Positions 1 through 64,000 of a stretch of 64,000 nucleotides of DNA are shown piece after piece. The stretch spans positions 1,216 to 65,215 of the forward strand of contig DRFJ01000048.1 of NCBI GenBank assembly GCA_011050615.1. Direction: 5' to 3'. Within the stretch, counting starts at the first letter, position 1. Each line of letters begins with the position of its first letter. The notes under the pieces were generated by a model that made no database searches, was not told where the DNA came from, and saw only the letters and a list, made by a program, of their open reading frames with translations. Origin of the DNA: Bacteroidota bacterium (GTDB lineage: Bacteria > Bacteroidota > Bacteroidia > Bacteroidales > VadinHA17). The translations under genes were made by a program, and so were the position numbers.

Positions 1-79
1 CAATATAAAAGCTTACGGCTCCGAGGAGGAACCATATAAACCTGTTGGCGAAAATGATCTTAAGGTTATACCTTATCAT
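1..79 (-). CDS. First 26 codons of a further membrane protein (probable ABC-2-type permease), cut by the window edge
   Basis: Minus-strand ATG at 79-77, 31 nt after the stop of the fusion gene. Translates MIRYNLKIIFANRFIWFLLGAVSFYI..., a short basic N-terminus followed by a hydrophobic helix, the same layout as the N-terminus of the 1140-aa permease starting at 13972. Too short for the ORF track. Confidence 0.35.
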   Translation of the reverse strand, partial: MIRYNLKIIFANRFIWFLLGAVSFYI

Positions 80-110
80 TTTCACCACTATATCGGCCAG
101 GTTAGCTATA

Positions 111-3100
111 TTAGTTATTCTGCTCATTATATATTTCACTTTTACTCTTTCTCAGCAGCCAGAGGTAGGAATCCTCAAGGTTGGGCTTTACCTCCCTTGC
201 CTGCTCATGCGGTTTATTCAGGGATATGCATCTCACCCTTATGCTTCCTTTTTCTGACATATGGTGTACCACCATGTTCTCCGAGGCAAATTTCCTGAAT
301 TCAGCTGCGGGAATGTTAAACTGCCATACCCTGCCCTCGGCTTCTTTAGTCATTTGTCCGGGGTGACCCAGGTATTTGAGATAGCCCTTATCAAGCACAG
401 CCACCTTGTTACATGAGCTCGATATGTCTTCGATTATATGAGTTGAAAATATTACCACCCGTTCCCGGCTCAGTTCCACCAGGAGGTTTCTGAACCTTAT
501 TCTTTCCCTGGGGTCGAGTCCTGCCGTCGGTTCGTCCACCACCAGTATGCGAGGCAAATGCAGCAATATCTGTGCAATACCGATTCTCTGCTTCATTCCA
601 CCTGAGTAGGATCCGATTTTTTCATCCTTGCGTTCATGCATATGCACTGCATTAAGGACATAATGTACCCGTTCATCCCTGGTTTTTTTGTCGGTAATAT
701 TTTTCAATATAGCCTGGTGCTGTAGGAATTCCCAGGCTGTCATGTTTTCATAGGTCCCGAATTCCTGGGGGAGGTAGCCGATAAGTCCCTGCAATTCCTC
801 ACGTTTTTCGGCAACATCAAGGCCATTAATCCATATCTTTCCATAGCTTTGATCGAGTATGCCGCAGATTATTCTCATCAATGTTGTTTTTCCCGCACCA
901 TTTGGCCCCAGTAATCCAAACATCCCATTTCCAATCTCCATTGATACTCCCCCCAGTGCCTTGAATGGTTTACGAACCTTGCCTATGAGGGGAGTGGAAA
1001 GAACCAGTTTGTAATAAGCCTTCCTCAGATTCCTGAATCTTCCTTTCAGCCTGTAGATATCGGTAGCTTTTTCATTGAGAGATCTGCCTGTTGACCATAT
1101 CATAAGGCCCGCATACCATAGAAAACCCACAACAATGACTGCAGCAATATTATTCCATTTGGCCTGGAAGATAATCAGATTGGCAAAGGGGATAAGCCAG
1201 TAGACAGCTATATTCAGTATTTTTTTCAGGAAGGGGGGCAAGGTTTTCTTATCCCTCAGTATCGAATAAAGCGGATCCCAGATAAGGATTATCATAAACC
1301 AGCTGACAAGGCTGAAGAAGAATATCCAGAAGCCTTTCTGTAAATATATATATGTGAAATAAAGTAAGAAGCCCAGCAGTGGTATTTGCCAGATATACTG
1401 TTGTAAATCGCGTATTGATTGAGGTTTTGTATCAAGTCCCAGCCTGCTTCTGATTTTCTTTCCTGCTTTCCATTCCCTGATCATCCTTGGATCACGGTCA
1501 TATATTTTAACAAGGCTCCTGATAACTATATTTACCGGCTCGTCTTCGGCTATAACTGTTTCTCGTGCTTTCCTGAGGCTTGTCCTGATAAACCAGGTCA
1601 CTGCCGGCACAAGTATGATTACAAGTATGGTGCTTATAAGCTGCCACAGGAACTTGTTAATATAAAGGTATATCATTGTCACAAGAAAAACAGAAACGAT
1701 GAGCATTACTGTTTTTATCTTCCAGTTCTGTGACCTTATCCATGATATTGAATTTTCAAGTCCGGTATAAAAAGTAGGAATAAAGACCAGTGTAAGCATC
1801 GTACTGAGGGCAAGTCCGCCAATAACAGTTATTGCAAATGAGGCCCCTATTATGGATGCATATTCTGATTTTCCCATTGCCAGAGGCATTAATGCTACGA
1901 TAGTTGTAATTGCCGTAATAAGGATAGGCCTTACACGGGCCAGACCTGCCGTCATAAGAGCTCTTGACCTCCTGTAGCCTCTTTTCCTGAGTATATTTGA
2001 ATAATCGATAAGAATAATGCCATTATTGACCACCACGCCAAGCAGAATGAGAAAGCCGGTAAGTGTGTTGGCGTTTAGCAATGAATTGCCCGTAAGTATA
2101 AGTGCAATTAGTGAACCAAGTGCTGCCAGTGGTATTGAAAGCATGAGCACTACCGGTGTTGACAATGATTCAAAAACAGCAGCCAGTATCATAAAAATCA
2201 GCAGGAAGGCAATACCTATAAGGTAATAGAAGTCTTTTAACTGGTCCTCTTCATGTATAACTTCAATAGCTATACCCGAAGGAATATTCATTCCTGCAAT
2301 CAGCTGGTCTATTTCTTCCCTTGCACTTTCAAGCAAGGTCCTGGATGAAGTTATCTCATTATTAAACCTGTAGGTAATAGTAATACTCTTTTCCTGGTTT
2401 TCACGGTGGATATTACCCATGCCGTAGGAGAATACTATCGCGGCAATCTCTTCCATTTCAACAATGTTACCACTTGCACCGGATATCTGTAACCGTTTAA
2501 GGTCATCAATATTTTTATACTCTTCTTCCTCTTCCTCCGGCCTGTCGTATTTTATTATTATATCATATTCCTCCTCGCCCTGTTTGAATTTTACACCCGA
2601 TGAATATTCAGGTTGAAATGATGTCAGTTCCTGGGTAATATTATTCAGGCTGATATTATTCCTGCTCATCAGCTCAGTGTTGAAACTGAGCTGTACTTCG
2701 GGTGTATTGTCCTGGATATTAGCACTTACCGATCTGATGGTATTCAGGTCTTCCAGATAATATTCCATATCATCAGCCAGGTTTCTCATCTTGCCGAAGT
2801 CCTGGCCCTTGATTATTATGCTTTCAGACTCGGCACCTATGCCCAGCATACGGGTAAATCCCTCTCCCGGGTTAATCCCGCCGGCTCCACCGCCTCCTCC
2901 CATACCTGAGCCCGAGGAAATCTCACCCATAGTTATTTCAGCACCTCCGAAATTGTGTACCCGTTCGTAAATATCGTTTTTAATTTCAGCAAGTTCACGG
3001 TTACTTTCCTTATCCCAGTCTTCCTTCAGCTGGATTGTAAGGGAGGCCTGGTCTTCCTCAATCTTTGATATAATATCTCCTTTTTCGGGGAGGTTGTCGA

Positions 3101-4847
3101 GGCGTTTTTCAAGCTCGCTTACCAGTACATCTGTTTTTTCGAGGGTTGACCCGGCCGGCATAATAATGCTTACCGGGAAGCTTCCTGTTTCTATCTCTTC
3201 CAGGGTATTAATGCTTAATCCCAGGCTTATCAGCAGGGCGGCAAAAAAGACGACCAGGCTTCCAATAATAGTTGTAGCGGGACGGCGCATGCTGGCCTTC
3301 AGGATGAGAAGATAGGATTGTATCAGGCGGTCATGTATTGAGAGTTTTTTGAAGACCTGTGAATGACTCTTTTTGGACCATGAAAGCAGGTAATGTGTTG
3401 CCATGGGAATCAGCAGAAGGGCAACGGCCAGAGAAACCAGGAGGGTTGACACTATCGAAACTCCAATATTCTTACCTATAATTTTTACCAGGAAATTATC
3501 AGAGAATACAAAGGGAAGGAAGACTGTTATGGTAGTAAGTGTGGCTGCTATCACTGACCTGTACACTTCCTTAGTCCCTTTTTTCACTGCCTCGTCGGTA
3601 CCGGATCCACTTCCTGCGAGCCTGTAAATATTCTCGAGGACAACAACCGAATTGTCAATAAGCATACCTATGGCAAGGGCCATGCCTACCAGGGTAAGGC
3701 TGTTCACGGTTATGCCTGCTGCATAGAAGAAGTTAAAGGCTGTGAATACTGAAACAGGTATGGAAAAAGCAATGATGAAAACCAGTCTGAGATTTCTGAG
3801 GAAGAACCATAATATTACAACAGCAAGGAGTCCGCCCAGAAGGGCAAGGTTAATTATCTGGTCAATGTTCTTTTCCATAACCTCGGCGTTATTGTTCTGG
3901 ACAAGAACCTCCACACCTGAAGAAGCCAGTCGTTTGTTCAACTCATCTATGACTTCGAGGGTGTGATGGGAGAGATCGATGATATTAGCCTGGTTATCAT
4001 ATACCAGATTAATGGTTACCGCATCGAGGCCGTTTACCCGGCTGTACGACTCCTCCTCTTTTACACCGAAGAATATTTCTGCCACATCCTTTAGCAGTAC
4101 AGGTCCCTGGGGATTTACCACTATATTCCGGATATCAGTTACATTATCGAATTCAGCAGATATATTGACAAAAAATCTCTTATCTGATTCGTATACCAGT
4201 CCGGCGAACACCTTATCATTACTGTTTGAAGAAATCAGGGATCTGACCCTGTTCATTGTTATGCCATTTGCCTTGCAGGCTTCCTCATCCAGTCTTATTT
4301 CTATTGAGCTTTCCCTTCCTCCGAAGACTTCCACCCCTGCAATACCATCTATATTCTCAAGTTCAGGTTTGATTTCCCTGTCGGCTATATCCCTTATCCT
4401 GTCGACTCCTCCGCTGCCCCTGACCTGCAGGTCCATAAACCGGCTGTTGAGCTGTTCAAGGTCTATCCTTATTATATTCACAACAAATTCTTCAGGAAGG
4501 CTTGCTGACAACACATTCACTTTTTCCTGTAACTTGAGATAGGAGTATTTAAGATCGGCATTCTGGCTGTAATAGATCATTACCATACCATAGCGGGATG
4601 TAACTGTTGATTCTATCTTCTCCACGTCTTCAAGTGTCCCGACAGCTCCTTCAACGGGTATTATTGCCTGGTTTTCAATATATGAGGGGTCAACATCAAG
4701 GACTGAACTCACCTGGACGATAAGAGTGGGTAATTGTGCATTGGGATAAAGCTCAACCTGTAGTTGCTGATATGATACATAACCAAGAAGCGAGAGCCCT
4801 ATAAAGAGCATGCTTATGAGAGTCTTTCTTTTGATTATAAATTCCAT
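111..4847 (-). CDS. RND (AcrB/HAE1-like) efflux permease fused via six extra TM helices to an ABC-transporter ATP-binding domain
   Basis: Single uninterrupted 1578-codon ORF. aa 1-~1035 is a 12-TM RND permease with two large periplasmic loops. aa ~1043-1088 are two extra hydrophobic helices. aa ~1105-1118 (VNIVIRSLVKIYDR) is an ABC beta-1-like strand. aa ~1152-1252 are four more hydrophobic helices. aa ~1295-1578 is an ABC ATPase: Walker A GPNGAGKTT (nt 882-908), Q-loop YLPQE, signature YSGGMKQR, Walker B ILVVDEPTAGLD, H-loop STHI. Confidence 0.9.
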   Translation of the reverse strand: MEFIIKRKTLISMLFIGLSLLGYVSYQQLQVELYPNAQLPTLIVQVSSVLDVDPSYIENQAIIPVEGAVGTLEDVEKIESTVTSRYGMVMIYYSQNADLKYSYLKLQEKVNVLSASLPEEFVVNIIRIDLEQLNSRFMDLQVRGSGGVDRIRDIADREIKPELENIDGIAGVEVFGGRESSIEIRLDEEACKANGITMNRVRSLISSNSNDKVFAGLVYESDKRFFVNISAEFDNVTDIRNIVVNPQGPVLLKDVAEIFFGVKEEESYSRVNGLDAVTINLVYDNQANIIDLSHHTLEVIDELNKRLASSGVEVLVQNNNAEVMEKNIDQIINLALLGGLLAVVILWFFLRNLRLVFIIAFSIPVSVFTAFNFFYAAGITVNSLTLVGMALAIGMLIDNSVVVLENIYRLAGSGSGTDEAVKKGTKEVYRSVIAATLTTITVFLPFVFSDNFLVKIIGKNIGVSIVSTLLVSLAVALLLIPMATHYLLSWSKKSHSQVFKKLSIHDRLIQSYLLILKASMRRPATTIIGSLVVFFAALLISLGLSINTLEEIETGSFPVSIIMPAGSTLEKTDVLVSELEKRLDNLPEKGDIISKIEEDQASLTIQLKEDWDKESNRELAEIKNDIYERVHNFGGAEITMGEISSGSGMGGGGGAGGINPGEGFTRMLGIGAESESIIIKGQDFGKMRNLADDMEYYLEDLNTIRSVSANIQDNTPEVQLSFNTELMSRNNISLNNITQELTSFQPEYSSGVKFKQGEEEYDIIIKYDRPEEEEEEYKNIDDLKRLQISGASGNIVEMEEIAAIVFSYGMGNIHRENQEKSITITYRFNNEITSSRTLLESAREEIDQLIAGMNIPSGIAIEVIHEEDQLKDFYYLIGIAFLLIFMILAAVFESLSTPVVLMLSIPLAALGSLIALILTGNSLLNANTLTGFLILLGVVVNNGIILIDYSNILRKRGYRRSRALMTAGLARVRPILITAITTIVALMPLAMGKSEYASIIGASFAITVIGGLALSTMLTLVFIPTFYTGLENSISWIRSQNWKIKTVMLIVSVFLVTMIYLYINKFLWQLISTILVIILVPAVTWFIRTSLRKARETVIAEDEPVNIVIRSLVKIYDRDPRMIREWKAGKKIRSRLGLDTKPQSIRDLQQYIWQIPLLGFLLYFTYIYLQKGFWIFFFSLVSWFMIILIWDPLYSILRDKKTLPPFLKKILNIAVYWLIPFANLIIFQAKWNNIAAVIVVGFLWYAGLMIWSTGRSLNEKATDIYRLKGRFRNLRKAYYKLVLSTPLIGKVRKPFKALGGVSMEIGNGMFGLLGPNGAGKTTLMRIICGILDQSYGKIWINGLDVAEKREELQGLIGYLPQEFGTYENMTAWEFLQHQAILKNITDKKTRDERVHYVLNAVHMHERKDEKIGSYSGGMKQRIGIAQILLHLPRILVVDEPTAGLDPRERIRFRNLLVELSRERVVIFSTHIIEDISSSCNKVAVLDKGYLKYLGHPGQMTKEAEGRVWQFNIPAAEFRKFASENMVVHHMSEKGSIRVRCISLNKPHEQAREVKPNLEDSYLWLLRKSKSEIYNEQNN

Positions 4848-4853
4848 AGCAGT

Positions 4854-7800
4854 CTACCTGGCTTGCGTAATAAGGCTTTGTTTCTTTCCTCCCACCATGT
4901 CCTTCAGGGCATCCAGTACCCAGTATACACAGGGAATAACCACAAGGGTCAATATGGTAGACGTTACAAGTCCGCCTATCACTGCCAGGGCCATCGGCGA
5001 CCTGAGGGAGGCACTTTCGCCAAAGCCGAATGTCAGAGGTAAGAGTGCCAGTATTGTGGTAATACTGGTCATTACTATAGGTCTGATCCTTTGACCTCCT
5101 GCTTCTATTATTGCCTGACGTCTGCTTAAGCCCTCTGCCCGGAGCTGGTTGATCCTGTCAATCAGGATAATGGAATCATTTACGGCAATGCCCGCCAGCA
5201 TTATAATTCCAATATATGCCATGATATTGAGCGTTTTGCCAAGGAGGAAGAATATCCATACTGAACCGACTGCGGCAAGGGGAATTGTAAGCAATATAAC
5301 AAAGGGATGGATGAGTGATTCAAACTGTGAAGCCAGCACCATATAAACAAGGATGATTGAAAGGATGAGGGCAAAAGTCAGGTTTTTCATTGATTCTTTA
5401 CGCTTAAGTTCCTCTCCGGTGATAATGGTACGGTAGTCTGCCGGCAGACTAATACCTGCCAGTGTCTTTTCAGTATTCCTGACTATATGGTCAAAAGGAA
5501 CCTCCTTATCGGCCATCGCATATACATAGCTTGTTCTTACCTGGTTATTCCTGCTAATTTCACGTGGTGCACTTACTTTTTTTATATCTGCCAGTTCACT
5601 GAGCGGCACCGATACCGAGCCGGCCTTTATCAAAAGGTTTTGCAGGCTCTTCAGTGGTAATTCTTCCAGTTTAATGGTTATATCCTTCAACTCACCACCC
5701 TGCTCAAAGTCGCCCGCTTTTATCCCGGTGAGGTAAGACTGCACCTGTGAGATTATGCTTTCCACACTCACACTGTAATGACTTGCCTTGTAACGGTCAA
5801 TTACTATATCAACCTCTGGAGTTCCTTCGTCCAGTGAGCTGGTGATATTATAAAGGTTTTCTGATTCTGCGAGCCGGGCCTTTACTTCTTCTGTCAGGTC
5901 CCGGATAATGTCAAGATCCTCACCCCTTATTTCAATTACCAGGGGAGCCTTATCCGTTCCAAGAGTTGTTTGCAGGGATGTTTCTTCCCTTTTAAAACTG
6001 ATTTCAATGTACTTCATGGAAGAAAATTTTTCCTGCAGCAGGAGGATGGCTTCATCGGAACGGGCTGCATATTCATCACTAAGAAACACTCTTATCACAG
6101 AAGTGTTTTCGTCCCTGAACAGGTCTGATTCGCCTGAACCCGTTGTGGTTGTAAAACCGGAATGGCTGTACAGCATCTCGACCCTGTCTCCAAGAAGTTC
6201 CCTTGTGATATTTTCCATCTTCCGCGTTGTTTCTGCTGTACGTTCAAGCATCGTACCTTCCGGCATTTTCATCTCGATGGTAAATTCTGATGATTCTGCC
6301 CCGGGCATAAATTCACTGCCCACTTTTGGAAGAATATAGGCCGTAGCAGCCAGCAATATTAAGGCAAGAATTATTACCGGTCCCTTGCGGGCTATTATTT
6401 TTTCCAGCCAGGAGGAATACCATCTGAAGCTTACTGCCCTTTCTTTCCTTTTTGTTTTTCTGTCTTTAAAGAAGGTTGTCACGAGCAGTGGTATTACCAG
6501 TATGGCAACAAAGAGGGACGACAGGAGGGAAAATGCCACTGTCCACGCCTGGTCTTTGAACAATTCACCGGAAGCACCCTGGAGATATACAATTGGAAGA
6601 AACACAACTATTGTAGTTATTGTTGAGGCTGTTATGGCTCCTCCCACCTGGGCTGTCCCTTCAATGGCAGCTTCCCTGAGGGACATCCCCGATTCATAAT
6701 TACGGAATATATTTTCCAGGACGACTATAGCATTATCAACCAGCATCCCGGCTCCGAGGGCCAGTCCCCCGAGGGTCATTATATTTATTGTAAGGTTATT
6801 GAAATACATGAGGTTGAAGGTTGCGATAATTGAAATGGGTATCGCAATGCTCACAACAAGGGTTGTTCCTATGCGGCGCAGGAAAATAAAGAGTACGAAT
6901 ACAGCCAGTATTATACCAAAAAGGGCAGTTTTTTCCACTTCATTGATAGCCCGGTCAATAAACTGGCCCTGGTCCTGGACAATAATAAATTCATAACCGG
7001 GCAAAGCCTTCTTCAGTATCTCAATGGCTTCTGTCAGTTCCTCCACGGCATTAACGGTATTATAGCGGGGCTCTTTATAAACTGACAAGCCCACACATCG
7101 TTCGCCGTTGACGGTTACAATGTTTTCCGGATCCTTATTTGCAATGTAAATATCTGCAACATCGCTGAGGTAAACCGGTATTCTCTCAGCCGCATCCAGA
7201 GTTTCTGCGGTGCTTCCTGCCTGTGATCCTTCTGCAATTTCCCTGAAGCCTATTATAATGTGTTTAAGATCATCGGCCTCTTCTATAACACTGACTCCTT
7301 TAACAACATACCGGGTTCCCAGGTCGGTAATTGAGCCGCCCGACACATTGCGGTTATAGCTGTTTATCTGCTGGGCAATGTCGGAGGTTGACATATCATA
7401 TGCCTGGAGCAGGTATTCATTTGTTTCTATCACTACTTCACCCTCTTCATGACCGGAAAGCTGTATGTCGGCTATACCTTCCAGCCGGATAAGCTCATTG
7501 CGTATGTAATTTTCCGCTGTCTGTCGCAATTCATCCATATTGCTTATCCTGTCATGTTTCAGGGCTATGATCATTACGGGGGTGGCATTGGGATTGTACT
7601 GAGTTATATTGAACTCATCAAGATCTGCATTCTGGCTGAATGAACTTATATCTTTCTGCAGGTCGAGAAAGGCTTCGTCCATATCCTTGTTCCAGGCATA
7701 TTCAACAATTACCTGGGCAGTACCCACCATCGAAACAGATGAAACATTAATTGCATCCTTCTGTCGCATTGCTATTGATTCAACCTGGTCAACAAATTGT

Positions 7801-7985
7801 TTTTCCATCTCTTCGGGCGGTCGCTCACCGGCCTGCAGTTCAATATAGATTTTCGGATTATTCAGGTCGGGGAACAGGTCTGTTCCCAGCTTGCCAAAGG
7901 AAATTATTCCAAGCAGGATTATGCCCAGTACCAGCATAAGTATAGTTACCGGATTTTCAACTGCAAATCGGACTATTTTTTTCAT
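4854..7985 (-). CDS. RND family efflux transporter permease (AcrB/HAE1-like), stand-alone
   Basis: 1043 aa. N-terminus MKKIVRFAVENPVTILMLVLGIILLG is typical. 12 predicted TM helices with two large periplasmic loops. Conserved TM4 region GGLALGAGMLVDNAIVVLENI. Starts 12 nt after the MFP gene. Confidence 0.92.
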   Translation of the reverse strand: MKKIVRFAVENPVTILMLVLGIILLGIISFGKLGTDLFPDLNNPKIYIELQAGERPPEEMEKQFVDQVESIAMRQKDAINVSSVSMVGTAQVIVEYAWNKDMDEAFLDLQKDISSFSQNADLDEFNITQYNPNATPVMIIALKHDRISNMDELRQTAENYIRNELIRLEGIADIQLSGHEEGEVVIETNEYLLQAYDMSTSDIAQQINSYNRNVSGGSITDLGTRYVVKGVSVIEEADDLKHIIIGFREIAEGSQAGSTAETLDAAERIPVYLSDVADIYIANKDPENIVTVNGERCVGLSVYKEPRYNTVNAVEELTEAIEILKKALPGYEFIIVQDQGQFIDRAINEVEKTALFGIILAVFVLFIFLRRIGTTLVVSIAIPISIIATFNLMYFNNLTINIMTLGGLALGAGMLVDNAIVVLENIFRNYESGMSLREAAIEGTAQVGGAITASTITTIVVFLPIVYLQGASGELFKDQAWTVAFSLLSSLFVAILVIPLLVTTFFKDRKTKRKERAVSFRWYSSWLEKIIARKGPVIILALILLAATAYILPKVGSEFMPGAESSEFTIEMKMPEGTMLERTAETTRKMENITRELLGDRVEMLYSHSGFTTTTGSGESDLFRDENTSVIRVFLSDEYAARSDEAILLLQEKFSSMKYIEISFKREETSLQTTLGTDKAPLVIEIRGEDLDIIRDLTEEVKARLAESENLYNITSSLDEGTPEVDIVIDRYKASHYSVSVESIISQVQSYLTGIKAGDFEQGGELKDITIKLEELPLKSLQNLLIKAGSVSVPLSELADIKKVSAPREISRNNQVRTSYVYAMADKEVPFDHIVRNTEKTLAGISLPADYRTIITGEELKRKESMKNLTFALILSIILVYMVLASQFESLIHPFVILLTIPLAAVGSVWIFFLLGKTLNIMAYIGIIMLAGIAVNDSIILIDRINQLRAEGLSRRQAIIEAGGQRIRPIVMTSITTILALLPLTFGFGESASLRSPMALAVIGGLVTSTILTLVVIPCVYWVLDALKDMVGGKKQSLITQAR

Positions 7986-7997
7986 TTTTCGGGATGC

Positions 7998-9050
7998 TTA
8001 TTTCAGTATTTTTACCTTGGCATTATGGCTGAGCGTTTCAAAGCCGTCAGTAACGACTCTTTCATTGGTGTTCAATCCCCTTATCACTTCAACCTCTTTG
8101 TTGTTTTCTAGTCCGGTGGCGATTATGCGTTCATTGGCAACACCCCTGTTTACAATGAAAACGGTCATTCCTCTTTGCCTTGACAGGATAATATCTTTAG
8201 GTATTACAATAACCGAGTCGGCACGGTGGGTAATTATATCAGCCTTAACAAACATCCCCGGCCTGAGTTTTAGCTCCGGGTTGTTTATTTCAATGCTCCC
8301 CCGGAAAGTTCTTGTCTGTGCATTTATTGCAGGTGACAATTGAGTAATCTTACCCTTCAGGGTGTCTCCGGGAAGGGCATAATTAGTTATTCTGACAGTC
8401 TGCCCGGTGCGGATATCATTTATATATTTTTCAGGGAGGTTAATATCCAGAAGCATGGACTTGTAATCCATAATGCCTGCAACCTTGGTTCCTGACTGTA
8501 TTTCTGAGCCCTGGGTATAATATGGCAATTCGGTAATAAACCCGTCAAAGGGAGATGTGATTTTCATCTTTTCGATTTGAAGGCGTGCATTTTCGACTGT
8601 AATCTGGGCGTTGATATAATCATAGCCAGCCTGCTTCAATTCATTAAGTGTAACACCCCCCTTTTCATATAATGACTCCTGTTTTTCAAGATTACTCTTT
8701 GCGAGTTCAAGATTAAGCTCATAGAGTTCCAGCTTAATATTATTTTCATATTCTTCATCTTCGAGGCGGACAATTAATGAACCTTTTCTAAGCCTGTCAC
8801 CAAGCTGCCATTGCCTTCCTGTTTCCGCGTTATTTTCCAGGTAGTACCTGGCGGCTATCTCAGCCACAAGTTCAACATCCACCACAGGATAGACAGTGCC
8901 TGTAGTGCTTACAAATTCTTCAATTGATTTGAGTTTTATGTCTTCTACTGAAACAGGAATTTCAACGTCAGCCTCCAGACCGGCATCCTGGTTATTGCAT
9001 CCTGCGAATAGGAAGGAGAAGAATAAAAGATATATCAGTCTTATTTTCAT
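7998..9050 (-). CDS. Efflux RND periplasmic adaptor subunit (membrane fusion protein, HlyD/AcrA-like) lipoprotein
   Basis: 350 aa. Signal peptide with lipobox FLFAGC, a coiled-coil hairpin segment (NIKLELYELNLELAKSNLEKQESLYEKGGVTLNELKQA), and barrel-sandwich/beta-barrel C-terminal part. Lies between OMF and RND genes. Confidence 0.85.
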   Translation of the reverse strand: MKIRLIYLLFFSFLFAGCNNQDAGLEADVEIPVSVEDIKLKSIEEFVSTTGTVYPVVDVELVAEIAARYYLENNAETGRQWQLGDRLRKGSLIVRLEDEEYENNIKLELYELNLELAKSNLEKQESLYEKGGVTLNELKQAGYDYINAQITVENARLQIEKMKITSPFDGFITELPYYTQGSEIQSGTKVAGIMDYKSMLLDINLPEKYINDIRTGQTVRITNYALPGDTLKGKITQLSPAINAQTRTFRGSIEINNPELKLRPGMFVKADIITHRADSVIVIPKDIILSRQRGMTVFIVNRGVANERIIATGLENNKEVEVIRGLNTNERVVTDGFETLSHNAKVKILK

Positions 9051-9071
9051 GATATTATATTGTTTCGTTAT

Positions 9072-10538
9072 TTATTGTTGTTCAAGTATCTTTATAGGTG
9101 TTACTGCTTCCTTCTTTTCAAAATCATAAAGGGTTTGTATTTTGAGATTAAGTAATTCCAGTTTATATGATATTATTGCATTGGTAAGAGACAGTTGTTT
9201 TTCAGATAGCTGGTTCTGGTAGATATTAAGATCCATACCTGTAAGGTCGCCGTTCTCATATTTTTCAAGGTTAAGCTCATAGGTCAGTTGTGCATTTTTG
9301 ACATTCTGCCTTGCTATTTCAATCTGGTTTTTAAGATTGGTCAGATTCCTGTATACTTTTCTTATGTTAATTATTATATTGTTTTCTTCCTCTTCATAGC
9401 CTATCATCTGTGATTCGATTGAAGCTTCGGCGGCTTTTATCCTTGATTTACGCTCACCCCAGTCCCACAGGGGTATGGAAAAAGATACGGATACCTGCTG
9501 GTTGTCGGTTGGACTTGCATATATATCGGTAAAATTTTCATTATCACCGAACAAGCCGACCGAGAGGTTAAGGTCGCCCCGAAATTCATTGAGAGCCTTG
9601 GTTTGTATAAGTGAAAATTCTGTATTCTCAATATCTATTTCCCTTTGCCTGAGTTCCATCCTGTTTGCCAGGCCATGATTAATGGCAAAGGTCACATCAA
9701 CATCAATTGTATCGACAGAAATATCGGGGATAACTATTATATCGTCATACAGGCTCATTCCGATCAGCAATTTGAAATCATCCTTGGCATCTTCGAGGCT
9801 TACCCTCTGGTTGTCAACATCAGAACTTGAGGTCGCGAGGTTGAGCTCAGCCTGGTAAAGTTCTTCCCTGGCTGATAATCCGGCATCAACTTTATTCCTG
9901 ATTATATCATAGCTTTTCGTCATATTCTGATAAGCCTCTTCTGCTATAATAAGGCTTTGCTGCTGCTGGTATACGAGATAGAAATACTGGGCTACCTGTC
10001 TTTCCAGTGAAAGCCTCTGTATGGCATAATTGAGCTGTGAATTTTCAAGAGCCAGTTCCAGTTCGCTTATCTGCAGCTTTGTCCTGTTATATGTAAACAG
10101 GGGCTGGTTTATGTTGAGGGACAGGTTATTACTAAATCCTTTGGTGCGCGAGTCATTATACTCGCTGTAGGAGTTTTGCCACGAAAACCTGTTGTTCAAT
10201 GATATTGTGGCATCAGTGGCAACTATGGGTTGAGATATTCTGAAGGTGCCGAAACTGCGTGTTGTTTCACGGGTATTCCATCTTGAAACAAGATCGTTGA
10301 ATTCCCTGTTGTGGGTATACTCAAAAGGGTTTACCGAAAGAGAGAACTGGGATTTGAGAGCAGCCCTCTGGGCATTGAGGTTTTCCCTGCTTCTGACAAG
10401 ATTAAGCCTTGTTCTCTTTATTGAAGGGCTGTTTTCTTCGGCTATATCCAGTGCCATTTCCAGGGTGAGGCCCTGCTGCGCTGTTACATTAAGAGCAAAA
10501 TTAAGGACTACCGGTAATAATAATATTAACTTCTTCAT
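9072..10538 (-). CDS. TolC-family outer membrane efflux protein
   Basis: 488 aa. Signal peptide MKKLILLLPVVLNFALNVTAQ, then LTLEMALDIAEENSPSIK typical of the OMF N-terminus. Two internal repeats rich in coiled-coil-forming Q/L/N/E. Confidence 0.85.
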   Translation of the reverse strand: MKKLILLLPVVLNFALNVTAQQGLTLEMALDIAEENSPSIKRTRLNLVRSRENLNAQRAALKSQFSLSVNPFEYTHNREFNDLVSRWNTRETTRSFGTFRISQPIVATDATISLNNRFSWQNSYSEYNDSRTKGFSNNLSLNINQPLFTYNRTKLQISELELALENSQLNYAIQRLSLERQVAQYFYLVYQQQQSLIIAEEAYQNMTKSYDIIRNKVDAGLSAREELYQAELNLATSSSDVDNQRVSLEDAKDDFKLLIGMSLYDDIIVIPDISVDTIDVDVTFAINHGLANRMELRQREIDIENTEFSLIQTKALNEFRGDLNLSVGLFGDNENFTDIYASPTDNQQVSVSFSIPLWDWGERKSRIKAAEASIESQMIGYEEEENNIIINIRKVYRNLTNLKNQIEIARQNVKNAQLTYELNLEKYENGDLTGMDLNIYQNQLSEKQLSLTNAIISYKLELLNLKIQTLYDFEKKEAVTPIKILEQQ

Positions 10539-10549
10539 ATAGTATTATA

Positions 10550-13500
10550 TTATTTAAGCGTATTCTGTCTTACCCATTTTACTGCATCTCCGGTAACTGT
10601 TCTTCCTTCTGACTGGTTTGTCATTATCACCCTTGCGGTGTCAGGTGAGAGATAATATGAACCCAGGTGATTCCATCCGTTTTCCGCGTTTTCCCAGTTT
10701 ACTGTCATTTCCTCGCTCCCATCATCATGCTCAACGCTGAAATGCAGGTCCTGCATTACATTCCTGCCTTCCCCGCCCCGCCCCATCATCATTCTTTGTC
10801 CGCCCCGCTTGCCTATAAAAGTATACACATCGTAGTATCCGGGCTCCGGGATACTGGCTGTCCAGCTTATATATCTTTCCCCGCTGCCGGCGCGTGTATA
10901 TACTGCTGACTTGACATATTTACCATAATAAATGCTCTCAACCGTCTTTTGCCAGTATTCCGGTGCCCACCATATGAACATTTCACGGTAATCATTACCA
11001 TTATCACGCCTGATATTCAGCCATTCTTTCAGTTTACCTGATGATGTTTCCTGGTAGATTCTGAATCCCGGATCTTCATTGTCAACAATTATTTCATTTT
11101 CCTCCTCCATGAGAGGTATTTTGTCAAGTATTATTTCCCCTTCGGTATTGTCATCTGTTTTGCCCTGCATAAGATCCATCAGTGGAAACTGCAGCTCACC
11201 GGGATTATTAATTGAAAAGAGTGTATTTACGAACATACCCCGTGGCTGGGCATCAAGTATCACACTTATTCTTTTGGCCTGGTTTGCTTCAAGCTTTACA
11301 ATTTTTTCCACATCATTGGTCTGCATACCCCTGCCTTCCATACCTATTGACATACTACCCCTTCCTGAGGCGCTTATGGTAATTGATACATTGCCCCCCA
11401 TGCCTCGTCCTCCACCTTGTCCCGGCCTACCGGTACGGAAGCCGACATTGAAAATGCCGGGTGTCTTTTCAGGATTGGATGCAGTAAAACTTACTTTGTA
11501 CCTGGTGCGGTTTCCTACAACTATTTCGTTAACTATAATATCAGTAAAAAGAAAACCCGGCTGCCCTTTACCATTATACCATTGATCAAGGTAGCTCTTG
11601 AGGTCGAAGCCGAACCTTTCGCCGAGATCGCTGTTAAATTCATCTATACTGACATTCCTGAATTTTTTCTTTTCGAGGTATGATGAAAACCAGTTGTTAA
11701 ACTCTTCCATCCCGGCCTCCGCACGAAGGAGGTTAAACAGGTAATCACCTTTTAATGTGAGTATAAGTCTTGTAGTGTCTGTCGACGGGTTAAGGGCGAG
11801 TATTTCCTTCAGGCTGTGATCCTTGAGGATGGTATTTGCCCTGTCATTCTCACTGAGTCCTCCCAGAAGCATCCTCTGGAATCCTCTCTGAGGCGTTTCC
11901 ACTTTCTGAAGGTGTGTTTCAAAAACAGCATTGATAACAGGATATTCATCGGAATAGAAATTATTCTTGTAAAAATAGAAACTGGGTCCCAGCAAATATC
12001 TTCCCGGGGTCATAGAAGTGTTTCCCCTGTTAAATCGGAAACCGGAGCTGGTGATGAAGGTATTTCTGACAAAATTATTAAAAGCCCTGACCTGGAGTTC
12101 CCTGTCGGTTATTACCTCGTTATTCCTTTCCATCCTTCTTTTTTGCCTCTTTATTGTACCGTGGAAGCCGGCATCATTTATTGTAGCCAGCTTTTCTGGC
12201 AAGAGTATAAGTGAAGGCTGAACTTCAGCCCTTGTCTGGGTATTTTTTCTTTCTATCGAGTGAAAATAAACCGGCACTTCCACGAGACTCAGGCTGTTAA
12301 AGGGATATTCAGTGCTAAAATTTGTTTCGAGCTCTGTCATAATCCCTGATATGAGGTTACCGAGGGTGTCACTCAGTTCATTCAGATCCTTCCTGAAGTA
12401 GTCGTGTCCCCTGTAGTAATGTGCTATAAAGCCGGTTGAATCAACTGTAATGGTATCGCTGATATAATTACCTTCTATTAGACTGATTCCGGTCAGAGGC
12501 ACCTCATTCTTGAAATACCAGTAATCATTGTCAGATGATCTTACTCCCTGTGATACAGCAACAAGTTTATTGTTTCTGGCAACCTTTAATGTATAATATG
12601 TAAAGTCAATGAGGATCCTTGCCGGATTGCCCGGATAAAAGTTGAGCCCTGCTACGGGGTACCAGTGAGTTTCAGGTGTCAGCAAGAGAAAATTGTCTTT
12701 TTGAATAGCCTGTCTTTTTTCAACCCTGACGGGCCCAATGGTGAACGGATCCTTCTTTATATCTTCCGTATGCCAGGGATAGCAGTAAGCCTCTTCTACC
12801 AGGCCCTCATAGGTGAAACTAATACTTAAAGATGAATCGGGTTCAAGGGCTTTCCCGAGATCAACAATAATTATATGGCCATCGCCTGTAAATGAAGCAG
12901 GCGAACCATTTACGTCAATCTTTCTGACCGCCAGTCCGGGGTTTAATGAAAAGGGAGATTCACTGAGCGGCCTTCCCGTGTTATTTACACAATTTAATGT
13001 TGCCAGGGCAGTGATAGAACGCTTTGAATAATCAATTTCAATATCTGCCTCCGTAACTTTAAGGAAATCGCTGCTTTCGTATTTCCTGTTGGTTTCTGTT
13101 ATGGAAGTTTTAAGGTTTTGGGTCCTGTAATAATCATCCAGGAAATAATATGCTGTGAAAGCGGTAATGGCTAAAAATATAATCAGGGAGACAGAGCTTA
13201 TGATCCTGTGTGTTCTTGATTGTGGCAGCCTTTTAAATATAAGTATTGTTGCGAAAATAAAAACAAGACCCAGGGCTGTATACATAATTCTCTGGGCAAG
13301 AATCAAATCTAAATTACTGAATCCCGTTATATTGCTTTTAAAGACAGGAAATCCAAAGAGCATATAGTCGAAAAATGAATTCATCCTGTTATAGAGATAG
13401 AACATATCAAGTGCCGCAAGGCCCAGCAGCAGGAGGAAGGTGATTGCCTGGTTGCGGATGATGGACATCAATATATAGGCAAAGCCAAGGCTGAAGATCA

Positions 13501-13972
13501 ATGTCGGGATAGTGATTATAAAAATATATTCAATATAAGCAGCTGCATCTATACTTGCCTGTTTAGATATTATGTTAATTATGAGGCAGATGATAAGGAT
13601 TAATATATTTACGCCCAGGAAAAGCCTCAGTATGCCAAGTGATTTTCCGAATATATACTCCATGTTTGACATCGGCCTTGTATAAAGAACCTCATTTGTA
13701 TCCAGCTTTTTATCTCTTTTAAGGAAGTCTGATGCCAGAAATATTACTATAAGAGCCTGGGCAATATTAATTATGTAAAGGTTAAACAGTGGCAGGGATG
13801 AAGGGATGGCAAGGAAGGACCAGTCTTCATCTCCCACGGGGCTGAAAATCCCGATATTCATTATTGAAAGGATAAACAGTGCTCCAAATGAGAACAACCT
13901 GAAAAGCCAGCTGCGGCGTAATGTTTTAGCCTCATAGTGGGCAACAGTTCTGATATTGTGAATGGAAATCAT
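10550..13972 (-). CDS. ABC-2-type permease (about 7 TM) fused to a large periplasmic M1-aminopeptidase-like domain without HExxH and a golvesin-C-terminal-like domain
   Basis: 1140 aa. aa 1-~285 hold about 7 hydrophobic helices. The ectodomain carries M1-like landmarks (THWYPVAG...FTYYTLKVARNNKLVAVSQG; ...SYLDQWYNGKGQPGF). No HE dipeptide occurs anywhere, so no HExxH zinc site. The C-terminus ...ENGWNHLGSYYLSPDTARVIMTNQSEGRTVTGDAVKWV resembles golvesin/Xly C-terminal-like carbohydrate-binding domains. Start codon lies 1 nt after the ATPase stop. Confidence 0.75.
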   Translation of the reverse strand: MISIHNIRTVAHYEAKTLRRSWLFRLFSFGALFILSIMNIGIFSPVGDEDWSFLAIPSSLPLFNLYIINIAQALIVIFLASDFLKRDKKLDTNEVLYTRPMSNMEYIFGKSLGILRLFLGVNILILIICLIINIISKQASIDAAAYIEYIFIITIPTLIFSLGFAYILMSIIRNQAITFLLLLGLAALDMFYLYNRMNSFFDYMLFGFPVFKSNITGFSNLDLILAQRIMYTALGLVFIFATILIFKRLPQSRTHRIISSVSLIIFLAITAFTAYYFLDDYYRTQNLKTSITETNRKYESSDFLKVTEADIEIDYSKRSITALATLNCVNNTGRPLSESPFSLNPGLAVRKIDVNGSPASFTGDGHIIIVDLGKALEPDSSLSISFTYEGLVEEAYCYPWHTEDIKKDPFTIGPVRVEKRQAIQKDNFLLLTPETHWYPVAGLNFYPGNPARILIDFTYYTLKVARNNKLVAVSQGVRSSDNDYWYFKNEVPLTGISLIEGNYISDTITVDSTGFIAHYYRGHDYFRKDLNELSDTLGNLISGIMTELETNFSTEYPFNSLSLVEVPVYFHSIERKNTQTRAEVQPSLILLPEKLATINDAGFHGTIKRQKRRMERNNEVITDRELQVRAFNNFVRNTFITSSGFRFNRGNTSMTPGRYLLGPSFYFYKNNFYSDEYPVINAVFETHLQKVETPQRGFQRMLLGGLSENDRANTILKDHSLKEILALNPSTDTTRLILTLKGDYLFNLLRAEAGMEEFNNWFSSYLEKKKFRNVSIDEFNSDLGERFGFDLKSYLDQWYNGKGQPGFLFTDIIVNEIVVGNRTRYKVSFTASNPEKTPGIFNVGFRTGRPGQGGGRGMGGNVSITISASGRGSMSIGMEGRGMQTNDVEKIVKLEANQAKRISVILDAQPRGMFVNTLFSINNPGELQFPLMDLMQGKTDDNTEGEIILDKIPLMEEENEIIVDNEDPGFRIYQETSSGKLKEWLNIRRDNGNDYREMFIWWAPEYWQKTVESIYYGKYVKSAVYTRAGSGERYISWTASIPEPGYYDVYTFIGKRGGQRMMMGRGGEGRNVMQDLHFSVEHDDGSEEMTVNWENAENGWNHLGSYYLSPDTARVIMTNQSEGRTVTGDAVKWVRQNTLK

Positions 13973-13973
13973 T

Positions 13974-14879
13974 TTATTTAACCTGTACGTTAATGTTTGT
14001 TCCGTTTATCTTATGCTCCATGTAATAAACATAGGCATGTTCCAGGTTGGGCTCAATTTCCTGGCTGTCAAATCCTGACACGTCATCGGCCACTACCTGG
14101 GCATCCCAGCCAATATCACTGGGTATGGATGAGATTATATGGTAAGTGTCTTTAATCCTGTCATATTCTTCCTGGGTCAGTCTCAGGTTAAATACATGAC
14201 CCTCAGCCTGTTTTACCAGTTCGTCAGGTGATCCTGAAAAAACCATTTCACCCATGTTCAAAAGCGCCATTCCCTGGCATGTAGAGGAAATATCTCCTAC
14301 TATATGCGTGGAAAGGATAATTGTAACATCATGTTGACTCAGGTCTGACAGTATATTCCTGAACCGTATTCTTTCATCAGGGTCAAGGCCCGTTGTTGGC
14401 TCATCCACAACTATAATTCTTGGGTCACCTATCAGTGCCTGGGCAATGCCAAGTCTTCTTTTCATCCCTCCTGATAATTTATTTGCCTTCCTGTCCCGTG
14501 CTTCAAGCAGGCCTACCTTGTCAAGAAGCTCATCAACTATGGACAGCCTTTGCTTCCTGTTTTTTATACCAGCCAGCGAGCCTGCATAATCAAGGAATTC
14601 CCATGTTTTTAAACGTGTAAAGAAACGAAAATCCTGGGGGAGGTATCCCAGGTAAGAACGCAGTTTTTTCCTGTTCTTCTGTATGTTTTCTCCATCGACA
14701 AGCACCTCCCCGGAGCTTGGTTTCATAAGGGCGACAAGTACCTTCATGAGGCTGGATTTACCTGCGCCGTTCGGACCCAGCAGACCGAACATCCCTTCTG
14801 CAATTGTCAGATTGATGTTTTTAACAGCGTGATTACCGTTTTTATATATTACATCAAGACCTCTTATCTCGATCTTCAT
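13974..14879 (-). CDS. ABC transporter ATP-binding protein (ABC-2 subfamily type)
   Basis: 301 aa. Walker A GPNGAGKSS, Q-loop YLPQD, signature LSGGMKRR, Walker B IIVVDEPTTGLD, H-loop STHI. C-terminal accessory domain ends in EPNLEHAY. Visibly paralogous to the C-terminal domain of the 1578-aa fusion. Confidence 0.92.
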   Translation of the reverse strand: MKIEIRGLDVIYKNGNHAVKNINLTIAEGMFGLLGPNGAGKSSLMKVLVALMKPSSGEVLVDGENIQKNRKKLRSYLGYLPQDFRFFTRLKTWEFLDYAGSLAGIKNRKQRLSIVDELLDKVGLLEARDRKANKLSGGMKRRLGIAQALIGDPRIIVVDEPTTGLDPDERIRFRNILSDLSQHDVTIILSTHIVGDISSTCQGMALLNMGEMVFSGSPDELVKQAEGHVFNLRLTQEEYDRIKDTYHIISSIPSDIGWDAQVVADDVSGFDSQEIEPNLEHAYVYYMEHKINGTNINVQVK

Positions 14880-15043
14880 TGGATATTAAATTTATGAATG
14901 AAATGCTTTACAATATATTCGACTCCTTAAAGACCTGAAATATTTCAAATAGATGGTAATATTTATATAGATTTTCTGTTTTTAAATATGCTTAACATTT
15001 TGCAATGATTTTAATTATCCTGCAAGGGTGTAAAAGTAATTTC

Positions 15044-15051
15044 TAATTTTG
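15044..15051 (+). promoter_or_regulatory. Candidate Bacteroidota -7 promoter element (TAnnTTTG)
   Basis: TAATTTTG lies 19 nt upstream of the TTG start at 15070. No convincing -33 TTTG at canonical spacing. Confidence 0.3.
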
Positions 15052-15069
15052 TAAAACAAAAGAATAAGG

Positions 15070-16332
15070 TTGGATACGGGAATAAACAAGCTTAAAATAT
15101 TAAACGATCCTGTACACGGGTTCATAAAGATACCCTCGGAATTTATATTTGATCTTCTGGAAGATCCGTGGTTTCAGCGTCTCAGGTTTATCAAACAGCT
15201 GGGTCTTACAGATATGGTATATCCCGGGGCCACCCACAGCAGGTTTCTGCACAGCCTGGGTGCTTTACACCTTATGGGACAAGCTCTGACCACCCTCCGT
15301 AAAAAGAAAGTAGAAATAAGTGATGAAGAATTTGAAGCAGCCCTGATAGCAATACTGTGCCATGACCTTGGACACGGTCCGTTTTCCCATTCTCTTGAAT
15401 TCAATATCTCCGGGAAGATCAGCCATGAAAACATATCTTTGCTGGTAATGAAAATCCTCAACGATAAATATGCAGGAAAGATGGAAATGGCAATTCAGAT
15501 CTTCAGTGGCGAATATCACAAAAAGTTTTTTAATGATCTTATTTCAAGTCAGTTAGATATGGACCGGCTGGATTACCTGCTTCGGGACAGTTTTTATACG
15601 GGTGTGATTGAAGGATCTGTTGGATCGGACAGGATAATAAGTATGCTTAACACTTCGGGCGCCAGGCTTGTTGTAGAGGAAAAAGGAGTATATTCAATAG
15701 AAAAATTTCTTATAGCACGACGGTTTATGTACTGGCAGGTATATATGCATAAAACTGTTCTGGCTGCTGACCAGATGCTGAAAAAAATTCTGAGCAGGGC
15801 AAGATTTCTGATTGATAACGGTGAGTCCGTCAGGTCGACTGTGCCTGTAGACTATTTTATCCGTACAAGGATAGACAATGAAGAAATATTAAAGTTTAAA
15901 AACAGTGAGTTTGCAGAAATGTTTTTTAAACTTGATGATAATGAGCTTATTTCTTCCATAAGGCAATGGGCCGGGAATGGCGACAGGATACTGTCTGACC
16001 TTGCAAAATCATTTCTTTCTCGCAGGCTACCTGCAATAGAACTTTCTGATCAACCTTTCCCGGAAAAATCGATTAATAAAATAAGCGCTTCTTTGAAGGG
16101 GCTGAATGATTTCAGATCGCAGGATACCGGAAGTTATATTTATTCTGGTTGCATATCAAACTTAACCTATGCTCCTGCAGCGCCCAGTATCAAAATACTG
16201 AAGAAGGACGGATCACTTAAGGAGCTTACAGAATTATCAAGTATACTCAGGCATGAGACTTTATCGAAAAGTACCCTAAGGTATTATCTTTGTTATCCGA
16301 AGGATTTAAGGGATAGTGTGGTAAAACAGTAA
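15070..16332 (+). CDS. HD-domain phosphohydrolase (dGTPase/SAMHD1-like family, COG1078-type)
   Basis: 420 aa. N-terminus KILNDPVHGFI, HD motif region RFLHSLG...ILCHDLGHGPFSHSLE, and later LDMDRLDYLLRDS. Only a TTG start is available. Sits upstream of lpxD as in many Bacteroidota. Confidence 0.8.
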   Translation: MDTGINKLKILNDPVHGFIKIPSEFIFDLLEDPWFQRLRFIKQLGLTDMVYPGATHSRFLHSLGALHLMGQALTTLRKKKVEISDEEFEAALIAILCHDLGHGPFSHSLEFNISGKISHENISLLVMKILNDKYAGKMEMAIQIFSGEYHKKFFNDLISSQLDMDRLDYLLRDSFYTGVIEGSVGSDRIISMLNTSGARLVVEEKGVYSIEKFLIARRFMYWQVYMHKTVLAADQMLKKILSRARFLIDNGESVRSTVPVDYFIRTRIDNEEILKFKNSEFAEMFFKLDDNELISSIRQWAGNGDRILSDLAKSFLSRRLPAIELSDQPFPEKSINKISASLKGLNDFRSQDTGSYIYSGCISNLTYAPAAPSIKILKKDGSLKELTELSSILRHETLSKSTLRYYLCYPKDLRDSVVKQ

Positions 16333-16359
16333 TAATTTTCAAAGAGAAAAATATAGAAA

Positions 16360-17397
16360 ATGAAATTTACAACAAAGGAAATTGCACAGTACATTAACGG
16401 GGACATCGAGGGTGACCCCGGGATTATTATTGACTCAGTAGCCCGGATTGAAGAAGGGCATAAGGGAGCTCTCTCCTTTCTTTCAAACATGAACTATGAA
16501 AAATACCTTTATACCACCGGCTCATCTGCAGTTATTGTTAACAGGGATTTCAGGCCGGCTTCACCTGTAAAGGCAACATTGATAAGGGTTGATAATTCAT
16601 ATGAGGCTTTTGCTGCATTGTTAACCGTGTATGAGCAATCAAAACCCAGGAAAAAGGGCATTCATCCCACTGCCGTTATTGAGTCTACGGCCAAACTGGG
16701 AAAAGATGTTTATGTCGGACCTATGGCTTATGTCGGGGAAAATGTAATCCTGGGCGATCGTTGTGCTGTGTATCCACATGCAAGAATAGGTGATAATTGC
16801 AGGCTTGGTAACGATACCATGATTTACCCGGGTGTAACTGTTTACCATGAATGCATTATAGGTAACAATTGCACTGTTCATGCCGGCTCGGTTATAGGAA
16901 GTGACGGCTTTGGCTTTGCTCCGCAATCGGGTGAGAATTATAAAAAAATACCACAGATAGGTAATGTTATTCTTGAAGATAATGTTGAAATAGGTGCCAA
17001 TGTGGTGGTTGACAGGGCAACAATGGGGTCAACGGTAATAAGAAAGGGCGTTAAACTGGATAACCTTATACAGATAGGGCATAATGTAGAAGTGGGTGAG
17101 AATACTGTGATGGCCGGACAGACGGGGATAGCCGGGTCGACAAAAATTGGCAGAAACTGTATGTTCGGAGGACAGGTGGGAATTACAGGGCATGTTAAGA
17201 TAGCAGACGGAACCAAAGCTGCTGCAAAATCAGGTGTGAACTCCAATATACTGAAAGAAAATACTACAGTTTACGGTTCACCTGCATTTGAGTATCGCAA
17301 GGCACAACTGTCCTGGATAATCTTCAGGAGACTGCCTGAGCTGAAACAGCAGGTGGAGAGACTTGAAGAGGAGATTAAAGAGATAAAAAACAGATAA
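16360..17397 (+). CDS. lpxD: UDP-3-O-(3-hydroxyacyl)glucosamine N-acyltransferase
   Basis: 345 aa. N-terminal LpxD domain, a long run of hexapeptide repeats (left-handed beta-helix) and a C-terminal helix. Context lpxD-lpxC/fabZ-lpxA. Confidence 0.92.
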   Translation: MKFTTKEIAQYINGDIEGDPGIIIDSVARIEEGHKGALSFLSNMNYEKYLYTTGSSAVIVNRDFRPASPVKATLIRVDNSYEAFAALLTVYEQSKPRKKGIHPTAVIESTAKLGKDVYVGPMAYVGENVILGDRCAVYPHARIGDNCRLGNDTMIYPGVTVYHECIIGNNCTVHAGSVIGSDGFGFAPQSGENYKKIPQIGNVILEDNVEIGANVVVDRATMGSTVIRKGVKLDNLIQIGHNVEVGENTVMAGQTGIAGSTKIGRNCMFGGQVGITGHVKIADGTKAAAKSGVNSNILKENTTVYGSPAFEYRKAQLSWIIFRRLPELKQQVERLEEEIKEIKNR

Positions 17398-17512
17398 TCA
17401 GAATCGTTCCAAACGAATTTGTTTGATATAAACCAGGTTGGAAAGGTTTTTTATAGTACGTTCGAAAAAAAATTCATTTCTTTGCATGCAATATAAATAA
17501 TTAGAGACTTAA

Positions 17513-18913
17513 ATGAGTATAAAGAACCAGAGAACTCTTGCCAGGGGAATCAGCCTGAAAGGTAAAGGCTTACATTCAGGAATCGATGTTACCGTTACCT
17601 TCAAGCCCGCTCCCGTGGATCATGGTTATAAGTTTTGCAGGGTTGACCTGCCCGGGAAACCCGTTATCAGGGCACTGGCAGAAAATGTTACTGACACCAC
17701 AAGGGGTACAACCCTGCAGGAGAATGGAGTATCCGTAGCAACAATAGAGCATGTGCTCGCGTCTTTCTACGGTATGAACCTCGATAATGTTCTTGTTGAA
17801 ATTGACGGACCCGAAGCCCCGATAATGGGTGGGAGCGCAATGAAGTTTACCGAGGCAATAATAAAAGCTGGTATAGTCGAACAAAAATCACTCAGAAAAT
17901 ACTTTGAGGTAAAGGAAAAAATTGTTTACTCCGATGAAGAACATGGTGTTGATCTAATAATATATCCCGATGACCATCTAAGTATTAATGTCCTGATCGA
18001 CTACAATTCGAAAATACTTGGCAACCAGTATGCGGTGCTCAACAACAAGGATGATTTTGTTAACGAGATATCAAGGAGCAGGACTTTCGTCTTCTTCCAT
18101 GAACTTGAACCTCTGTTCAAGGCAGGCAGGATAAAGGGAGGAGATCTCGATAATGCTATAGTTATTCTCGAGAGAGAAGTGCCACAGTCCGAGATCGACC
18201 GTATTGCCAGAATGTTTAACAAGCCCAATATTACTGCTCATAAGGAAGGTATTTTAAATAATACGGCGCTTCGTTATCCCAATGAGCCGGCACGTCACAA
18301 ACTGCTTGATTTACTTGGAGACATGGCACTTGTAGGGCAGCATATCAAAGGGAAAATTGTTGCTACAAGGCCGGGTCACATGGCCAATACAAACCTGGCA
18401 AGACTGGTGAGGCAGGAAATAAAGAAGGCTGCATCCAAAAAAGATATTCCTGTTTATGATCCTGCTGCTGAGCCTGTATTCGGGATTGACGAAATCAAGA
18501 AAAGACTTCCTCACCGCTATCCCTTCCTGATGGTTGATAAGGTCATTAAGATGGATGAAAGCACAGTGGTGGGAATTAAAAATGTTACCTTTAATGAACA
18601 TTTCTTCCAGGGGCATTTCCCTGATGAACCGGTAATGCCGGGAGTATTGCTTGTTGAATCAATGGCCCAGGTAGGGGGAATGCTTGTCCTGGCCGAGGTG
18701 GAAGATCCTGAAAATTGGTCAACATATTTTCTTAAAATTGATAAGGTAAAATTTAAACAAAAAGTTGTACCTGGTGATACCCTGATAATTAAGCTTAATA
18801 TGTCTGAACCCCCAAGAAGGGGTATTGTCTCAATGTACGGGCATATTTACGTAGGGAACAAACTCGTTGTGGAAGGAGAAATGGTTGCCCAGGTAGTTAA
18901 AAATAAAGAATAA
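17513..18913 (+). CDS. lpxC/fabZ: Bifunctional UDP-3-O-acyl-GlcNAc deacetylase / 3-hydroxyacyl-ACP dehydratase (LpxC-FabZ fusion)
   Basis: 466 aa. LpxC part has GKGLHSG, TIEHVLA, HELEP..., HKLLDLLGD. FabZ hot-dog part has LPHRYPFLMVD...FFQGHFPDEPVMPGVLLVESMAQ. This is a known Bacteroidota architecture. Confidence 0.93.
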   Translation: MSIKNQRTLARGISLKGKGLHSGIDVTVTFKPAPVDHGYKFCRVDLPGKPVIRALAENVTDTTRGTTLQENGVSVATIEHVLASFYGMNLDNVLVEIDGPEAPIMGGSAMKFTEAIIKAGIVEQKSLRKYFEVKEKIVYSDEEHGVDLIIYPDDHLSINVLIDYNSKILGNQYAVLNNKDDFVNEISRSRTFVFFHELEPLFKAGRIKGGDLDNAIVILEREVPQSEIDRIARMFNKPNITAHKEGILNNTALRYPNEPARHKLLDLLGDMALVGQHIKGKIVATRPGHMANTNLARLVRQEIKKAASKKDIPVYDPAAEPVFGIDEIKKRLPHRYPFLMVDKVIKMDESTVVGIKNVTFNEHFFQGHFPDEPVMPGVLLVESMAQVGGMLVLAEVEDPENWSTYFLKIDKVKFKQKVVPGDTLIIKLNMSEPPRRGIVSMYGHIYVGNKLVVEGEMVAQVVKNKE

Positions 18914-19692
18914 TGATTTCAGACCAGGCTTTTATTCATCCGGATGCCAGGCTCGGAAAGGATGTCACTGTCGATCCCTTTGCTTACATTGCCGGGGATG
19001 TAATAATAGGTGATGGCAGCCGGATAGGTCCCAATGCAACAATCCTTGATGGTGCACGCATGGGAAAAAACTGCAGGGTTTTTCCGGGTGCAGTTATATC
19101 AGCCATACCTCAGGACATGAAATATGCGGGTGAGAAAACAACCACTGAAATTGGTGATAACTGTACCTTCAGGGAAGGAGCTACCATAAATAAAGGCACG
19201 GCTTCACTGGGTAAAACCATTATGGGGAATGACTGCCTTATGATGGCCAATTCTCATGTTGCACATGACTGTATAATAGGAAATAATTGCATACTGGTGA
19301 ATAATGTCCTTCTGGCAGGTGAAGTACATATAGACGATTATGCAATTATGGGAGGAGGATCGGCAGCTCACCAGTTTACGCATGTGGGTGCCCACGCCAT
19401 GATAAGCGGCGGAGCCATGTTTAAAAAGGATATTCCACCCTATGCGATGATAAAGCATGACCCGGTAGGCTTTGCCGGAATAAATAAAATTGGCCTTAAA
19501 AGGAGAGGTTTCAGCCAGGAAAGCATTGATCAGATTGAAGAAATCTATAAAATAATATATTTCAGTGGGAGGAATATAAGCCAGGCCATGCAATACCTTA
19601 AAGATAATTTTGAATCCACCGCTGAATTGAATTATATTATTGGATTCATAGAAAACTCAAAACGCGGAATCCTAAAATCGGCAATCAGGTAG
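18913..19692 (+). CDS. lpxA: Acyl-ACP--UDP-N-acetylglucosamine O-acyltransferase
   Basis: 259 aa. Hexapeptide repeats followed by the helical C-terminal domain (GLKRRGFSQESIDQIEEIYKIIY). ATG overlaps the lpxC/fabZ stop (TAATG). Confidence 0.92.
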   Translation: MISDQAFIHPDARLGKDVTVDPFAYIAGDVIIGDGSRIGPNATILDGARMGKNCRVFPGAVISAIPQDMKYAGEKTTTEIGDNCTFREGATINKGTASLGKTIMGNDCLMMANSHVAHDCIIGNNCILVNNVLLAGEVHIDDYAIMGGGSAAHQFTHVGAHAMISGGAMFKKDIPPYAMIKHDPVGFAGINKIGLKRRGFSQESIDQIEEIYKIIYFSGRNISQAMQYLKDNFESTAELNYIIGFIENSKRGILKSAIR

Positions 19693-19809
19693 AGACCTTG
19701 ATAATCGCGCCTCTACACCGTCCTCCATTCACCGGTCGTTGACCCCGTTCGTCGTTAGTCGTTCACCGTTCGTCGCATTTTATTTACCTTTACATATAAT
19801 TTTACAGTC

Positions 19810-20802
19810 ATGCCGGATAAAGAACAATCAAATGAAGAGGGTTTCGGAAAATATATCCTGATAGATAAATTAAAAAATAAATACCCGGAAGCATTTGGTG
19901 ACACCGGATCATACGGTGCTGTTTCGGGCATACTCTGCCTCGAGGGTATACATTTCAATCTTGTTTATTTCCCCCTGCAGCACCTGGCTTATAAGACAGT
20001 CATAAATTCAATAGCTGATCTTTACTGCAGAAATGTTTTGCCTCTTAATATTATCGTCAATATAGGGTTGAGCGCCCGTTTTAAAAAGCCAGATATAGAA
20101 AATCTTATTGAAGGTATGTTATTAGCATGCAAAAGATATGGATTAAAGATCTCTTCACTGGATATAAGCAGCTCACTGACAGGACTGGCTATCAGTATTG
20201 CCTCAACAGGAAAAAGGACTGATGGTTTCAGGCAGGTAAAAGCTGAGGAGACTGACCTTATTTGTGTCACAGGTGATCTTGGCGCTGCCTTCCTTGGTCT
20301 GCAGTTGCTCGAACGTGAAAGAAAGGTTTTTGAAGCTACCGGGGGAGCACAGCCAAAGCTGGAGGGTTTTGAATATGTTATCGGGCGGCAGTTGAAGCCT
20401 GATATAAAAGTAAATGTGCTGGAAGAAATAAAAGAAGAAGGAATAGCTACCGGTGTGATCAGGACTGTCAGGGATGGCCTGGCATCAGAAATTATTCATA
20501 TAAGTAGGGAAACCGGTATGGGATGCAGGATTTACCACGACAGGCTGCCGATTGACCGTGATGCCTCAGCGGCAGGCCGGGAGCTTGGCTTCGAGCCTCT
20601 TATTGCTGCCCTTAATGGAGGAGATGATTTCGAATTTGTTTTTACCGCACCGGTTAGTGAACACGCAAAGATCGAAAAGATCGAAAAATTGAGCATAATA
20701 GGTCATCTTGTTCCCCGCAGTGAAGGGAATAGCCTGGTGCTCCAGGATGGCAGCCTGGCTGAACTGAAGGCACAGGGCTGGACCGAATCCCCGATTCGCT
20801 AA
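19810..20802 (+). CDS. thiL: AIR-synthase/PurM-fold protein, thiamine-monophosphate kinase-like
   Basis: 330 aa. LEGIHF, SIADLYCRN, VTGDLGAAFLGLQLL and LNGGDDFEFVFTAP match ThiL-type motifs. The N-terminal metal-binding DDAA-like motif is degenerate (GDTGSYGAV). Confidence 0.55.
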   Translation: MPDKEQSNEEGFGKYILIDKLKNKYPEAFGDTGSYGAVSGILCLEGIHFNLVYFPLQHLAYKTVINSIADLYCRNVLPLNIIVNIGLSARFKKPDIENLIEGMLLACKRYGLKISSLDISSSLTGLAISIASTGKRTDGFRQVKAEETDLICVTGDLGAAFLGLQLLERERKVFEATGGAQPKLEGFEYVIGRQLKPDIKVNVLEEIKEEGIATGVIRTVRDGLASEIIHISRETGMGCRIYHDRLPIDRDASAAGRELGFEPLIAALNGGDDFEFVFTAPVSEHAKIEKIEKLSIIGHLVPRSEGNSLVLQDGSLAELKAQGWTESPIR

Positions 20803-20805
20803 TCA

Positions 20806-22422
20806 TCATTCAAGAATGACTTTCTGGTTCTTCGGATACTTAACGGCATAAGTTAAGATAAATACCTTTGAGCTGCCCGCGGGGATAGTAGTGTCCCATA
20901 CCACTTCTCCGCTTATTTCATTAAGTCTTCCTCCGGAAAGTTCTGTTACCTCTACTTCTATGTCTTTATTTTGTGACACGGGTATCTGATCGTAGACAAT
21001 GATATGTATATCAGAAGACTTGTTGTTTCTGATGCTAATTTCAAATGAGCGGGTATCAATCCTGTTGCTCCCAATTGTTCTGACAAGTGTATACTCTTTT
21101 CGTCTCTCCCTTTTAACCGTAATATTATTATCCGTTCCCAGTGAAACATTAAGAGTGTCAGAAATCTGGTTTGTGTTCAGGATGGTGGTACCGGTAAAGG
21201 TATTCCCAAAATAGATATTGGTTTCCCCGTTCATAAGGTTCAATGCTTCCCATTCCGGTATGTCTGCAGTAAGGAAGGCATCCTCACGCAATTTGGGCAC
21301 TGCAATGTATTTATAACCTGCTTCAGCACTTAATTGTTGCAATTCAATTGTGTTGATCTTTCCATCGGAACTGATTTTTTGTGGTATGTCTACTTCGAAG
21401 GAAAAACTGGTGTTAGTCCTGGCAATATTAACCGGGGGTGCGTCTGCTTCCTGAACCGGAACGGCTTCCTCGAGTGTGAAGAACATTTCTTCTTCATCCG
21501 GAATATCCATCGTTTGTGGCCGGGCTATTCCTTTTGCTGACTTAAAGTTCGCAGAGGGCTGCACATAAAAATTCAGATACAAGGGCAGCAGTACCGGCAG
21601 GCTGCCTGACATGGATGGATTGGCACTGGAGAAGCTGAGTAATACATTATCCCATTCTTTGCCCGTATTCTGGTGTAAGTTAGCCTTATAATATAATCTG
21701 ATATCCTCGTCTATGTCATCAAGCCTTATATCATATGAGGGATACCATCCTGCATTTGAGACAAGGTAGCTGAGAGTTATTTTGCCCCTTGCAGGAGTAG
21801 GTGAGCTTACTGATACCAAAAGCTCTGAACTTGGCATTTTTGATTCGCGTAGTGTCAGGTTTAGCTGGTTCTCAAGCTTTTGTTTTTCTTCCTCATATTT
21901 TTTTATCAGCCTGTTTTTCTCAAGGATGCCCTTTCTGACTGACTCTATTGAGGATGTATAGAGGTCAGTAATATTTTTTAATTCCTGGGCACTGATATTC
22001 TCATTTTTTCCCGTAACAATCCTGTTTGCGGTCAGGAAACTCTCCTTTTCCTTTAATATGCCGATCCCGGTTTTTTCATCCTCAATACGGGTTTCTAGTT
22101 CCTCTATTCTTCCGCTGATTTTTTTTACTTCCTCAGATTCCCCGGTTGGTTCAAGGAAATTCATCCTGGTGTTTACGGAAATAATCATAAAATCCCCTTC
22201 TCCCTTTACCTGCATGCTGGAAGGCTCGGCATAGGGCGACAAACCGCTTATTCTTAGAATTGACTTACCCTCGCCTTTACTGAATAATGCTTCCCTGTTG
22301 ATCTGGGCCCTGTCGGGAAACACAGTCACACTGGTTATTTTCGAGTCAATATTCACGTATTCCTGTGAACTGATTGTCATAGTTGCCAGCAACAAGGCTA
22401 TGAAGGGAATTATTGTTTTCAT
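20806..22422 (-). CDS. DUF4139/DUF4140 (MuiA-like) secreted protein
   Basis: 538 aa. Signal peptide, N-terminal TSVTVFPDRAQINRE motif typical of DUF4140, central coiled coil, and a beta-rich C-terminal two thirds. Recognition-level call. Confidence 0.6.
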   Translation of the reverse strand: MKTIIPFIALLLATMTISSQEYVNIDSKITSVTVFPDRAQINREALFSKGEGKSILRISGLSPYAEPSSMQVKGEGDFMIISVNTRMNFLEPTGESEEVKKISGRIEELETRIEDEKTGIGILKEKESFLTANRIVTGKNENISAQELKNITDLYTSSIESVRKGILEKNRLIKKYEEEKQKLENQLNLTLRESKMPSSELLVSVSSPTPARGKITLSYLVSNAGWYPSYDIRLDDIDEDIRLYYKANLHQNTGKEWDNVLLSFSSANPSMSGSLPVLLPLYLNFYVQPSANFKSAKGIARPQTMDIPDEEEMFFTLEEAVPVQEADAPPVNIARTNTSFSFEVDIPQKISSDGKINTIELQQLSAEAGYKYIAVPKLREDAFLTADIPEWEALNLMNGETNIYFGNTFTGTTILNTNQISDTLNVSLGTDNNITVKRERRKEYTLVRTIGSNRIDTRSFEISIRNNKSSDIHIIVYDQIPVSQNKDIEVEVTELSGGRLNEISGEVVWDTTIPAGSSKVFILTYAVKYPKNQKVILE

Positions 22423-22550
22423 TGACCTGAATGTTTTAATTGTTTCCTCTGATGCAAGTTAATGAAAAAAATCAGCATTATTCGGCAAGACGGTATTGTC
22501 GCTTCCGGTATATGCATATTTTTTTATTTTTGTCTGTAAATGGATAATTT

Positions 22551-23126
22551 ATGAAAACAACTTTCGGGCCTCAAAAAATAATGTTTCCATGCCCCACAGC
22601 ACTGGTAGTGACGGGAACCATGGAAAGAGCCAATATTGTGACCATAGCCTGGGTTAGCCTGCTTGCCAGCCAGCCCCCCACCCTGGGAATATCGGTTGGG
22701 CAAAAAGGATATTCAGGCCGGGAGATAAAAAAGAATGGTGAATTTACAGTGAATATTGCATCGGTTGATATAATGACCGAAGCAGATTTTTGCGGTATAA
22801 GCTCAGGCAGGGATACCGACAAGTTCCGGGAGACCGGTCTGACTAAGATGGCTTCAAAAGTTGTTAAATCACCGATAATTAAAGAATGCCCTCTCAACCT
22901 TGAATGCGTACTAATTGAGTCGAATATAGTAGGAATAACCAATCATTTTATCGGCAGGATAGTGGAGACACATATTGACACTGACAAGCTGGCCGACACA
23001 GGTGAATATACATCCTTTGACATAGAGGCCATTGATCCTCTTATTTATATAGGGGGAGCAAGGGAATACCGTAGTCTGGGTGACAGGATAGGTGATGCCT
23101 ACAGTGCCGGTAAAAAACTGAAATAA
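22551..23126 (+). CDS. Flavin reductase-like (flavoredoxin) domain protein
   Basis: 191 aa. PCPTALVVTG...NIVTIAWVSLLASQPPTLGISV...EFTVNI matches the FMN-binding split-barrel flavin reductase family pattern. Confidence 0.75.
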   Translation: MKTTFGPQKIMFPCPTALVVTGTMERANIVTIAWVSLLASQPPTLGISVGQKGYSGREIKKNGEFTVNIASVDIMTEADFCGISSGRDTDKFRETGLTKMASKVVKSPIIKECPLNLECVLIESNIVGITNHFIGRIVETHIDTDKLADTGEYTSFDIEAIDPLIYIGGAREYRSLGDRIGDAYSAGKKLK

Positions 23127-23136
23127 TACGCTGTAG

Positions 23137-23355
23137 ATATTTCTGGAAACTGCTCCTGATCCTATTGATGCAATCAGGTTCAGAATGGATCAGATGAATC
23201 TGAAGCAGAAGGACATTGCTCCTCTTTTTGGTGGAGAGACAAGGGCCCCGGAAGTTCTAAAGGGGAAATGCCAGCTTACACTTAAAATGATAGTTATGTT
23301 AAACCACTACCTTGATATCCCTCTTGAATCATTAATCAGCGGCAACAAAACCTAC
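23137..23355 (+). pseudogene. N-terminally truncated HigA-like (COG5499-type) HTH antitoxin remnant
   Basis: The frame is open from 23137. APDPIDAIRFRMDQMNLKQKDIAPLFGGETRAPEVLKGKCQLTLKMIVMLNHYLDIPLESLI matches the C-terminal half (linker plus XRE-type HTH) of this antitoxin family. The approximately 55-aa N-terminal domain and the partner toxin gene are absent. Confidence 0.5.
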
Positions 23356-23729
23356 AAACTGGAATCCTTCTGCAAAATTATTCCAGGTAGCACCATAGCC
23401 CCGGCTGAAATATGTTCCGTTCCGCCTTCCGGTCCCGGAGAAAGCTGTGTCCGGCTGTGACTTAAAGCCTGTATTTCGTTAGTGTTGCTGTCATCGGCAT
23501 CTGTTATTCCGTTGGCAGGACTGGCAGAAAATACCGGATCAGACTCAGCAGAGAGACTTTCCACTGTTTTGGCATGCATTGCATAGGGAACACTTAACAA
23601 CTGGCTTGTTCCGGTTATAGTGTAATTGGATCCGCCAGCAGGGTTTGTTTCTGTCTTCAGGAAGCAGGTCCAAGAAATCACAACGGATTTTACGATCTTC
23701 AATTTAGGAAATGGAGGAATACAAGTCAA
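23352..23729 (-). pseudogene. Fragment of a repeat-containing surface/tail-fibre-like protein
   Basis: Contains SVPYAMHAKTVE and DSNTNEIQALS motifs, which I recognise from long repetitive Bacteroidota surface proteins. It has no signal peptide and no complete repeats, and is only 125 codons long. Confidence 0.35.
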
Positions 23730-23962
23730 TAAAATGAAAACTATATGCTATCATTTTTAATAAAGCCCCAGTAACTGTATGGCCAGCCTTTGTAAGAGGC
23801 TTCGGAAGGTAAATCAAGAAACAAACAGGCATAATTCAGTAGCTGCTTAAAATTTTGTATTTTTGTTGATTCTTTATCCGGATTAAATACATTTAAAGGA
23901 ACAATATGTAGATCCTGACTGTTAAGTAATAGGGCAGTAATGGATTAAATTGATGAGAGACG

Positions 23963-25411
23963 ATGGAAAAGGAGCAGGATAAAATACTGAATGAAGTAAC
24001 TTCAGGCGATTACAAGTATGGTTTTTATACCGATATAGATATGGAGACCATTCCGAAAGGGCTTAATGAAGATGTGGTCAGGCTCATTTCGGCAAAAAAG
24101 CAGGAGCCTGAATGGATGCTTGAATTCAGACTTAAGGCATATAAGGCCTGGCAGGGGAAAAAGATGCCTCAGTGGGCACACCTGAAGATTCCTGAGATAA
24201 ATTACCAGGATATAATTTATTATGCTGCTCCTAAACAAAAGGCAGGCTTAAGTAGCCTGGATGAGATTGATCCTGAACTCCTGGAAACCTTCAATAAACT
24301 CGGAATACCGCTGGAAGAGCAGAAGAGGCTGACAGGGGTGGCAGTGGATGCAGTTATGGACAGCATTTCAGTTAAAACAACATTTAAGGAAACACTTGCT
24401 GAACTGGGGATTATTTTCTGTTCATTCAGTGAAGCAGTACGTGAACACCCTGACCTGGTTAAGAAATACATGGGTACAGTGGTGCCGTACACCGATAATT
24501 ATTTTGCGGCACTTAACAGTGCTGTATTCAGTGACGGCTCATTCTGCTACATACCAAAAGGAGTAAGATGTCCCATGGAACTATCAACCTATTTCAGGAT
24601 AAACGCTGCCAATACCGGGCAATTTGAGCGCACCCTGATTGTGGCTGAAGACGACAGTTATTTAAGTTACCTTGAAGGATGCACGGCACCCATGAGGGAT
24701 GAAAATCAGTTGCATGCAGCAATTGTTGAAATTGTTGCGGAGAGGAATGCCGAAGTAAAATATTCAACGGTACAAAACTGGTATCCCGGTGATAAGAACG
24801 GTAAGGGGGGGATCTATAACTTTGTTACCAAGCGCGGAATATGCAAAGGGGAAAATTCTAAAATCTCCTGGACCCAGGTAGAAACGGGATCTGCAATAAC
24901 GTGGAAATATCCTTCATGCATATTGAAGGGGCATAACTCAAGTGGTGAATTTTATTCAGTTGCTGTTACAAACAATCACCAGCAGGCCGATACCGGGACA
25001 AAAATGATACATATGGGTAAAAACACAAGGAGCATTATTGTATCAAAAGGTATATCTGCAGGTAAAAGCCAGAACAGTTACCGGGGACTGGTGAAAGTAC
25101 TTAAAAACGCGTCTAACGCACGTAATTTTTCCCAATGCGACTCTCTCCTGCTTGGCGATAAGTGCGGTGCTCATACCTTTCCTTATGTGGAGGTGGATAA
25201 CCAGACAGGTATTGTAGAGCATGAAGCCACAACTTCAAAGATAGGAGAGGACCAGATATTCTATTGCAACCAGAGAGGCATAAGCACTGAGGATGCAATA
25301 GGACTGATAGTGAACGGTTATGCCAAAGAAGTGCTGAATAAACTGCCAATGGAGTTTGCAGTGGAAGCACAGAAGCTCTTACAGATAAGCCTGGAAGGAT
25401 CAGTAGGCTGA
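23963..25411 (+). CDS. sufB: Fe-S cluster assembly protein SufB
   Basis: 482 aa with highly conserved SufB sequence ([38 protein letters not shown]). Confidence 0.95.
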
Positions 25412-25439
25412 TAATTTAACGATTCAACAATAAATAAAT

Positions 25440-26204
25440 ATGTTACAGATAGAAAACCTTAAGGTTGAAATAGAGGGTAGGGAAATACTGAAGGGTATAA
25501 CACTCAGTGTTAAAAAAGGTGAGATACATGCCATTATGGGACCAAATGGTTCGGGCAAAAGCACCCTTGCTTCGGTGCTGGCAGGGAAAAACTTTGGAGA
25601 GATTACAGGGGGCAAAATAACATACATGGGTAGAAACCTGCTGGAGATGGAGGCGGAAGACAGGGCAAAGGAGGGGATATTCCTGGGCTTCCAGTACCCC
25701 ATTGAAATACCCGGTGTCAGCATGGTTAATTTTATGAAGACCGCCGTAAATGAACACAGGAAATACAGGGGTGAAGAACCTTTGTCTTCATCGGATTTCC
25801 TTAAATTGATGAGGGAAAAGAAGGAACTTGTTAAAATTGAATCAGGCCTTACAAACAGATCAGTAAATGAGGGATTCTCGGGAGGAGAGAAAAAAAGAAA
25901 CGAAATATTCCAGATGGCCATGCTCGAACCAAAACTGGCAATTCTGGATGAAACAGATTCAGGACTGGATATTGATGCGTTAAAAATAGTGGCCAACGGG
26001 GTTAATGAACTGAAGACTCCCGAAAATGCTGCAATAGTGATTACTCACTACCAGCGTTTGCTCGATTATATAATACCTGACGTGGTACATGTGCTGTATG
26101 ATGGAAGGATAGTAAAAACAGGTGGTAAGGACCTTGCTGTTGAGCTTGAAAAGCTGGGATACGACTGGATAAAAAAAGGTGATGATACCGTAAAGTATGG
26201 ATAA
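25440..26204 (+). CDS. sufC: Fe-S cluster assembly ATPase SufC
   Basis: 254 aa. Walker A GPNGSGKST, signature FSGGEKKRNEI, Walker B AILDETDSGLD, H-loop ITHY. Confidence 0.95.
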   Translation: MLQIENLKVEIEGREILKGITLSVKKGEIHAIMGPNGSGKSTLASVLAGKNFGEITGGKITYMGRNLLEMEAEDRAKEGIFLGFQYPIEIPGVSMVNFMKTAVNEHRKYRGEEPLSSSDFLKLMREKKELVKIESGLTNRSVNEGFSGGEKKRNEIFQMAMLEPKLAILDETDSGLDIDALKIVANGVNELKTPENAAIVITHYQRLLDYIIPDVVHVLYDGRIVKTGGKDLAVELEKLGYDWIKKGDDTVKYG

Positions 26205-27558
26205 AAAAACTCAGACAATAAAGAGGTTCTCAAAACTGTTCACCGATAACAGCAGCAGGATTGAGAATAATTCTGCCGGACTGATAAACAGCTACCGCGG
26301 GGATGCCATGAAACAGTTTGTTGAACTGGGAATACCCGACCGTAAAAATGAGTCGTACAGGTATACAAATCTGGATCCCTGGTTCAATGCAGATTATAAA
26401 TCCTATTTTGTTCCCGGGGAAGAGGACTTTAAGGCAGCTGAAAATTTTGAATGTGAGGTTGCTGACCTCAATAGTTATGACCTGGTTTTGCTGAATGGCA
26501 TTCCTCCCAGGTATAATGGCACACTGGATGGCCTGCCTGAAGGTATATGGGTGGGCAGCCTTGTTGAAGCCGCTGAAAAATATCCCGATCTGGTAGCCAG
26601 GCATTACGGCAGATACGCACAGAATGGCAAGGACGGGCTTATCCCCCTGAATACTGCCCTTGCCTCTGATGGAATATTCGTATATATTGAAAGAGGAGTA
26701 ACACTGACAAATCCCGTTCAGATAATTAACCTGGTACATTCTGACCGGGACATGTTTGTGCAGCATCGTAACCTTATTGTTGTTGAAGATGAGGCGAAGC
26801 TGCCAATGATAGTGTGCGACCATGCCCTGTCCCCGCAGAAGTTTCTTACAAATGCAGTTACTGAAGTCTACGTTGGAGAAAATGCACATTTCGATATTCT
26901 GAGGGTGCAGAATGAACATAATAATGCTGCCAAACTTACTCATACATTCATACACCAGGAAAAGAACAGCTATGCCGTATCCAATAATATTACCCTACAT
27001 GGCGGACTTATCCGTAACAGCACATATCACAGGCTGAATGGTGAGGGAGCCGGGAGTAATGCCCTTGGCCTGTATCTGACTGACAGGTGGCAGCATGTAG
27101 ATAATTTTGTAAGCATAGATCATGCCTCTCCGAACTGCACAAGCAACCAGCTCTTCAAAGGAGTGCTTGATGATTTTGCAACCGGGGCTTTTAACGGGCG
27201 TATACTGGTTAACAGGGAAGCACAAAAAACCCTGGCTTACCAGAAAAATAATACTATCCTGCTGACTGATGATGCCAGGATGGATACCAAACCACAGCTG
27301 GAAATATATGCAGATGATGTGAAATGCAGTCATGGTGCAACGGTCGGGCAGCTTGATGAGGATGCAATGTTCTACCTGCGCTCCAGAGGTATAAATAAGG
27401 ATGAAGCCCGGCTTATGCTTATGTTTGGCTTTGCCCGTGAAGTAATAGAAAAAATAAGCACTGAAGCATTAAAAATCAGGATTGATGACCTGGTGCTGAA
27501 ACGCTTAAGAGGAGAATTGAGCAGGTGTGCAACCTGTAGCATAAACTGTGATAAATAA
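26197..27558 (+). CDS. sufD: Fe-S cluster assembly protein SufD
   Basis: 453 aa. C-terminal half is SufB/D-like (KPQLEIYADDVKCSHGATVGQLDEDAMFYLRSRGI). Overlaps the sufC stop by 8 nt. Confidence 0.9.
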   Translation: MDKKTQTIKRFSKLFTDNSSRIENNSAGLINSYRGDAMKQFVELGIPDRKNESYRYTNLDPWFNADYKSYFVPGEEDFKAAENFECEVADLNSYDLVLLNGIPPRYNGTLDGLPEGIWVGSLVEAAEKYPDLVARHYGRYAQNGKDGLIPLNTALASDGIFVYIERGVTLTNPVQIINLVHSDRDMFVQHRNLIVVEDEAKLPMIVCDHALSPQKFLTNAVTEVYVGENAHFDILRVQNEHNNAAKLTHTFIHQEKNSYAVSNNITLHGGLIRNSTYHRLNGEGAGSNALGLYLTDRWQHVDNFVSIDHASPNCTSNQLFKGVLDDFATGAFNGRILVNREAQKTLAYQKNNTILLTDDARMDTKPQLEIYADDVKCSHGATVGQLDEDAMFYLRSRGINKDEARLMLMFGFAREVIEKISTEALKIRIDDLVLKRLRGELSRCATCSINCDK

Positions 27559-28783
27559 AAGTGCCGTGTTCGATATAGATAAAATAAGATCCGACTTTCC
27601 TGTACTGTCCTGTACTGTCTATGGTAAAAAACTGGTTTATTTTGATAATGGCGCCACAACCCAGAAGCCTAAACAGGTAATAAATGCCATTACAGAAGCC
27701 TACAGTAAGTATTACAGCAATATACACAGGGGAGTGCATGCACTGAGTGATATCTCATCAGAAAAATATGAGTCGGCCCGGGAAAGAATAAGATCTTTTA
27801 TCAATGCATCAGCAAAGGAGGAAATAGTTTTTACATCCGGAACAACCGCTTCCATTAATCTTGTTGCTTTTTCCTTCGGTGAAAGGTATATCAGCCAGGG
27901 TGACGAAGTACTGATATCGGAACTGGAACATCATGCCAATATCGTACCCTGGCAGATGATGTGCGAAAGAAAAGATGCTCATCTGAGGGTCATACCTGTA
28001 AATGATGACGGCACCTTACATCTTGAAGACCTCGATCACCTTATAACAGAAAAAACAAAAATTGTGGCTGTAAGCCAGGTGTCAAATGCCCTGGGTGTTA
28101 TAGTCCCGGTGAAAGAGATTATTGAAAAGGCCCATGAGAAGAATATACCTGTCCTGGTCGACGGGGCACAGGGCATACAACACGGGCATGTGGATGTGCG
28201 GAAACTGGACTGTGATTTTTATGTTTTTTCGGGACATAAGGTATATGGTCCGACGGGAATTGGTGTACTGTATGGGAAGAGGGAATGGCTTGAAGAAATG
28301 CCTCCTTGCCAGGGAGGAGGGGATATGGTCGAGCGTGTTACCTTTGAGAAAACAACCTATAATGAGCTCCCTTTTAAGTTTGAAGCCGGGACGGTGAACT
28401 TTGTGGGAGCAATTGGCCTTGCCACTGCCCTTGAGTATATTGAGGCAACCGGGATGGACAACATAGTAAGACAGGAGGCTGATCTTAAAGTATATGCCGA
28501 TGAAAGAATAAAAGCAACAGGGGGAATAAGGGTTTATGGCAATACGCAGAATAAGATTTCAATAATATCTTTTCTTATCGATAAAATACATCCCTACGAT
28601 GCGGGTTTGATACTTGATAAAATGGGTATTGCCGTAAGAACGGGATCACATTGTGCCCAGCCCATAATGGCCAGGTTTGGAATTGACGGCACGATACGTG
28701 CTTCCTTGTGTTTCTATAATACAAGAGAAGAAATAGATATACTTATTGCGGGAATAGAAAAAGTAAAGAGCATGATGCTATGA
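27548..28783 (+). CDS. sufS: Cysteine desulfurase SufS (class V aminotransferase)
   Basis: 411 aa. YFDNGATTQKP, HHANIVPWQ, PLP-lysine region FSGHKVYGPTGIG, active-site RTGSHCAQP. GTG start overlaps the sufD end; an in-frame GTG at 27566 is an alternative start. Confidence 0.93.
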   Translation: MINKSAVFDIDKIRSDFPVLSCTVYGKKLVYFDNGATTQKPKQVINAITEAYSKYYSNIHRGVHALSDISSEKYESARERIRSFINASAKEEIVFTSGTTASINLVAFSFGERYISQGDEVLISELEHHANIVPWQMMCERKDAHLRVIPVNDDGTLHLEDLDHLITEKTKIVAVSQVSNALGVIVPVKEIIEKAHEKNIPVLVDGAQGIQHGHVDVRKLDCDFYVFSGHKVYGPTGIGVLYGKREWLEEMPPCQGGGDMVERVTFEKTTYNELPFKFEAGTVNFVGAIGLATALEYIEATGMDNIVRQEADLKVYADERIKATGGIRVYGNTQNKISIISFLIDKIHPYDAGLILDKMGIAVRTGSHCAQPIMARFGIDGTIRASLCFYNTREEIDILIAGIEKVKSMML

Positions 28784-29220
28784 GTTACCATGATTTAACA
28801 GTCAGGGAAGTACAGGATGAAATAATCAAGGAATTTTCACTGTTTGACGACTGGATGGACAGGTATGATCATCTTATTGAAGAAGGCAAGGAACTTCCTG
28901 TTATGGATGAAAAGTTCAGGAAGAGTGAATACCTGGTAGAGGGTTGCCAGTCAAGGGTATGGCTCTACCCGGAATTTACAGATGGGAAAGTTTATTTCAA
29001 AGCCGAAAGTGACGCATTAATTGTCAGGGGCATAATAGCACTCCTTGTAAAAGTATTATCAGGGAGAACCCCCGATGAAATAATGGATGCTGATCTTTAT
29101 TTCATTGAAGAAACCGGCCTGAGACAAAATCTTTCCCCTACAAGGTCAAACGGTCTGCTGGCAATGCTGAAACAGATGAAATTGTATGCAATAGCCTATA
29201 AGGCAAAAAAGGAAAGCTGA
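28780..29220 (+). CDS. sufE: SufE-family sulfur acceptor
   Basis: 146 aa. VEGCQSRVWL active-site cysteine motif and the SPTRSNGLLAMLKQMK C-terminal motif. Confidence 0.85.
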   Translation: MSYHDLTVREVQDEIIKEFSLFDDWMDRYDHLIEEGKELPVMDEKFRKSEYLVEGCQSRVWLYPEFTDGKVYFKAESDALIVRGIIALLVKVLSGRTPDEIMDADLYFIEETGLRQNLSPTRSNGLLAMLKQMKLYAIAYKAKKES

Positions 29221-29227
29221 GAATAAT

Positions 29228-29548
29228 ATGGGGAATAATGATTATCTTGAAACTGAAGGGAGGATCATAGAAGCCCTGAAAACCATTCATGATCCTGAAA
29301 TACCTGTCAATATCTATGACCTGGGACTGATATATGAAGTGAGTCTTGATGAAAAAAACGTGGCAAACATAATAATGACCCTTACGGCTCCCAACTGTCC
29401 CATGGCGGAGATGCTGGTTGAAGAAGTTAAGTATAAGGTTGCGGGCACAAAAGGGGTTAAAGACTGTAATCTTACCCTTACATTTGATCCCCCCTGGGAT
29501 AAAAGCATGATGACCGACGAGGCAAAGCTTGAACTGGGATTTCTTTAA
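29228..29548 (+). CDS. sufT: DUF59 (SufT/PaaD-like) Fe-S assembly protein
   Basis: 106 aa. DPEIPVNIYDLGLIY...TLTAPNCPMAEM is the typical DUF59 motif. Last gene of the suf cluster. Confidence 0.8.
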   Translation: MGNNDYLETEGRIIEALKTIHDPEIPVNIYDLGLIYEVSLDEKNVANIIMTLTAPNCPMAEMLVEEVKYKVAGTKGVKDCNLTLTFDPPWDKSMMTDEAKLELGFL

Positions 29549-29555
29549 TTAATAT

Positions 29556-30479
29556 ATGATGGCAGGTAAGCCTGAGTTAAGCCTGAAAATAAAAGATAAG
29601 GCAGCGGGGCTCGGTTTTGATCTGTGCGGGATAGTAAGTGTGAGACCTCTGCATGAGCACAGGGAAGAGATCGGGAAATGGCTGGAAAAGGGATATCATG
29701 CCGGCATGACATATATGTCACGGCATTATGAAAAACGTATCGATCCCTCCCTGCTTGTTCCGGGTGCCCGTTCGCTTATTGTTGTTGCCATGAATTACTA
29801 CCATGAATATAATCCTGAAGATGATAAACCGGTGTTTTCCAAATATGCCCTGGGGCAGGACTATCATAAGGTGCTCAAAGATCGCCTTTACAGCTTACTC
29901 GATTTTATCAGGGGTAAAATACCCGGTACTGAAGGAAGGACTTTTGTAGATACAGCCCCTGTGCTTGAAAAGGCATGGGCTGCTAAAGCCGGACTCGGAT
30001 GGATTGGCAGGAACAGCATGCTTATAAACAGGGATAAAGGTTCTTATATTTTCCTGGGAGTACTTCTTATAAATGCCCCTCTTGAATATGACAGGCATTC
30101 ATTGAAAGATTATTGCGGCTCCTGCAGGAAGTGCATTGATGCCTGTCCCACAGGTGCCATAATGGAAAACCGGATGATCGATTCAAATAAATGCCTTTCA
30201 TACCTGACAATTGAGAATAAAGGGAAAATTCCTCAGGAATATGCTGAAAAAACCGGGAACAGAATATTCGGCTGTGATATCTGCCAGGAAGTCTGCCCAT
30301 GGAATAATAAGGTTAAGGAAACCACGATCAAGGAATTTGACCCCCTGCCGGAAATACTAAATTACACCACAGAACAGTGGAGAAATATCAGTGAGGAGGA
30401 ATATCACTCGATATTTAAGGATAGTGCAGTGCTCAGGGCAGGTTACAGAGGGTTTATGAGAAATTTAATCTCAGGCTGA
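29556..30479 (+). CDS. queG: tRNA epoxyqueuosine(34) reductase
   Basis: 307 aa. Ferredoxin-type clusters CGSCRKCIDACPTGA and CDICQEVCPWN, with a HEAT-like C-terminal tail. Confidence 0.9.
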   Translation: MMAGKPELSLKIKDKAAGLGFDLCGIVSVRPLHEHREEIGKWLEKGYHAGMTYMSRHYEKRIDPSLLVPGARSLIVVAMNYYHEYNPEDDKPVFSKYALGQDYHKVLKDRLYSLLDFIRGKIPGTEGRTFVDTAPVLEKAWAAKAGLGWIGRNSMLINRDKGSYIFLGVLLINAPLEYDRHSLKDYCGSCRKCIDACPTGAIMENRMIDSNKCLSYLTIENKGKIPQEYAEKTGNRIFGCDICQEVCPWNNKVKETTIKEFDPLPEILNYTTEQWRNISEEEYHSIFKDSAVLRAGYRGFMRNLISG

Positions 30480-30482
30480 GGC

Positions 30483-30530
30483 TCCGCCTTCGCTGGCGCG
30501 GTTTTGCATCCTATGCCCGGATAAGGCGGA
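30483..30530. repeat. Isolated GC-rich imperfect palindrome, REP-like
   Basis: TCCGCCTT (30483-30490) pairs with AAGGCGGA (30523-30530). The right arm CCCGGATAAGGCG and the internal CGCTGGCGCG resemble enterobacterial REP consensus pieces (from memory). GC content is far above the flanking DNA. Lies immediately after the queG stop. Confidence 0.3.
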
Positions 30531-30835
30531 AGAAGAAGGCTCAGGCCGGGGATAGGTATACATTTTATAGTTATTATAGTATCTTACCTGTTAACCCTGG
30601 CAGGGGCTTCTTTTTACATAGGAATACCCGGCGATCAGGAAGTTTTCTTATTAATATCAGCAATATTTTCAACAGCCGGCATTGGCTTTTTATGGTGGAA
30701 AACTCTTTCAGTAACATACAGTATGGCCAGGATGAAAGGGCTTAAGAAGTAGATTTAAGATTTAAGAAGAAGTCAGGAGTATAGAAAAATTATTGATTTG
30801 TTTAAAAATCGTAAATTGTCTGGAAAACCTAAGCT

Positions 30836-31289
30836 ATGAAAAAATACCTCCAGCTTTTCTTTCTCTCTTACGTGCTTTTTTCCGCATGCAGGGACTACAC
30901 CTATAAGACCTGGCGAATCAACACGGTGGATTTTGAAGGCTTTAAGGGATGATGATTGGATTACCGCCAATTCTGCAATGGACAGCCTGATTACCTCTGC
31001 TTATTTTGATGCTGCGAAGCTTCTTGAAACTTATAATGAACCCGGTATCAGTGAGGAGGTGCAATGGCGTATAGTATATGTTTTTGGTCATCGTCATGAG
31101 CCTGAGTCAATACCCCTGCTGACAGAAGCCTTACAGAATGAAATCTGGCTGGTCCATACTGAAGCAGCCGTGGGGCTATGCCGCTTTGATCCTGTATACG
31201 TAATACCTGAAATGAAGAAGCTTGGAAATAATTCTGAAAAACACATCCGCAACAATTCCAGATGGGTAATAAAACAGATAAATCATTGA
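30836..31289 (+). pseudogene. HEAT-repeat lipoprotein interrupted by a frameshift
   Basis: Frame A, 30836-30952, encodes MKKYLQLFFLSYVLFSAC... (signal peptide plus lipobox Cys) and then stops. The +1 frame is open from 30840 and encodes HEAT/PBS-lyase-like repeats (LKALRDDDWITANSAMDSL...PLLTEALQNEIWLVHTEAAVGL) to 31289, but its only start is a TTG at 30933. Confidence 0.5.
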
Positions 31290-31348
31290 ATCATTAATTC
31301 AAAACCTGAAATTGTATTGGAAGAATAAAAAACACTTAATTTTATGAA

Positions 31349-32098
31349 ATGGTAAAATGGTTTATGAAAAACAGGATAAGATATTACCTCTTCACAGTAC
31401 TTTTTATTATTGTATGCTCTGCCGGTGCCCGTGCCCAGGTATCCTTATCAGCGTATATTGATGCCGGGGCCAATAATGTATCTGAAGGGCTCTTTATAAA
31501 AACCGCTGGCTTTGGATCTTACAAATTGGGAAAAATGGAATTTGCCGGTGGCATGCAATTCGATATCCTCAATCAGGGTTCCAATATTTTATCAGGTTTT
31601 AAAGTCAACATAACCAGGGAGTTCCGTGTAAAGGGCTTACCTCTGCAGATACAGGGGCTCTATGCTTACAACAGGTTTTCCGAATTGATGTATGAATATA
31701 ACCTGGGACTCCTGGCTCATATTAGCCCCGGTCATTTTACCTTCAGTATTGGCAATAGTTTCAGGACCTATGGCATTACAAGGTATGCGGCCGAGGAATA
31801 TGTCATTGACAGAGCTAATAAGATCCGTGAGAACTGGAACCTGATGTACCTTGTAAGCTACAGCCTTAAACCTGCTGATCATAACTGGAATGTTTCTTTA
31901 TCAGTTACCAATATCGATCATTTTATTATCGAACAGGAAACAAACCCTGTGCTTTTCTTGCGAGGACAATTTAAAGTCAGTGCCCCGCTAAGCCTTTTTG
32001 CTGAATCGTGGTATAAAACAGCAGGTTCATTTAATTTGAGCATTAATTACTTCGGATTTTTTTTAAGAACGGGTCTTATATGGGACATAAATTTGTAA
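31349..32098 (+). CDS. Hypothetical secreted beta-rich (outer-membrane barrel-like) protein
   Basis: 249 aa. Signal peptide ending SAGARAQ, alternating hydrophobic pattern, aromatic C-terminal end. The likely true start is Met6 at 31364. Confidence 0.5.
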   Translation: MVKWFMKNRIRYYLFTVLFIIVCSAGARAQVSLSAYIDAGANNVSEGLFIKTAGFGSYKLGKMEFAGGMQFDILNQGSNILSGFKVNITREFRVKGLPLQIQGLYAYNRFSELMYEYNLGLLAHISPGHFTFSIGNSFRTYGITRYAAEEYVIDRANKIRENWNLMYLVSYSLKPADHNWNVSLSVTNIDHFIIEQETNPVLFLRGQFKVSAPLSLFAESWYKTAGSFNLSINYFGFFLRTGLIWDINL

Positions 32099-32931
32099 AA
32101 AGCTTCCTGGTCATAATCCTGGTTTCAGCCTTCCTCTCCGCATGCGAGAAGGTTGATATGAGAGGAATGTTCCTTTCTTACGAATCGGCGAACTCCCGTT
32201 TTGAGCAGTCAATGGAGTGGAATAGTACACATCCCTTTAAGGAGCTGGTTGTTCCCTCGGATGAATATACCATCTTTGCTATGAGCGACAGTCATGTAGG
32301 CGGCACACAGAACCTGGATACATTCTTCGAGAATGCTGTATCTGGGAATGCCGTTGCAGCGGTAATGACCGGTGATTTAACAACGGGGCAGGCTGATGAT
32401 TACGAGGTTTTTGAACAGCACCTGCCGGATCCGGTAACAATTGCTCTCTTTCCCGTTGTGGGGAATCATGACCTGTATTTTAACGGGTGGGATCAGTTCA
32501 ATTCAAGATTCGGTTCATCTACTTACCTGTTCACAGTAATTACACCTGCAGGGAAAGATATTTTTATCTGCCTCGACTCAGGTGGCGGTACTTTAGGTAG
32601 TAAACAGCTTGACTGGTTGAAGGATATACTTAAGACAGAGCGATCTGACTGCCGTCGTTGTATCATATTTACACATAATAACCTGTTCCGTTTCAGGCGA
32701 ACTGCCGCAACATCACCGCTTGTTGAAGAGTTGCATGTGTTAATGGACCTGTTTATCCGGCACAGGGTGGATATGGTGGTAACTGGTCATGACCACAGGA
32801 AGGCTTCAGGGCTTATTGGCAATACAATCCTTATAATTCTTGATGCCCTGCTGGATGGCTACAGCGATGCTGGTTATATGGAAATAAGAATTACTGACGG
32901 GGGAATTGATTACTCGTTTATTAACCTGTAA
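32080..32931 (+). CDS. Metallophosphoesterase (calcineurin-like) lipoprotein
   Basis: 283 aa. Lipobox FLSAC. Phosphoesterase motifs SDSHVG, GDLT, GNHD, FTHN and TGHDH. Confidence 0.8.
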   Translation: MGHKFVKSFLVIILVSAFLSACEKVDMRGMFLSYESANSRFEQSMEWNSTHPFKELVVPSDEYTIFAMSDSHVGGTQNLDTFFENAVSGNAVAAVMTGDLTTGQADDYEVFEQHLPDPVTIALFPVVGNHDLYFNGWDQFNSRFGSSTYLFTVITPAGKDIFICLDSGGGTLGSKQLDWLKDILKTERSDCRRCIIFTHNNLFRFRRTAATSPLVEELHVLMDLFIRHRVDMVVTGHDHRKASGLIGNTILIILDALLDGYSDAGYMEIRITDGGIDYSFINL

Positions 32932-32961
32932 ATTATTTGAGAAAAGCATAAAGAGATAGTA

Positions 32962-33645
32962 ATGTCATTTGCTGAAAGAGTCATAAAATTTAACCAGGGG
33001 GTTGATTTTACAGGGAACTTACCACCGGGTATAAAGCTTATGAACCCCTTCAGGGAAAACCCGGAAATCCTGGCTGTCAGCAGTGCCTTTTACAGGAAGT
33101 TTTATGATGACAATAATCCCAGGAAACTGATCCTGGGGATTAATCCCGGACGCCTGGGAGCCGGTGCAACGGGTATACCATTTACCGATACAAAACGCCT
33201 TTCAGGAATATGCGGTATTGAAATTGCATCAATAAACACACATGAACCCTCATCAGTATTTGTGTATGAATTTATTGACAGGTACGGGGGGGTGGAAGTA
33301 TTCTACAAGGATTTCTTCATAAGCTCTTTCTGCCCACTGGGCTTCATCAGGAAAAACCTGAAGGGAAACTGGGTTAACTGCAATTACTATGATTATGAAT
33401 ATTTATACACAGCAGTTGAGGAATTCATGATCTCAAGCCTTAAGGAACAGATCGGATTTGGAATTGATACAGGTGTTTGCTACATTCTGGGAAAGAAGAA
33501 TGCAAAATACTTTGAGAGACTAAATGCCCGGGAAAAATTATTCAGCTCCATCGAGGTTCTTGACCATCCCCGGTATATTGAGCAATATAGGTCAAAGTAC
33601 CGGGATGAATATATAAATCAATATCTTAAGATCCTGTATAAATAA
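32962..33645 (+). CDS. Uracil-DNA glycosylase superfamily protein (DUF4918/SMUG-like)
   Basis: 227 aa. ILGINPGRLGAGATGIPFTD resembles the UDG-superfamily motif-1 region. Recognition-level only. Confidence 0.5.
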   Translation: MSFAERVIKFNQGVDFTGNLPPGIKLMNPFRENPEILAVSSAFYRKFYDDNNPRKLILGINPGRLGAGATGIPFTDTKRLSGICGIEIASINTHEPSSVFVYEFIDRYGGVEVFYKDFFISSFCPLGFIRKNLKGNWVNCNYYDYEYLYTAVEEFMISSLKEQIGFGIDTGVCYILGKKNAKYFERLNAREKLFSSIEVLDHPRYIEQYRSKYRDEYINQYLKILYK

Positions 33646-33697
33646 TTTACCAGGAGTGGTCAGTGATTATGAAGATTTAATAACTTAGTCTCATCAG

Positions 33698-34567
33698 ATG
33701 AATACACATGCACAAAGGGAAAAGAAAGTAGTTGCTGCTACTTCTGTAGTAGCTGCAATCTTTCTTACGGGATTTAAACTGGTAGTAGGGATTATCACGG
33801 GCAGCCTTGGGATACTCTCTGAAGCCCTGCATTCCGCACTCGACCTGGTGGCAGCAGGAATTACATGGTTTGCCGTTAGGGTGTCTGACAAGCCTGCAGA
33901 CAGGGACCATCAGTACGGCCACGGTAAGGTTGAGAATCTTTCAGCCCTGATAGAGACTTTCCTGTTGTTAATAACCTGTGCATGGATCATCTATGAGGCG
34001 GTAAGCAGGTTGATATCCGGGGAGACACATATAGAGGTGACGGTATGGAGTTATATTGTTGTTCTCACCTCCATAGTAATCGATATATCAAGATCACGGG
34101 CACTTAAGCGTGTAGCCGTAAAACATAAGAGCCAGGCGCTGGAAGCGGATGCACTACATTTTTCAACCGATGTTTGGAGCTCGGCTGTGGTACTGCTGGG
34201 CCTTATCTGTGCAAATTTCGGTATTTATATAGCCGACAGTATTGCCGCCCTGGGAGTTGCCTTAATTGTAATTTTTATTTCATATAAGCTTGGAAGAAGG
34301 GCTATAAATGTACTGCTCGACCGTGTGCCGGACGAGACCTACGGAAAAATAAAAACAATCCTGGATGATTTTACCGAAATAGAACGCTATCATGACCTGA
34401 AGGTAAGAGCAGCAGGAGCGGAGATTTTTACCGAGCTGAATATCCATGTAAAAAAAGAAATGGGCATTAGCCAGTCGCACGAAATTTCTACGAGAATCGA
34501 GAAAATGATCAAATCAGAAATCCCCCGCTGTCACGTCCATGTACATATTGAACCGGAGGAGCACTAA
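33698..34567 (+). CDS. Cation diffusion facilitator (CDF) family metal efflux transporter
   Basis: 289 aa. Six TM helices with SLGILSEALHSALD and ADALHFSTD metal-site motifs, plus a cytoplasmic C-terminal domain. Confidence 0.9.
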   Translation: MNTHAQREKKVVAATSVVAAIFLTGFKLVVGIITGSLGILSEALHSALDLVAAGITWFAVRVSDKPADRDHQYGHGKVENLSALIETFLLLITCAWIIYEAVSRLISGETHIEVTVWSYIVVLTSIVIDISRSRALKRVAVKHKSQALEADALHFSTDVWSSAVVLLGLICANFGIYIADSIAALGVALIVIFISYKLGRRAINVLLDRVPDETYGKIKTILDDFTEIERYHDLKVRAAGAEIFTELNIHVKKEMGISQSHEISTRIEKMIKSEIPRCHVHVHIEPEEH

Positions 34568-34791
34568 GCCGGGTTTTAAATAAGGATTGAATTTAGGATT
34601 TATAGGTAAAGCTGATTCCCGGCATCTCCTTGAACTGTACTTTAGGCCCACGGGAATTTCCTCCCGGGTCAATCCGGCCAATATCATCATCGTATATAAG
34701 ATAGCTACGGATATTTGCAGAGAGGCACTCTCGTTTCATTAAAAAAATTAATCCATCCCTTAAACGAGACGGAAGAAAGTGGGATACTAAT

Positions 34792-35196
34792 CTAAGATTC
34801 TATAATTGTTACGGCTATTTCCCTCCTGGTTCTGGGGCCGTCAAACTCACAAAAAAATATGTTTTGCCAGGTTCCGAGAACCATTTTGCCTTCAATTAGA
34901 GGGATGGTCTCGGAAGGGCCCACCAGACCGGATTTAAGATGGCTGTCTCCATTATTATCCTGCCTGTCGTGTTCCCAGACACCAGGCGGAATTAATTTCG
35001 CAAGCAGGTTTACCACATCAGTCTGGACTGATTCATCCCAGTTTTCCTGTATCATAATGGCAGAAGTTGCACCGCGGGTAAATATATTAACCAGGCCATT
35101 TTCAATACCAGAGCGCTTTATAATTTTATTAACCTCTGGTCCAATATCATATAAACAATTTCTCTGCCTCGTGCTTATTGTAAAAATTTCTGTCAT
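34792..35196 (-). CDS. yjbQ: YjbQ/UPF0047 family (secondary thiamine-phosphate synthase) protein
   Basis: 134 aa. TSAIMIQENWDESV...DNNGDSHLKSGLVGPSETIPLIEGKMVLGTWQNIFFCEFDGPRTR matches the family signature. Confidence 0.85.
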   Translation of the reverse strand: MTEIFTISTRQRNCLYDIGPEVNKIIKRSGIENGLVNIFTRGATSAIMIQENWDESVQTDVVNLLAKLIPPGVWEHDRQDNNGDSHLKSGLVGPSETIPLIEGKMVLGTWQNIFFCEFDGPRTRREIAVTIIES

Positions 35197-35285
35197 ACTG
35201 TCCTTATTAACACCTAAATATAATAAAAATAAGATAATTTTTTACCTTTCAACTGTTCAAGCGTAATATAATAAAACCGGATACT

Positions 35286-35834
35286 TTGAGCATAAGCTAT
35301 AATATAAGCGAAATTAAGTCAGGAAATAGAAATGAATTCGGGAAACTGGTAGAGGAGAATATGGATTATATCTATAAAACAGCTCTCGTAATAATGGCAA
35401 ATGAAGAAGATGCCAGGGATATAGTACAGGATACATTCCTGAATGTGTGGGATAAAAGAAAGGCGATAAAAACCAGGGAATCCCTGAGACCCTACCTGAG
35501 AAAAATTGCCGTAAATAAATGCTATGATCAGTTACGCAGGCGAAAAATAAGGAAGATGGAGTCATGGATCGAAGATGAATCCAAAATCAAATCAATAATA
35601 AGTGATGAACATCCTGATAAAAAACTCGAAAATGATGAAGCTCTTTCCTTATTAAAAATTCTGGTCTCCGGATTAAGTCCTAGCCAGAGAGTAGTATTCA
35701 CCATGGTGGAATTAGATGAAATGAGCCATGATGAGGTCAGCGAACTAACCGGAATGAAAAAAACCTTAATAAAAAGCAACCTGAGGCATGCCCGGAAAAA
35801 ACTGGAAGAGAAATTAAAAGATTATCTAAGCTGA
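35286..35834 (+). CDS. ECF-type RNA polymerase sigma-70 factor
   Basis: 182 aa. Region 2 (DARDIVQDTFLNVW...LRKIAVNKCYDQLRRRK) and region 4 HTH (MSHDEVSELTGMKKTLIKSNLRHARKKL). TTG start. Confidence 0.85.
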   Translation: MSISYNISEIKSGNRNEFGKLVEENMDYIYKTALVIMANEEDARDIVQDTFLNVWDKRKAIKTRESLRPYLRKIAVNKCYDQLRRRKIRKMESWIEDESKIKSIISDEHPDKKLENDEALSLLKILVSGLSPSQRVVFTMVELDEMSHDEVSELTGMKKTLIKSNLRHARKKLEEKLKDYLS

Positions 35835-35840
35835 GAAATA

Positions 35841-36320
35841 ATGAATGGATTAGACAAATTAATAAGGCAATTACGTATGCATATGCCGGAAATACATGAA
35901 AGGGACTTATTGAAGGAAAGTATTATGCACAAAATAAGCAATAAGAACAGGAAACTGGATTATGTATTCGGCTGGACTGAAATTGCATGGTTAAGAAGGT
36001 CACTGTCCATTGCTGCCATTTTAATTACAGGACTCTTTGTGGGACAGCAATTATTTTTAATTAGAAGTATAAATAAACTGGAGGAACGGATGGTAAGTTT
36101 CAATACCGATAAAATACTGGAATTTCATAGAGAAAATGTAATTGCAAATCAAGTTATTATGCAGGATCCCGAGGCTTCAATCCTTGCCGATAGTATTAAG
36201 ATTTCCACAGATGACCTTCTTAAGCTGATGAGGGAATATCGTGAGTTGCAGGATAAATATGATCAAATTATGGGATCGAAAAAGAAAGGGATAAAGAATC
36301 ACACAGTACAAAAACTATAA
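35841..36320 (+). CDS. Hypothetical single-pass membrane protein, positional anti-sigma candidate
   Basis: 159 aa. One TM helix (LSIAAILITGLFVGQQLFLI). Starts 6 nt after the ECF sigma gene. No recognisable zinc-finger anti-sigma motif. Confidence 0.4.
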   Translation: MNGLDKLIRQLRMHMPEIHERDLLKESIMHKISNKNRKLDYVFGWTEIAWLRRSLSIAAILITGLFVGQQLFLIRSINKLEERMVSFNTDKILEFHRENVIANQVIMQDPEASILADSIKISTDDLLKLMREYRELQDKYDQIMGSKKKGIKNHTVQKL

Positions 36321-36323
36321 GCC

Positions 36324-37361
36324 ATGAAAGGAAAGATCATTATAATGTTACTCGGCTTCGCAATGTTTATTACGTATTCATGCGGAAGGCCCGATGCCCT
36401 TGTAATAAATATCGTAAGGCAGGATGGGTCAGTAAGCAGGAAAATTATCCTTACCTATTCGAAAAATGAATTCGACCTTGATGATTGCCAGGTTCCTGTT
36501 GACAGCACCTGGAATATAACAAGAGAATCTGATATCTCTGAAAAGGGAGACACCACCTATACCCTTACAGCCATCAAGGATTTCAATTCGGTACAGGAAT
36601 TAAATCTGATGTATGATAGCTGTCGGGGAGCAAATGAAGGGTTGACCAGAAGAGCTGATTTTAAGAGGAAGTTCAGGTGGTTCAATACACATTATTATTT
36701 TAATGAGCATGTAGGCAGGGCAATAGAAGGAATAAGCCCGCAAGAATTTTTTAACGCGGAGGAACTAAATTACTTTTATATGCCTGAGAAACTGGTTGAA
36801 CTGGAAAAGGAAGGACCCGACAGCAGCTATATAACAGAAACAATTTTACAGCCACTCGAAGAAAAAACCGAACAATGGATTGGAAGAAGCCTGGCAAGAG
36901 CTTTTGTGAATAAAATAATCGATACCGTAAGTGCCAATCCTGAAATCAAGATCGATACCGGCCGCATTCGCCTTAGGGAAGATGAAATCGCTGCTTCTAT
37001 ATTGTTTGATGAGATGGAAGAGCAACAGCTCATAGACAGCCTTATAGGTGCGGGTTTATATGAAGCCCACAGTGCACTGAATGATACACTTATTTCACAG
37101 ATTGAAGATGAATTCAGTATTGCCCTTAATACCGATTCATATCTTATACAGACGGTTATGCCAGGAGAACTGGTAGCTACCAATGGTTATGTCGATGAAG
37201 ACGATAATGTTGTCTGGGAAGTAAAGGGGGAAGTAATACTGTCGGCTGATTATAATATGTGGGCCGAATCAAAGGAGAGAAATACCTGGGCATGGATTGT
37301 TACGGGATTATTTTTACTATTTGTTATACTGGGCTTGATCATCAGGGTACTCAAGAGATGA
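36324..37361 (+). CDS. Hypothetical lipoprotein with C-terminal TM anchor
   Basis: 345 aa. Signal peptide with lipobox TYSCG and a C-terminal helix WAWIVTGLFLLFVILGLII. Third gene of the ECF cluster. Confidence 0.5.
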   Translation: MKGKIIIMLLGFAMFITYSCGRPDALVINIVRQDGSVSRKIILTYSKNEFDLDDCQVPVDSTWNITRESDISEKGDTTYTLTAIKDFNSVQELNLMYDSCRGANEGLTRRADFKRKFRWFNTHYYFNEHVGRAIEGISPQEFFNAEELNYFYMPEKLVELEKEGPDSSYITETILQPLEEKTEQWIGRSLARAFVNKIIDTVSANPEIKIDTGRIRLREDEIAASILFDEMEEQQLIDSLIGAGLYEAHSALNDTLISQIEDEFSIALNTDSYLIQTVMPGELVATNGYVDEDDNVVWEVKGEVILSADYNMWAESKERNTWAWIVTGLFLLFVILGLIIRVLKR

Positions 37362-37442
37362 CCGGTGCAGGATGTCCGTTGAAGATCTGAAAAATCCTGA
37401 ATCACATCATTCCTGGCAGTTACCCAAAATGTTAAATATAAA

Positions 37443-37469
37443 CGGCAGGCTCCATATTGGGGCCTGCCG
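37443..37469 (-). terminator. Hairpin between convergent genes, probable terminator of the sigma-factor gene
   Basis: 8-bp GC-rich stem CGGCAGGC/GCCTGCCG with an 11-nt loop. On the minus strand it is followed by GTTTATATTT. Confidence 0.4.
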
Positions 37470-37498
37470 CCGACATTAATTGGAAACTGACTGTCTGG

Positions 37499-38014
37499 CT
37501 AACGGTAATCATCAAGTAATTCCATCAGCTTCTTCCTGGTGAAAAATATACGACTTTTTACTGTCCCGATTTTAAGATCAAGCTTTTCAGCAATTTCTTT
37601 ATATTTAAATCCCTGTACGTGCATCATAAAGGGTACCTTAAACTCATCCTCAAGGCTTTCAATTACTTTCTCAAGCTCATTGACCGAATAATTTGACTCG
37701 GGAGAAATAAAGCCGGAATCCTGTGGGAGATTCAGAAAATAAAGATCCTGTGAACCGTCAATTATCGTGTTTTCCTTGACTGAACGCCTGTAATTATTTA
37801 TAAAAGTGTTCTTCATTATCGTAAATACCCATGCCTTAAGGTTGGTGTAGTCAACAAATTTATCCTTGTAGGTTATAGCCTTCATGTATGTATCCTGCAC
37901 CAGGTCTTCAGCCCTGGTCTGGTCTGTAGTCAGGCTGAGTGCAAACTTCATCATGTTATCTTCAAGGTTTACCAGATTCTTATTGAATTCAACTGTTGTC
38001 ATTGTTTTTATCAT
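37499..38014 (-). CDS. Sigma-70 family (ECF-like) RNA polymerase sigma factor
   Basis: 171 aa. Region 2 (AEDLVQDTYMKA...KAWVFTIMKNTFINNYRR) and region 4 (FKYKEIAEKLDLKIGTVKSRIFFTRKKL). Confidence 0.85.
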   Translation of the reverse strand: MIKTMTTVEFNKNLVNLEDNMMKFALSLTTDQTRAEDLVQDTYMKAITYKDKFVDYTNLKAWVFTIMKNTFINNYRRSVKENTIIDGSQDLYFLNLPQDSGFISPESNYSVNELEKVIESLEDEFKVPFMMHVQGFKYKEIAEKLDLKIGTVKSRIFFTRKKLMELLDDYR

Positions 38015-38305
38015 TTTGGGTGTTTAATTGAAATTAAAATTAATTGAACAAATTCGGATAAACAAATCCTAATATCTTAAAATACTTTTTTTCGTGAAGG
38101 AGTATAAATAAGGAATTATATTTAATAATCAAGTAATCAATATAATAATCACAATAATTTAAGGTTTTGTACAAATTATTTATAAATAATTGCCACACGT
38201 GGCATTGCACAGAGAATATTTGTTTGGACTTATAGGTATTCTTAAGGAAGACTGCTTAAAATATTCTTTTGCTATATTTAGATTAATTTAACAGGCTAAA
38301 TCGGG

Positions 38306-39142
38306 ATGCTTATGGAAATAAAATTAAAACCTGCCGGCATGGATGAATTATATGGTATTTATTTACCGGTTAAGAATGCCCTGGCCTGCATAGTGCTGGT
38401 CCATGGACTGGGGGAGCATATTGGCCGTTATAAGGAGTTGGCAGCATTTTTTAACGAGAATAAGTATTCGTTTATCGGGCTTGATTTGCCTGGCCATGGT
38501 AAATCCCCCGGGAAAAGAGGGCATATAAGAAATTTTATTTTGTACCAAAATATCCTTGATGCAATAGCCGCTTATGTGAGGGAGAATGAAGGTGGTATTT
38601 CCCTGGTTTTATACGGACACAGCCTCGGAGGAGGTATAGCTCTTAATTATCTGGTCACCGGGAAAAATATGGATAGCGGGATAATAACTTCCCCATGGCT
38701 TAAATTGAGTTTCGAGCCACCAAAAATTAAAATACTTCTTGCCCGGGTCCTTAGCGGATTGATTCCCTCTCTTTTACAATCTTCAGGGCTAGATCCTGTG
38801 GATCTCTCTTCAGACAAAAATGTAGTTAAAGAATACAGGTCGGATCCACTGATTCATTTCTTGATATCTATAAAACTCTATGTTTCTGCAACACGTAATG
38901 CTGCAGCTTTGTTAAATTGCAGGGACAAGCTGCAGGTTCCTGTTCTTATGATGCATGGAGAGAATGACAGGATAGCGTCTCTTGAAGGATCTGAAACCTT
39001 TGCCGGGAATAACAGGATGGCAGAATTAAAGATCTGGGCAGATGGATACCATGAGCTTCACAATGAGTTATTCCGTGAAGAGGTTTATGATTATATATTA
39101 AAATGGTTAAATAAAAGGTATGAAATTCAGAACAGAAATTGA
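38306..39142 (+). CDS. Alpha/beta hydrolase (lysophospholipase / monoacylglycerol lipase-like)
   Basis: 278 aa. HGLGEHIGRY, nucleophile elbow GHSLGG, and a C-terminal GYHELHNE histidine motif. Confidence 0.85.
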   Translation: MLMEIKLKPAGMDELYGIYLPVKNALACIVLVHGLGEHIGRYKELAAFFNENKYSFIGLDLPGHGKSPGKRGHIRNFILYQNILDAIAAYVRENEGGISLVLYGHSLGGGIALNYLVTGKNMDSGIITSPWLKLSFEPPKIKILLARVLSGLIPSLLQSSGLDPVDLSSDKNVVKEYRSDPLIHFLISIKLYVSATRNAAALLNCRDKLQVPVLMMHGENDRIASLEGSETFAGNNRMAELKIWADGYHELHNELFREEVYDYILKWLNKRYEIQNRN

Positions 39143-40106
39143 CCTGAAGCCTTCCCTTCTAAAAGTCGGGTACGACACACCTGTAATGTTGACAGGTTCC
39201 TGCTTTGCCGAGGAAATAGGGAAGCACTTCTGTAATGGCAAAATGAAAGCCTTGATTAATCCTTTTGGAGTTTTGTATAATCCCTTATCAACATTACGCT
39301 CCCTGGAGCTTATCATGGATGCTGAAAAATTCACCGGAGATGACCTCTATCATTTCGATAATAAATATTTGAGTTTTTATCATGATACAAGCTTTTCTTC
39401 AAGGGACAGCAGTGAAAGCCTTAAGAAAATTAACCGTTCTCTGGCAGATGCCAACAGGTTCCTTTCAGGAGCTTCCTTCCTTTTCATAAGCTTTGGCACA
39501 GCCTGGGTTTACAGGTGGAAGGAGGATAACAGGGTGGTGGCCAACTGCCATAAAATACCGGCTGCCAGGTTCACCAGGCAGCTGCTTAAACCGGAGGATA
39601 TTATTTCGGGGTGGCTCAGTTTAATTGAGAAACTGGAAAATTTCAACACCAGGCTGAACATTGTTTTTACTGTCAGCCCGGTTCGTCACCTTAAGGATGG
39701 TGCCCATGGCAACCAGCTCAGTAAGTCTACCCTCCTGCTGGCAATAGACCGGTTAATGTCATTAAACAATAAGCTGTCTTATTTCCCTTCATATGAAATA
39801 ATGCTGGATGAACTCAGGGATTACAGGTTCTACGGGAAAGACATGGTTCATCCTTCGGAAACGGCAGTGGATTATCTGTGGGAAAAGTTTAAGGATTACT
39901 ATTTTACTGATCATACAAGGACCATATATGAAAGGCTTTTGAAAATTACTGAAGCAACAAAGCATATCATTACCGGGAATGACAGTGAGGATAATGCAAA
40001 ATTCAGTAAAACAATGCTGGGTAAAATAGGAAGTTTATTAAGAGATTATCCTGGCATTGACCTGACAGAGGAAGAAAAATATTTCAAAAACCTTCTTAAG
40101 AAATAA
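39120..40106 (+). CDS. GSCFA domain protein
   Basis: 328 aa. Carries the eponymous motif (LTGSCFAEEIG) near the N-terminus and SGNH-like features. Confidence 0.8.
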   Translation: MKFRTEIDLKPSLLKVGYDTPVMLTGSCFAEEIGKHFCNGKMKALINPFGVLYNPLSTLRSLELIMDAEKFTGDDLYHFDNKYLSFYHDTSFSSRDSSESLKKINRSLADANRFLSGASFLFISFGTAWVYRWKEDNRVVANCHKIPAARFTRQLLKPEDIISGWLSLIEKLENFNTRLNIVFTVSPVRHLKDGAHGNQLSKSTLLLAIDRLMSLNNKLSYFPSYEIMLDELRDYRFYGKDMVHPSETAVDYLWEKFKDYYFTDHTRTIYERLLKITEATKHIITGNDSEDNAKFSKTMLGKIGSLLRDYPGIDLTEEEKYFKNLLKK

Positions 40107-40149
40107 TCTTTTTGTCTAAATAAGTGTTTTTAATTTAAAACAAAAAGAA

Positions 40150-40738
40150 ATGACAGGAGACTGCAGGACAAAGTCATTGGGATCCTGGAAAATACGATTA
40201 TACTTCTTAACAATCTTTCTGGTTTTAATTTTTATTCCTGTATTATCCTATTTCACAAAAAATGAAAACAGTGAAGGACCCCGGATAAGAGTTGAATTTC
40301 AGAGGGGAGAGTCTTTTTATTATCCTTTGATGGCAATCTGGCTGGAGTACCCGGAAGGTAATTATATCCGGACCCTCTTTGTTCCGGAATCGGTTGCCAC
40401 TTCAGTTTACAGGTTTTATTATGCCGGCAAGGACCGATGATTCCCTTGAAAGGCCGGTAAATGTGATGCTGGAGTTTAACCAGAACCGGGACTGGAACGA
40501 ATACTGGACCAATGACAAGTATCCCGGGGATGAGTATTATCTGAGATCCTGTCAGCCGGCTGTTATTTATCAGGCAACAATTGATCCGGCCATGCCGGGC
40601 GGGGAAGTTCTGATGAAGACAATTGGCCACAGCCATCCTTCAGGCAAAACAGGCGAGCTCTTTGATGAACTCAGCACCTTAACAACAGCTCTCACTATTG
40701 CAGATTCAATAACTATATATACTGGTAAGGTGAAGTGA
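40150..40738 (+). pseudogene. Small secreted/membrane-anchored protein split by a +1 frameshift
   Basis: ORF 40150-40440 encodes a signal-anchor plus ...YYPLMAIWLEYPEGNYIRTLFVPE.... ORF 40379-40738 is in the +1 frame. The two overlap by about 60 nt and would join smoothly near 40425-40440 (...VYRFYYAGKD / DDSLERPVNVMLEF...). Confidence 0.45.
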
Positions 40739-40740
40739 TA

Positions 40741-41112
40741 CTAAGGTGAATCTATCAGTATCTTTTTTACGGTACGGGTTTTATCCTCAAATTCAATGGT
40801 AACAAGATAGATTCCTTTCTGGACATTGGAAAAGCTTATTTCAGCCCGGTTACGTGGATAATTATATTTTTCCCTTGTGGTCTCCTGTCCGATTATATTG
40901 GTGAGCCTGACAAAGGTGAAAGCTTTATCACTGGTAATTGTAAAACGGTTGTTGGTTACGGGCACAGGGAAGATTTTTGTATTTGTATCTTCTTCAAGGG
41001 AATTTTCAGTAATCATGGTTTTTTCACCGGCAGAGTTTTTCTCCCGGGATTGGCCTGCAGCAAGTCCTGAGCCAATAAAGATCAGTAATATACAAAGCGT
41101 AATTAACCTCAT
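40741..41112 (-). CDS. Minimal T9SS type-A sorting-domain protein
   Basis: 123 aa. Signal peptide, about 25 residues of acidic linker, then a complete approximately 80-aa Por/T9SS C-terminal domain (IFPVPVTNNRFTI...VQKGIYLVTIEFEDKTRTVKKILI). Confidence 0.7.
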   Translation of the reverse strand: MRLITLCILLIFIGSGLAAGQSREKNSAGEKTMITENSLEEDTNTKIFPVPVTNNRFTITSDKAFTFVRLTNIIGQETTREKYNYPRNRAEISFSNVQKGIYLVTIEFEDKTRTVKKILIDSP

Positions 41113-41249
41113 TTAAAGGCCAGATTTTCTTGTTTATACGCAAATATCGTGCTAAAGATACAAATTTTTATCTAATTTGAGATTTTAAGCCAACTCCTAT
41201 GTTCATGTGACTCAGATTTCTCAATGTTTTAAAAAAACATTAATTTCGC

Positions 41250-42518
41250 ATGAACGAGATTAACTATATGAAAGATTTACAGAGTATAAAACAAAGATTC
41301 GGCATTATTGGGAACAACATCGGGCTTAACAGGGCAATAGATTTAGCAGTGCAGGTTGCTCCCACTGATCTTTCTGTACTTATTTTAGGTGAAAGTGGAA
41401 CCGGGAAAGAAATTTTTCCCCAGATAATTCATTATCACAGCAAGCGTAAACACGGTCAATATATAGCAGTCAATTGCGGAGCAATACCTGAAGGGACAAT
41501 CGATTCAGAATTATTCGGACACGAGAAAGGATCTTTTACGGGTGCAACGGACAGTCGCAAGGGTTATTTCGAAGTGGCTAACGGAGGAACGATCTTTCTT
41601 GATGAGGTAGCAGAACTGCCCCTGTCAACCCAGGTAAGGCTGCTCAGAGTGCTTGAATCAGGTGAGTTTATACGGGTAGGTTCTTCAAAAGTGCAAAAGA
41701 CAGATGTAAGGGTTATTGCAGCTACAAATATAGATATATTGCAGGCGGTTAATTCGGGAAAATTCAGTGAGGATCTTTTTTACCGCCTTAATACAGTCCC
41801 GATAAATATACCTCCCTTAAAAGACAGGGGAGATGATATTCTCTTATTATTCAGAAAATTCGCTGTTGATTTTGCAGAAAAATACCGCATGCCTGCAGTG
41901 AAGCTTACTGAAGATGCAAGGCTTTTGCTCACTTCTTACTCATGGCCCGGTAACGTGAGACAGCTTAAAAACATAACCGAACAGATTTCAATTATTGAGG
42001 GATCAAGGGAAATAGATGGAGAAATATTAAAATCATACCTGCCTGATTACAGCAGCGTAAAACTGCCTGCAGTAATTAAAAGAGATGCAGAAAGTTCATT
42101 TTCATCTGAAAGAGAAATTCTTTATAAGATACTCTTTGATATGAAAAATGATATGAATGATCTCAAAAAGCTGGTCCTGGATATGCTTCGTGAAGGATCA
42201 TCATCAGTTCATCTTGATGACAGGAATTCCGGCGTTATTCAACGTTTGTACAATGATGCGGCTGTTAGTGACATAAACGGTGGTGACACCGGAAGAGATA
42301 ATACAGAAATGAAATATTCTCATGATAAAAGATCGGGCCAGATACAGGATACGGAAGAGATAGTTGAAGAATCCCTTTCCCTGGTCGACAAGGAAATTGA
42401 ATTGATAACCAAGGCGCTGGGAAAGTATGGTGGTAAAAGAAAACTTGCCGCTGAAGAACTGGGAATATCTGAAAGAACACTTTACAGAAAAATTAAGGAG
42501 TATGGAATTAATCTGTAG
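41250..42518 (+). CDS. Sigma-54-dependent transcriptional activator (AAA+ bEBP) without N-terminal sensory domain
   Basis: 422 aa. Walker A GESGTGKE, GSFTGA (GAFTGA-type loop), Walker B IFLDEV, and C-terminal Fis-type HTH ([21 protein letters not shown]). The AAA+ core begins about 25 aa from the N-terminus. Confidence 0.9.
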   Translation: MNEINYMKDLQSIKQRFGIIGNNIGLNRAIDLAVQVAPTDLSVLILGESGTGKEIFPQIIHYHSKRKHGQYIAVNCGAIPEGTIDSELFGHEKGSFTGATDSRKGYFEVANGGTIFLDEVAELPLSTQVRLLRVLESGEFIRVGSSKVQKTDVRVIAATNIDILQAVNSGKFSEDLFYRLNTVPINIPPLKDRGDDILLLFRKFAVDFAEKYRMPAVKLTEDARLLLTSYSWPGNVRQLKNITEQISIIEGSREIDGEILKSYLPDYSSVKLPAVIKRDAESSFSSEREILYKILFDMKNDMNDLKKLVLDMLREGSSSVHLDDRNSGVIQRLYNDAAVSDINGGDTGRDNTEMKYSHDKRSGQIQDTEEIVEESLSLVDKEIELITKALGKYGGKRKLAAEELGISERTLYRKIKEYGINL

Positions 42519-43047
42519 ACATTTCCGTGCAGCTTTTGTGGTAAGATCGGTCATTATACCGGTCTTTGTCTTCCTTGCCTTTACAGGGGAGGGATGTACC
42601 GTAACCTATTCGATGAGCGGAGCGAGTATTTCACCTGATGTCAAGACTATTAACGTGGAATATTTTGAGAACAGGGCAGGCCTGGTTCAACCGGGCCTGA
42701 GCCAGTATCTTACAGATGAACTGATGGATAAATGCCGGGCCCAGACTAATCTTAAATTTGTTAATGAGGCCGGTGATGTGAGCTTTGAGGGAGAAATAAG
42801 CGATTACAGGAATGAACCTCTTACGATATCGGGTGACGCCAGGGCTGCAATGAACAGGTTCACAATTTCGGTTAGTGTAAGATTTACGAACCTTGTTGAA
42901 CCTGATTTCAGTTTTGAACAAACATTTACAAGGTATGAGGATTATGACAGTGCCAAAGAGCTGAGCCAGGTGGAGCAGGAGCTTACCGAAAAGATAATTG
43001 AACAAATTGTTGAAGATATATTTAACAGGGCATTCGTGAACTGGTAA
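42502..43047 (+). CDS. lptE: LptE-like LPS-assembly lipoprotein
   Basis: Start chosen at ATG 42502, preceded by AAGGAG and overlapping the activator stop. Lipobox GEGC followed by [11 protein letters not shown]...[10 protein letters not shown] and ...[11 protein letters not shown], the typical Bacteroidota LptE pattern. Confidence 0.65.
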
Positions 43048-43049
43048 TT

Positions 43050-43958
43050 ATGAATAAGGCTGACTTTATAAATATTATTAAGGGACATAAGGTCTTGTCT
43101 GATAATGAATTCAAAGATGTTTACAGGATCAGCACAAACTATCCTTATTTCCAGTCAGCCTACATAATCCTGCTGAACTCACTTTACAGGAAAGATGATA
43201 TTGAATTTGCAGAGAAATTAAAGGAAGCTGCTATTTATATTGCCGACAGGGAAGTCCTTTATAATTTGTTAAATTCTGAAGAATGGATTTCAACCGCGTG
43301 GGGAAGGAAGGAGCAGGAGATTGAAGCGGCCCCCGAAAGGCTTTATGATAAACAGGATAATAAGAAAGTTCAGGATAGGGAAAAGGGAGAGTACAAAGAA
43401 GCTGATGCCGCTAATAGGGTTTATGAATATGAACCGGTATCAGGCAGATCGCGCGAAGAATTGATAAGGGAAATACAGAATCGCCTTAATGAAATCAACA
43501 GCCTGGATATTTTACAGATCGACGAATCGAACGACGACCAGGAAGTACTAACTGAAGATGGAAACGGCAGCCTGGATAATGATATCCTGGCAGCGGGCAA
43601 TGACTTGCTTGATCTCGATCTTGAGGACGATGACCATTACGATGAAAAACAGGGTCATGATAAGGAGAAAAGAGATTTTATAGATGATGATGAACTGGTA
43701 GACAGGTTCATTAATGCTAACCCGAGGATCGAACCGGGGACAGGCAGTGACAATACACAGCAGGAAGATATCTCTGCCAGAAGCAGCGAAGAGTCGCCTC
43801 ATCTCGTATCCGAAACACTTGCAAGCATTTACCTTTCCCAGGCTTACTATTCAAAGGCCATTAGTATTTATGAAAAATTAAGTTTGAAATATCCGGAAAA
43901 AAGTAGTTACTTTGCGTCGCAAATTGAAAAGATAAAAGAGATATTAAAAACTGATTAG
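43050..43958 (+). CDS. Hypothetical acidic protein with TPR-like C-terminal end
   Basis: 302 aa. Very acidic centre ([12 protein letters not shown]) and C-terminus [24 protein letters not shown]. Conserved position between lptE and secG. Confidence 0.5.
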
Positions 43959-44309
43959 ATGGGTATATACGTTTTTATTTCAATTATAGTAATTATTGCC
44001 TGTGTTCTACAGGTAATGGTGGTACTTGTACAGAATTCGAAAGGAGGAGGGCTGGCGGCAAATTTTACTTCCACGGGTCAGTCAATGGGAGTCAGGAAAA
44101 CAGCTGATTTTCTTGAAAAAGCTACCTGGACCCTTGCAGCAATTATTCTTTTACTGAGTATTGTTTCCACGGCAGCTATACCTCATGGGATAGAAGAAGA
44201 ATCGTCAAGAATACAGGACCAGATTGAAAATGCTGTTGATCCTACTGCCATTCCTAACCTTCCAACAGCTATACCTGACCAGGGAAGTGGAAACCAGGAG
44301 GAAGATTAA
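43959..44309 (+). CDS. secG: Preprotein translocase subunit SecG
   Basis: 116 aa. Two TM helices flanking the LVQNSKGGGLAANF motif. Confidence 0.8.
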   Translation: MGIYVFISIIVIIACVLQVMVVLVQNSKGGGLAANFTSTGQSMGVRKTADFLEKATWTLAAIILLLSIVSTAAIPHGIEEESSRIQDQIENAVDPTAIPNLPTAIPDQGSGNQEED

Positions 44310-44330
44310 TAAAATATATTGAACAGAAAA

Positions 44331-44363
44331 ATGTCAGTTTGTCATCAAACTGACATTTTTTTT
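44331..44363 (+). terminator. Rho-independent terminator after secG
   Basis: 10-bp stem ATGTCAGTTT/AAACTGACAT, 6-nt loop, followed by a T7 run. Confidence 0.7.
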
Positions 44364-44474
44364 GCAATTATGACGTACATGCTACGGCAAATTGGCAGAA
44401 ATATTATTTGGCACAAATTCTGTAAAATAATGATGTCGATAAAAAATTAATGTTTAACAAATCAAATAAGTAAA

Positions 44475-44753
44475 ATGGCAAAATTAAAAGGTAAAATACT
44501 GGCAGGTAAAGTACTTGTTAAGCCTCATGAGGCAGAAGAAAAAACTGCAAGCGGCATCATTATCCCTGACAGTGCTAAGGAAAAACCACAACAGGGCACA
44601 ATAATACTGGTTGGTGCAGCAAAGAAAGACGAAGAAATGGAGGTAAAACCCGGCGATGTAGTACTCTATGGCAAATATGCAGGTCAGGAACTAAATATCG
44701 ACGGTGAAGATTACCTTTTGATGTCTCAAAGTGATATCTTATACATAGCATAA
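44475..44753 (+). CDS. groES: Co-chaperonin GroES
   Basis: 92 aa. [16 protein letters not shown] mobile-loop region, followed by groEL. Confidence 0.95.
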
Positions 44754-44762
44754 ACGTAATAA

Positions 44763-46412
<1,650 letters not shown>

Positions 46413-46443
46413 TAAACATAACTTATTGAAAATTTTTCTTAAG

Positions 46444-46477
46444 GCAGGGAACTTGTGCACGCAAGTTCCCTGCTTTT
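46444..46477 (+). terminator. Rho-independent terminator after groEL
   Basis: 12-bp stem GCAGGGAACTTG/CAAGTTCCCTGC, 6-nt loop, then TTTT. Confidence 0.75.
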
Positions 46478-46554
46478 ATTTACACTCCTTTTCAACCTTC
46501 TCTACCCATTCTCAACTTATTCTCCGCCTGCTCTCAACTTTTCCAACTATTAAT

Positions 46555-46562
46555 TATATTTG
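46555..46562 (+). promoter_or_regulatory. Candidate -7 promoter element (TAnnTTTG) for lepA
   Basis: TATATTTG lies 28 nt upstream of the ATG at 46590. Confidence 0.3.
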
Positions 46563-46589
46563 CGCTTAATCTTAGGAAGGATACAAACG

Positions 46590-48377
46590 ATGAATAATAT
46601 ACGGAATTTCTGTATTATAGCTCATATCGATCATGGTAAAAGCACTCTTGCAGACAGGTTGCTTGAGGAAACTGACACCCTGAGTGAAAGAGAAAGGAAA
46701 GACCAGGTTCTTGACAATATGGAACTGGAGAGGGAAAGGGGCATAACCATAAAGAGTCATGCCATACAGATGAGGTATGTTTACAGGGGATCCGAGTATA
46801 TACTTAACCTTATTGACACTCCCGGGCATGTTGATTTCTCCTATGAAGTCTCAAGATCAATAGCGGCGTGTGAAGGAGCGTTGCTGGTTGTTGATGCTAC
46901 ACAGGGGATACAGGCACAAACGATATCAAATCTGTATATGGCTGTCGACCATAATCTCGAAGTGATACCCGTACTGAACAAAATGGACATGGCAAGTGCT
47001 ATGCCTGATGAGGTTAAAGACCAGATAGTAGATCTTCTGGGCTGCAGCAGGGATGATATCATAGAAGCAAGTGCTAAAACAGGTACGGGTGTTGAAGCCA
47101 TACTTGAAAGGATAGTAACTTCCATACCTGCACCGGAAGGAGATCCTGATGCGCCACTGCAGGCACTGATCTTTGATTCGGTATTTAATTCCTTCAGGGG
47201 AATTATAGCATATTTTAAAATAGTAAACGGAAGCCTGAAAACAGGTGACCTTGTTAAATTTTTTAATACAGGCAAAAAATACAATGCAGATGAAATAGGT
47301 GTGCTTAAAATAAAGCAGGAAGCCCGGGAGTATTTAAGTGCCGGTAATGTAGGATATATTATTTCAGGGATAAAAGAATCAAGGGAAGTCAAAGTAGGTG
47401 ATACCATTACTCATTATGACAAACCATGCGAGAAAGGGATTGCCGGCTTTGAGATTGTGAAACCTATGGTATTTGCCGGAATATATCCTGTTGATGCTGA
47501 TGATTATGAGGACCTGCGTTCGTCTATTGAAAAACTTCAGTTGAACGATGCCTCACTTTCTTTTATTCCTGAATCATCAGCAGCCCTGGGCTTTGGGTTC
47601 AGATGCGGATTCCTGGGGCTTCTGCATATGGAGATAATACAGGAAAGACTCGACAGGGAATTCGACATGGATGTTATCACCACCGTTCCCAATGTATCCT
47701 ATAATGTTTATACCACATCAGGTGAGATGATTGAGGTACATAATCCATCGGGCCTGCCTTCCGTCACACATATTGACAGGATTGAAGAACCATATATAAT
47801 TGCCCAGATAATTACAAAGTCCGAATTCGTGGGGAATATAATGACATTGTGCATTGATAAGCGGGGAACTTTCAAAAACCAGGTCTACCTTACGAGTGAC
47901 AGGGTGGAGATTACTTTTGAACTCCCACTTGCCGAAATAGTATTTGATTTTTATGATAAGTTAAAGAGCCTTTCCCGTGGTTATGCTTCTTTTGATTATC
48001 ACTACTCATCCTACCGCAAGGCCGACCTTGTCAGGCTTGATATCCTGCTTAACGGTGAAATGGTAGATGCTCTTTCAACCCTTATCTTCAGGGGACATTC
48101 GTATGACTTTGGACGGAGGATGTGTGTTAAACTGAAGGAACTGATACCAAGGCAGCAATTTGACATAGCCATTCAGGCAGCCATCGGGGCAAAAATAATA
48201 GCCCGTGAGACCGTAAAGGCTGTCAGGAAAGATGTTACGGCAAAATGCTATGGAGGGGATATTACGCGAAAAAGAAAACTCCTTGAAAAACAAAAGAAAG
48301 GGAAGAAGCGTATGAGACAGGTTGGTAATGTTGAAATACCACAGCAGGCTTTCCTGGCGGTTCTTAAGATGGATTGA
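46590..48377 (+). CDS. lepA: Translation elongation factor 4 (LepA)
   Basis: Start taken at [23 protein letters not shown], the canonical LepA N-terminus. G-domain motifs DTPGH and NKMD, and the LepA-specific C-terminal domain. Confidence 0.95.
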
Positions 48378-48388
48378 TGCTTTGATAT

Positions 48389-49069
48389 CTATTCGCACAG
48401 AAGCCTGTAGCCCTTCCCGTGAACATTAAGTATTGTTATTGAAGGGTCAGTTTTAAGATACTTCCTGAGCTTGGTAATGTATACATCCATGCTCCGTGCA
48501 TTGAAATAATTGTCATCTACCCATATTGTACGCAATGCATAATTCCTTTCAAGCACCTCGTTCTTGTTATGACAAAGCAACTTAAGTAATTCTGACTCTT
48601 TCGTTGTCAGCTTCTGGGAGCCTTCATCAGAATCAAGTATCTGTGTACGTGGATAGAAAGTGAATTTTCCAAGTTTAAATTCATCAGGCTCTTCATCTGT
48701 AAATGACTTCGTTCTTCTCAGGATGGCTTCTATTCTGTATAAGAGCTCCTCCATGGAGAAGGGTTTTGTAATATAATCGTCGGCGCCTGCTGAAAATCCC
48801 TCTATTTTATCCTTTTCCAATGACTTGGCTGTCAGAAAGATGAATGGAACGTCCTTTTCAATTTTCCTTATCTTCTTTGCAAGACTTATTCCATCAAGTT
48901 CCGGCAGCATGATATCGAGCAGGCACAGATCGAAAGTCTCTGTTCTGAAAGTGTCAAGCGCCTTCTGACCGCCGGTCAGATGTACTACCCTGTAGTTTTT
49001 TGCTTCCAGATAATCGGTGAGCAGTGTTCCAAGATTAGAATCATCTTCAGCCAATAAAATTTTTGCCAT
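48389..49069 (-). CDS. OmpR/PhoB-type response regulator
   Basis: 226 aa. Receiver (ILLAEDD...DIMLPELDG...LTAK) plus a winged-helix output domain (...VHGKGYRL). Confidence 0.9.
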   Translation of the reverse strand: MAKILLAEDDSNLGTLLTDYLEAKNYRVVHLTGGQKALDTFRTETFDLCLLDIMLPELDGISLAKKIRKIEKDVPFIFLTAKSLEKDKIEGFSAGADDYITKPFSMEELLYRIEAILRRTKSFTDEEPDEFKLGKFTFYPRTQILDSDEGSQKLTTKESELLKLLCHNKNEVLERNYALRTIWVDDNYFNARSMDVYITKLRKYLKTDPSITILNVHGKGYRLLCE

Positions 49070-49071
49070 GG

Positions 49072-50619
49072 TCAGTTGTTTTTAGGGAAACTGATATCAA
49101 ACCGTGTTCCCTTGTTAATCTGGCTATGAACGGCGATGTTGCCATTATGTTCCTCAATTATTTTTTTAACGTAGCTCAGCCCCAGTCCAAAGCCCTTAAC
49201 ATTATGAATATTCCCGGTGGGAACCCTGTAAAATTTATCAAAAATTCTTTTTAAGTCATCTTTTTTTATTCCGATGCCATTATCCAGGATTGAAACCGTG
49301 AGTTGCTTCTCGTCATCGGTTGTTATAATCTTAATCTCAGGATTGCCATTTGAATATTTTATTGCATTATCAAGGAGGTTGGATATCATGTTAAAAACGT
49401 GTGTTTCATCTATTTTAAGGTGAGGTTCTGCTGCATTTAGTTCCCTGATGAGTACACCTTCGGTAGCGGAAATCTGTAAGCTGAAATTATCAACTGCATT
49501 ATTTATAATGCGGTGTATGTCTGTGTCAATCATTTTCAACTTCATTGTTTCCCTGTCAAAGGCTGAGGCCTGCAGGACCTTCTCAACCTGGTATCTGAGC
49601 TTTAACGATTCATCATGAAGTATGCCGGCTATCTTGTCTAGGTTCTTCTTGTTTTGGGATATACTGGTGTCACCAATCATCTGTGAAGCGAGGGATATTG
49701 TAGATATGGGTGTTTTTAACTCATGGGTCATATTGTTTATAAAGTCATTCCTGATTTCTGATATCCTTTTCTGCCTCAGGATTGTTAAAATATTGCTTAC
49801 GGAGAAAACAATGAGGAAAAGAGTTACTATAATTGATGAAATGCCCATGAATCCAATCTGCCTGAACAAATAGTTCTTTTCTTTCGGGAAGTAAAGGTAA
49901 ATCATATTCCGCCCCGGGACAGGGTCATTGGGAAATAATTGCCTGATATATTTATTTGCATCCGATCCCATATTAAAGCCGTCACTGCTGTAAACCGGAT
50001 TTCCTGAGGATGTAATTGCAAATTCATAGTCAAGTGATATTCCAAGCCTTCCGAGCATCTGGTCAATCTGGTCATTTACCCTCTCAGGATTAACACGCTC
50101 CGACAGTTCCGGAGTATCGGCTATTATTTTTTCCATAATACTTTCAAGCAATACCGTTTTGTTTGTTATCCTGTCATTGATGCCTGCCCTGAGACTTTGT
50201 GATGATAGTTCGGGTATCTCTTCCTCGGGATAAAAAAATTCATCATCCGAGTAAAAGAGTATTTTCTGACCTTCCCTGCTTATTGTCAGGGAGGCAATTA
50301 CATCATCATGATCTTCAAGGAGGGGTATGTTCGATTCAGACCTGTAACCACGCAACTGCCGTGCGAGGGCCGACCTGGAAGGTACGATGGCAACAACTGA
50401 ATCGACCAGGGGCATATCAATCTCCTCAACAATCCTCTCAATTGTTTCCTGCTGTTCCATGTCAAGCACTACAGCATTCAGTGCATTGTTAACATATACC
50501 CTGAACTGCTGGTTTTTTACTTCTATCGAATTGTTTATCCAGTATATCTGAATCAGTATCAGCCCTGACAAAACCATAGAGAAAATAACAGCAAGTATTA
50601 TAATGGTCTTCTTCTTCAT
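49072..50619 (-). CDS. Sensor histidine kinase
   Basis: 515 aa. Two TM helices flank a periplasmic domain. H-box NMTHELKTP, N-box LLDNAIKYS, G1 DNGIGI, G2 GFGLGLS. Its stop lies 2 nt from the regulator start. Confidence 0.9.
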   Translation of the reverse strand: MKKKTIIILAVIFSMVLSGLILIQIYWINNSIEVKNQQFRVYVNNALNAVVLDMEQQETIERIVEEIDMPLVDSVVAIVPSRSALARQLRGYRSESNIPLLEDHDDVIASLTISREGQKILFYSDDEFFYPEEEIPELSSQSLRAGINDRITNKTVLLESIMEKIIADTPELSERVNPERVNDQIDQMLGRLGISLDYEFAITSSGNPVYSSDGFNMGSDANKYIRQLFPNDPVPGRNMIYLYFPKEKNYLFRQIGFMGISSIIVTLFLIVFSVSNILTILRQKRISEIRNDFINNMTHELKTPISTISLASQMIGDTSISQNKKNLDKIAGILHDESLKLRYQVEKVLQASAFDRETMKLKMIDTDIHRIINNAVDNFSLQISATEGVLIRELNAAEPHLKIDETHVFNMISNLLDNAIKYSNGNPEIKIITTDDEKQLTVSILDNGIGIKKDDLKRIFDKFYRVPTGNIHNVKGFGLGLSYVKKIIEEHNGNIAVHSQINKGTRFDISFPKNN

Positions 50620-50673
50620 CTGTTATCTGTCTACCCTCCGGTTCCTCACTGTTTTTCAGTGAATATTTTAATA

Positions 50674-50681
50674 CAAAAGTA
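50674..50681 (-). promoter_or_regulatory. Candidate -7 promoter element (TAnnTTTG) for the kinase-regulator operon
   Basis: Minus strand reads TACTTTTG, about 55 nt upstream of the kinase ATG at 50619. Confidence 0.3.
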
Positions 50682-50810
50682 TTTCATCAAATTAACATTA
50701 AGAGCTTTTTAACTTAATTTAACGTCATTTTAGGATTTTTATGAAACAGTTCAATGCCAATGGTACACCTTTTGTTCAATATAATCAAAAGATCTCATGA
50801 TGCTCATGAT

Positions 50811-50825
50811 TGGCACGATATTTGA
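50811..50825 (+). promoter_or_regulatory. Sigma-54-like -24/-12 motif (weak -12)
   Basis: TGGCACG-ATAT-TTGA compared with the consensus TGGCACG-N4-TTGC(A/T). The -24 half is perfect; the -12 half has A instead of C. Confidence 0.2.
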
Positions 50826-50844
50826 TTTGTTTTTAGTGAGGTTT

Positions 50845-50998
50845 TTTTCATAGGTTAGGTTAGTTGGTTTTTGGGTTAAGAAGGTTATGGAGGTGAGCCA
50901 TCACCTCCATTCTTAACAAAAACCAGAGGTACACTTTTCATAACTTAGGTTTTAGGGTTAGTTAAGAATGAGCGGATAATTGCTATTCGCTCATTCTT
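50845..50998 (+). ncRNA. Tandem approximately 90-nt repeat, each unit ending in a strong hairpin; candidate small RNA
   Basis: Unit 1 starts at 50845 and unit 2 at 50935. Both begin TTTTCATA..TTAGGTT...GTTAAGAA. Hairpin 1 (50875-50917) has two 8-bp stems; hairpin 2 (50964-50998) has an 11-bp stem followed by TATT on the plus strand. There is no ORF. Confidence 0.3.
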
Positions 50999-51028
50999 TA
51001 TTGAGGTATTAAGCCTGGGATCTTCCAT

Positions 51029-51466
51029 TTACGGCATAATTTGAAGAACAGAATTATCTATTTGAGTGTCTTTATCGAGTTTAAAGACTCCTGTTATCTC
51101 CTTTATTTGCCTTATCTGACTTATGATCTTATCGGTGCTCAGGGCAGGGTTCAAGCCTTTAATTCTTAAAATATAATCAATTGAAGGAATTCTGGGAATA
51201 AGTTTGTCATTACCTGAGTCGTTACTTATCAGCTCGTACGAGGTTTCACTGTAACCTGATTCCGAAGTAAATCTTGAAAAGCTGCTTTCTCTCTTATTAA
51301 GGGCTTTGGTAACAGGTGTGCTGCTTTTGAAATTCAGCCTCAATTCCTTATTCAGAAGCAGTGACACCCTGTAATCGGCTTCAGCTGATGCCAGCCCCAG
51401 ATACAGATCAGAATCATGATCTTTAACACTCAGCTTATGTCTGATCTTTTTTTGTGGAGTTTTCAT
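51029..51466 (-). CDS. IPExxxVDY-family-like small protein
   Basis: 145 aa. Contains IPRIPSIDY, which fits the IP-x-xxx-(V/I)DY signature I recall for a Bacteroidota family usually found next to rnc. Recognition-level. Confidence 0.5.
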   Translation of the reverse strand: MKTPQKKIRHKLSVKDHDSDLYLGLASAEADYRVSLLLNKELRLNFKSSTPVTKALNKRESSFSRFTSESGYSETSYELISNDSGNDKLIPRIPSIDYILRIKGLNPALSTDKIISQIRQIKEITGVFKLDKDTQIDNSVLQIMP

Positions 51467-51508
51467 CTTATGGCTTAATTGCCACTTAAAGGTAGTAAAA
51501 ATTTGGAT

Positions 51509-52255
51509 TTAAATAAGAGGACCTGCATGATTGATTTTTGTCAGCGCCCGGAGCGAAGCCTTTTGTTCGGCTTCTTTTTTTGAAGAGCCGGTTCCTTTTC
51601 CGAAAACTTCATGATCAATGCTTAACACGGTGGTGAAGACATATTTTTTGTCATTGAAATCATAATCTTCATTGTAATTGAAACTGATCTGCCTCTTCAT
51701 TTTTTGAGCCCACTGGAAGACCTGGCTTTTGTAATCGGTTTCAGTGTTAATTACACTGTTAAGATCAATATGGTCGGATAATATATGTTTGATGACGAAC
51801 TTTTTTGTGTTTGAGTATCCTTTATCTATGAACAGAGCTCCGATAAGGGCCTCCAGGGCATCTCCATATATATTTTTTGATGTAGGGTTATTTTTTACCT
51901 GGCTTATTAACAGCTTGTCGAGCTTCATTGAAAGGGCAAGTTTATTAAGGGTACTCCTGTTAGCCAGTCTCGATCTCAGCTTGGTAAGCTCACCTTCGGG
52001 GGCTTCAGGGTAAAATCTGAAAAGATATTCGGACAGGACAGTGTCAAGAACTGCATCACCAAGGTATTCAAGGCGTTCATTATTAATATTCCCACCTCCT
52101 GGTATTTCGAAGGTTGCAGAACGATGAATCAGGGCAATTTCATAAATGCCGGGTCTTGAGGGTTTGAATCCGAGTATTCTTTTGAGGTCAGACCGGAAGG
52201 CCTTTTTATCAAGGATTATTGTGTTCTTCCTGGTTATCCTTTGATTTCCTGACAC
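51509..52255 (-). CDS. rnc: Ribonuclease III
   Basis: 248 aa. Signature ERLEYLGDAVLD plus a C-terminal dsRBD (GKGTGSSKKEAEQKAS). Confidence 0.92.
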   Translation of the reverse strand: MSGNQRITRKNTIILDKKAFRSDLKRILGFKPSRPGIYEIALIHRSATFEIPGGGNINNERLEYLGDAVLDTVLSEYLFRFYPEAPEGELTKLRSRLANRSTLNKLALSMKLDKLLISQVKNNPTSKNIYGDALEALIGALFIDKGYSNTKKFVIKHILSDHIDLNSVINTETDYKSQVFQWAQKMKRQISFNYNEDYDFNDKKYVFTTVLSIDHEVFGKGTGSSKKEAEQKASLRALTKINHAGPLI

Positions 52256-52263
52256 AACGCTTA

Positions 52264-53505
52264 TCAGATTTTCTTGATAATAATTGAAGCATTATGTCCC
52301 CCGAAGCCAAAGGTATTGCTGATAGCACTTGTTATTTCCCTTTCCTGCGCACTGTTTACGGTAAGGTTCAGTTTCTGATCAATATTTGGATCAGGAGTGC
52401 TTTGGTTTATGGTGGGCGGAACAATGTTATTTTGCATTGCCAGGATGGCGGCAATAGCCTCAATTGCCCCGGCAGCTCCCAGCAGGTGCCCTGTCATCGA
52501 TTTGGTGGCGCTGATATTCATTTTATATGCATGCTCACCAAAAAGGTTGACTATGGCCCTTGTTTCCGAAATATCACCCAGGGGTGTTGCAGTACCATGC
52601 ACGTTTATATAGTCAATATCTTTCTTCCTGAGGCCTGATTCTTCAAGGGCAATTTTCATCACTTTATACGCTCCAATACCTTCCGGATGAGGAGCTGTGA
52701 TATGGTATGCGTCTGCGGTCATTCCCGTACCGCAAATTTCACAATATATTTTTGCTCCGCGGGCTTTTGCATGTTCATAGTCTTCAAGAATGAGAGCCCC
52801 TCCACCTTCACCCATTACGAAACCATCACGGTTAAGATCCATAGGCCTTGAGGCGTTTTTATACTCTTCATTATTTGTTGACATGGCCTGCATCGAGTTG
52901 AAACCACCTATGCCGGCCTGTGTGATGGCAGCTTCAGAGCCCCCGGTAATAAAGAGTTTTGCCTTACCCAGTTTTATCAGGTTGAAGGCATCAATAATGG
53001 CATGGGTTGATGAGGCACATGCTGATACGGTACCATAATTAGGACCCTGGAATCCATACTTTATGGATATGTGGCCCGCAGCAATATCAGAAATCATCTT
53101 GGGAATAAAAAAGGGACTGAAACGGGGAACCCCGTCCCCCGTAACAAACCCTGCAATTTCATTAAGAAAGGTTTCTATTCCTCCAATACCTGAAGCCCAT
53201 ATTACCCCGGCCTGATCCTTATCTATTTTTTCGTGACCGAGGCCGGAATCATTCATTGCTTCGGCAACGGAAATAAGAGCATACTGGGCATAAACATCCA
53301 GCTTACGTGACTCTTTACGGTCAAAATAATCGACAGAGTTATAGTTTTTGATCTCACAGGCAAACCTTGTCTTGAACTTTTCAGCGTCAAAACGGGTAAT
53401 CCAATCCGATCCGCTGGTCCCGGATTTCAAACCCGTCCAGTATTCCTCAATATTTTTCCCGATCGGAGTTATGGCTCCAATACCAGTAACTACAACCCTT
53501 TTCAT
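52264..53505 (-). CDS. fabF: Beta-ketoacyl-ACP synthase II
   Basis: Start taken at MKRVVVTGIG (ATG 53505); the ORF track start at 53532 adds nine atypical residues. Active-site ACASS, HGTATPLGD, and the GFGGHN C-terminal motif. Confidence 0.93.
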   Translation of the reverse strand: MKRVVVTGIGAITPIGKNIEEYWTGLKSGTSGSDWITRFDAEKFKTRFACEIKNYNSVDYFDRKESRKLDVYAQYALISVAEAMNDSGLGHEKIDKDQAGVIWASGIGGIETFLNEIAGFVTGDGVPRFSPFFIPKMISDIAAGHISIKYGFQGPNYGTVSACASSTHAIIDAFNLIKLGKAKLFITGGSEAAITQAGIGGFNSMQAMSTNNEEYKNASRPMDLNRDGFVMGEGGGALILEDYEHAKARGAKIYCEICGTGMTADAYHITAPHPEGIGAYKVMKIALEESGLRKKDIDYINVHGTATPLGDISETRAIVNLFGEHAYKMNISATKSMTGHLLGAAGAIEAIAAILAMQNNIVPPTINQSTPDPNIDQKLNLTVNSAQEREITSAISNTFGFGGHNASIIIKKI

Positions 53506-53534
53506 GTGTTCTTGATTTCTCTGGTTATGCAATC

Positions 53535-53771
53535 TTATTTTGCATTTTCCTCGATGTACTTAATGGCTTCACCAACAGTGCTGATGTTTTCTGCCTGATC
53601 ATCAGGAATTCCCATATTGAATTCCTTTTCAAATTCCATGATAAGCTCAACAGTGTCAAGAGAATCAGCACCCAGATCGTTAGTAAAACTAGCTTCAGGG
53701 GTCACCTCAGATTCGTCAACTCCTAACTTGTCAACGATGATCTCTTTTACTTTTGCTGCAATATCAGACAT
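53535..53771 (-). CDS. acpP: Acyl carrier protein
   Basis: 78 aa. Phosphopantetheine site [17 protein letters not shown]. Confidence 0.95.
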
Positions 53772-53958
53772 AATCTCAAATTTTGGTTAATAATAATTAA
53801 TTTTAAAACCTTGCAAAGAAATATATTTGCGCAATATTATTCAAACAAATTTAGAAATATTTATTGGAAATATAATACATTTTATTGATATTCAAATAAA
53901 TATGTATATATTTTATTGATGGGTTCATAAGCCGAACTGTTTTAGTAAAAGCCAGATA

Positions 53959-54546
53959 ATGAAAAACATAGCTATTTTCGCCTCGGGTTCCGGGACCAAT
54001 GCTCAAAAGCTTATTGAATATTTTTCGACCAGTAAAACGGCAAAAGTTAAACTAATACTGTCGAATAAGGCTGATGCATTTGTATTAGAACGGGCTAGGA
54101 AGTACTCTATACCTGCCAGGGTTTTCGACCGGGATGATTTATATGAAAACGGGGAAGTGTTGAAAGTATTACTTGAAAATGATATATTTTTCATTGTCCT
54201 TGCCGGGTTTCTATGGCTGGTTCCCGGGGAAATACTTAATCATTACCCCCGCAGGGTGGTGAATATTCACCCGGCTCTGCTTCCGGATTACGGTGGAAAA
54301 GGGATGTATGGCAGCAGGGTACACAGGGCCGTTATTCAAAATAAAGAGAAAGAATCCGGGATAAGCATTCATTACGTTAATTCCATGTATGACGAAGGCG
54401 ATATTATTTTCCAGGCAAAATGTGAAGTAAGGCCTGACGACAGCCCGGAATCACTTGCTGAAAGGATACACAGGCTTGAACATAAATACTACCCGGGGAT
54501 TGTTGAAGAACTGATAATTGAAGCTCAGAATGAATCCAGTAAGTGA
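53959..54546 (+). CDS. purN: Phosphoribosylglycinamide formyltransferase
   Basis: 195 aa. IAIFASGSGTNAQ, VLAGFLWLV, NIHPALLP. Confidence 0.9.
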   Translation: MKNIAIFASGSGTNAQKLIEYFSTSKTAKVKLILSNKADAFVLERARKYSIPARVFDRDDLYENGEVLKVLLENDIFFIVLAGFLWLVPGEILNHYPRRVVNIHPALLPDYGGKGMYGSRVHRAVIQNKEKESGISIHYVNSMYDEGDIIFQAKCEVRPDDSPESLAERIHRLEHKYYPGIVEELIIEAQNESSK

Positions 54547-55757
54547 ACCATCACCGTGCTGATCTTTTTAAATTTTTCCCTGTTCTCCATGGCTACAGGC
54601 TCCACAGGTGGTGCTTCTACCTTTAAAGGGTCTACAGGCTTTCCGTTCCTGTAAAACCTGAAATCAAGATGTGGACCTGTTGATAGTCCGGAGCTTCCAA
54701 CGTAACCGATTATATCACCCTGCTTTACATAATTACCTACACTTACACCTTTACCATAGCTGCTCAGGTGCATGTATGAAGTTGTATAAACGCTGTTATG
54801 CCTGATCTTTACTATCCGGCCTGACCCGCTCCGGGCTTCCTTCATTATAACCCTCCCGTCCCCGATGGCCATAACCGGAGTGCCCACAGGTGCTGCATAA
54901 TCAACACCATGATGTGGCCGGCGTACCCTCAGGATGGGATGCATCCTGCTGTTTGAGTACCTGCTGCTGATTCGTGAATATCGAAGTGGGGCTTTAAGAA
55001 AAGCCTTCCTCAGGCTGTTGCCTTCGAGGTCGTAATAGCTCTCATTCCCATCCTGTAAGAGTGGAATGGCATAAAACTGGTTCCCGGCATGTTCAAATAA
55101 GGCTGCGTAAATACGGTGTACTCCATTGGAAGTTGTGTCGATATATTCCTCTTCATATATAATTTTGAACCTGTCGCCTTTCTGCAAAGCAAAAAAATCA
55201 ACAGACCAGGCATAAATCTCCGATAACTTAACTGCAAGCAAGGGATGCAAACCATTGTCGAGCATTGCATTCCACAGGGATGTTTCTATTGTTCCCGAGG
55301 CATATTTAAGTTCAAGCCTTGACGTTCTTTCAATTTTCCTGATATGGGGTTCTTCCCTGAAGTCAAATATGAAATGATTACCAATATCATGTTCATAGAT
55401 CATGTAATCCAGACTATTAACAGTATCAGGTTTAATATAAAGCGTATACCTGTTACCTGCTTTGATTTTCCTTATGTCAAATACATCACCGGAGTTCTGC
55501 AACAGTTTTACAATATCATTATAGCTTATCTTATACTCGTCAAGGATTTCTCCAAGAAACTGATTATATCTTACCCGGGCTGTTACTACTTCATAAACTG
55601 TAGTATCTATACCATAAGCATCATACTTTTGTTCCGGTCTTTCTTCCCCGGGTACCGGTTTTTCTTCAACGGTGCTTATATTACCTGATGTTTCAGAGCA
55701 GCCATAGTGAATAATTGCAGAAAATAAAATAAGCATGCCGTAGTGCCACCTGTTCAT
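54525..55757 (-). CDS. M23-family peptidoglycan metalloendopeptidase
   Basis: 410 aa. [14 protein letters not shown] and [14 protein letters not shown] zinc-site motifs, with an N-terminal signal/anchor. Confidence 0.85.
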
Positions 55758-58414
55758 ATCACAACATTTATTATTCTTCCTTTAACAATAATTATCCTGC
55801 GGGGTTTATTACCTTCCAGCCACCTTGAAGCTCTTTCATCACCCAGTACGGCATTTTCTATTTCATTGTTTTCCATGTCAAGGGGTAATTCGAGCCTGAA
55901 TCTGAGCTTACCGTTAAATGATACAGGGTATTCAAAGGTATCCTCTTTCAGGTATTTTTCATTCACTTCAGGCCACTCCTCATTGGCCAGGCTTTCCTTA
56001 TTGCCATATGCTTCCCAGAGTTCCTCGGCCAGGTGTGGTGCGAAGGGGTGGAGTATTCTGACAAATGTTTTGGCAGTATCCCTGTTGACTTTGCCCTTTT
56101 TTACAGCAAGGTTTGTAAATATCATAAGCGAAGAAATTGCAGTATTGAACCTGAGATTCTCAATATCATTCTCAACTTTTCTGATAGTTTTATGCAGGGC
56201 CTGCAATATCTCATCACTCTCTGTTTCATCGCTTACACAGGATAAATCTCCGAATAATCTCGCTACCCTTGTCAGAAAACCGAATACGCCTTTTACTCCT
56301 TTTTCATCCCATGGCTTGCTGGCATCGAGCGGGCCCATGAACATTTCATATAATCTGAATGCATCGGCCCCGTATCTTTGAATAATATCATCGGGGTTTA
56401 CAACATTCTTCAATGATTTGGACATCTTAGCCACTATCTGTGTAAGCTCTTCGCCTGTATTCCGGTGAAAATACCTTCCTTCTTTTTCTTCCACAAGATC
56501 GGCCGGTACTTTTGCTCCGGTTTTTGTCTCATAGGCAAACGCCAGTATCATTCCCTGGTTGAATAGTTTAAGGTAGGGTTCATCATGAGAGGTATAAGCC
56601 AGGTCGTAGAGGACCTTATGCCAGAAACGGCTGTACAGAAGGTGGAGGACGGCATGTTCAGCACCTCCTATATAAAGGTCAACCGGCATCCAGTATTTTT
56701 CCTTTTCCTTGCTGAAAATGGCTTTACTGTTATGGGGGTCTATGAAGCGCAGATAATACCAGCATGATCCTGCCCACTGTGGCATAGTGTTTGTCTCCCT
56801 TCTTCCCTTCATCCCATTTTTCCCCGTAACCATAAGCCAGTCGGTGGCATTGGCCAGTGGTGATTCGCCATTCTCACCGGGTTGATATTTCTCCAGTACT
56901 GGCAGTTCAAGGGGTAACTCAGCTTCATCAAGCAGGCTTATGGTGCCGTCTTCCCAGTGTATTACGGGGAAGGGTTCTCCCCAGTACCTTTGCCGGCTGA
57001 AGAGCCAGTCGCGTAACTTGTAGTTAACTGTAGCTTTGCCCAGTTGCCTTGATTCAAGCCATTCAATGGTTTTCTTAATGCCTTCTTCCTTCTTCAGCCC
57101 GTTTATGTCGAGGCCGGTTTTTTTATCGGATGAATTGACATAAGTACCGTCTTCGGTCCAGCATGCCTTTCCTTCCAGAGTTTTTTCCTTCAGTTCCTGA
57201 TCATCCGTATCAGGGTTCATGATACATTCAACCGGTAGTTCATATTTAAGGGCAAATTCAAAATCCCTTTCATCATGTGCGGGAACGGCCATAATTGCCC
57301 CTGTTCCGTAGCCGGTAAGGACATAATCTGCTATCCAGACTGGTATTTTCTTGTTATTGACAGGATTTATAGCGTATGAGCCGGTAAACACACCAGTTTT
57401 TTCCTTGGCAAGGTCGGTACGGTCGAGATCCGATTTGAGGACAGCATCTTTTATATATTTCCTTACTTCTTTTTCTTTTTCACCGGTAGTTAGCCTGGCT
57501 GTCAGTTCGTGTTCCGGTGCCAGTACCATATAAGTGGCACCGAACAGGGTGTCGGGCCGGGTGGTAAAAACGGAAATTATATCTCCTGTATTTTCAACAT
57601 GGAATTTTACCTCTGCACCGGTAGATTTACCTATCCAGTTTCTTTGCTGGTCTTTTATTCCTTCAGGCCAGTCAAGGTCATCTAGTCCGCTGAGCAATCT
57701 TTCGGCATAAAGGGGTATTCTCAGCATCCATTGTTTGAGGTTCATTTTTTCCACCGGGTGACCGCATTTTTCATGCGAACCGTCGGTCAGCACTTCTTCA
57801 TTTGCACATACTATTTTACAGCTTGAGCACCACCATACCAGTGCCTTGTCGTAATAGGCCAGCCGTTTGCCATCAATATAAGACCTGACATAATCATCCC
57901 CCCGGCTCTTTATGTCGGCCGGTACTTCCAGCTCGTTTATATGCCTGCCCTTCTGAAGTTTTTCATCATACCAGGTGTTGTATAACTGAATAAAGATCCA
58001 CTGTGTCCATTTAAAATACCCCGGATCAGTGGTGTTTATTTCCCTGTCCCAGTCATAACTGAGGCCTATGTCCTTGATCTGCCTCCTGAAAGTGTCACAA
58101 TTCTTGTTTGTGATTATTGCCGGATGGGTTCCTGTATCCATGGCAAACTGTTCAGCCGGCAGCCCGAAGGCATCCCAGCCCATAGGATGGAGTACGTTAT
58201 ACCCCTTCATTCTTTTATACCTGGCCATTATATCGCTTGCGGTATATCCTTCGGGGTGGCCAACATGAAGACCTGAACCGGAAGGATAAGGAAACATGTC
58301 AAGGATATAATATTTTTTGGGGTTCTGAAAATCATCAAAAGCCTTGAAGGTTTTGTTCTTTTCCCAGTATTTTTGCCATTTCTTTTCTATTTCCCTGAAT
58401 TTATATTCCATCAC
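55754..58414 (-). CDS. leuS: Leucine--tRNA ligase
   Basis: 886 aa. HIGH motif (HVGHPEGY), KMSKS motif ([11 protein letters not shown]), CP1 editing domain. Confidence 0.95.
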
Positions 58415-58532
58415 GGCAGTTTGATTACGGTAATTATTACGGTTTGCGAAATTAGGAAAAACTTATCAATTATCATTATGGGGCCTGCGCTTTGAAATAT
58501 CAATGGCAGGAGTTAATTTAGCACCCTGTAAT

Positions 58533-58606
58533 GGTTCCGTAGTTCAATTGGATAGAATGACAGATTCCGGTTCTGTTGGTTGGGGGTTCGAGTCCCCCCG
58601 GAATCA
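58533..58606 (+). tRNA. tRNA-Arg (anticodon CCG)
   Basis: Hand-folded cloverleaf, 74 nt. Acceptor GGTTCCG/CGGAATC, D stem GTTC/GAAT, anticodon stem ACAGA/TCTGT with loop TTCCGGT, 5-nt variable loop, T arm GGGGG-TTCGAGT-CCCCC, discriminator A. No encoded CCA. Confidence 0.9.
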
Positions 58607-58673
58607 CTAAAAAGCTGAAAGTAACGACTGAGCACCATGGTTACGTTTCAGGAGAAAGTGTAAAAAATGATAA

Positions 58674-59606
58674 ATGTATAAATATTTATTTGGCCCGGTG
58701 CCGTCAAGGCGCCTGGGAATGTCACTGGGCGTTGACCTGGTACCACGTAAGGTGTGTTCTCTGGACTGTGTGTATTGTGAGGTTGGAAAAACAAGCAAAC
58801 TGACCACCCGGAGAATGGAGTATATACCTTTTAACAAGGTCAGGGATGAACTTATGCATTTTTTTAAAAATAATCCGGATCCCGATTTTATTACTTTTTC
58901 AGGCTCAGGAGAGCCAACACTGAATAACAGGCTTGGTGATGTGCTGACTCTTATCAAAGAGTTAAAACCCGGTGTTCCCGTTGCCGTTCTCACCAATGGC
59001 ACACTGTTGTCAGTCAGGAATGTCCGGGATGAGCTAAAAGGGGCTGATGTGGTACTGCCCTCTCTTGATGCTGCCACGGAAGATACCTTCAGGAGGATAA
59101 ATCGTCCTGCACCGGGGCTTAAAATTGATGAATACATCCAGGGGCTTGTTGATTTCAGAAATGAATACGAGGGGAAAATATACCTTGAGATATTTATATT
59201 ACCGGCTTATAACTATACCGATGGTGAACTGGATGAACTTAAGAAGGCTATAAAAAGAATAAAACCCGATTCGGTTCAACTCAATACACTTGACCGGCCC
59301 GGGACTGTAAGTGGTCTTAAACCTGCCTCAAAAGAAGAACTTGAAAGAATAATCAAATACTGGGGAATGCCCCGGGTTGAAATTATTGCTGCTGCGGTAA
59401 AGAGGAAGGAGTTAAAGTCATACCGTGAAGATGCAGAGGATGCCATAATGGGAATGATATCCAGGCGCCCCTGCACTACTGACGATCTGAGCGAAACACT
59501 GGGGATGCACCTGAGTGAGATCAACAAATATCTTGATGTCCTGGAATCACAGGGGAGGATAAAATCTGCTCGCCAGGAGAGGGGAATTTTTTACAGGCCT
59601 GCCTGA
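58674..59606 (+). CDS. Radical SAM protein with C-terminal winged-helix-like domain
   Basis: 310 aa. FGPVPSRRLGMSLGVDL then the CSLDCVYC (CX3CX2C) cluster motif, GSGEPTL, and C-terminal ...TTDDLSETLGMHLSEINKYLDVLESQGRI. Confidence 0.85.
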   Translation: MYKYLFGPVPSRRLGMSLGVDLVPRKVCSLDCVYCEVGKTSKLTTRRMEYIPFNKVRDELMHFFKNNPDPDFITFSGSGEPTLNNRLGDVLTLIKELKPGVPVAVLTNGTLLSVRNVRDELKGADVVLPSLDAATEDTFRRINRPAPGLKIDEYIQGLVDFRNEYEGKIYLEIFILPAYNYTDGELDELKKAIKRIKPDSVQLNTLDRPGTVSGLKPASKEELERIIKYWGMPRVEIIAAAVKRKELKSYREDAEDAIMGMISRRPCTTDDLSETLGMHLSEINKYLDVLESQGRIKSARQERGIFYRPA

Positions 59607-59638
59607 AAGTTTTTATTATCTCTACCAAGCAACAGACC

Positions 59639-61393
59639 ATGAAAAGAACCCTGAGCCTTGTAATATTTCTAGTCTTTTTTACAGCAATACTGGATGCCCA
59701 GGATGAAGCCATCCTGCCTCTGAAAATTTCTGATCCTCCGGTGATTGACGGAAACATGGATGAGCCTGTGTGGGAAAGCGCTCCTTCAGTGAGCGGCTTT
59801 AAATCATTTATTCCTGACTTTGGCAATGACCTCGATTTTAAAACTGTGGTTTACATGGCCTATGACGAGGAGAACCTGTATTTTGCCTACAGGTGTTATG
59901 ATGATGAACCGGGAAAGATAAAAGCATCGGTAAATTCAAGGGATAATATACTAAATGATGACTGGGTTTGTATAAACCTGGACAGTTTTAATGACCAGCA
60001 GTCCTTATATGCATTTTATATTAATCCTCACGGAATTCAGATGGACAGCAGGTTTGCCTCGGGACAGGAGGACAAGAGCGTAGATTTTGTCTGGTACAGT
60101 GCAGGCTTGATTAATGATGATGGATATACAGTTGAAATACGTCTCCCTCTGAAAAGTATACGTTTCTCAAACAGGGAACCTGTAAAGATGGCAGTATTCT
60201 TTGAGAGAAAAATAAGCAGGCAGGCTATCCACGGATCATACCCCCACATGGACCCTGAAAAGGGCTATGCTTTCCTGACACAGATGAAACCAATGATTTA
60301 TTATGGTGTAAAACATTATACCCTGCTTGAAGTCCTTCCGGCTTTCACCTATGCCTATCGTAATGTACACAGCGACGGTGAGATGAAGAGAGAAGAACGG
60401 AATCCCAGGTTAAGCCTTACCGCAAAATACGGGATAACTTCCCAACTCATACTTGACGGGACACTTAATCCTGATTTCAGCCAGGTGGAAGCAGATGCAG
60501 GTCAGGTTGATGTAAATCTGAGGTATAAGCTTTTCTACCCGGAAAAGCGACCCTTTTTCCTTGAAGGTCATGATAATTTTAATTTTGCTGCAACTCAGGC
60601 TGATGAGCATGATCCTGTGAATACTCTTGTTCATACCAGGACTATAATCAATCCTTATGCAGGTGTTAAGCTCAGCGGCAAGGCAGGGGAGAGGGTAAAC
60701 GTGGCTGCTGTATATGCTGCTGACCGTGTAAGCAGCGGTTCAGACCGGAACTAAACTCACTGGCTCATTTTCCTGTATTCAGGATAAAATACAGCCTGTC
60801 TGATGACAGTTACCTGGGTGTATTTCAGGGGATCTACTTATATCAAAGTTAAAGCTGAATATTCCACTGAGGTATTCATGGGGCAAAGATTTAAGACAGG
60901 AGGTTTCCATTCACTGCTGAATAGCCAGCTTGGGAAGAAAGTTACGCTGGCAGGTTTATACCGGCATCAGGGTTCCGTATATTATCCCGGCGATCCTCCT
61001 TTCCAGGGAATAAGTAATCACCTCCTGTTAATGGGGAACTTCAAACCGTCTGAAAAAATTCATTTTGATGTCAGCTACAGGTATTCAGGTCTTAAACTTG
61101 CCTCAACAGGTGAGTCTGTATATGATTATTCAATACTGCGGGGCAAGCTTACTTTCCAGATTAATAAGTATTTCTTCCTGAGGCTTATAAGCGAGTACAA
61201 CAGTTACAGGGAAGACCTGCTTACTGATTTTCTCGCTTCTTTTACTTATATCCCCGGTACAGTGGTTTATCTTGGTTACGGCTCATTATATGAAAAGCTA
61301 AGATGGGAAGACGGCCGCCACATAACAGATGACCGCTTCCTTGAAACAACGAGGGGCTTCTTCTTTAAATGCTCATACCTGCAACGGTTTTAG
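59639..61393 (+). pseudogene. CBM9-like/DUF5916 outer-membrane protein, disrupted
   Basis: The N-terminal ORF (59639-60754) has a signal peptide, a CBM9-like module and the DUF5916 hallmark NPDFSQVEADAGQVDVNLRYKLFYPEKRPFFLEG. Stops occur at 60752 and about 60782. The expected next motif (LAHFPVFRIKYSLSDDSYLGVFQG) lies in the +1 frame. The C-terminal barrel end resumes in the original frame (60803-61393). Confidence 0.6.
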
Positions 61394-61959
61394 CCTGACT
61401 GCAACATCCTTATACCAGTTATAATACTTGAGGCTGATTCAATGTTCCGAAGAGGTGAGAGAGCGAGCATCTTTCTGACAGAGTTTAGATCAGAAAAAAG
61501 AATATCACCTTTATCATAAAGTATTGTATAGAGTATTGCCGTTTTAAGTGAATTTCCCCTGCTGCGGGCAGTCAGTTCTATATTTCTTCCCGGAAAAATA
61601 TGAAAATATCTTTGTTTATCATCAAGATATTTAAGTACCCAGAGGGATGAATCTGAGAGCCTGAATTTACGGTAGTCTTTTTTGGATTGTGCTATCCATT
61701 CCATGAATGATTTTTGGCTTAAGATATCTTCCTGTTTCCTGAGTAGGTTCAGCTCACTGACAATCTCCTCCAGGTGCAGGCTACCTGTATAAATATCTGC
61801 AACCGATGTTCCAATATGCCTGAGAGCAGGAACAATATCCTTTATAATTTCCTCTTCAGAAAGGATGGAACATTCAGATGTAAATGACCTTATATATCCA
61901 AGGTGATGTTTAAGTGGATTTAAATTGAAGGGTTCCGGTATATTATCCCAGTTATGCAT
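61390..61959 (-). CDS. Hypothetical protein
   Basis: Start moved to MHNWDN... (ATG 61959) because the ORF-track start at 61986 lies inside the upstream terminator hairpin. No recognisable motifs. Confidence 0.45.
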   Translation of the reverse strand: MHNWDNIPEPFNLNPLKHHLGYIRSFTSECSILSEEEIIKDIVPALRHIGTSVADIYTGSLHLEEIVSELNLLRKQEDILSQKSFMEWIAQSKKDYRKFRLSDSSLWVLKYLDDKQRYFHIFPGRNIELTARSRGNSLKTAILYTILYDKGDILFSDLNSVRKMLALSPLRNIESASSIITGIRMLQSG

Positions 61960-61973
61960 AGGTTCCAGACAAA

Positions 61974-62004
61974 AAAGCCCTGACATGTAACAAGTCAGGG
62001 CTTT
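61974..62004 (-). terminator. Rho-independent terminator after exbD
   Basis: On the minus strand: stem AAAGCCCTGAC/GTCAGGGCTTT (11 bp), 9-nt loop, T run (six T including the stem end). Lies 19 nt after the exbD stop. Confidence 0.75.
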
Positions 62005-62022
62005 AATATTTTGCTTGCCAGG

Positions 62023-62508
62023 TTAATCCATGTGAGTGATTTTGTCAACCGGCATATTTGCATACATGATTTTCAAGGCATTAGCCCTTCGTAAGGCTTG
62101 TTTAACTTCGGTCACTATTTGCATTCTTGTCTCCCTGTCTATTTTCAGGGATACAAGCATTTTACCCTGGTCGGACTCATTAAGAGATTCTCTCTCCTGG
62201 ACTATAAAATCCTGAATATCATCTATCTCTTTGAATGCATCATTTAGCTGGATTTTTGGCTCTGAGCCAAATGTAGCCTGGAGTTGAGGCAAGGGTTTCC
62301 CAATATAGATAAAGCTTGCCAGTGATTTTTTCTCCAGTTTTTTCCCCTGAGTGGCGTCAGGTAGTCTGACCGTTATTTTCAGTTCCACCTCCCTCATAAC
62401 TGTTACTGTCATGAAGAAGAACAACAGCATAAACACTATATCAGGTAGTGATGCGGTGTTTATTTTACCAACACCGGCTTTCCCTGTATGTCTTTTGAAT
62501 TTGCTCAT
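62023..62508 (-). CDS. exbD: ExbD/TolR-family biopolymer transport protein
   Basis: Start taken at MSKFKRH... (ATG 62508), 1 nt after the upstream stop. INTASLPDIVFMLLFFFMTV TM helix typical of ExbD. Confidence 0.85.
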   Translation of the reverse strand: MSKFKRHTGKAGVGKINTASLPDIVFMLLFFFMTVTVMREVELKITVRLPDATQGKKLEKKSLASFIYIGKPLPQLQATFGSEPKIQLNDAFKEIDDIQDFIVQERESLNESDQGKMLVSLKIDRETRMQIVTEVKQALRRANALKIMYANMPVDKITHMD

Positions 62509-62509
62509 C

Positions 62510-63094
62510 TTATTCTCCTCCAATCTTTTTAGGTTCTGCTTCTGAGATAGGTGCATTATAATACTCATCCACCGCGGCCATCCTTTCCTCACTCAGATCA
62601 TCATAGGGGATTCCCCAGGTCTGCATCGCCAGGTCATTTCTCACCTCATCCCTTGCAGCAAGGAGCTCATTCTGCACTGCGATGTAAACTCCGTAGGTTG
62701 TACCGTAGTCGTTCTGGAGAGAGATAACAGCCTGTTTAGCTACCCTTACAACACCAAAATAAGGAATATTCTTTTCCACTTTCTCAGGAAGGTCTGCAGC
62801 ATCGTTGGGGTTCAGGATAAATTCCTTGGCAATGTCCTTGAGTTCACCAATCTGGATTATTTCTCCTTCAACCAGAAGCATATTATCCTTATTTACTTTT
62901 ACAACGAGTATATTTCGCTCATGTATTTGCTGATCGTCGCTTTGTTCTTGATCCGGATCCTGCAGGGGCGGGAGTTTTCGCATGAGTCCCGTATCAGTTT
63001 CCATGGTTGTTGTAACAAGGAAAAAGATGAGCAGGAGGAATGCTATATCCGCCAGTGAGCCACCAGGTATATCCGGTACTTCCCGTCTTGCCAT
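62510..63094 (-). CDS. exbD: ExbD/TolR-family biopolymer transport protein
   Basis: 194 aa. N-terminus GGSLADIAFLLLIFFLVTTTM, with a periplasmic domain. Confidence 0.85.
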   Translation of the reverse strand: MARREVPDIPGGSLADIAFLLLIFFLVTTTMETDTGLMRKLPPLQDPDQEQSDDQQIHERNILVVKVNKDNMLLVEGEIIQIGELKDIAKEFILNPNDAADLPEKVEKNIPYFGVVRVAKQAVISLQNDYGTTYGVYIAVQNELLAARDEVRNDLAMQTWGIPYDDLSEERMAAVDEYYNAPISEAEPKKIGGE

Positions 63095-63136
63095 AATTTT
63101 ATTTTTTTTATTCCCGCCGGGGGAGTTTATTAATCA

Positions 63137-63595
63137 CTACTTAAAAATTCTCGAAACCGATGACCATAATATGGCGAGAAAAGCAAGTCCAACAAGGAAA
63201 TAAGCAGTAATCAAACCTGTGCCAACAATTTTAAGGGTACCCGGTTCATTACCTCCGCCAGTATAATGTGGCATTCTCAATACCGTGTCATCAGCCAATA
63301 CGTAAGCGGCTATAATAACCACAGCTGCAATGACAAGAGCTATAATACCTTTCTTAATGCCTTTCGGGTTAATAATAATATTTATTATTGAAAAGACAAG
63401 TGTTAACCCTATTGCAGCAGCGAAAAGTATATAAGCATATGTCAGGAATGTGTTTGTAACAAGCGGTTCTTCAAGTCTGGTCCCTGCGGTTCCTTCTTTC
63501 ACATTGCCAAAATAGAACATAATGGCAAATACGATTGTTACAGCCATGAGCAGCCAGAGAATTATCTGTATTATTCTGCTAGTTAAATTTGACAT
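63137..63595 (-). CDS. Hypothetical four-TM membrane protein within the exb cluster
   Basis: 152 aa with four hydrophobic helices. Lies between the exbB-like and exbD genes. Confidence 0.6.
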   Translation of the reverse strand: MSNLTSRIIQIILWLLMAVTIVFAIMFYFGNVKEGTAGTRLEEPLVTNTFLTYAYILFAAAIGLTLVFSIINIIINPKGIKKGIIALVIAAVVIIAAYVLADDTVLRMPHYTGGGNEPGTLKIVGTGLITAYFLVGLAFLAILWSSVSRIFK

Positions 63596-63600
63596 AGTTT

Positions 63601-64000
63601 TTACTTTTTAAGATTATGCTTAACCAGTATGTCAATGAGTGTTATTGACGAATCTTCCATCTGATTTGTCAGGCTATCTATTTTTGAAAGGATAGTATTA
63701 TAGAATACCTGCAGGATAACTGCAACGATAAGACCTGATACGGTAGTAATAAGGGCTATCTTAATACCTCCTGCAACCAGACCTGCAGAAACGTTACCTG
63801 CCTGCTCAATACTGTCAAAAGCTGCGATCATACCAATAACCGTACCCATGAAACCGAGCATCGGGGCTATTGCTATGAAAAGTGAAATCCAGGAAAGGTT
63901 TTTCTCAAGCAAGCCCATTTGTACACTACCGTATGATATGATGGATTTTTCAGCCATATCGATTCCTTCTTCTGCCCTGTCAAGGCCCTGGTAGAATATG
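63601..64000 (-). CDS. exbB: MotA/TolQ/ExbB proton-channel protein, C-terminal part (5' end beyond window)
   Basis: The frame stays open to the window edge (...IFYQGLDRAEEGIDMAEKS...). Conserved IAPMLGFMGTVIGMIAAF and GIKIALITTVSGLIVA helices. Confidence 0.8.
   Translation of the reverse strand, partial: IFYQGLDRAEEGIDMAEKSIISYGSVQMGLLEKNLSWISLFIAIAPMLGFMGTVIGMIAAFDSIEQAGNVSAGLVAGGIKIALITTVSGLIVAVILQVFYNTILSKIDSLTNQMEDSSITLIDILVKHNLKK

Follow-up and report, generated by a model that had tools for sequence, protein, structure and literature searches.

Established tripartite pumps use one type of inner-membrane engine, either an RND protein (AcrAB-TolC) or an ABC transporter (MacAB-TolC). Heterotrimeric RND pumps are known, MdtBC being one (PMC8277102), and trans-envelope RND efflux is reported to be potentiated by inner-membrane pumps (PMC4338810). 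YbhGFSR of E. coli (PMC9951867) is likened here by description: an MFP is associated with a transporter of the ABC-2 class that has two related NBDs and two differing homologous permeases, which parallels the NBD1/NBD2 and PermBig/Perm2 pairs presented below. The YbhF NBDs, however, are fused to each other and not to an RND protein, and the system has no RND and no large ectodomain.

When the ORF list of the window (the whole analysed stretch of 64,000 nucleotides) was inspected, an operon of six complete genes and the start of a seventh was observed, all co-directional on the minus strand. The 5' to 3' order is NBD1, PermBig, TolC-like OMF, lipoprotein MFP, RND1, RND2::NBD2 fusion and Perm2, with the following features:

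13974-14879, minus strand: NBD1, stand-alone ABC ATPase (301 aa; ABC_tran)
10550-13972, minus strand: PermBig, ABC-2 permease with ectodomain (1140 aa; weak ABC2_membrane_4, weak Peptidase_M1, Golvesin_C)
9072-10538, minus strand: TolC-like OMF (488 aa; OEP)
7998-9050, minus strand: RND-type MFP, lipoprotein (350 aa; RND_mfp)
4854-7985, minus strand: RND1, unfused RND permease (1043 aa; ACR_tran, full length)
111-4847, minus strand: RND2::NBD2 fusion, whole ORF (1578 aa; ACR_tran at residues 2-1028, ABC_tran at residues 1301-1442)
1743-4847, minus strand: RND2 part of the fusion (residues 1-1035; ACR_tran)
978-1742, minus strand: membrane linker of the fusion (residues 1036-1290; TM scan and AlphaFold2)
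111-977, minus strand: NBD2 part of the fusion (residues 1291-1578; ABC_tran)
1-127, minus strand: start of Perm2, cut by the window edge (translation matches the L002 ortholog)

A preliminary description had already given this gene order and gaps of 1, 11, 21, 12 and 6 nt between the six complete genes, and the ORF coordinates and domain calls agreed with both. The tight spacing and overlaps are consistent with co-translation. The 31-nt gap that it placed ahead of the seventh gene is probably a 17-nt overlap instead. An ATG at 79 opens an ORF running off the window edge, but the start of Perm2 more probably lies at the in-frame ATG at 127, inside the last 17 nt of the fusion gene; this start yields MSRITNIANLADIVVKMIRYNL..., in agreement with the longer Perm2 N-terminus called in a relative (L002). 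The match to that ortholog also bears out the earlier reading of the seventh gene as a permease start cut by the window edge.

Perm2 is a small ABC-2 permease of 238-246 aa with six TM helices by TM scan. It follows the fusion in every locus examined, and its ortholog in the minimal locus L087 matched ABC2_membrane_2 with 35.2 bits (above the cut-off of 27.2). When Perm2 was aligned with the PermBig TMD using hhalign, a probability of 70.6 % and an E-value of 3.8e-5 were obtained, and the two were classed as remote homologs, both of the ABC-2 type.

Seven hydrophobic helices were found by TM scan in residues 1-275 of PermBig, and from TM counting alone a periplasmic location is predicted for the other 865 aa, close to the ectodomain of approximately 850 aa proposed earlier. 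Pfam matches were Golvesin_C (E = 1.2e-12), a domain tied to CBM domains (PMC9166713), and weak matches to ABC2_membrane_4 and to Peptidase_M1, the last covering the C-terminal part of the catalytic domain. In the AlphaFold2 model, which is of moderate quality (pLDDT 65.5, pTM 0.43), the ectodomain consists of an M1-aminopeptidase-like fold, then β-domains with Gly/Arg-rich disordered loops, and then the C-terminal Golvesin_C (CBM6/35/36-like_2). Its best Foldseek matches were IRAP, ERAP1 and PepN (E-values of 1e-12 to 1e-10, probability 1.0). The HExxH zinc site and GxMEN motif were absent from the PermBig family (0/35 and 0/11 members; 46 examined). Thus, of the M1-like character given to this permease in the preliminary description, the fold was recovered and the catalytic motifs were not. 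Members of the family are labelled 'hypothetical protein' in public sources, and JGI names relatives 'multi-copper enzyme maturation permease' (NosY-like).

NBD1 (ABC_tran, E = 6.9e-33) has canonical Walker A, signature, Walker B and H-loop motifs and is classed as DrrA/GldA/NosF-like; its NCBIfam scores (TIGR01188 drrA, 191.8 bits; GldA, 184.5 bits) both lie under the cut-offs. NBD2 (ABC_tran, E = 2.4e-28) consists of an ABC ATPase core and a regulatory-like C-terminal domain, with sequence matches in the PDB to ABCA3, ABCA4, ABCA1 and NosF and Foldseek matches to TM_1403, NosF, LptB and ABCA. NBD1 and NBD2 share 39-46 % identity (orthologs among themselves, 45-53 %) as well as the motifs GYLPQ[DE]F and ERIRFRN, and were assigned as close paralogs.

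The OMF (OEP, E = 2.2e-49; TIGR01844, 105 bits, under the cut-off) begins with an ordinary signal peptide. The MFP, present in every full locus examined, carries the lipobox FAGC in its N-terminus and scored 201.2 bits against TIGR01730 RND_mfp (cut-off 94.9) vs 53.8 bits against the MacA model (cut-off 342). RND1 is a 12-TM, HAE1-type protein matching ACR_tran over its whole length (E = 5e-212). Its cross-phylum orthologs are 38-46 % identical, vs 26-34 % to RND2; RND1 and RND2 are judged from these comparisons to be distinct, anciently diverged paralog lineages, arranged like mdtA-mdtB-mdtC.

In the fusion protein, the RND2 part (ACR_tran, E = 1.6e-165 over residues 2-1028; 12 TM) is followed by a linker of approximately 260 aa with six predicted TM helices and then by the NBD. 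The linker starts with a 2-TM hairpin (window 1560-1724), continues with 'IVIRSLVKIY', which is strand β1 of NBD2 (window 1500-1529), and beyond β1 contains an amphipathic helix and a 4-TM bundle (window 1068-1397), so that four inserted TM helices separate β1 from β2 of NBD2. The AlphaFold2 model of linker and NBD is confident (pLDDT 85.7, pTM 0.70) and likewise has β1 split from the rest of the NBD by these four helices (model numbering: strand E77-86, helices 12-66 and 121-230). The β1 motif is conserved across the fusion family, with its Lys invariant, and short-linker variants have a soluble loop where the 4-TM bundle otherwise sits.

The fusion was recovered in more than 150 clusters from NCBI, JGI, ENA and Logan assemblies (1,486–1,607 aa, identity down to ~30 %). 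At 65-100 % identity there are more than 120 full-length clusters. The 50 % level adds about 35-40, which align across the entire linker and NBD (~1030-1570), and an Acidobacteriota/Latescibacterota branch contributes about 26. On this distribution, the RND–NBD fusion is genuine and old. The earlier claim of an RND fused to an NBD was therefore upheld as to the fusion but not as a simple tether, given the ~260 aa and six TM helices in between. Two candidates for naturally split fusions were rejected, as P0290 adjoins a truncated, overlapping RND ORF in a long-read contig of 2x coverage and the start of P0252 lies 65 nt from the end of its contig; from these contexts it is the split versions that are the artefacts.

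When 80 metagenome loci were anchored on PermBig, its partners were present nearly wherever the contig reached them: NBD1 in 73/73, OMF in 66/66, MFP in 55/56, RND1 in 45/46, RND2 in 30/31 and the fusion linker in 25/25. The exception is L159, which has no MFP and no RNDs beyond the OMF. As most of these loci belong to one Bacteroidota clade that also has an upstream lpx cluster in common, much of this synteny could be inherited and not selected. A search anchored on the fusion found the full block in Bacteroidota relatives at 92, 82, 67, 66 and 53 % identity with differing flanks. The seven-gene order is identical in L001-L004, L007, L092 and L093, and the Perm2-side flanks vary between loci.

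Outside Bacteroidota the evidence consists of three full loci, two from Acidobacteriota (L088, L089) and one from Latescibacterota (L174), which keep a six-gene core in the same order at ~30-36 % identity. Judged from them, the core (NBD1, PermBig, MFP, RND1, RND2::NBD2 and Perm2) extends over at least three phyla, and for every component the orthologs from the different phyla group in a lineage of their own. An OMF gene is absent from the L088 and L089 operons, and that of L174 lies at the other end of the operon and is 20 % identical and non-orthologous. The OMF is accordingly placed outside the conserved core, as a lineage-specific component apparently recruited separately in different lineages. 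One minimal locus, L087, contains the fusion and Perm2 only, without MFP, RND1, NBD1 or PermBig; the parts are thus separable, and the RND of L087 may not be tripartite at all.

Carriers of known origin are almost all metagenome-assembled genomes, and none was identified as cultured. Literature searches found no description of such an RND–ABC system and public databases hold only the names 'hypothetical protein' or the generic 'efflux RND transporter permease subunit', in line with the earlier suggestion of an undescribed system.

Linkage of the ABC and RND parts was thus found in the 80 PermBig loci, the Bacteroidota relatives and the three cross-phylum loci, and the gene set is co-inherited. 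This comparison, named in the preliminary description as one that could overturn its view, did not overturn it. Chance adjacency had been disfavoured in the preliminary description, and the same layout in more than 85 independent loci bears this out. Its view of a single composite machine is supported by the conserved linkage and the fusion, from which we infer one physical complex with a common MFP and OMF. On the sequence evidence we consider it somewhat probable that the seven genes encode a single conserved system for transport across the envelope, with an ABC stage that would feed an MdtBC-like RND stage. The cluster is real and uncharacterised, and it suggests an envelope-spanning exporter that would use both proton and ATP energy sources.

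In such a system, the ABC-2 modules would spend ATP at the inner membrane, either moving an amphipathic substrate from the cytoplasm or inner leaflet or handing it over mechanically, and the catalytically dead M1-like/CBM-like ectodomain of PermBig could be a periplasmic binding or hand-over platform. An MdtBC-like RND1/RND2 heterotrimer, driven by the proton-motive force, would pick up the substrate at the outer leaflet or in the periplasm and expel it via the MFP and OMF, and both stages would be kept together by the covalent bond between RND2 and NBD2 with its six-TM linker. Fusing a threefold RND to a twofold NBD poses a symmetry problem, for which two speculative stoichiometries are proposed: an RND1:(RND2::NBD2)2 trimer, whose two NBDs would make up exactly the one dimer needed by a dimer of Perm2, or a pairing of one NBD2 with free NBD1 that serves a PermBig/Perm2 heterodimer, as in YbhFSR. 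As substrate, an amphipathic toxin or an envelope component of lipidic or glycoconjugate nature is most plausible.

It is unlikely, though worth serious attention, that the operon instead encodes a co-regulated but physically separate MdtABC-like RND pump and one or two ordinary ABC-2 exporters for the same compound or stress, the fusion being a mere tether for stoichiometry or localisation, with no mechanistic coupling or common MFP/OMF conduit. The MFP is indeed of the RND type (TIGR01730), no MacB/FtsX-type permease (the kind known to dock with MFPs) is among the domain calls, both NBDs have canonical motifs so that either could work as the homodimer of an ordinary ABC-2 transporter, the modules are separable as seen in L087, and functional cooperation between inner-membrane pumps and RND pumps needs no complex (PMC4338810). 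However, a passive tether would hardly account for a fusion kept down to ~30 % identity with a conserved six-TM linker inside the NBD fold, and PermBig with NBD1 was never found away from the RND set in the 80 PermBig loci and the three distant loci, apart from L159.

The ABC modules could also be mechanotransducers or regulators, as in NosDFY, GldAFG, LolCDE and MacB, where ATP drives periplasmic conformational work; we give this a low probability, yet not a negligible one. NBD1–PermBig would then move the ectodomain so that it captures a substrate of the periplasm or outer membrane or delivers it to the RND cleft, and the role of NBD2–Perm2 would be to gate or reset the RND2 protomer. Several features fit: the NBDs and the permeases fall into the NosF/NosY/GldA/GldF class, JGI uses a NosY-like name for PermBig relatives, the huge non-catalytic ectodomain with its carbohydrate-binding-like end suits binding better than transport, and alignment with AcrB places a Gly-rich insertion at residues ~668-669, the position of the cleft-entrance loop, in RND2 but not in RND1. 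Against this, ABC-2/ABCA relatives include bona fide exporters, and the PermBig ectodomain model is only moderate in quality.

That the RND proteins lost proton coupling and are driven by the fused ABC ATPase is very improbable. The relay residues D407, N408, N940, R971 and T978 (AcrB numbering) are present in RND1, RND2 and all relatives examined, vs D, D, K, R and T in AcrB, MdtB and MdtC, but RND1 has them although it is unfused, and the same D/N/N/R/T occurs in 90/94 unfused relatives, including the cultured Firmicutes Dethiobacter and Clostridium aceticum; it is thus a subfamily trait unrelated to the fusion. A chance adjacency or artefact, by mis-assembly or by a sequencing frameshift joining RND and ABC genes, can practically be dismissed as full-length fusions occur in over 150 independent clusters of the four sources.

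Compared with known systems, the operon shares with MdtABC(-TolC) of E. coli the MFP – RND – RND gene order, two paralogous RNDs, an RND-type MFP and the need for an OMF in outer-membrane export. MdtC and MdtB are the best equivalog models for RND1/RND2 but far under the cut-offs (373 vs 1774; 260 vs 1584), and the relay reads D/N/N/R/T here vs D/D/K/R/T in MdtB/MdtC. Unlike in MdtABC, one RND bears six extra TM helices and an ABC ATPase, and the operon adds two ABC-2 permeases and a second ATPase.

MacAB-TolC is similar in having an ATP-driven inner-membrane part with an MFP and a TolC-like OMF, and a sizeable periplasmic domain on the ABC part. However, MacB is a type VII ABC protein with an FtsX-type 4-TM permease fused to its own NBD, whereas the permeases here are of the ABC-2 type, domain searches found no FtsX domain in the operon proteins, and the MFP scores as an RND-type adaptor, unlike MacA.

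NosDFY and GldAFG resemble the locus in their NosY/GldF-like ABC-2 permeases and large periplasmic module. NBD2 has NosF among its best matches in both structure and sequence, and for both NBDs the GldA model ranks second in NCBIfam, with a score under the cut-off (184.5 vs 402.6). Both systems are without RND, MFP and OMF, and the periplasmic module here is fused to the permease and has an M1-peptidase-like fold, not the β-helix of NosD or the fold of GldG. That fold matches M1 zinc aminopeptidases (PepN, ERAP1, IRAP and tricorn factor F3) at ~11-13 % identity; unlike them, the ectodomain has no HExxH(18)E site and no GxMEN exopeptidase motif across 46 members, and is anchored to an ABC-2 permease.

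The ORF list of window positions 1-17000 contained six complete ORFs, all on the minus strand and spaced by 1, 11, 21, 12 and 6 nt, together with the start of a seventh:

13974-14879 (-), NBD1: ABC ATPase (ABC_tran E = 6.9e-33)
10550-13972 (-), PermBig (1140 aa): weak ABC-2 and Peptidase_M1 matches and a Golvesin_C domain
9072-10538 (-), OMF: TolC-like protein (OEP E = 2.2e-49) with a plain signal peptide
7998-9050 (-), MFP: RND-type adaptor (TIGR01730, 201 bits against a cut-off of 94.9) with a lipobox
4854-7985 (-), RND1: unfused RND (ACR_tran E = 5.1e-212, residues 4-1024 on model positions 1-1020)
111-4847 (-), RND2::NBD2 (1578 aa): RND-ABC fusion (ACR_tran residues 2-1028, E = 1.6e-165; ABC_tran residues 1301-1442, E = 2.4e-28)
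1743-4847 (-), RND2 part of the fusion: RND permease
79 (-), Perm2: ATG of the seventh ORF, which runs past the window edge

The preliminary description of a co-directional gene set was borne out in all its statements by the ORF list, Pfam and NCBIfam. The 31-nt gap that it gave before the seventh gene is probably a 17-nt overlap instead. An in-frame ATG for Perm2 lies at 127, within the last 17 nt of the fusion gene (79-127, -), and is probably the true start, since it agrees with the longer N-terminus called in the ortholog of a Bacteroidota relative (L002). Such an overlap would suggest translational coupling.

The RND-ABC fusion is genuine and old. When the 1578-aa protein was used as the query, more than 120 clusters of 1,560-1,604 aa were matched over their full length at 65-100 % identity, and these bear only generic names ('efflux RND transporter permease subunit', 'AcrB/ABC-type ... 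ATPase subunit'). About 35-40 further 50 %-identity clusters (1,550-1,600 aa; identity down to 32 %) emerged when HMMER was run exhaustively with the C-terminal 543 aa; in these the whole linker and NBD align at ~1030-1570. With the Acidobacteriota member P0274 as seed, about 26 more fusions were listed, whose source names include Thermoanaerobaculales, Acidobacteria and Candidatus Latescibacteria; the taxonomic breadth of the fusion was taken from such source names and from contig look-ups. A genome-collection scan based on the alignment of the fusion C-terminus yielded one useful locus (L007, Bacteroidota). The remaining 79/80 loci were ordinary ABC ATPases because the scan rested on generic Walker A and Q-loop patterns.

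Two candidates for a naturally split linker and NBD protein were rejected as artefacts. P0290 lies on a frameshifted 2x-coverage long-read contig, where it comes after, and is overlapped by, a truncated RND ORF, and P0252 is truncated, starting at a contig end. A second RND::NBD architecture was also observed in six proteins of 1,389-1,451 aa (P0298, P0302, P0305, P0332, P0346 and P0368). Here the NBD directly follows the RND without additional TM helices, and a soluble ~50-aa NBD β1-β2 loop stands in place of the 4-TM bundle of the window protein.

The fusion of an RND to an NBD had been recognized from the beginning; what is refined here is the junction, a 260-aa membrane segment. In the family alignment a segment I-x-I-x-x-L-x-K-I-Y is conserved, its Lys without exception. 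It is similar to β-strand 1 of an ABC NBD and precedes four hydrophobic helices, after which the remaining NBD follows. An AlphaFold2 model of residues 1031-1578 (34 sequences, pLDDT 85.7, pTM 0.70) begins, in its own numbering, with two TM helices (12-66) and a β-strand (77-86). An amphipathic helix then leads to four long helices (121-230), after which come the NBD core and, at the C-terminus, a β-rich domain. The modelled strand is exactly the conserved segment. Given the DSSP strand assignment and the short-linker variants, β1 would pair with the NBD2 sheet across the four-helix insertion. The helices add up to a consistent topology, in which the 12 RND helices leave the chain in the cytoplasm and the 2 + 4 extra helices bring it back there for the NBD.

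Both NBDs carry a Walker A, a Q-loop, an LSGGQ-type signature, a Walker B with catalytic Glu and an H-loop (NBD1: GPNGAGKS, LPQD, LSGGMKRR, VVDEPT, STH; NBD2: GPNGAGKT, LPQE, YSGGMKQR, VVDEPT, STH). They are 39-46 % identical to each other, nearly as much as orthologs are among themselves (45-53 %). For NBD2, Foldseek matches included TM_1403, NosF, LptB and ABCA proteins, and a PDB sequence search was led by ABCA3, ABCA4, ABCA1 and NosF. Neither domain reached the GldA equivalog cut-off (TIGR03522, 402.6 bits), with scores of 184.5 (NBD1) and 168.8 bits (NBD2).

The preliminary description had proposed that the gene order, anchored on the fusion and on PermBig, be followed across relatives, and the block proved to be kept. 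With the fusion as anchor, the same seven-gene order was found in relatives at 92, 82, 67 and 66 % identity, in which the genes beyond Perm2 differ, and in a Bacteroidales MAG at 53 % identity. With PermBig as anchor, 80 metagenome loci were laid out by tblastn, the denominators being the loci that reach that far. NBD1 was present in 73/73, OMF in 66/66, MFP in 55/56, RND1 in 45/46, RND2 in 30/31 and the fusion linker in 25/25. The sole exception, L159 (15100-20338), lacks MFP and RND genes after the OMF; this stretch is without Ns, and a 324-aa ORF occupies the place where they are expected. A few kb past Perm2, at 19456-24728, the 82 % identical relative (L001) carries a Y1 transposase as well as a type II CRISPR-Cas locus that encodes Cas2, Cas1 and a Cas9-like HNH/RuvC protein; both are apparently unrelated to the operon.

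Outside Bacteroidota, two Acidobacteriota loci have the order NBD1–PermBig–MFP–RND1–RND2::NBD2–Perm2 without an OMF. The six genes recur in a Latescibacterota locus, with an OMF gene after them at the far end. In pairwise comparison RND1, RND2, NBD1, NBD2 and MFP each formed a separate cross-phylum lineage, and the Bacteroidota and Latescibacterota OMFs were unrelated (20 % identity, 33 bits). A further relative, L087 (10001-15534), has only the fusion and Perm2 nearby, and no MFP, RND1, NBD1, PermBig or OMF was found in its neighbourhood. Taken together, the fusion with Perm2 makes up the minimal unit and the six genes make up the conserved system, and the OMF has been recruited lineage by lineage. 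The L087 RND, as a homotrimer, would carry three NBDs.

RND1 and RND2 are encoded by adjacent genes, are ancient paralogs and both have the full-length 12-TM ACR_tran architecture. In the window operon the MFP and OMF of a tripartite pump are encoded alongside them, the OMF not being conserved across phyla. Neither RND reached the multidrug RND cut-off (NF033617, 1250 bits), RND1 scoring 570.2 and RND2 474.1 bits. A Gly-rich insertion, SSGSGMGGGGGAGGINPG (~2862-2915 (-), residues ~645-662), was observed in the periplasmic porter domain of RND2. It is found in RND2 orthologs across phyla, is absent from RND1 and aligns to AcrB ~668-669, which we take to be the cleft-entrance 'F-loop'.

Both permeases are probably distant members of the ABC-2 class. 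In relatives, Perm2 has 238-246 aa and six TM helices; a close ortholog had no Pfam match, and the L087 ortholog matched ABC2_membrane_2 with 35.2 bits (threshold 27.2). When Perm2 was compared with the PermBig TMD using hhalign, a probability of 70.6 % (E = 3.8e-5) was obtained, and a D-x-x-T-x-E-x-L motif is common to the two. PermBig itself, publicly named 'hypothetical protein', matched ABC2_membrane_4 with 17.3 bits (cut-off 27), and one ortholog has a precomputed PF12679 match. Its N-terminus consists of an amphipathic helix and seven TM helices, and the remaining 865 aa are therefore predicted to be periplasmic.

The PermBig model is moderate overall (pLDDT 65.5), with a confident β-sandwich at residues 300-520. 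In the Foldseek PDB search the top 50 matches were all M1 aminopeptidases (E 3e-12 to 2.5e-10, probability 1.0), at low TM-scores because the model is multi-domain and of that pLDDT. The modelled ectodomain thus has the M1 fold, with an N-terminal β-sandwich and a thermolysin-like domain. Only the fold search gave matches; the PermBig sequence had no significant match in the PDB, and Pfam Peptidase_M1 scored 22.6 bits, under its cut-off of 27.7. The likeness of this permease to M1 enzymes, proposed earlier, therefore stands for the fold and not for the catalytic motifs, as HExxH-(18)-E and GxMEN were found in 0/35 and 0/11 PermBig family members (46 in all). An active peptidase was rejected, neither HExxH nor GxMEN being present, and the ectodomain is non-catalytic and suited to binding. 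Between its β-domains, Gly/Arg/Met-rich low-complexity loops such as GRPGQGGGRGMGG...GRGSMSIGMEGRGM were observed (~11315-11428 and ~10757-10807 (-), residues 849-886 and 1056-1072). Disorder is predicted for these loops (pLDDT < 50), whose lengths differ among relatives.

Divergently adjoining the operon, at 15070-19692 (+), are an HD-domain gene and then lpxD, lpxC/fabZ and lpxA, genes of lipid A synthesis. The adjacency recurs in nearly all Bacteroidota relatives (HD 58/59, LpxD 50/51, LpxC/FabZ 42/45, LpxA 37/40), and neither the Acidobacteriota loci nor the Latescibacterota locus shows it. It may hint at a role in outer-membrane biogenesis, or be inherited synteny only. Between the HD gene and NBD1, 4.6 kb are inserted in locus L104, and L110 and L111 have an additional ABC-ATPase-like gene. 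Positions 14700-15300 gave no riboswitch or leader match in Rfam at E ≤ 1, and an exact TAnnTTTG motif is missing from the operon strand of the 190-nt upstream spacer. No promoter was found; the sigma-70 scan is uninformative for Bacteroidota. Elsewhere in the window, tRNA-Arg (CCG) at 58533-58607 (+) is the only tRNA and the sole RNA family reaching Rfam gathering scores.

The operon combines a co-inherited gene set, a covalent RND-ABC link, modules of probable ABC-2 class, an RND pair resembling MdtBC and an MFP of the RND type. In the mechanism we propose, an ABC stage would use ATP at the inner membrane, where an amphipathic substrate would be extracted or handed over, and an RND stage would use the proton-motive force to expel it via the MFP and OMF. 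The RND2-NBD2 fusion would enforce the closeness of the two stages. Precedents exist for RND heterotrimers (PMC8277102), and one might speculate that a 2:1 trimer of RND2::NBD2 and RND1 supplies one NBD dimer. Equally speculative is a YbhFSR-like arrangement, with NBD2 paired to NBD1 over a heterodimer of PermBig and Perm2. RND efflux is reported to be potentiated by inner-membrane pumps (PMC4338810).

In its most specific form the proposal is tentative, and we regard it as possible but rather improbable as a whole: a new class of dually energised trans-envelope machine, RND1:(RND2::NBD2)2, with a covalent ABC dimer seated on Perm2. The dead-peptidase/CBM ectodomain of the second ABC-2 module would capture the substrate, ATP and proton-motive force would be mechanically coupled, and an envelope lipid or glycoconjugate or a toxin would be exported; the unfused RND1 would resolve the mismatch between a threefold RND and a twofold NBD. 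As alternatives to the two-stage exporter, the products may act as separate but co-regulated pumps, or the ABC modules may be mechanotransducers like those of NosDFY and GldAFG. The reading of an ATP-driven RND with a lost proton relay is disfavoured. The canonical relay of D407, D408, K940, R971 and T978 (AcrB numbering), which AcrB, MdtB and MdtC have as D, D, K, R, T, is indeed absent from RND1 and RND2, whose residues are D407, N408, N940, R971 and T978. However, the same D/N/N/R/T pattern was found in 90/94 unfused relatives, cultured Firmicutes among them. It is therefore a subfamily trait and the norm there, is shared by the unfused RND1, and is neither a defect nor specific to the fusion; the ATP-driven reading was rejected. 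An artefact is excluded; the fusion clusters come from NCBI, JGI, ENA and Logan assemblies.

Tripartite pumps are classed by a single inner-membrane engine: RND, ABC or MFS. Here two engine types are welded in one polypeptide, with a fixed partner set kept in at least three phyla. To our knowledge, cooperation between inner-membrane and RND pumps has hitherto been argued from kinetics and genetics only. Should the products assemble into a single complex, this would be the first known physical coupling of ATP-driven and proton-motive-force-driven stages. It would both pose and answer the question of how a threefold RND combines with a twofold NBD, and it would offer a tractable test system for substrate passage from the inner membrane to the RND entry sites. 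Two structures are unusual in themselves: an NBD interrupted by four inserted membrane helices, and a zinc-less M1-peptidase fold serving as a transporter ectodomain. In a literature search outside which most subscription journals lay, no RND-ABC fusion or such operon was found described.

The individual parts resemble MdtABC, YbhGFSR, MacAB-TolC and NosDFY/GldAFG, but the equivalog or defining tests of each failed. For MdtABC the equivalog level was not reached (MdtC 373.7 vs 1774 bits; MdtB 338.4 vs 1584 bits). For MacAB-TolC, no FtsX or MacB_PCD match was found in any of the six proteins, and the MacA model scored 53.8 vs 342 bits. We consider the system a variant of tripartite RND and ABC-2 systems that stands a real chance of being a new, dually energised class.

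What the first reader, a model, noticed from the sequence alone, without database searches (positions are those of the whole stretch)
1..980. The fused ATPase sits where a stand-alone ATPase would, directly before a second permease gene
**A repeated module.** The operon begins with an ATPase gene followed 1 nt later by its permease (13974-14879, then 10550-13972). At the other end the same order recurs: the NBD (nt ~114-980) is followed 31 nt later by an ORF starting MIRYNLKIIFANRFIWFLLGAVSFYI, which runs off the window.

**Evidence that the two NBDs are paralogues.** They share these blocks:
- GMFGLLGPNGAGK
- GYLPQ(D/E)F
- WEFL
- SGGMK(R/Q)R
- VVDEPT(T/A)GLDP(D/R)ERIRFRN
- STHI(V/I)(G/E)DISS(T/S)C
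- AEG(H/R)V
- PNLE

I did not compute percent identity.

**Interpretation (inference).** An ancestral ATPase-permease pair was duplicated, and the ATPase copy was captured onto the C-terminus of the upstream RND gene. The fused NBD may therefore still power the downstream permease.
Basis: inference. Interest (0 to 1): 0.6.

Follow-up and report, generated by a model that had tools for sequence, protein, structure and literature searches.

The report
Small permease partner of RND-fused ATPase
The ATP-burning domain fused to the end of an efflux-pump protein is followed by a small, unnamed membrane protein that looks like that domain's own transporter partner, so the odd fusion probably still runs a second ATP-driven transporter inside one large export operon.

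Summary
The fused RND-ABC gene (window 111-4847, minus strand) is followed by a real gene that runs 593 nt past the window edge. It has no M1-like ectodomain.

- **What it is.** Databases call the family "hypothetical protein". Its model has the ABC-2 (type V exporter) membrane fold (best match NosY, Z 16.4).
- **Coupling to the fusion.** It sits directly after the fused gene in 35 of 36 loci. In 201 genomes of the order, it, the linker and the big permease occur in the same 25.
- **Predicted contact.** A complex model docks its conserved coupling helix into the Q-loop groove of the fused ATPase (score 0.62, best control 0.00). Similar complexes are solved, so likeness may explain the pass.
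- **The two ATPases.** They are true paralogues: 39% identity over 270 aa, and best paralogues in the genome. Trees neither show nor reject that they are sisters.
- **The two permeases.** They share only the fold, so the "duplicated pair, then capture" story is unproven.

I found no paper on this system. This scan has noted the same operon on other DNA at least 15 times.

The parts
1..127 (-). 5' end of the small permease gene (Perm2). The gene continues 593 nt beyond the window edge to L001:623 and encodes 239 aa (223 aa from the second ATG).
   Evidence: fold
111..980 (-). NBD2, the ABC ATPase core plus a family-specific C-terminal domain (residues about 1290-1578 of the fused protein). Walker A, Q-loop, signature, Walker B, D-loop and H-loop are all present.
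981..1742 (-). Linker (residues 1036-1289). It holds two TM helices, then the conserved first strand of the NBD (..NLVKIYDR.., invariant K and Y), then a four-TM insertion before the Walker A region.
   Evidence: conserved at 30-42% identity in orthologues
1743..4847 (-). RND2 core, a complete AcrB-type RND permease (residues 1-1035).
4854..7985 (-). RND1, the second, unfused RND permease.
7998..9050 (-). Membrane-fusion (periplasmic adaptor) protein.
9072..10538 (-). TolC-like outer-membrane factor.
10550..13972 (-). PermM1, an ABC-2 membrane domain (residues 1-250) followed by a large ectodomain with a weak M1-peptidase match and a Golvesin_C domain.
13974..14879 (-). NBD1, the stand-alone ABC ATPase and first gene of the operon.

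Best explanation
The gene after the fused RND-ABC gene encodes the membrane domain that the fused ATPase (NBD2) drives. Together they form one NBD-plus-ABC-2-membrane-domain unit of an ABC exporter-type machine.

- **Shown by sequence.** NBD2 keeps all catalytic motifs.
- **Shown by model.** Perm2 is a six-TM protein with an N-terminal amphipathic connecting helix and a short coupling helix between TM2 and TM3 that carries the family's most conserved motif.
- **Predicted, not measured.** These two elements sit in the groove around the Q-loop of NBD2, as in solved type V ABC exporters.
- **Shown by comparison.** The two genes are translationally close or overlapping, and are inherited together as the last two genes of a fixed seven-gene operon: NBD1, big M1-like permease, OMF, adaptor, RND1, RND2-NBD2, Perm2.
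- **Inferred.** ATP hydrolysis needs two NBDs, so NBD2 must pair with another NBD2 or with NBD1. I lean slightly towards an NBD1-NBD2 / PermM1-Perm2 heterodimer tethered to the RND pump.
For: 1. **Completeness and length.** Perm2 is complete at 223/239 aa, with no ectodomain.
2. **Fold.** The AF2 model has pLDDT 85.6 and pTM 0.83. All listed Foldseek matches are type V/ABC-2 membrane domains such as PmtCD, NosY and ABCG (E about 1e-2, TM 0.55-0.59). VIA-align gives Z 16.4, rmsd 3.1 A over 212 residues to NosY.
3. **Pfam.** 11 of 37 family members match ABC2_membrane_3 (best E 3.8e-6) and 5 match ABC2_membrane_2.
4. **Co-occurrence.** In 201 genomes of the order, the same 25 hold Perm2 (27 matches at E<=0.001: 25 at E<=1.5e-50, plus 2 weak ones in other genomes), the linker (25) and PermM1 (30 matches at E<=1e-5: 25 at E<=2.3e-113, plus 5 weak ones in other genomes). 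In 401 genomes of the phylum, 4 have Perm2 including the window's own. The 3 others carry the full operon.
5. **Adjacency.** Perm2 lies directly downstream on the same strand in 35 of 36 loci (plus the window). In 26 of the 33 I could measure, the longest ORF starts within 30 nt of the fused gene's stop or overlaps it.
6. **Complex model.** Score 0.62, best of 3 controls 0.00. That mark was reached by 116 of 157 solved complexes and 2 of 215 mismatched pairs. The runs agree in at least 91% of contacts and the partner's pLDDT is at least 78. My own alignments were used, so these counts hold only roughly.
7. **Interface.** On NBD2 it covers the helix after Walker A, the Q-loop and the helical subdomain (piece residues 290-297, 315-352, 391-392). 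On Perm2 it covers residues 8-27, 86-102 and 235-239. That set includes the invariant E90, F93, G94, P96, Y98, R235 and E236.
8. **Selective constraint.** NBD2 is the best-conserved part of the operon among those I compared: 64-76% identity, against 38-54% for Perm2 and 58-66% for NBD1.
9. **Retention when unlinked.** In the complete genome G115 the operon is scattered, but the fused gene, Perm2 and NBD1-PermM1 are all kept.
Against: - The window's own Perm2 has no Pfam or NCBIfam match.
- Foldseek E-values are weak (about 1e-2).
- NBD-membrane-domain complexes of this class are solved, so the complex score may reflect likeness only. It cannot say that this copy binds, nor that NBD2 rather than NBD1 is the partner.
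- The six extra TM helices of the linker were not placed confidently against Perm2; only residue 55 of the piece is in the interface. Their role is open.
- RND pumps are trimers and ABC engines are dimers, so the stoichiometry is unexplained.
- No natural NBD-Perm2 fusion was found.
- G115 shows that linkage is not obligatory.
- There is no expression or biochemical data.
Confidence: 0.75

Rival explanations
1. There are two independent homodimeric ABC transporters: (NBD1)2(PermM1)2 and (RND2-NBD2)2(Perm2)2. The second uses two fused protomers, for example two RND2 subunits of a mixed RND trimer. Perm2 is still NBD2's partner, but there is no NBD1-NBD2 contact.
For: - Most bacterial ABC-2 systems with one ATPase gene and one permease gene are homodimers (established knowledge; NosFY is an example among the matches).
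- Both NBDs keep full catalytic motifs, with no degenerate site of the kind seen in many heterodimers.
- Each ATPase gene directly precedes its own permease gene.
- In G115, NBD1-PermM1 stays together as a pair, apart from the other genes.
Against: - The two modules were never seen apart in the 25 genomes of the order sample or the 3 of the phylum sample.
- The residue after the D-loop (GLDP-x) is acidic in 11 of 11 NBD1 and in 32 of 42 stand-alone relatives. It is R in 9 of 9 operon NBD2 and R/K in 16 of 21 other long fused forms. That would suit a mixed pair, but it is an inference; the contact was not modelled.
- Two fused NBDs per RND trimer would leave one protomer without an NBD or one NBD unpaired.
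Confidence: 0.35
2. NBD2 no longer drives a transporter. It acts as an ATP-dependent regulator or lid of the RND pump. Perm2 is only a membrane scaffold or assembly factor that kept an ABC-2-like shape.
For: - The NBD is hard-wired to the RND permease through six extra TM helices, and its first strand is split off by a membrane insertion. That layout is unusual for a working transporter.
- Perm2 has drifted out of reach of Pfam models in the window's copy.
Against: - All ATPase motifs, and the coupling-helix motif of Perm2, are invariant or nearly so.
- The predicted interface is the canonical energy-coupling one.
- NBD2 is under the strongest constraint among the operon parts I compared.
Confidence: 0.1
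3. Perm2 is an unrelated neighbour gene, and its position after the fused gene is an accident of gene order.
For: - In G115 it lies 275 kb from the fused gene.
- In 7 of 33 loci the gap is 37-732 nt.
Against: - Perm2 is adjacent to the fused gene in 35 of 36 loci, across different families, two other orders or classes of the phylum, and one Calditrichaceae MAG.
- Co-occurrence is perfect in 25 of 25 genomes.
- No strong Perm2 match was found in a genome without the fusion. The only other matches were two weak ones, E 4.3e-4 and 7.2e-4.
Confidence: 0.02

Closest known systems
NosFY (with NosD), the ABC-2-type complex of nitrous oxide reductase maturation (PDB 7o0y, 7znq)
   Same: NosY is the best structural match of both Perm2 (Z 16.4, rmsd 3.1 A over 212 residues) and the membrane domain of PermM1 (Z 18.7, rmsd 3.3 A over 227 residues). 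Both are small six-TM ABC-2 domains served by a separate ATPase. In NosDFY the membrane domain works with a large periplasmic partner, much as PermM1 carries a large ectodomain.
   Different: NosF is a free ATPase and NosFY is a homodimer of pairs. Here one ATPase is fused to an RND permease, with six extra TM helices and a split first strand. Sequence identity is only 13-16%. There is no link to N2O reductase genes.
DrrAB / GldA-type ABC-2 exporters (NCBIfam TIGR01188 drrA, TIGR03522 GldA)
   Same: These are the best NCBIfam matches of both NBDs (E 1e-50 to 2e-56). Both are below the curated cut-offs, so neither is a member. The gene order, ATPase then ABC-2 permease, is the same.
   Different: Both NBDs carry a different C-terminal domain (..AEGxVW..PNLEDxY..) and score far below the family cut-offs (172-192 bits against 312). 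In this system the ATPase is not a free protein.
MacAB-TolC and other tripartite ABC efflux pumps
   Same: An ABC engine is encoded together with an adaptor protein and a TolC-like channel. Energy use in the cytoplasm may act through a periplasmic domain.
   Different: MacB has a four-TM type VII fold with its own fused NBD. Perm2 and PermM1 have the six-TM ABC-2 fold. Whether the ABC part here touches the adaptor at all is unknown.
MdtABC-TolC (two RND paralogues in one operon, MdtB2C heterotrimer)
   Same: Two different RND permease genes lie side by side with one adaptor and one outer-membrane factor. MdtB is among the top solved sequence matches of RND2.
   Different: No ABC domain is fused to MdtB or MdtC, and no ABC-2 permease genes are in that operon (recalled knowledge, not tested here).
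YbhFSR of E. coli (two NBDs fused in one chain, two different ABC-2 membrane subunits)
   Same: It is an ABC-2 system built from two unlike membrane subunits, a precedent for a PermM1-Perm2 mixed pair (abstract of PMC13739795 in the listing).
   Different: There the two NBDs are fused to each other, not to an RND pump. I saw only the abstract in the search listing.

Membership tests
ABC-2 / type V ABC exporter membrane domain (Perm2) | Match to a Pfam ABC2_membrane model | tested here: inconclusive
   The window's protein has no match. 11 of 37 family members match ABC2_membrane_3 (best E 3.8e-6), 5 match ABC2_membrane_2, and 1 each matches _4 and _5. One database homologue carries a precomputed PF12698.
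ABC-2 / type V ABC exporter membrane domain (Perm2) | Six-TM fold with an N-terminal connecting helix and a coupling helix between TM2 and TM3 | tested here: met
   The AF2 model has pLDDT 85.6, with helices at 2-27, 30-50, 57-78, 83-93, 98-128, 134-159, 162-178 and 203-238. All listed Foldseek matches are of this class. The best VIA match is NosY at Z 16.4. This rests on a model, not a structure.
ABC-2 / type V ABC exporter membrane domain (Perm2) | Docks on an ABC ATPase through the Q-loop groove | tested here: met
   This is a prediction only: score 0.62 against best control 0.00; 116 of 157 solved and 2 of 215 mismatched pairs reach the mark; at least 91% contact agreement; partner pLDDT at least 78. 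Like complexes are solved, so the pass may come from likeness.
ABC-2 / type V ABC exporter membrane domain (Perm2) | Transports a substrate using ATP | not testable with these tools
   This needs biochemistry.
ABC transporter ATPase (NBD2) | Walker A, Q-loop, LSGGQ-type signature, Walker B with catalytic Glu, D-loop and H-loop | tested here: met
   GPNGAGKT, LPQ, SGGMKQR, VVDEPT, GLDP and STH are all invariant or nearly so in 25 aligned sequences. Pfam ABC_tran matches at E 2.4e-28.
NBD1 and NBD2 as close paralogues | Each is the other's best match in the genome | tested here: met
   NBD1 against all ORFs of the genome gives NBD2 at E 3.5e-65 and the next hit at E 1.8e-34. NBD2 against the genome gives NBD1 at E 1.5e-63 and the next at 5.8e-28.
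NBD1 and NBD2 as close paralogues | Sister clades to the exclusion of other ATPases (a duplication inside this system) | tested here: inconclusive
   Both free trees place stand-alone 290-aa ATPases closer to NBD1. AU tests do not reject the sister tree: p 0.523, with the held tree 3.18 lnL better on the quick 100-row tree, and p 0.178, with the held tree 26.86 lnL worse on the careful 72-row tree.
Perm2 as a paralogue of the big permease (PermM1) | Detectable sequence homology of the membrane domains | tested here: not met
   hhalign gives E 0.082 and probability 0.69 over 206 co-linear columns. The best Pfam families differ: ABC2_membrane_3 against ABC2_membrane_2. They share only the fold.
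Perm2 as a paralogue of the big permease (PermM1) | M1-like ectodomain | tested here: not met
   Perm2 is 239 aa and its longest loop is about 24 residues.
RND permease (N-terminal 1035 residues of the fused protein) | Full-length AcrB/AcrD/AcrF domain with 12 TM helices | tested here: met
   Pfam ACR_tran covers residues 2-1028 at E 1.6e-165. NCBIfam RND_permease_2 matches at E 9e-142, below its cut-off. Solved RND pumps match at E 1e-63.

The most novel reading that the evidence does not exclude
The seven genes build one machine. A mixed ABC-2 engine (NBD1 paired with NBD2, PermM1 paired with Perm2) is covalently tethered through NBD2 to an RND1/RND2 trimer that holds a single fused protomer. 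All parts share one adaptor and one outer-membrane channel. ATP hydrolysis would then move the large M1-like ectodomain or gate the proton-driven pump. In that case two energy sources act on one export path, and the charge swap after the D-loop (acidic in NBD1, basic in NBD2) enforces the mixed pairing.
Probability: 0.25. Interest if true: 0.85.

Novelty: new variant of a known kind. Interest (0 to 1): 0.6.

Why it matters
RND pumps (proton-driven) and ABC transporters (ATP-driven) are normally treated as separate classes. Here one protein joins them, and the open question has been what the fused ATPase is for.

This work gives a concrete and testable answer. The ATPase keeps a dedicated, strictly co-inherited ABC-2 membrane partner, currently labelled "hypothetical protein". 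So the fusion tethers a working ABC unit to an RND pump rather than carrying a relic domain.

The work also names a protein family that public annotation leaves unnamed. It narrows the design of experiments to three questions: which chains to co-express, which residues to mutate, and whether the engine is a mixed or a like pair. The operon occurs in cultured strains (Draconibacterium orientale DSM 25947, D. mangrovi GM2-18), so those experiments are feasible.

Tried and rejected
1. **A triple fusion RND-NBD-Perm2 in G072.** One search reported a 1764-aa open frame. It is an artefact: the frame runs through a 100-N scaffold gap.
2. **An ATP-only RND pump.** RND2 has D-N-S in TM4 and N-N in TM10 where AcrB-type pumps have D-D and K-N. 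The same pattern is seen in RND1 or in most of the 73 non-operon, unfused RND pumps examined. It is therefore a subfamily trait and no sign that RND2 lost proton coupling. My first regex count was faulty and I discarded it.
3. **Natural fusions of Perm2 to an ATPase.** The "longer" search found 1 protein among 2419 candidates. It is a 474-aa product on a 1961-nt contig, with only the last 120 or so residues of Perm2 behind unrelated sequence, and is probably a chimera.
4. **Relatives with RND and NBD as separate genes.**
   - The "shorter" search lists mostly cut products. Every NCBI name listed says "partial", and many still carry ACR_tran.
   - P0017 is a fragment, since its cluster holds a 1567-aa member.
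   - P0054 (539 aa, on a 14.9-kb contig) could be a true split form, but it nests inside the fused clade. I could not see its context.
None of the 80 loci was from that family.
6. **Terminator after Perm2.** One hairpin lies at L001:443-424. The scan found 2 terminator-like sites against 1.3 expected from shuffles, so this is not evidence.
7. **Literature.** Three full-text searches found nothing on an RND-ABC fusion or on this permease. I saw search listings and abstracts only; subscription journals are not covered.
Full report
**The observation.**
On the minus strand the window holds a 1578-aa ORF at 111-4847. Pfam finds a full RND domain (ACR_tran, residues 2-1028, E 1.6e-165) and an ABC ATPase domain (ABC_tran, 1301-1442, E 2.4e-28). 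The stop codon is at 111-113.

At the other end of the operon, NBD1 (13974-14879) is followed 1 nt later by a 1140-aa permease (10550-13972). That permease has a Golvesin_C domain and a weak M1-peptidase match. BLASTP gives 39% identity over 270 residues, E 6e-68, and the match runs into the C-terminal extension beyond the ABC core.

**Completing the downstream gene.**
The window is G000:C13:1216-65215, so 1215 nt lie to its left. The ORF ends at L001:623. It is followed by a rimP-like gene.

In 19 orthologues the position of that Met is often L, S, V, I or T, and a conserved 12-20 residue N-terminal stretch precedes it. Most database homologues are called at 238-239 aa. The likely start is therefore the ATG at window 125-127, which gives 239 aa and overlaps the last 17 nt of the fused gene. 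The protein has no ectodomain, so it is not a second copy of the big M1-like permease.

**What the small protein is.**
The window's copy matches no Pfam or NCBIfam model. Every source name shown for its homologues is "hypothetical protein". There are 5448 proteins at E <= 0.001, and the named ones among the 120 listed are Bacteroidales or Bacteroidota MAGs.

Three lines place it in the ABC-2 class:
- Scanned one by one, 11 of 37 family members match ABC2_membrane_3 (best E 3.8e-6) and 5 match ABC2_membrane_2.
- An AlphaFold2 model built from a 37-row alignment has mean pLDDT 85.6 and pTM 0.83. It shows an N-terminal helix, six long helices and a short helix at 83-93.
- Foldseek E-values are weak (about 1e-2, TM 0.55-0.59), but every listed match is a type V/ABC-2 membrane domain such as PmtCD, NosY, ABCG2, ABCG5/8 or ABCG25. 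VIA-align gives Z 16.4, rmsd 3.1 A over 212 residues to NosY.

It is not met: the protein has the fold and the usual length of such permeases.

**Coupling to the fused gene.**
In a sample of 201 genomes of the order, including the window's own:
- Perm2 matches 27 genomes. 25 are at E <= 1.5e-50 and 2 are weak, at 4.3e-4 and 7.2e-4.
- The 255-residue linker of the fused protein matches 25.
- The big permease matches 30. 25 are at E <= 2.3e-113 and 5 are weak.

The 25 strong genomes are the same in all three searches. In 401 genomes of the phylum, 4 have Perm2, counting the window's own. The other 3 carry the whole operon.

I read the surroundings of Perm2 in 35 other loci:
- 19 of 20 loci from the order have the fused gene directly upstream on the same strand.
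- 5 of 5 further loci do too.
- 10 of 10 named records do too. These include Draconibacterium orientale DSM 25947, D. mangrovi GM2-18, MAGs labelled Proteiniphilum, Parabacteroides, Rikenellaceae and Bacteroidaceae, and one Calditrichaceae MAG.

With the window that makes 35 of 36. Going by the longest ORF, 26 of the 33 measurable gaps are 30 nt or less, or are overlaps. The other 7 gaps are 37-732 nt.

The exception is the complete genome G115. There the fused gene (2.07 Mb), Perm2 (2.35 Mb) and NBD1-PermM1 (2.65 Mb) lie apart, yet all are kept.

Of the parts I compared, NBD2 is the most conserved part of the operon:

| Part | Identity to the window's copy |
|---|---|
| NBD2 | 64-76% |
| NBD1 | 58-66% |
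| Perm2 | 38-54% |
| Linker | 30-42% |

**Predicted contact.**
I folded the linker plus NBD2 (543 residues, 25-row alignment) together with Perm2 (239 residues, 37 rows).
- The score was 0.62 and the best of 3 controls was 0.00.
- That mark was reached by 116 of 157 solved complexes and 2 of 215 mismatched pairs.
- The runs agree in at least 91% of contacts, and the partner's pLDDT is at least 78.
- My own alignments were used, so the calibration counts hold only roughly.

On NBD2 the interface covers the helix after Walker A, the Q-loop and the helical subdomain (piece residues 290-297, 315-352, 391-392). On Perm2 it covers the N-terminal helix (8-27), the short helix and its flanks (86-102) and the C-terminus (235-239). 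Seven of the 23 invariant Perm2 residues lie in it: E90, F93, G94, P96, Y98, R235 and E236. This is the standard energy-coupling interface of type V ABC exporters.

Such complexes are solved, so the pass may show likeness rather than binding. It also cannot tell NBD2 from NBD1 as the partner. Only one linker residue is in the confident interface, so the role of the six extra helices stays open.

**Are the two ATPases sisters?**
Within the genome each is the other's best match. NBD1 finds NBD2 at E 3.5e-65 and the next ORF at 1.8e-34. NBD2 finds NBD1 at 1.5e-63 and the next at 5.8e-28.

A search of 1.84 billion cluster representatives with linker plus NBD2 found two kinds of relatives. One kind is many 1550-1600-aa proteins matched over the whole query. 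The other is many stand-alone ATPases of about 290 aa, 40-46% identical to NBD2 and 36-47% identical to NBD1.

*Quick tree* (100 rows, LG+G4):
- All RND-fused NBDs form one clade (SH-aLRT 99). This includes a roughly 1430-aa family without the membrane insertion.
- The operon NBD1s form another clade (99).
- Stand-alone ATPases lie between the two, on branches with 85-91 support.

*Careful tree* (72 rows). I dropped 28 rows from the 100-row set: P0039, P0053, the four mid-length products, the two own-genome outgroups, 5 NBD1 rows, 3 operon NBD2 rows and 12 long fused rows. In this tree:
- NBD1 (100/99) nests among stand-alone ATPases (86/94).
- The stand-alone group together with NBD1 forms one group (80/93).

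*AU tests* of "NBD1 plus all fused NBDs form one clade" do not reject it:
- p 0.523, with the held tree 3.18 lnL better than the quick free tree.
- p 0.178, with the held tree 26.86 lnL worse than the careful free tree.

The two ATPases therefore belong to one subfamily with a shared C-terminal domain. The data neither show nor exclude that they are each other's closest relatives. The outgroup and the sampling were drawn from the best matches to NBD2, which limits this test.

**Are the two permeases paralogues?**
A profile-profile comparison of Perm2 with the first 300 residues of PermM1 is not significant. It gives E 0.082 and probability 0.69, although 206 columns align co-linearly, including the motif after TM2.

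PermM1's membrane domain matches ABC2_membrane_2 in 13 of 15 orthologues (best E 3.1e-8). Its model (pLDDT 80.1) also matches NosY best, at Z 18.7 and rmsd 3.3 A over 227 residues. The module "ATPase of this subfamily plus ABC-2 domain" is thus repeated at the level of fold and gene order. Common descent of the two permeases by a duplication inside the operon is not shown.

**How it most likely works.**
- *Shown.* The ATPase is intact. Its neighbour has the ABC-2 fold. The two are co-inherited and tightly spaced.
- *Predicted.* The contact is the canonical coupling contact.
- *Inferred.* ATP hydrolysis needs an NBD dimer. I see two options: two fused protomers, or NBD2 with NBD1.

Three points favour the mixed pair:
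- The two modules never occur apart in the samples.
- A single fused protomer in a mixed RND trimer would then suffice.
- There is a charge swap at the residue after the D-loop (GLDP-x). It is E or D in 11 of 11 NBD1 and E in 32 of 42 stand-alone relatives. It is R in 9 of 9 operon NBD2 and R or K in 16 of 21 other long fused forms.

I did not model that contact, so the last point is only a lead.

Two points argue against the mixed pair. Both NBDs keep full catalytic motifs. Each ATPase gene sits before its own permease, as in homodimeric systems.

**Compared with what is known.**
The closest solved relatives by fold are NosY/NosFY, PmtCD and the ABCG and ABCA membrane domains. By sequence the ATPases are nearest to DrrA and GldA models but score well below their cut-offs.

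The operon frame of two RND genes, one adaptor and one TolC-like protein recalls MdtABC-TolC. MdtB is among the best solved matches of RND2.

Three full-text searches found no paper on an RND-ABC fusion or on this permease (listings and abstracts only).

This scan has met the same operon on other DNA many times. 15 findings in at least 14 genomes hold the search words, and look-alikes of Perm2 occur in 27 windows. Those notes describe the fusion, the seven-gene cluster and the split NBD. They agree with what I saw here and were not used as evidence.

**Verdict.**
The evolutionary half is unproven: one pair duplicated, with one ATPase captured by the RND gene. The new piece is the assignment of an unnamed protein family as the membrane partner of the RND-fused ATPase.

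Noticed in passing
protein P0039 (290 aa; no locus): A stand-alone ATPase that is a clear chimera. Residues 1-160 are 62-90% identical to the NBD1 clade. Residues 160-290 are 43-84% identical to the NBD2 clade. The crossover lies at the shared VVDEPTxGLDPxERIRFRN block. It is either a natural deletion between the two direct-repeat ATPase genes or an assembly chimera. It is a singleton on a 1913-nt contig.
   Followed up: partly
proteins P0062, P0067, P0070, P0096, P0110, P0132: A second family of RND-ABC fusions of about 1390-1450 aa. It has no four-TM insertion and only a 40-50 residue soluble insert between strand 1 and the Walker A region. In the quick tree these NBDs fall inside the one well-supported clade (SH-aLRT 99) of all RND-fused NBDs; that clade is not recovered in the careful tree, where the fused rows are unresolved at the base. 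Their gene context was not obtained.
   Followed up: partly
L032, L042, L043 (complete genome G115): The operon is scattered over three places 275-300 kb apart. The fused gene stands alone without RND1, adaptor or OMF next to it. The ORFs just downstream of Perm2 (17345-18707, minus strand) were not identified.
   Followed up: partly
L015:11880-15977 (G159): The fused gene is only 1365 aa. About 210 residues of the C-terminal half of the RND core are missing, while the linker, NBD2 and Perm2 are intact. This is either a real deletion or an assembly error.
   Followed up: no
L068 (Rikenellaceae MAG) 1023-4362 and 4382-5896: In this copy of the operon the big permease is split into three ORFs and the outer-membrane factor into two. 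This is either gene decay or sequencing errors.
   Followed up: no
window 111-980 and 13974-14879 (residue after GLDP): There is a charge swap next to the D-loop. The residue is acidic in NBD1 and in most stand-alone relatives, and basic in NBD2 and most long fused forms.
   Followed up: partly
L034, L035, L036 (G105, G131): Extra paralogues of the big M1-like permease (24-31% identity) stand outside the operon, without an adjacent NBD1-like gene.
   Followed up: no
window 15070-16332 (+): An HD-domain protein gene (HD plus HD_assoc_2) is divergently oriented, 190 nt upstream of the operon's first gene.
   Followed up: no

What the first reader, a model, noticed from the sequence alone, without database searches (positions are those of the whole stretch)
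111..4847. A complete RND efflux permease is translationally fused to an ABC-transporter ATPase
**What the sequence shows.** One uninterrupted 1578-codon ORF carries the following regions:
- aa 1-~1035: a full 12-TM AcrB-type RND permease.
- aa ~1043-1088: two additional hydrophobic helices.
- aa ~1105-1118: an ABC beta-1-like strand.
- aa ~1152-1252: four more hydrophobic helices.
- aa ~1295-1578: a complete ABC nucleotide-binding domain with every catalytic motif intact (Walker A GPNGAGKTT, Q-loop YLPQE, signature YSGGMKQR, Walker B ILVVDEPTAGLD, H-loop STHI), plus the C-terminal accessory domain seen in the stand-alone paralogue at 13974-14879.

The even number of added helices (2, then 4) keeps the nucleotide-binding domain on the cytoplasmic side, so the topology is self-consistent.

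**Why it matters.** RND pumps are driven by proton-motive force and ABC domains by ATP. I do not know of a characterised protein that joins the two.

**Possible roles (inference).** The fusion could provide dual energisation, ATP-dependent gating of an RND pump, or physical tethering of an ABC transporter to a tripartite efflux complex.
Basis: partly seen in the sequence, partly recalled or inferred. Interest (0 to 1): 0.88.

Follow-up and report, generated by a model that had tools for sequence, protein, structure and literature searches.

The report
Conserved RND pump fused to ABC ATPase
One 1578-residue protein really does join a complete proton-type (RND) efflux pump subunit to a complete ATP-driven (ABC) motor domain; the fusion is conserved with six partner genes in about a hundred Bacteroidales-type species, and I found no study of it in four searches of an incomplete paper library.

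Summary
ORF 111-4847 encodes, in order:
- a full ACR_tran RND permease;
- two extra transmembrane (TM) helices;
- the first beta-strand and A-loop tyrosine of an ABC nucleotide-binding domain (NBD);
- a roughly 175-residue insert with four TM helices;
- the rest of a catalytically intact ABC-2/ABCA-like NBD, with a C-terminal accessory domain.

It is not an assembly artefact. More than 118 full-length homologues exist (66-100% identity), and 97 species genomes encode the linker, including cultured Draconibacterium and Parabacteroides isolates.

The fusion is gene 6 of a conserved 7-gene operon: ABC ATPase, a 1140-aa ABC-2-like permease with an inactive M1-peptidase-like domain, outer-membrane factor, adaptor, a second RND permease, the fusion, and a small 6-TM ABC-2-like permease. 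The small permease's start codon overlaps the fusion's stop, and its gene runs off the window.

My best reading (about 0.5) is that the fused NBD powers the small permease, giving a conventional ABC-2 module physically tethered to a heteromeric RND tripartite pump. Direct ATP drive or gating of the RND remains possible (about 0.15).

Four literature searches found no description of it. Novelty: a new variant of a known kind. Interest: 0.72.

The parts
111..4847 (-). Whole RND::linker::ABC-NBD fusion gene (1578 aa plus stop)
   Evidence: ORF list and translation. Both Pfam domains lie in one chain. At least 118 full-length homologues carry both domains.
1743..4847 (-). RND permease domain, aa 1-1035 (12 TM helices, ACR_tran)
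   Evidence: ACR_tran covers aa 2-1028 at 553 bits. The match to AdeB, MdtB, ZneA and AcrB structures runs full length. Relay residues are D398, N399, N941, N942, R973 and T978, invariant in 118/118 homologues.
1563..1727 (-). Two extra TM helices (TM13 and TM14, aa about 1041-1095) that return the chain to the cytoplasm
   Evidence: Hydropathy peaks. AF2 helices at 1042-1062 and 1066-1095. Conserved in the divergent alignment A1.
1491..1535 (-). NBD beta-strand 1 with the putative A-loop tyrosine (aa 1105-1119, VNIVIRSLVKIYDRD; Y1116)
   Evidence: AF2 strand at 1107-1116. L1112, V1113, K1114, I1115 and Y1116 are invariant in 118/118. The segment aligns to the paralogue's N-terminus. The splice test extends the GldA profile match to position 3. 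That Y1116 is the A-loop aromatic residue is my inference from its position at the end of beta1.
972..1490 (-). Insert of about 175 aa inside the NBD's beta1-beta2 hairpin (aa 1120-1292): cytoplasmic helices with a conserved REW motif, four TM helices and a return helix
   Evidence: AF2 helices at 1121-1135, 1145-1151, 1154-1168, 1172-1199, 1205-1231, 1234-1260 and 1272-1284. No Pfam family matches. In an exhaustive search of 1.84 billion representatives the linker (aa 1036-1300) gave 100 hits, and every complete one is a fusion of about 1550-1590 aa.
333..971 (-). ABC NBD core (aa 1293-1505): Walker A 1314-1322, Q-loop 1358-1362, signature 1414-1421, Walker B/D-loop 1434-1445, H-loop 1468-1471
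   Evidence: ABC_tran at 99.9 bits. Motifs invariant or nearly so. The best NCBIfam matches are DrrA and GldA, both below cutoff. The closest solved relatives are ABCA3/4/1/7 NBDs, TM_1403 and NosF.
114..332 (-). C-terminal accessory domain of the NBD (aa about 1506-1578)
   Evidence: AF2 gives beta-strands from 1507 and a terminal helix. The Foldseek alignment to TM_1403 spans 274 of 285 target residues. The domain is shared with the paralogue as far as LEDSYLWLL / LEHAYVYYM.
1..127 (-). 5' end of the small 6-TM ABC-2-like permease gene (first 42 codons; the rest lies beyond the window's start). Its ATG at 127-125 overlaps the fusion's last codons by 17 nt
   Evidence: Translation MSRITNIANLADIVVKMIRYNLKIIFANRFIWFLLGAVSFYI matches the 238-240-aa downstream proteins in L001 and L002. 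There is a weak ABC2_membrane_2 hit, E 0.0045. A match to it lies downstream of the fusion in nearly all loci that extend that far. The gap from fusion stop to permease ATG is -26 to +13 nt in 57 of 77 loci.
4854..7985 (-). RND1, an unfused paralogous RND permease (1043 aa) 6 nt upstream of the fusion
   Evidence: ACR_tran at 707 bits. About 27% identical to the fusion's RND domain. Always adjacent.
7998..9050 (-). Periplasmic adaptor (membrane fusion protein), 350 aa
   Evidence: TIGR01730 RND_mfp at 201 bits, above its cutoff of 94.9. HlyD_D23 match.
9072..10538 (-). TolC-like outer-membrane factor, 488 aa
   Evidence: Pfam OEP at 168 bits.
10550..13972 (-). Large ABC-2/NosY-like permease (about 7 N-terminal TM helices) fused to an M1-aminopeptidase-like domain without HEXXH and to a Golvesin_C domain, 1140 aa
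   Evidence: Golvesin_C at 48 bits, with weak Peptidase_M1 and ABC2_membrane_4 hits. TM scan. No HEXXH. AF2 mean pLDDT 66.8 and Foldseek matches to the M1 fold at E about 1e-13. JGI names it 'multi-copper enzyme maturation permease subunit'.
13974..14879 (-). Stand-alone ABC ATPase (301 aa), paralogue of the fused NBD
   Evidence: ABC_tran at 114.6 bits. 39% identical to the fused NBD. Canonical motifs are visible in the translation.

Best explanation
The gene encodes a real, conserved hybrid subunit of a composite envelope-spanning export machine.

**RND half (inferred role).** The N-terminal 1035 residues form an AcrB-type RND permease. By analogy with MdtB2C, it most likely assembles with the adjacent paralogue RND1 into a heteromeric RND trimer that works with the operon's adaptor and TolC-like channel.

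**Tether and ATPase (anatomy shown, role inferred).** The C-terminal 540 residues are a membrane-pinned ABC-2/ABCA-type ATPase.
- Two TM helices bring the chain back to the cytoplasm.
- The NBD's first strand follows.
- A four-helix TM bundle is inserted into the NBD's beta1-beta2 hairpin as a second membrane anchor.
- The rest of a catalytically competent NBD then follows.

**What the ATPase drives (inferred).** I infer that the NBD hydrolyses ATP to drive the small 6-TM ABC-2-like permease encoded immediately downstream and translationally coupled to it. It may do so as a heterodimer with the operon's other pair, the stand-alone ATPase and the 1140-aa permease. The fusion then keeps an ABC-2 transporter at fixed stoichiometry and position next to the RND pump. 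The ABC module could feed substrate from the cytoplasm or inner leaflet to the RND/adaptor/outer-membrane channel, or both could share that channel.

A 2:1 or 1:2 RND2:RND1 trimer would reconcile a trimeric RND with NBDs that work in pairs.

**Shown:** the anatomy, intact catalytic motifs, conservation and gene neighbourhood.
**Inferred:** the partnerships, the stoichiometry, the direction of transport and the substrate. The substrate is unknown. ABCA-like NBDs and the conserved lipid A operon next door hint at a lipidic or envelope molecule.
For: **The fusion is real and under selection.**
- At least 118 full-length homologues at 66-100% identity carry both domains.
- The frame is open across the junction in 44 of 50 species loci, including isolates Draconibacterium orientale DSM 25947 and Parabacteroides sp. 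PF5-6.
- The NBD is the best conserved part (79-91% mean identity to the window protein per 50-residue block across aa 1301-1500, against 47-63% for the linker), and its catalytic motifs are invariant or nearly so.

**The NBD belongs to the ABC-2/ABCA class, which uses separate 6-TM permeases.**
- NCBIfam best matches are DrrA and GldA.
- The closest solved relatives by sequence or fold are TM_1403, NosF and ABCA NBDs.

**A cognate-looking permease lies immediately downstream.**
- It is 234-243 aa with 6 hydrophobic segments, a weak ABC2_membrane_2 hit and an ABC-2-like motif after TM2.
- Its start overlaps the fusion's stop by 17 nt in the window. The gap is -26 to +13 nt in 57 of 77 loci.
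- This reproduces the ATPase-then-permease gene order also seen for the operon's other ABC pair.

**The linker does not look like a transport domain of its own.**
- It has no Pfam family.
- Its cytoplasmic loop between TM helices is only about 5 residues, so I see no coupling helix (inference).
- It is the least conserved part.
- No stand-alone version was found.

**The neighbourhood is fixed.**
- The order large permease, outer-membrane factor, adaptor, RND1, fusion, small permease holds across about 80 species loci, wherever the flank is long enough, except L043.
- The upstream ATPase was visible in all five related loci long enough to show it.

**Precedent.** E. coli MdtABC uses an MdtB2C1 heterotrimer encoded by two adjacent RND genes (PMC7015380).
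Against: - No physical interaction, stoichiometry or transport activity was tested.
- The small permease's assignment to ABC-2 rests on weak scores (E 0.0045 in one of five orthologues scanned; hhalign E 0.13).
- If tethering alone were the purpose, a simple linker would do. A conserved four-TM insertion inside the NBD, next to the putative A-loop, suggests more specific coupling, which this model leaves unexplained.
- Three NBDs on an RND2 homotrimer would be mismatched with NBD dimers. The heterotrimer solution is an assumption.
- Both RNDs have a non-canonical proton relay, so how the RND half is energised is itself uncertain.
Confidence: 0.5

Rival explanations
1. ATP-driven or ATP-gated RND pump. 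NBD dimerisation and hydrolysis are transmitted through TM13/14 and the four-helix insert directly to the RND transmembrane domain. ATP either replaces or supplements proton-motive force, or acts as a gate that switches the pump on only when the cell is energised.
For: - The fusion is covalent and conserved, and the NBD is pinned to the membrane at two points next to the RND's TM12.
- The RND relay lacks the AcrB D408 and K940 equivalents: it reads D398-N399 and N941-N942, invariant in 118/118.
- The NBD is the most conserved segment.
Against: - The same non-canonical relay (D-N; N-N or N-D; R) occurs in the unfused partner RND1 across the family, so it is a lineage trait and not a consequence of the fusion.
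- A conventional permease partner for the NBD is always encoded immediately downstream.
- I see no coupling-helix-like element in the linker (inference).
- RND trimers and NBD dimers are mismatched in symmetry.
- I know of no precedent for an NBD driving a non-ABC transmembrane domain of this kind (my knowledge, not a tool result).
Confidence: 0.15
2. Self-contained half ABC exporter appended to an RND. The six linker TM helices plus the NBD form a TMD-NBD half-transporter that homodimerises between two fusion subunits and transports on its own. The downstream small membrane protein is only an accessory.
For: - Six TM helices followed by an NBD is the helix count and order of classic half-transporters.
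- The AF2 model of the region is confident (pLDDT 84.8).
Against: - The six helices are split 2 + 4 by the NBD's own first strand.
- Foldseek found no PDB match that aligns the TM part at a usable TM-score; only the NBD part matched well.
- The NBD belongs to the ABC-2/ABCA class, not the type IV exporter class.
- The linker is the least conserved segment.
Confidence: 0.1
3. Heterodimeric ABC variant of the main model. The fused NBD pairs with the stand-alone ATPase (13974-14879), and the small and large permeases form a heterodimeric membrane domain. A single RND2 per trimer then anchors one asymmetric ABC-2 transporter whose large M1-like and Golvesin_C periplasmic domain handles the substrate.
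For: - All seven genes travel together.
- The two NBDs are 39% identical paralogues sharing the same C-terminal domain.
- Both permeases carry an ABC-2-like motif after TM2.
Against: - Both NBDs have fully canonical motifs, so nothing marks an obligate asymmetric pair.
- The two permeases show only marginal profile similarity (hhalign E 0.13).
- Each ATPase is followed by its own permease, which fits two separate homodimeric transporters equally well.
Confidence: 0.15
4. Assembly or annotation artefact: two genes joined by a sequencing error.
For: One related Nanopore-type MAG (L065) has the RND and linker-NBD in different frames. That shows such junction errors occur, though there in the opposite direction.
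Against: - The open frame is continuous in 44 of 50 independent species genomes, including cultured isolates.
- At least 118 full-length homologues were retrieved from NCBI, JGI, ENA and Logan.
- In L065 the linker coding sequence continues upstream of the new ATG in the other frame, as expected of an indel error.
Confidence: 0.01

Closest known systems
MdtABC / MuxABC heteromeric RND pumps (E. coli MdtB2C1)
   Same: Two adjacent paralogous RND permease genes sit in one operon with a single adaptor. MdtB and MdtC are among the better NCBIfam and PDB matches. Heterotrimer precedent: PMC7015380.
   Different: Scores are far below the MdtB/MdtC equivalog cutoffs (260 and 247 bits against 1584 and 1774). 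RND1 and RND2 are only about 27% identical. One subunit carries a 540-residue TM-anchored ABC ATPase. The operon also encodes its own outer-membrane factor and two ABC-2-type permeases.
MacAB-TolC (ABC-driven tripartite efflux, type VII ABC)
   Same: An ABC ATPase is encoded alongside a periplasmic adaptor and a TolC-like outer-membrane channel.
   Different: By my knowledge of the solved MacB structures, MacB's NBD is N-terminal to a 4-TM domain with a large periplasmic domain, and there is no RND. Here the NBD is of the ABC-2/ABCA class. The isolated MacB NBD is only a mid-ranking fold match (rank 28). The membrane partner here is an RND plus 6-TM ABC-2-like permeases.
ABC-2 (type V-like) systems with separate ATPase and 6-TM permease: DrrAB, GldAFG, NosDFY, YbhGFSR; eukaryotic ABCA NBDs
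   Same: The NBD's best family matches are DrrA and GldA. The best solved relatives are TM_1403, NosF and ABCA3/4/1/7. There is a C-terminal accessory domain, and the gene order is ATPase then permease. By my recollection, YbhGFSR also uses an adaptor protein.
   Different: Scores are below the DrrA and GldA cutoffs (170 and 169 bits against 312 and 403). The NBD is covalently joined to an RND permease, and its beta1-beta2 hairpin carries a four-TM insertion. I do not know of either feature in any described ABC-2 system.
AcrB / AdeB / MexB (HAE-1 RND multidrug pumps)
   Same: Full-length ACR_tran homology, with 12 TM helices and two large periplasmic loops. The equivalents of D407, R971 and T978 are conserved.
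   Different: The D408 and K940 equivalents are both Asn. There is a C-terminal extension of 540 residues. The score is below the NCBIfam RND_permease subfamily cutoffs.

Membership tests
RND superfamily, AcrB/AcrD/AcrF type (Pfam ACR_tran) | Full-length match to the ACR_tran profile above the gathering score | tested here: met
   553 bits against a cutoff of 28; aa 2-1028 align to profile positions 3-1018 of 1021.
RND superfamily, AcrB/AcrD/AcrF type (Pfam ACR_tran) | 12 TM helices arranged 1+6 / 1+5... with two large periplasmic loops | tested here: met
   Hydropathy peaks fall at the expected positions: one at aa 3-21, a cluster at 327-550 and a cluster at 869-1030, with long polar stretches between them. 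The alignment to AdeB covers both halves.
HAE-1 multidrug RND (AcrB paradigm) | Proton-relay residues D407, D408, K940, R971 (AcrB numbering) | tested here: not met
   The equivalents are D398, N399, N941 and R973. The Asn residues are invariant in 118/118 homologues. The partner RND1 shows the same pattern. The protein is therefore not a canonical HAE-1 pump, and its coupling mechanism is undetermined.
NCBIfam RND_permease_2 (NF033617) / MdtB / MdtC equivalogs | Score above the curated cutoff | tested here: not met
   474 bits against 1250 (RND_permease_2), 260 against 1584 (MdtB/MuxB) and 247 against 1774 (MdtC).
ABC ATPase (Pfam ABC_tran) | Profile match above the gathering score, plus Walker A, Q-loop, signature, Walker B with catalytic Glu, D-loop and H-loop | tested here: met
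   99.9 bits against a cutoff of 25. Motifs GPNGAGKTT, YLPQE, YSGGMKQR, ILVVDEPTAGLD and STHI are invariant or nearly so in 118 homologues.
ABC ATPase (Pfam ABC_tran) | N-terminal beta-strand with the A-loop aromatic residue contiguous with the rest of the domain | tested here: not met
   The strand and Y1116 are present. They are separated from the rest of the NBD by an insert of about 175 residues containing four TM helices. The fold element is kept but contiguity is not.
DrrA (TIGR01188) / GldA (TIGR03522) ABC-2-type ATPases | Score above the curated cutoff | tested here: not met
   170 bits against 312 (DrrA) and 169 against 403 (GldA). These are the best-matching ATPase families, but the protein is not a member by NCBI's thresholds.
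ABC-2-type transporter (ATPase plus separate 6-TM permease) | A cognate ABC-2 family permease | tested here: inconclusive
   The downstream 234-243-aa protein has 6 hydrophobic segments and an ABC-2-like motif after TM2. Its only Pfam hit is below threshold (ABC2_membrane_2, E 0.0045, 16.7 bits against 27.2) and occurs in one of five orthologues scanned.
Heteromeric RND pump (MdtB2C-like) | Two different RND subunits in one trimer | not testable with these tools
   Only the adjacency of the two RND genes is shown. Assembly needs biochemistry or multimer modelling.
Tripartite efflux system | Inner-membrane transporter, periplasmic adaptor and outer-membrane factor encoded together | tested here: met
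   RND_mfp at 201 bits, above its cutoff of 94.9. OEP at 168 bits, above its cutoff of 22. The genes are separated by 6-21 nt, and their order is conserved.

The most novel reading that the evidence does not exclude
The fused NBD is mechanically coupled to the RND transmembrane domain through TM13/14 and the four-helix insert. ATP binding and hydrolysis would then drive or gate the RND transport cycle. This would be an RND pump energised or licensed by ATP rather than, or in addition to, the proton gradient, and the small permease would serve only as a stator or adaptor.
Probability: 0.12. Interest if true: 0.95.

Novelty: new variant of a known kind. Interest (0 to 1): 0.72.

Why it matters
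**Why a specialist would care.** RND pumps, driven by proton-motive force, and ABC transporters, driven by ATP, are treated as alternative engines for tripartite efflux. Here both engines sit in one polypeptide, in one operon with one adaptor and one outer-membrane channel, in a conserved family.

- If the ABC module feeds the RND pump, it would be a hard-wired example of the proposed cooperation between inner-membrane transporters and periplasm-capturing RND pumps.
- If the ATPase acts on the RND itself, it would overturn the assumption that RND transport is driven only by proton-motive force.

**A second unusual feature.** An NBD with a four-helix membrane anchor inserted next to what I take to be its A-loop is, to my knowledge, undescribed. 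That matters for ABC structural biology in its own right.

**It can be tested.** The family occurs in cultured Draconibacterium species and a Parabacteroides isolate, which opens the way to genetics and cryo-EM.

**A possible link to envelope biogenesis.** The operon sits divergently next to lpxD-lpxC/fabZ-lpxA in four genomes. That hints at a role in envelope lipid biogenesis in Bacteroidota rather than drug efflux.

Tried and rejected
1. **Assembly artefact: rejected.** The junction is open in 44 of 50 species loci, isolates included.
2. **Stand-alone linker-NBD ancestors: none found.**
   - P0149 (526 aa) sits 65 nt from the end of a 2.4-kb contig, so it is truncated.
   - L065 is split by a frameshift in a probable Nanopore MAG, and the linker coding sequence continues upstream in the other frame.
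   - The 13 short hits are fragments.
3. **Degenerate proton relay as evidence for ATP drive: rejected as fusion-specific.** RND1 orthologues share D-N / N-N(D) / R.
It was redone with 6 sequences.
It was redone with substrings of retrieved proteins.
6. **Fold search of the C-terminal model:** only the NBD part matched at a usable TM-score, so nothing informative was learnt about the TM part.
7. **Profile comparison of the small permease with the large permease's N-terminus:** marginal, E 0.13.
8. **M1 peptidase activity of the large permease: rejected.** There is no HEXXH or GxMEN motif, although the fold is M1-like.
9. **Literature:** four full-text searches for RND-ABC fusions found nothing relevant. 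The library is incomplete, so absence is not proof.
10. **Not attempted:** whether the lpx adjacency extends to distant members such as Draconibacterium. The 10-kb flanks are too short.


Full report
**1. The observation**

The window holds a 1578-codon ORF at 111..4847 with an ATG start and no internal stop.
- Pfam places a full-length ACR_tran match at aa 2-1028 (553 bits) and ABC_tran at aa 1301-1442 (99.9 bits) in the same chain.
- NCBIfam gives RND permease subfamilies for the first part. For the last part the best matches are the ABC-2-type ATPases DrrA and GldA. All of these are below the curated cutoffs.
- Hydropathy shows the RND's own TM clusters, then extra hydrophobic segments at about 1041-1064 and 1066-1092, and three more peaks at 1169-1252.
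- An AlphaFold2 model of aa 1030-1578, built on 25 family sequences, has mean pLDDT 84.8 and pTM 0.67. It gives:
  - helices at 1042-1062 and 1066-1095;
  - a beta-strand at 1107-1116;
  - short helices at 1121-1135 and 1145-1151;
  - four long helices at 1154-1168, 1172-1199, 1205-1231 and 1234-1260;
  - a helix at 1272-1284;
  - then a normal NBD and a C-terminal beta-rich domain.

**2. The NBD is split by a membrane insertion**

The stand-alone paralogue at 13974-14879 begins MKIEIRGLDVIYKNGNHAVKNINLTIAEGMFGLLGPNGAGKS. In the fusion, VNIVIRSLVKIYDRD (aa 1105-1119) corresponds to the first strand, and PFKALGGVSMEIGNGMFGLLGPNGAGKT (from aa about 1292) to the second.
- L1112, V1113, K1114, I1115 and Y1116 are invariant in 118 homologues.
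- I take Y1116 to be the A-loop aromatic residue, from its position at the end of beta1. That is inference.
- Joining aa 1103-1119 to aa 1290-1578 in silico extends the GldA-profile match from profile position 16 back to position 3 and adds 4.9 bits.

So about 175 residues, including four TM helices, are inserted in the beta1-beta2 hairpin of an otherwise complete NBD. I know of no described ABC protein with this feature. That statement rests on my own knowledge.

**3. The fusion is not an artefact, and it is a family**

- A full-length search returned at least 118 proteins longer than 1550 aa, at 66-100% identity, all carrying PF00873 and PF00005. They come from NCBI, JGI, ENA and Logan. JGI calls them 'multidrug efflux pump subunit AcrB/ABC-type multidrug transport system ATPase subunit'.
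- An exhaustive HMMER search of 1.84 billion cluster representatives with the linker alone (aa 1036-1300) found 100 hits. All complete ones are 1550-1590 aa with the linker at about 1030-1300, and identity falls as low as 25%.
- Short hits are fragments. A 526-aa hit lies at a contig end.
- A scan of one genome per GTDB species found 97 species encoding the linker:
  - many Bacteroidales MAGs, labelled Rikenellaceae (closest, 84%), Proteiniphilum, Fermentimonas, Tannerella, Mariniphaga and Marinifilaceae;
  - cultured Draconibacterium orientale DSM 25947, D. mangrovi, D. sediminis and Parabacteroides sp. PF5-6;
  - two MAGs labelled Latescibacterota and Krumholzibacteriia.
- In 44 of 50 loci examined the frame is open for at least 1005 codons upstream and 523-549 codons downstream of the start of the linker match. 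Four of the other six are cut by a contig end. L065 has a frameshift and L076 a shortened NBD.
- Mean identity to the window protein, per 50-residue block, is 79-91% across NBD aa 1301-1500. It is 47-63% in the linker and mostly 57-83% in the RND.

**4.

The fusion is the sixth gene of a tight minus-strand operon, with gaps of 1-21 nt. The genes are, in order:
1. ABC ATPase (301 aa).
2. A 1140-aa membrane protein.
3. A TolC-like outer-membrane factor.
4. An RND adaptor.
5. RND1 (1043 aa).
6. The fusion.
7. A seventh gene that starts at the ATG at 127-125 on the minus strand, overlaps the fusion's 3' end by 17 nt and runs off the window.

In related loci the seventh gene encodes a 234-243-aa protein with six hydrophobic segments. 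It has a sub-threshold ABC2_membrane_2 hit in one of five orthologues scanned, and an ABC-2-like motif after TM2. The distance from the fusion's stop to this gene's ATG is -26 to +13 nt in 57 of 77 loci.

The order large permease, outer-membrane factor, adaptor, RND1, fusion, small permease is kept wherever the flank is long enough, across about 80 species loci. L043 is the one exception. The upstream ATPase is seen in every longer locus.

The 1140-aa protein has these features:
- about seven N-terminal TM helices;
- an extracytoplasmic domain with an M1-aminopeptidase fold (Foldseek E about 1e-13, on a model of modest quality, pLDDT 66.8) but no HEXXH motif;
- a Golvesin_C domain;
- a JGI name as a NosY-type permease.

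**5. What kind of ATPase and what kind of RND**

The NBD:
- By sequence, its closest solved relatives are the NBDs of ABCA3, ABCA4, ABCA1 and ABCA7, then TM0544, TM_1403 and NosF.
- By fold, the closest are TM_1403, MetN, NosF, LptB and ABCA proteins. The TM_1403 alignment covers its C-terminal domain.
- The NBD is 39% identical to the operon's stand-alone ATPase.

The RND domain:
- It aligns end to end with AdeB, MdtB, ZneA, MexB and AcrB.
- At the AcrB proton-relay positions it has D398 (D407), N399 (D408), N941 (K940), R973 (R971) and T978. All are invariant.
- This looked at first like evidence for loss of proton coupling. However, RND1 orthologues carry the same D-N in TM4 and N-N or N-D in TM10. 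The deviation is therefore a trait of this RND lineage, not of the fusion. It cannot decide how the pump is energised.

**6. Mechanism**

Shown:
- one polypeptide contains a complete RND permease and a catalytically intact NBD anchored by six TM helices;
- that NBD is followed by a translationally coupled, ABC-2-like 6-TM permease;
- a second RND, one adaptor, one outer-membrane factor and a second ATPase/permease pair always accompany it.

Inferred, my best reading at confidence about 0.5: the NBD is the motor of an ABC-2-type transporter built with the small permease. It may form a heterodimer with the other ATPase/permease pair. The fusion holds this transporter against a heteromeric RND1/RND2 trimer, so that the two act on one pathway through the shared adaptor and channel. 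The MdtB2C1 precedent (PMC7015380) makes a 2:1 or 1:2 trimer plausible, and that would resolve the mismatch between a three-fold RND and pairwise NBDs.

The linker looks like an anchor rather than a translocation domain:
- it belongs to no known family;
- it has the lowest conservation;
- its cytoplasmic loop between TM helices is only about 5 residues, so I see no coupling helix (inference);
- no stand-alone form was found.

Not explained: why a four-helix bundle is inserted next to the putative A-loop when a plain tether would do. This keeps open the more radical reading, that ATP turnover is transmitted to, or sensed by, the RND (about 0.12-0.15).

**7. Substrate**

The substrate is unknown. 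Two hints point towards an envelope lipid or glycolipid rather than drugs. Both are weak.
- The NBD is ABCA/ABC-2-like.
- The operon is divergently adjacent to an HD-domain gene, lpxD, lpxC/fabZ and lpxA in the window and in three other genomes, where the large permease is 54-73% identical to the window's.

**8. Comparison and novelty**

The system resembles the following:
- MdtABC, in having two RND genes and one adaptor;
- MacAB-TolC, in having an ABC ATPase together with an adaptor and an outer-membrane factor;
- ABC-2 systems such as DrrAB, NosDFY, GldAFG and YbhGFSR, in NBD class and gene order.

It fails curated membership thresholds for MdtB/MdtC, RND_permease_2, DrrA and GldA. It also lacks two of the four canonical HAE-1 relay residues.

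Four full-text searches found no description of an RND-ABC fusion. The library is incomplete. Databases already hold many copies under generic names, so the sequence family is 'known' only to automatic annotation.

I rate it a new variant of a known kind, with interest 0.72. It is real, conserved, architecturally unprecedented as far as I can tell, and testable in cultured species. Its most exciting interpretation is not the best supported one.

Noticed in passing
window 15070-19692 (+ strand); L084 4310-8907, L085 4202-8807, L086 4292-8901: The operon is divergently adjacent to an HD-domain gene, lpxD, an lpxC/fabZ fusion and lpxA (lipid A biosynthesis), across an intergenic region of about 190 bp. 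The same arrangement occurs in three other genomes whose large permease is 54-73% identical to the window's. This may be a functional hint towards envelope lipids, or only retained synteny.
   Followed up: partly
window 10550-13972 (-): The 1140-aa ABC-2/NosY-like permease carries an extracytoplasmic M1-aminopeptidase-like fold without HEXXH or GxMEN motifs, which makes it a likely pseudo-peptidase. It also carries a C-terminal Golvesin_C domain. About 1180 homologues exist, and most that carry a name are called 'hypothetical protein'.
   Followed up: partly
window 1-127 (-): The small permease gene overlaps the fusion's 3' end by 17 nt and is cut by the window edge. Any annotation of this window alone would therefore miss the NBD's probable partner.
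   Followed up: yes
L065 6898-11599: In one MAG (MFD01299.bin.2.127) the RND (6898-10062) and linker-NBD (10085-11599) lie in different frames, and the linker coding sequence continues upstream of the new ATG. An indel error in a long-read assembly is the most likely cause, rather than a natural split.
   Followed up: partly
L076 10001-11365; L043 upstream of 6899: In L076 the frame ends 455 codons after the linker start, giving a shortened NBD. L043 shows no outer-membrane factor, adaptor or RND1 hits upstream of the fusion. The cause in both cases is unknown.
   Followed up: no
window 4854-7985 and 111-4847 (-); RND1 orthologues in L003-L082: Both RND paralogues across the family have Asn at the positions of AcrB D408 and K940. 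Some RND1 orthologues have Asp at the N941 position instead. This RND lineage may use a different proton-relay geometry.
   Followed up: partly
L002 22558-24728: A type II CRISPR-Cas locus (Cas2, Cas1 and a Cas9-like gene with HNH_4/RuvC_III) lies about 8 kb downstream of the operon in a related 4.27-Mb Bacteroidales chromosome. It is probably unrelated.
   Followed up: no
window 20806-22422 (-), 23963-25411 (+): A DUF4139/DUF4140 protein and SufB lie beyond the lpx genes. Both are also present at the same side in L084, and the DUF4139/DUF4140 protein is also present in L085 and L086.
   Followed up: no
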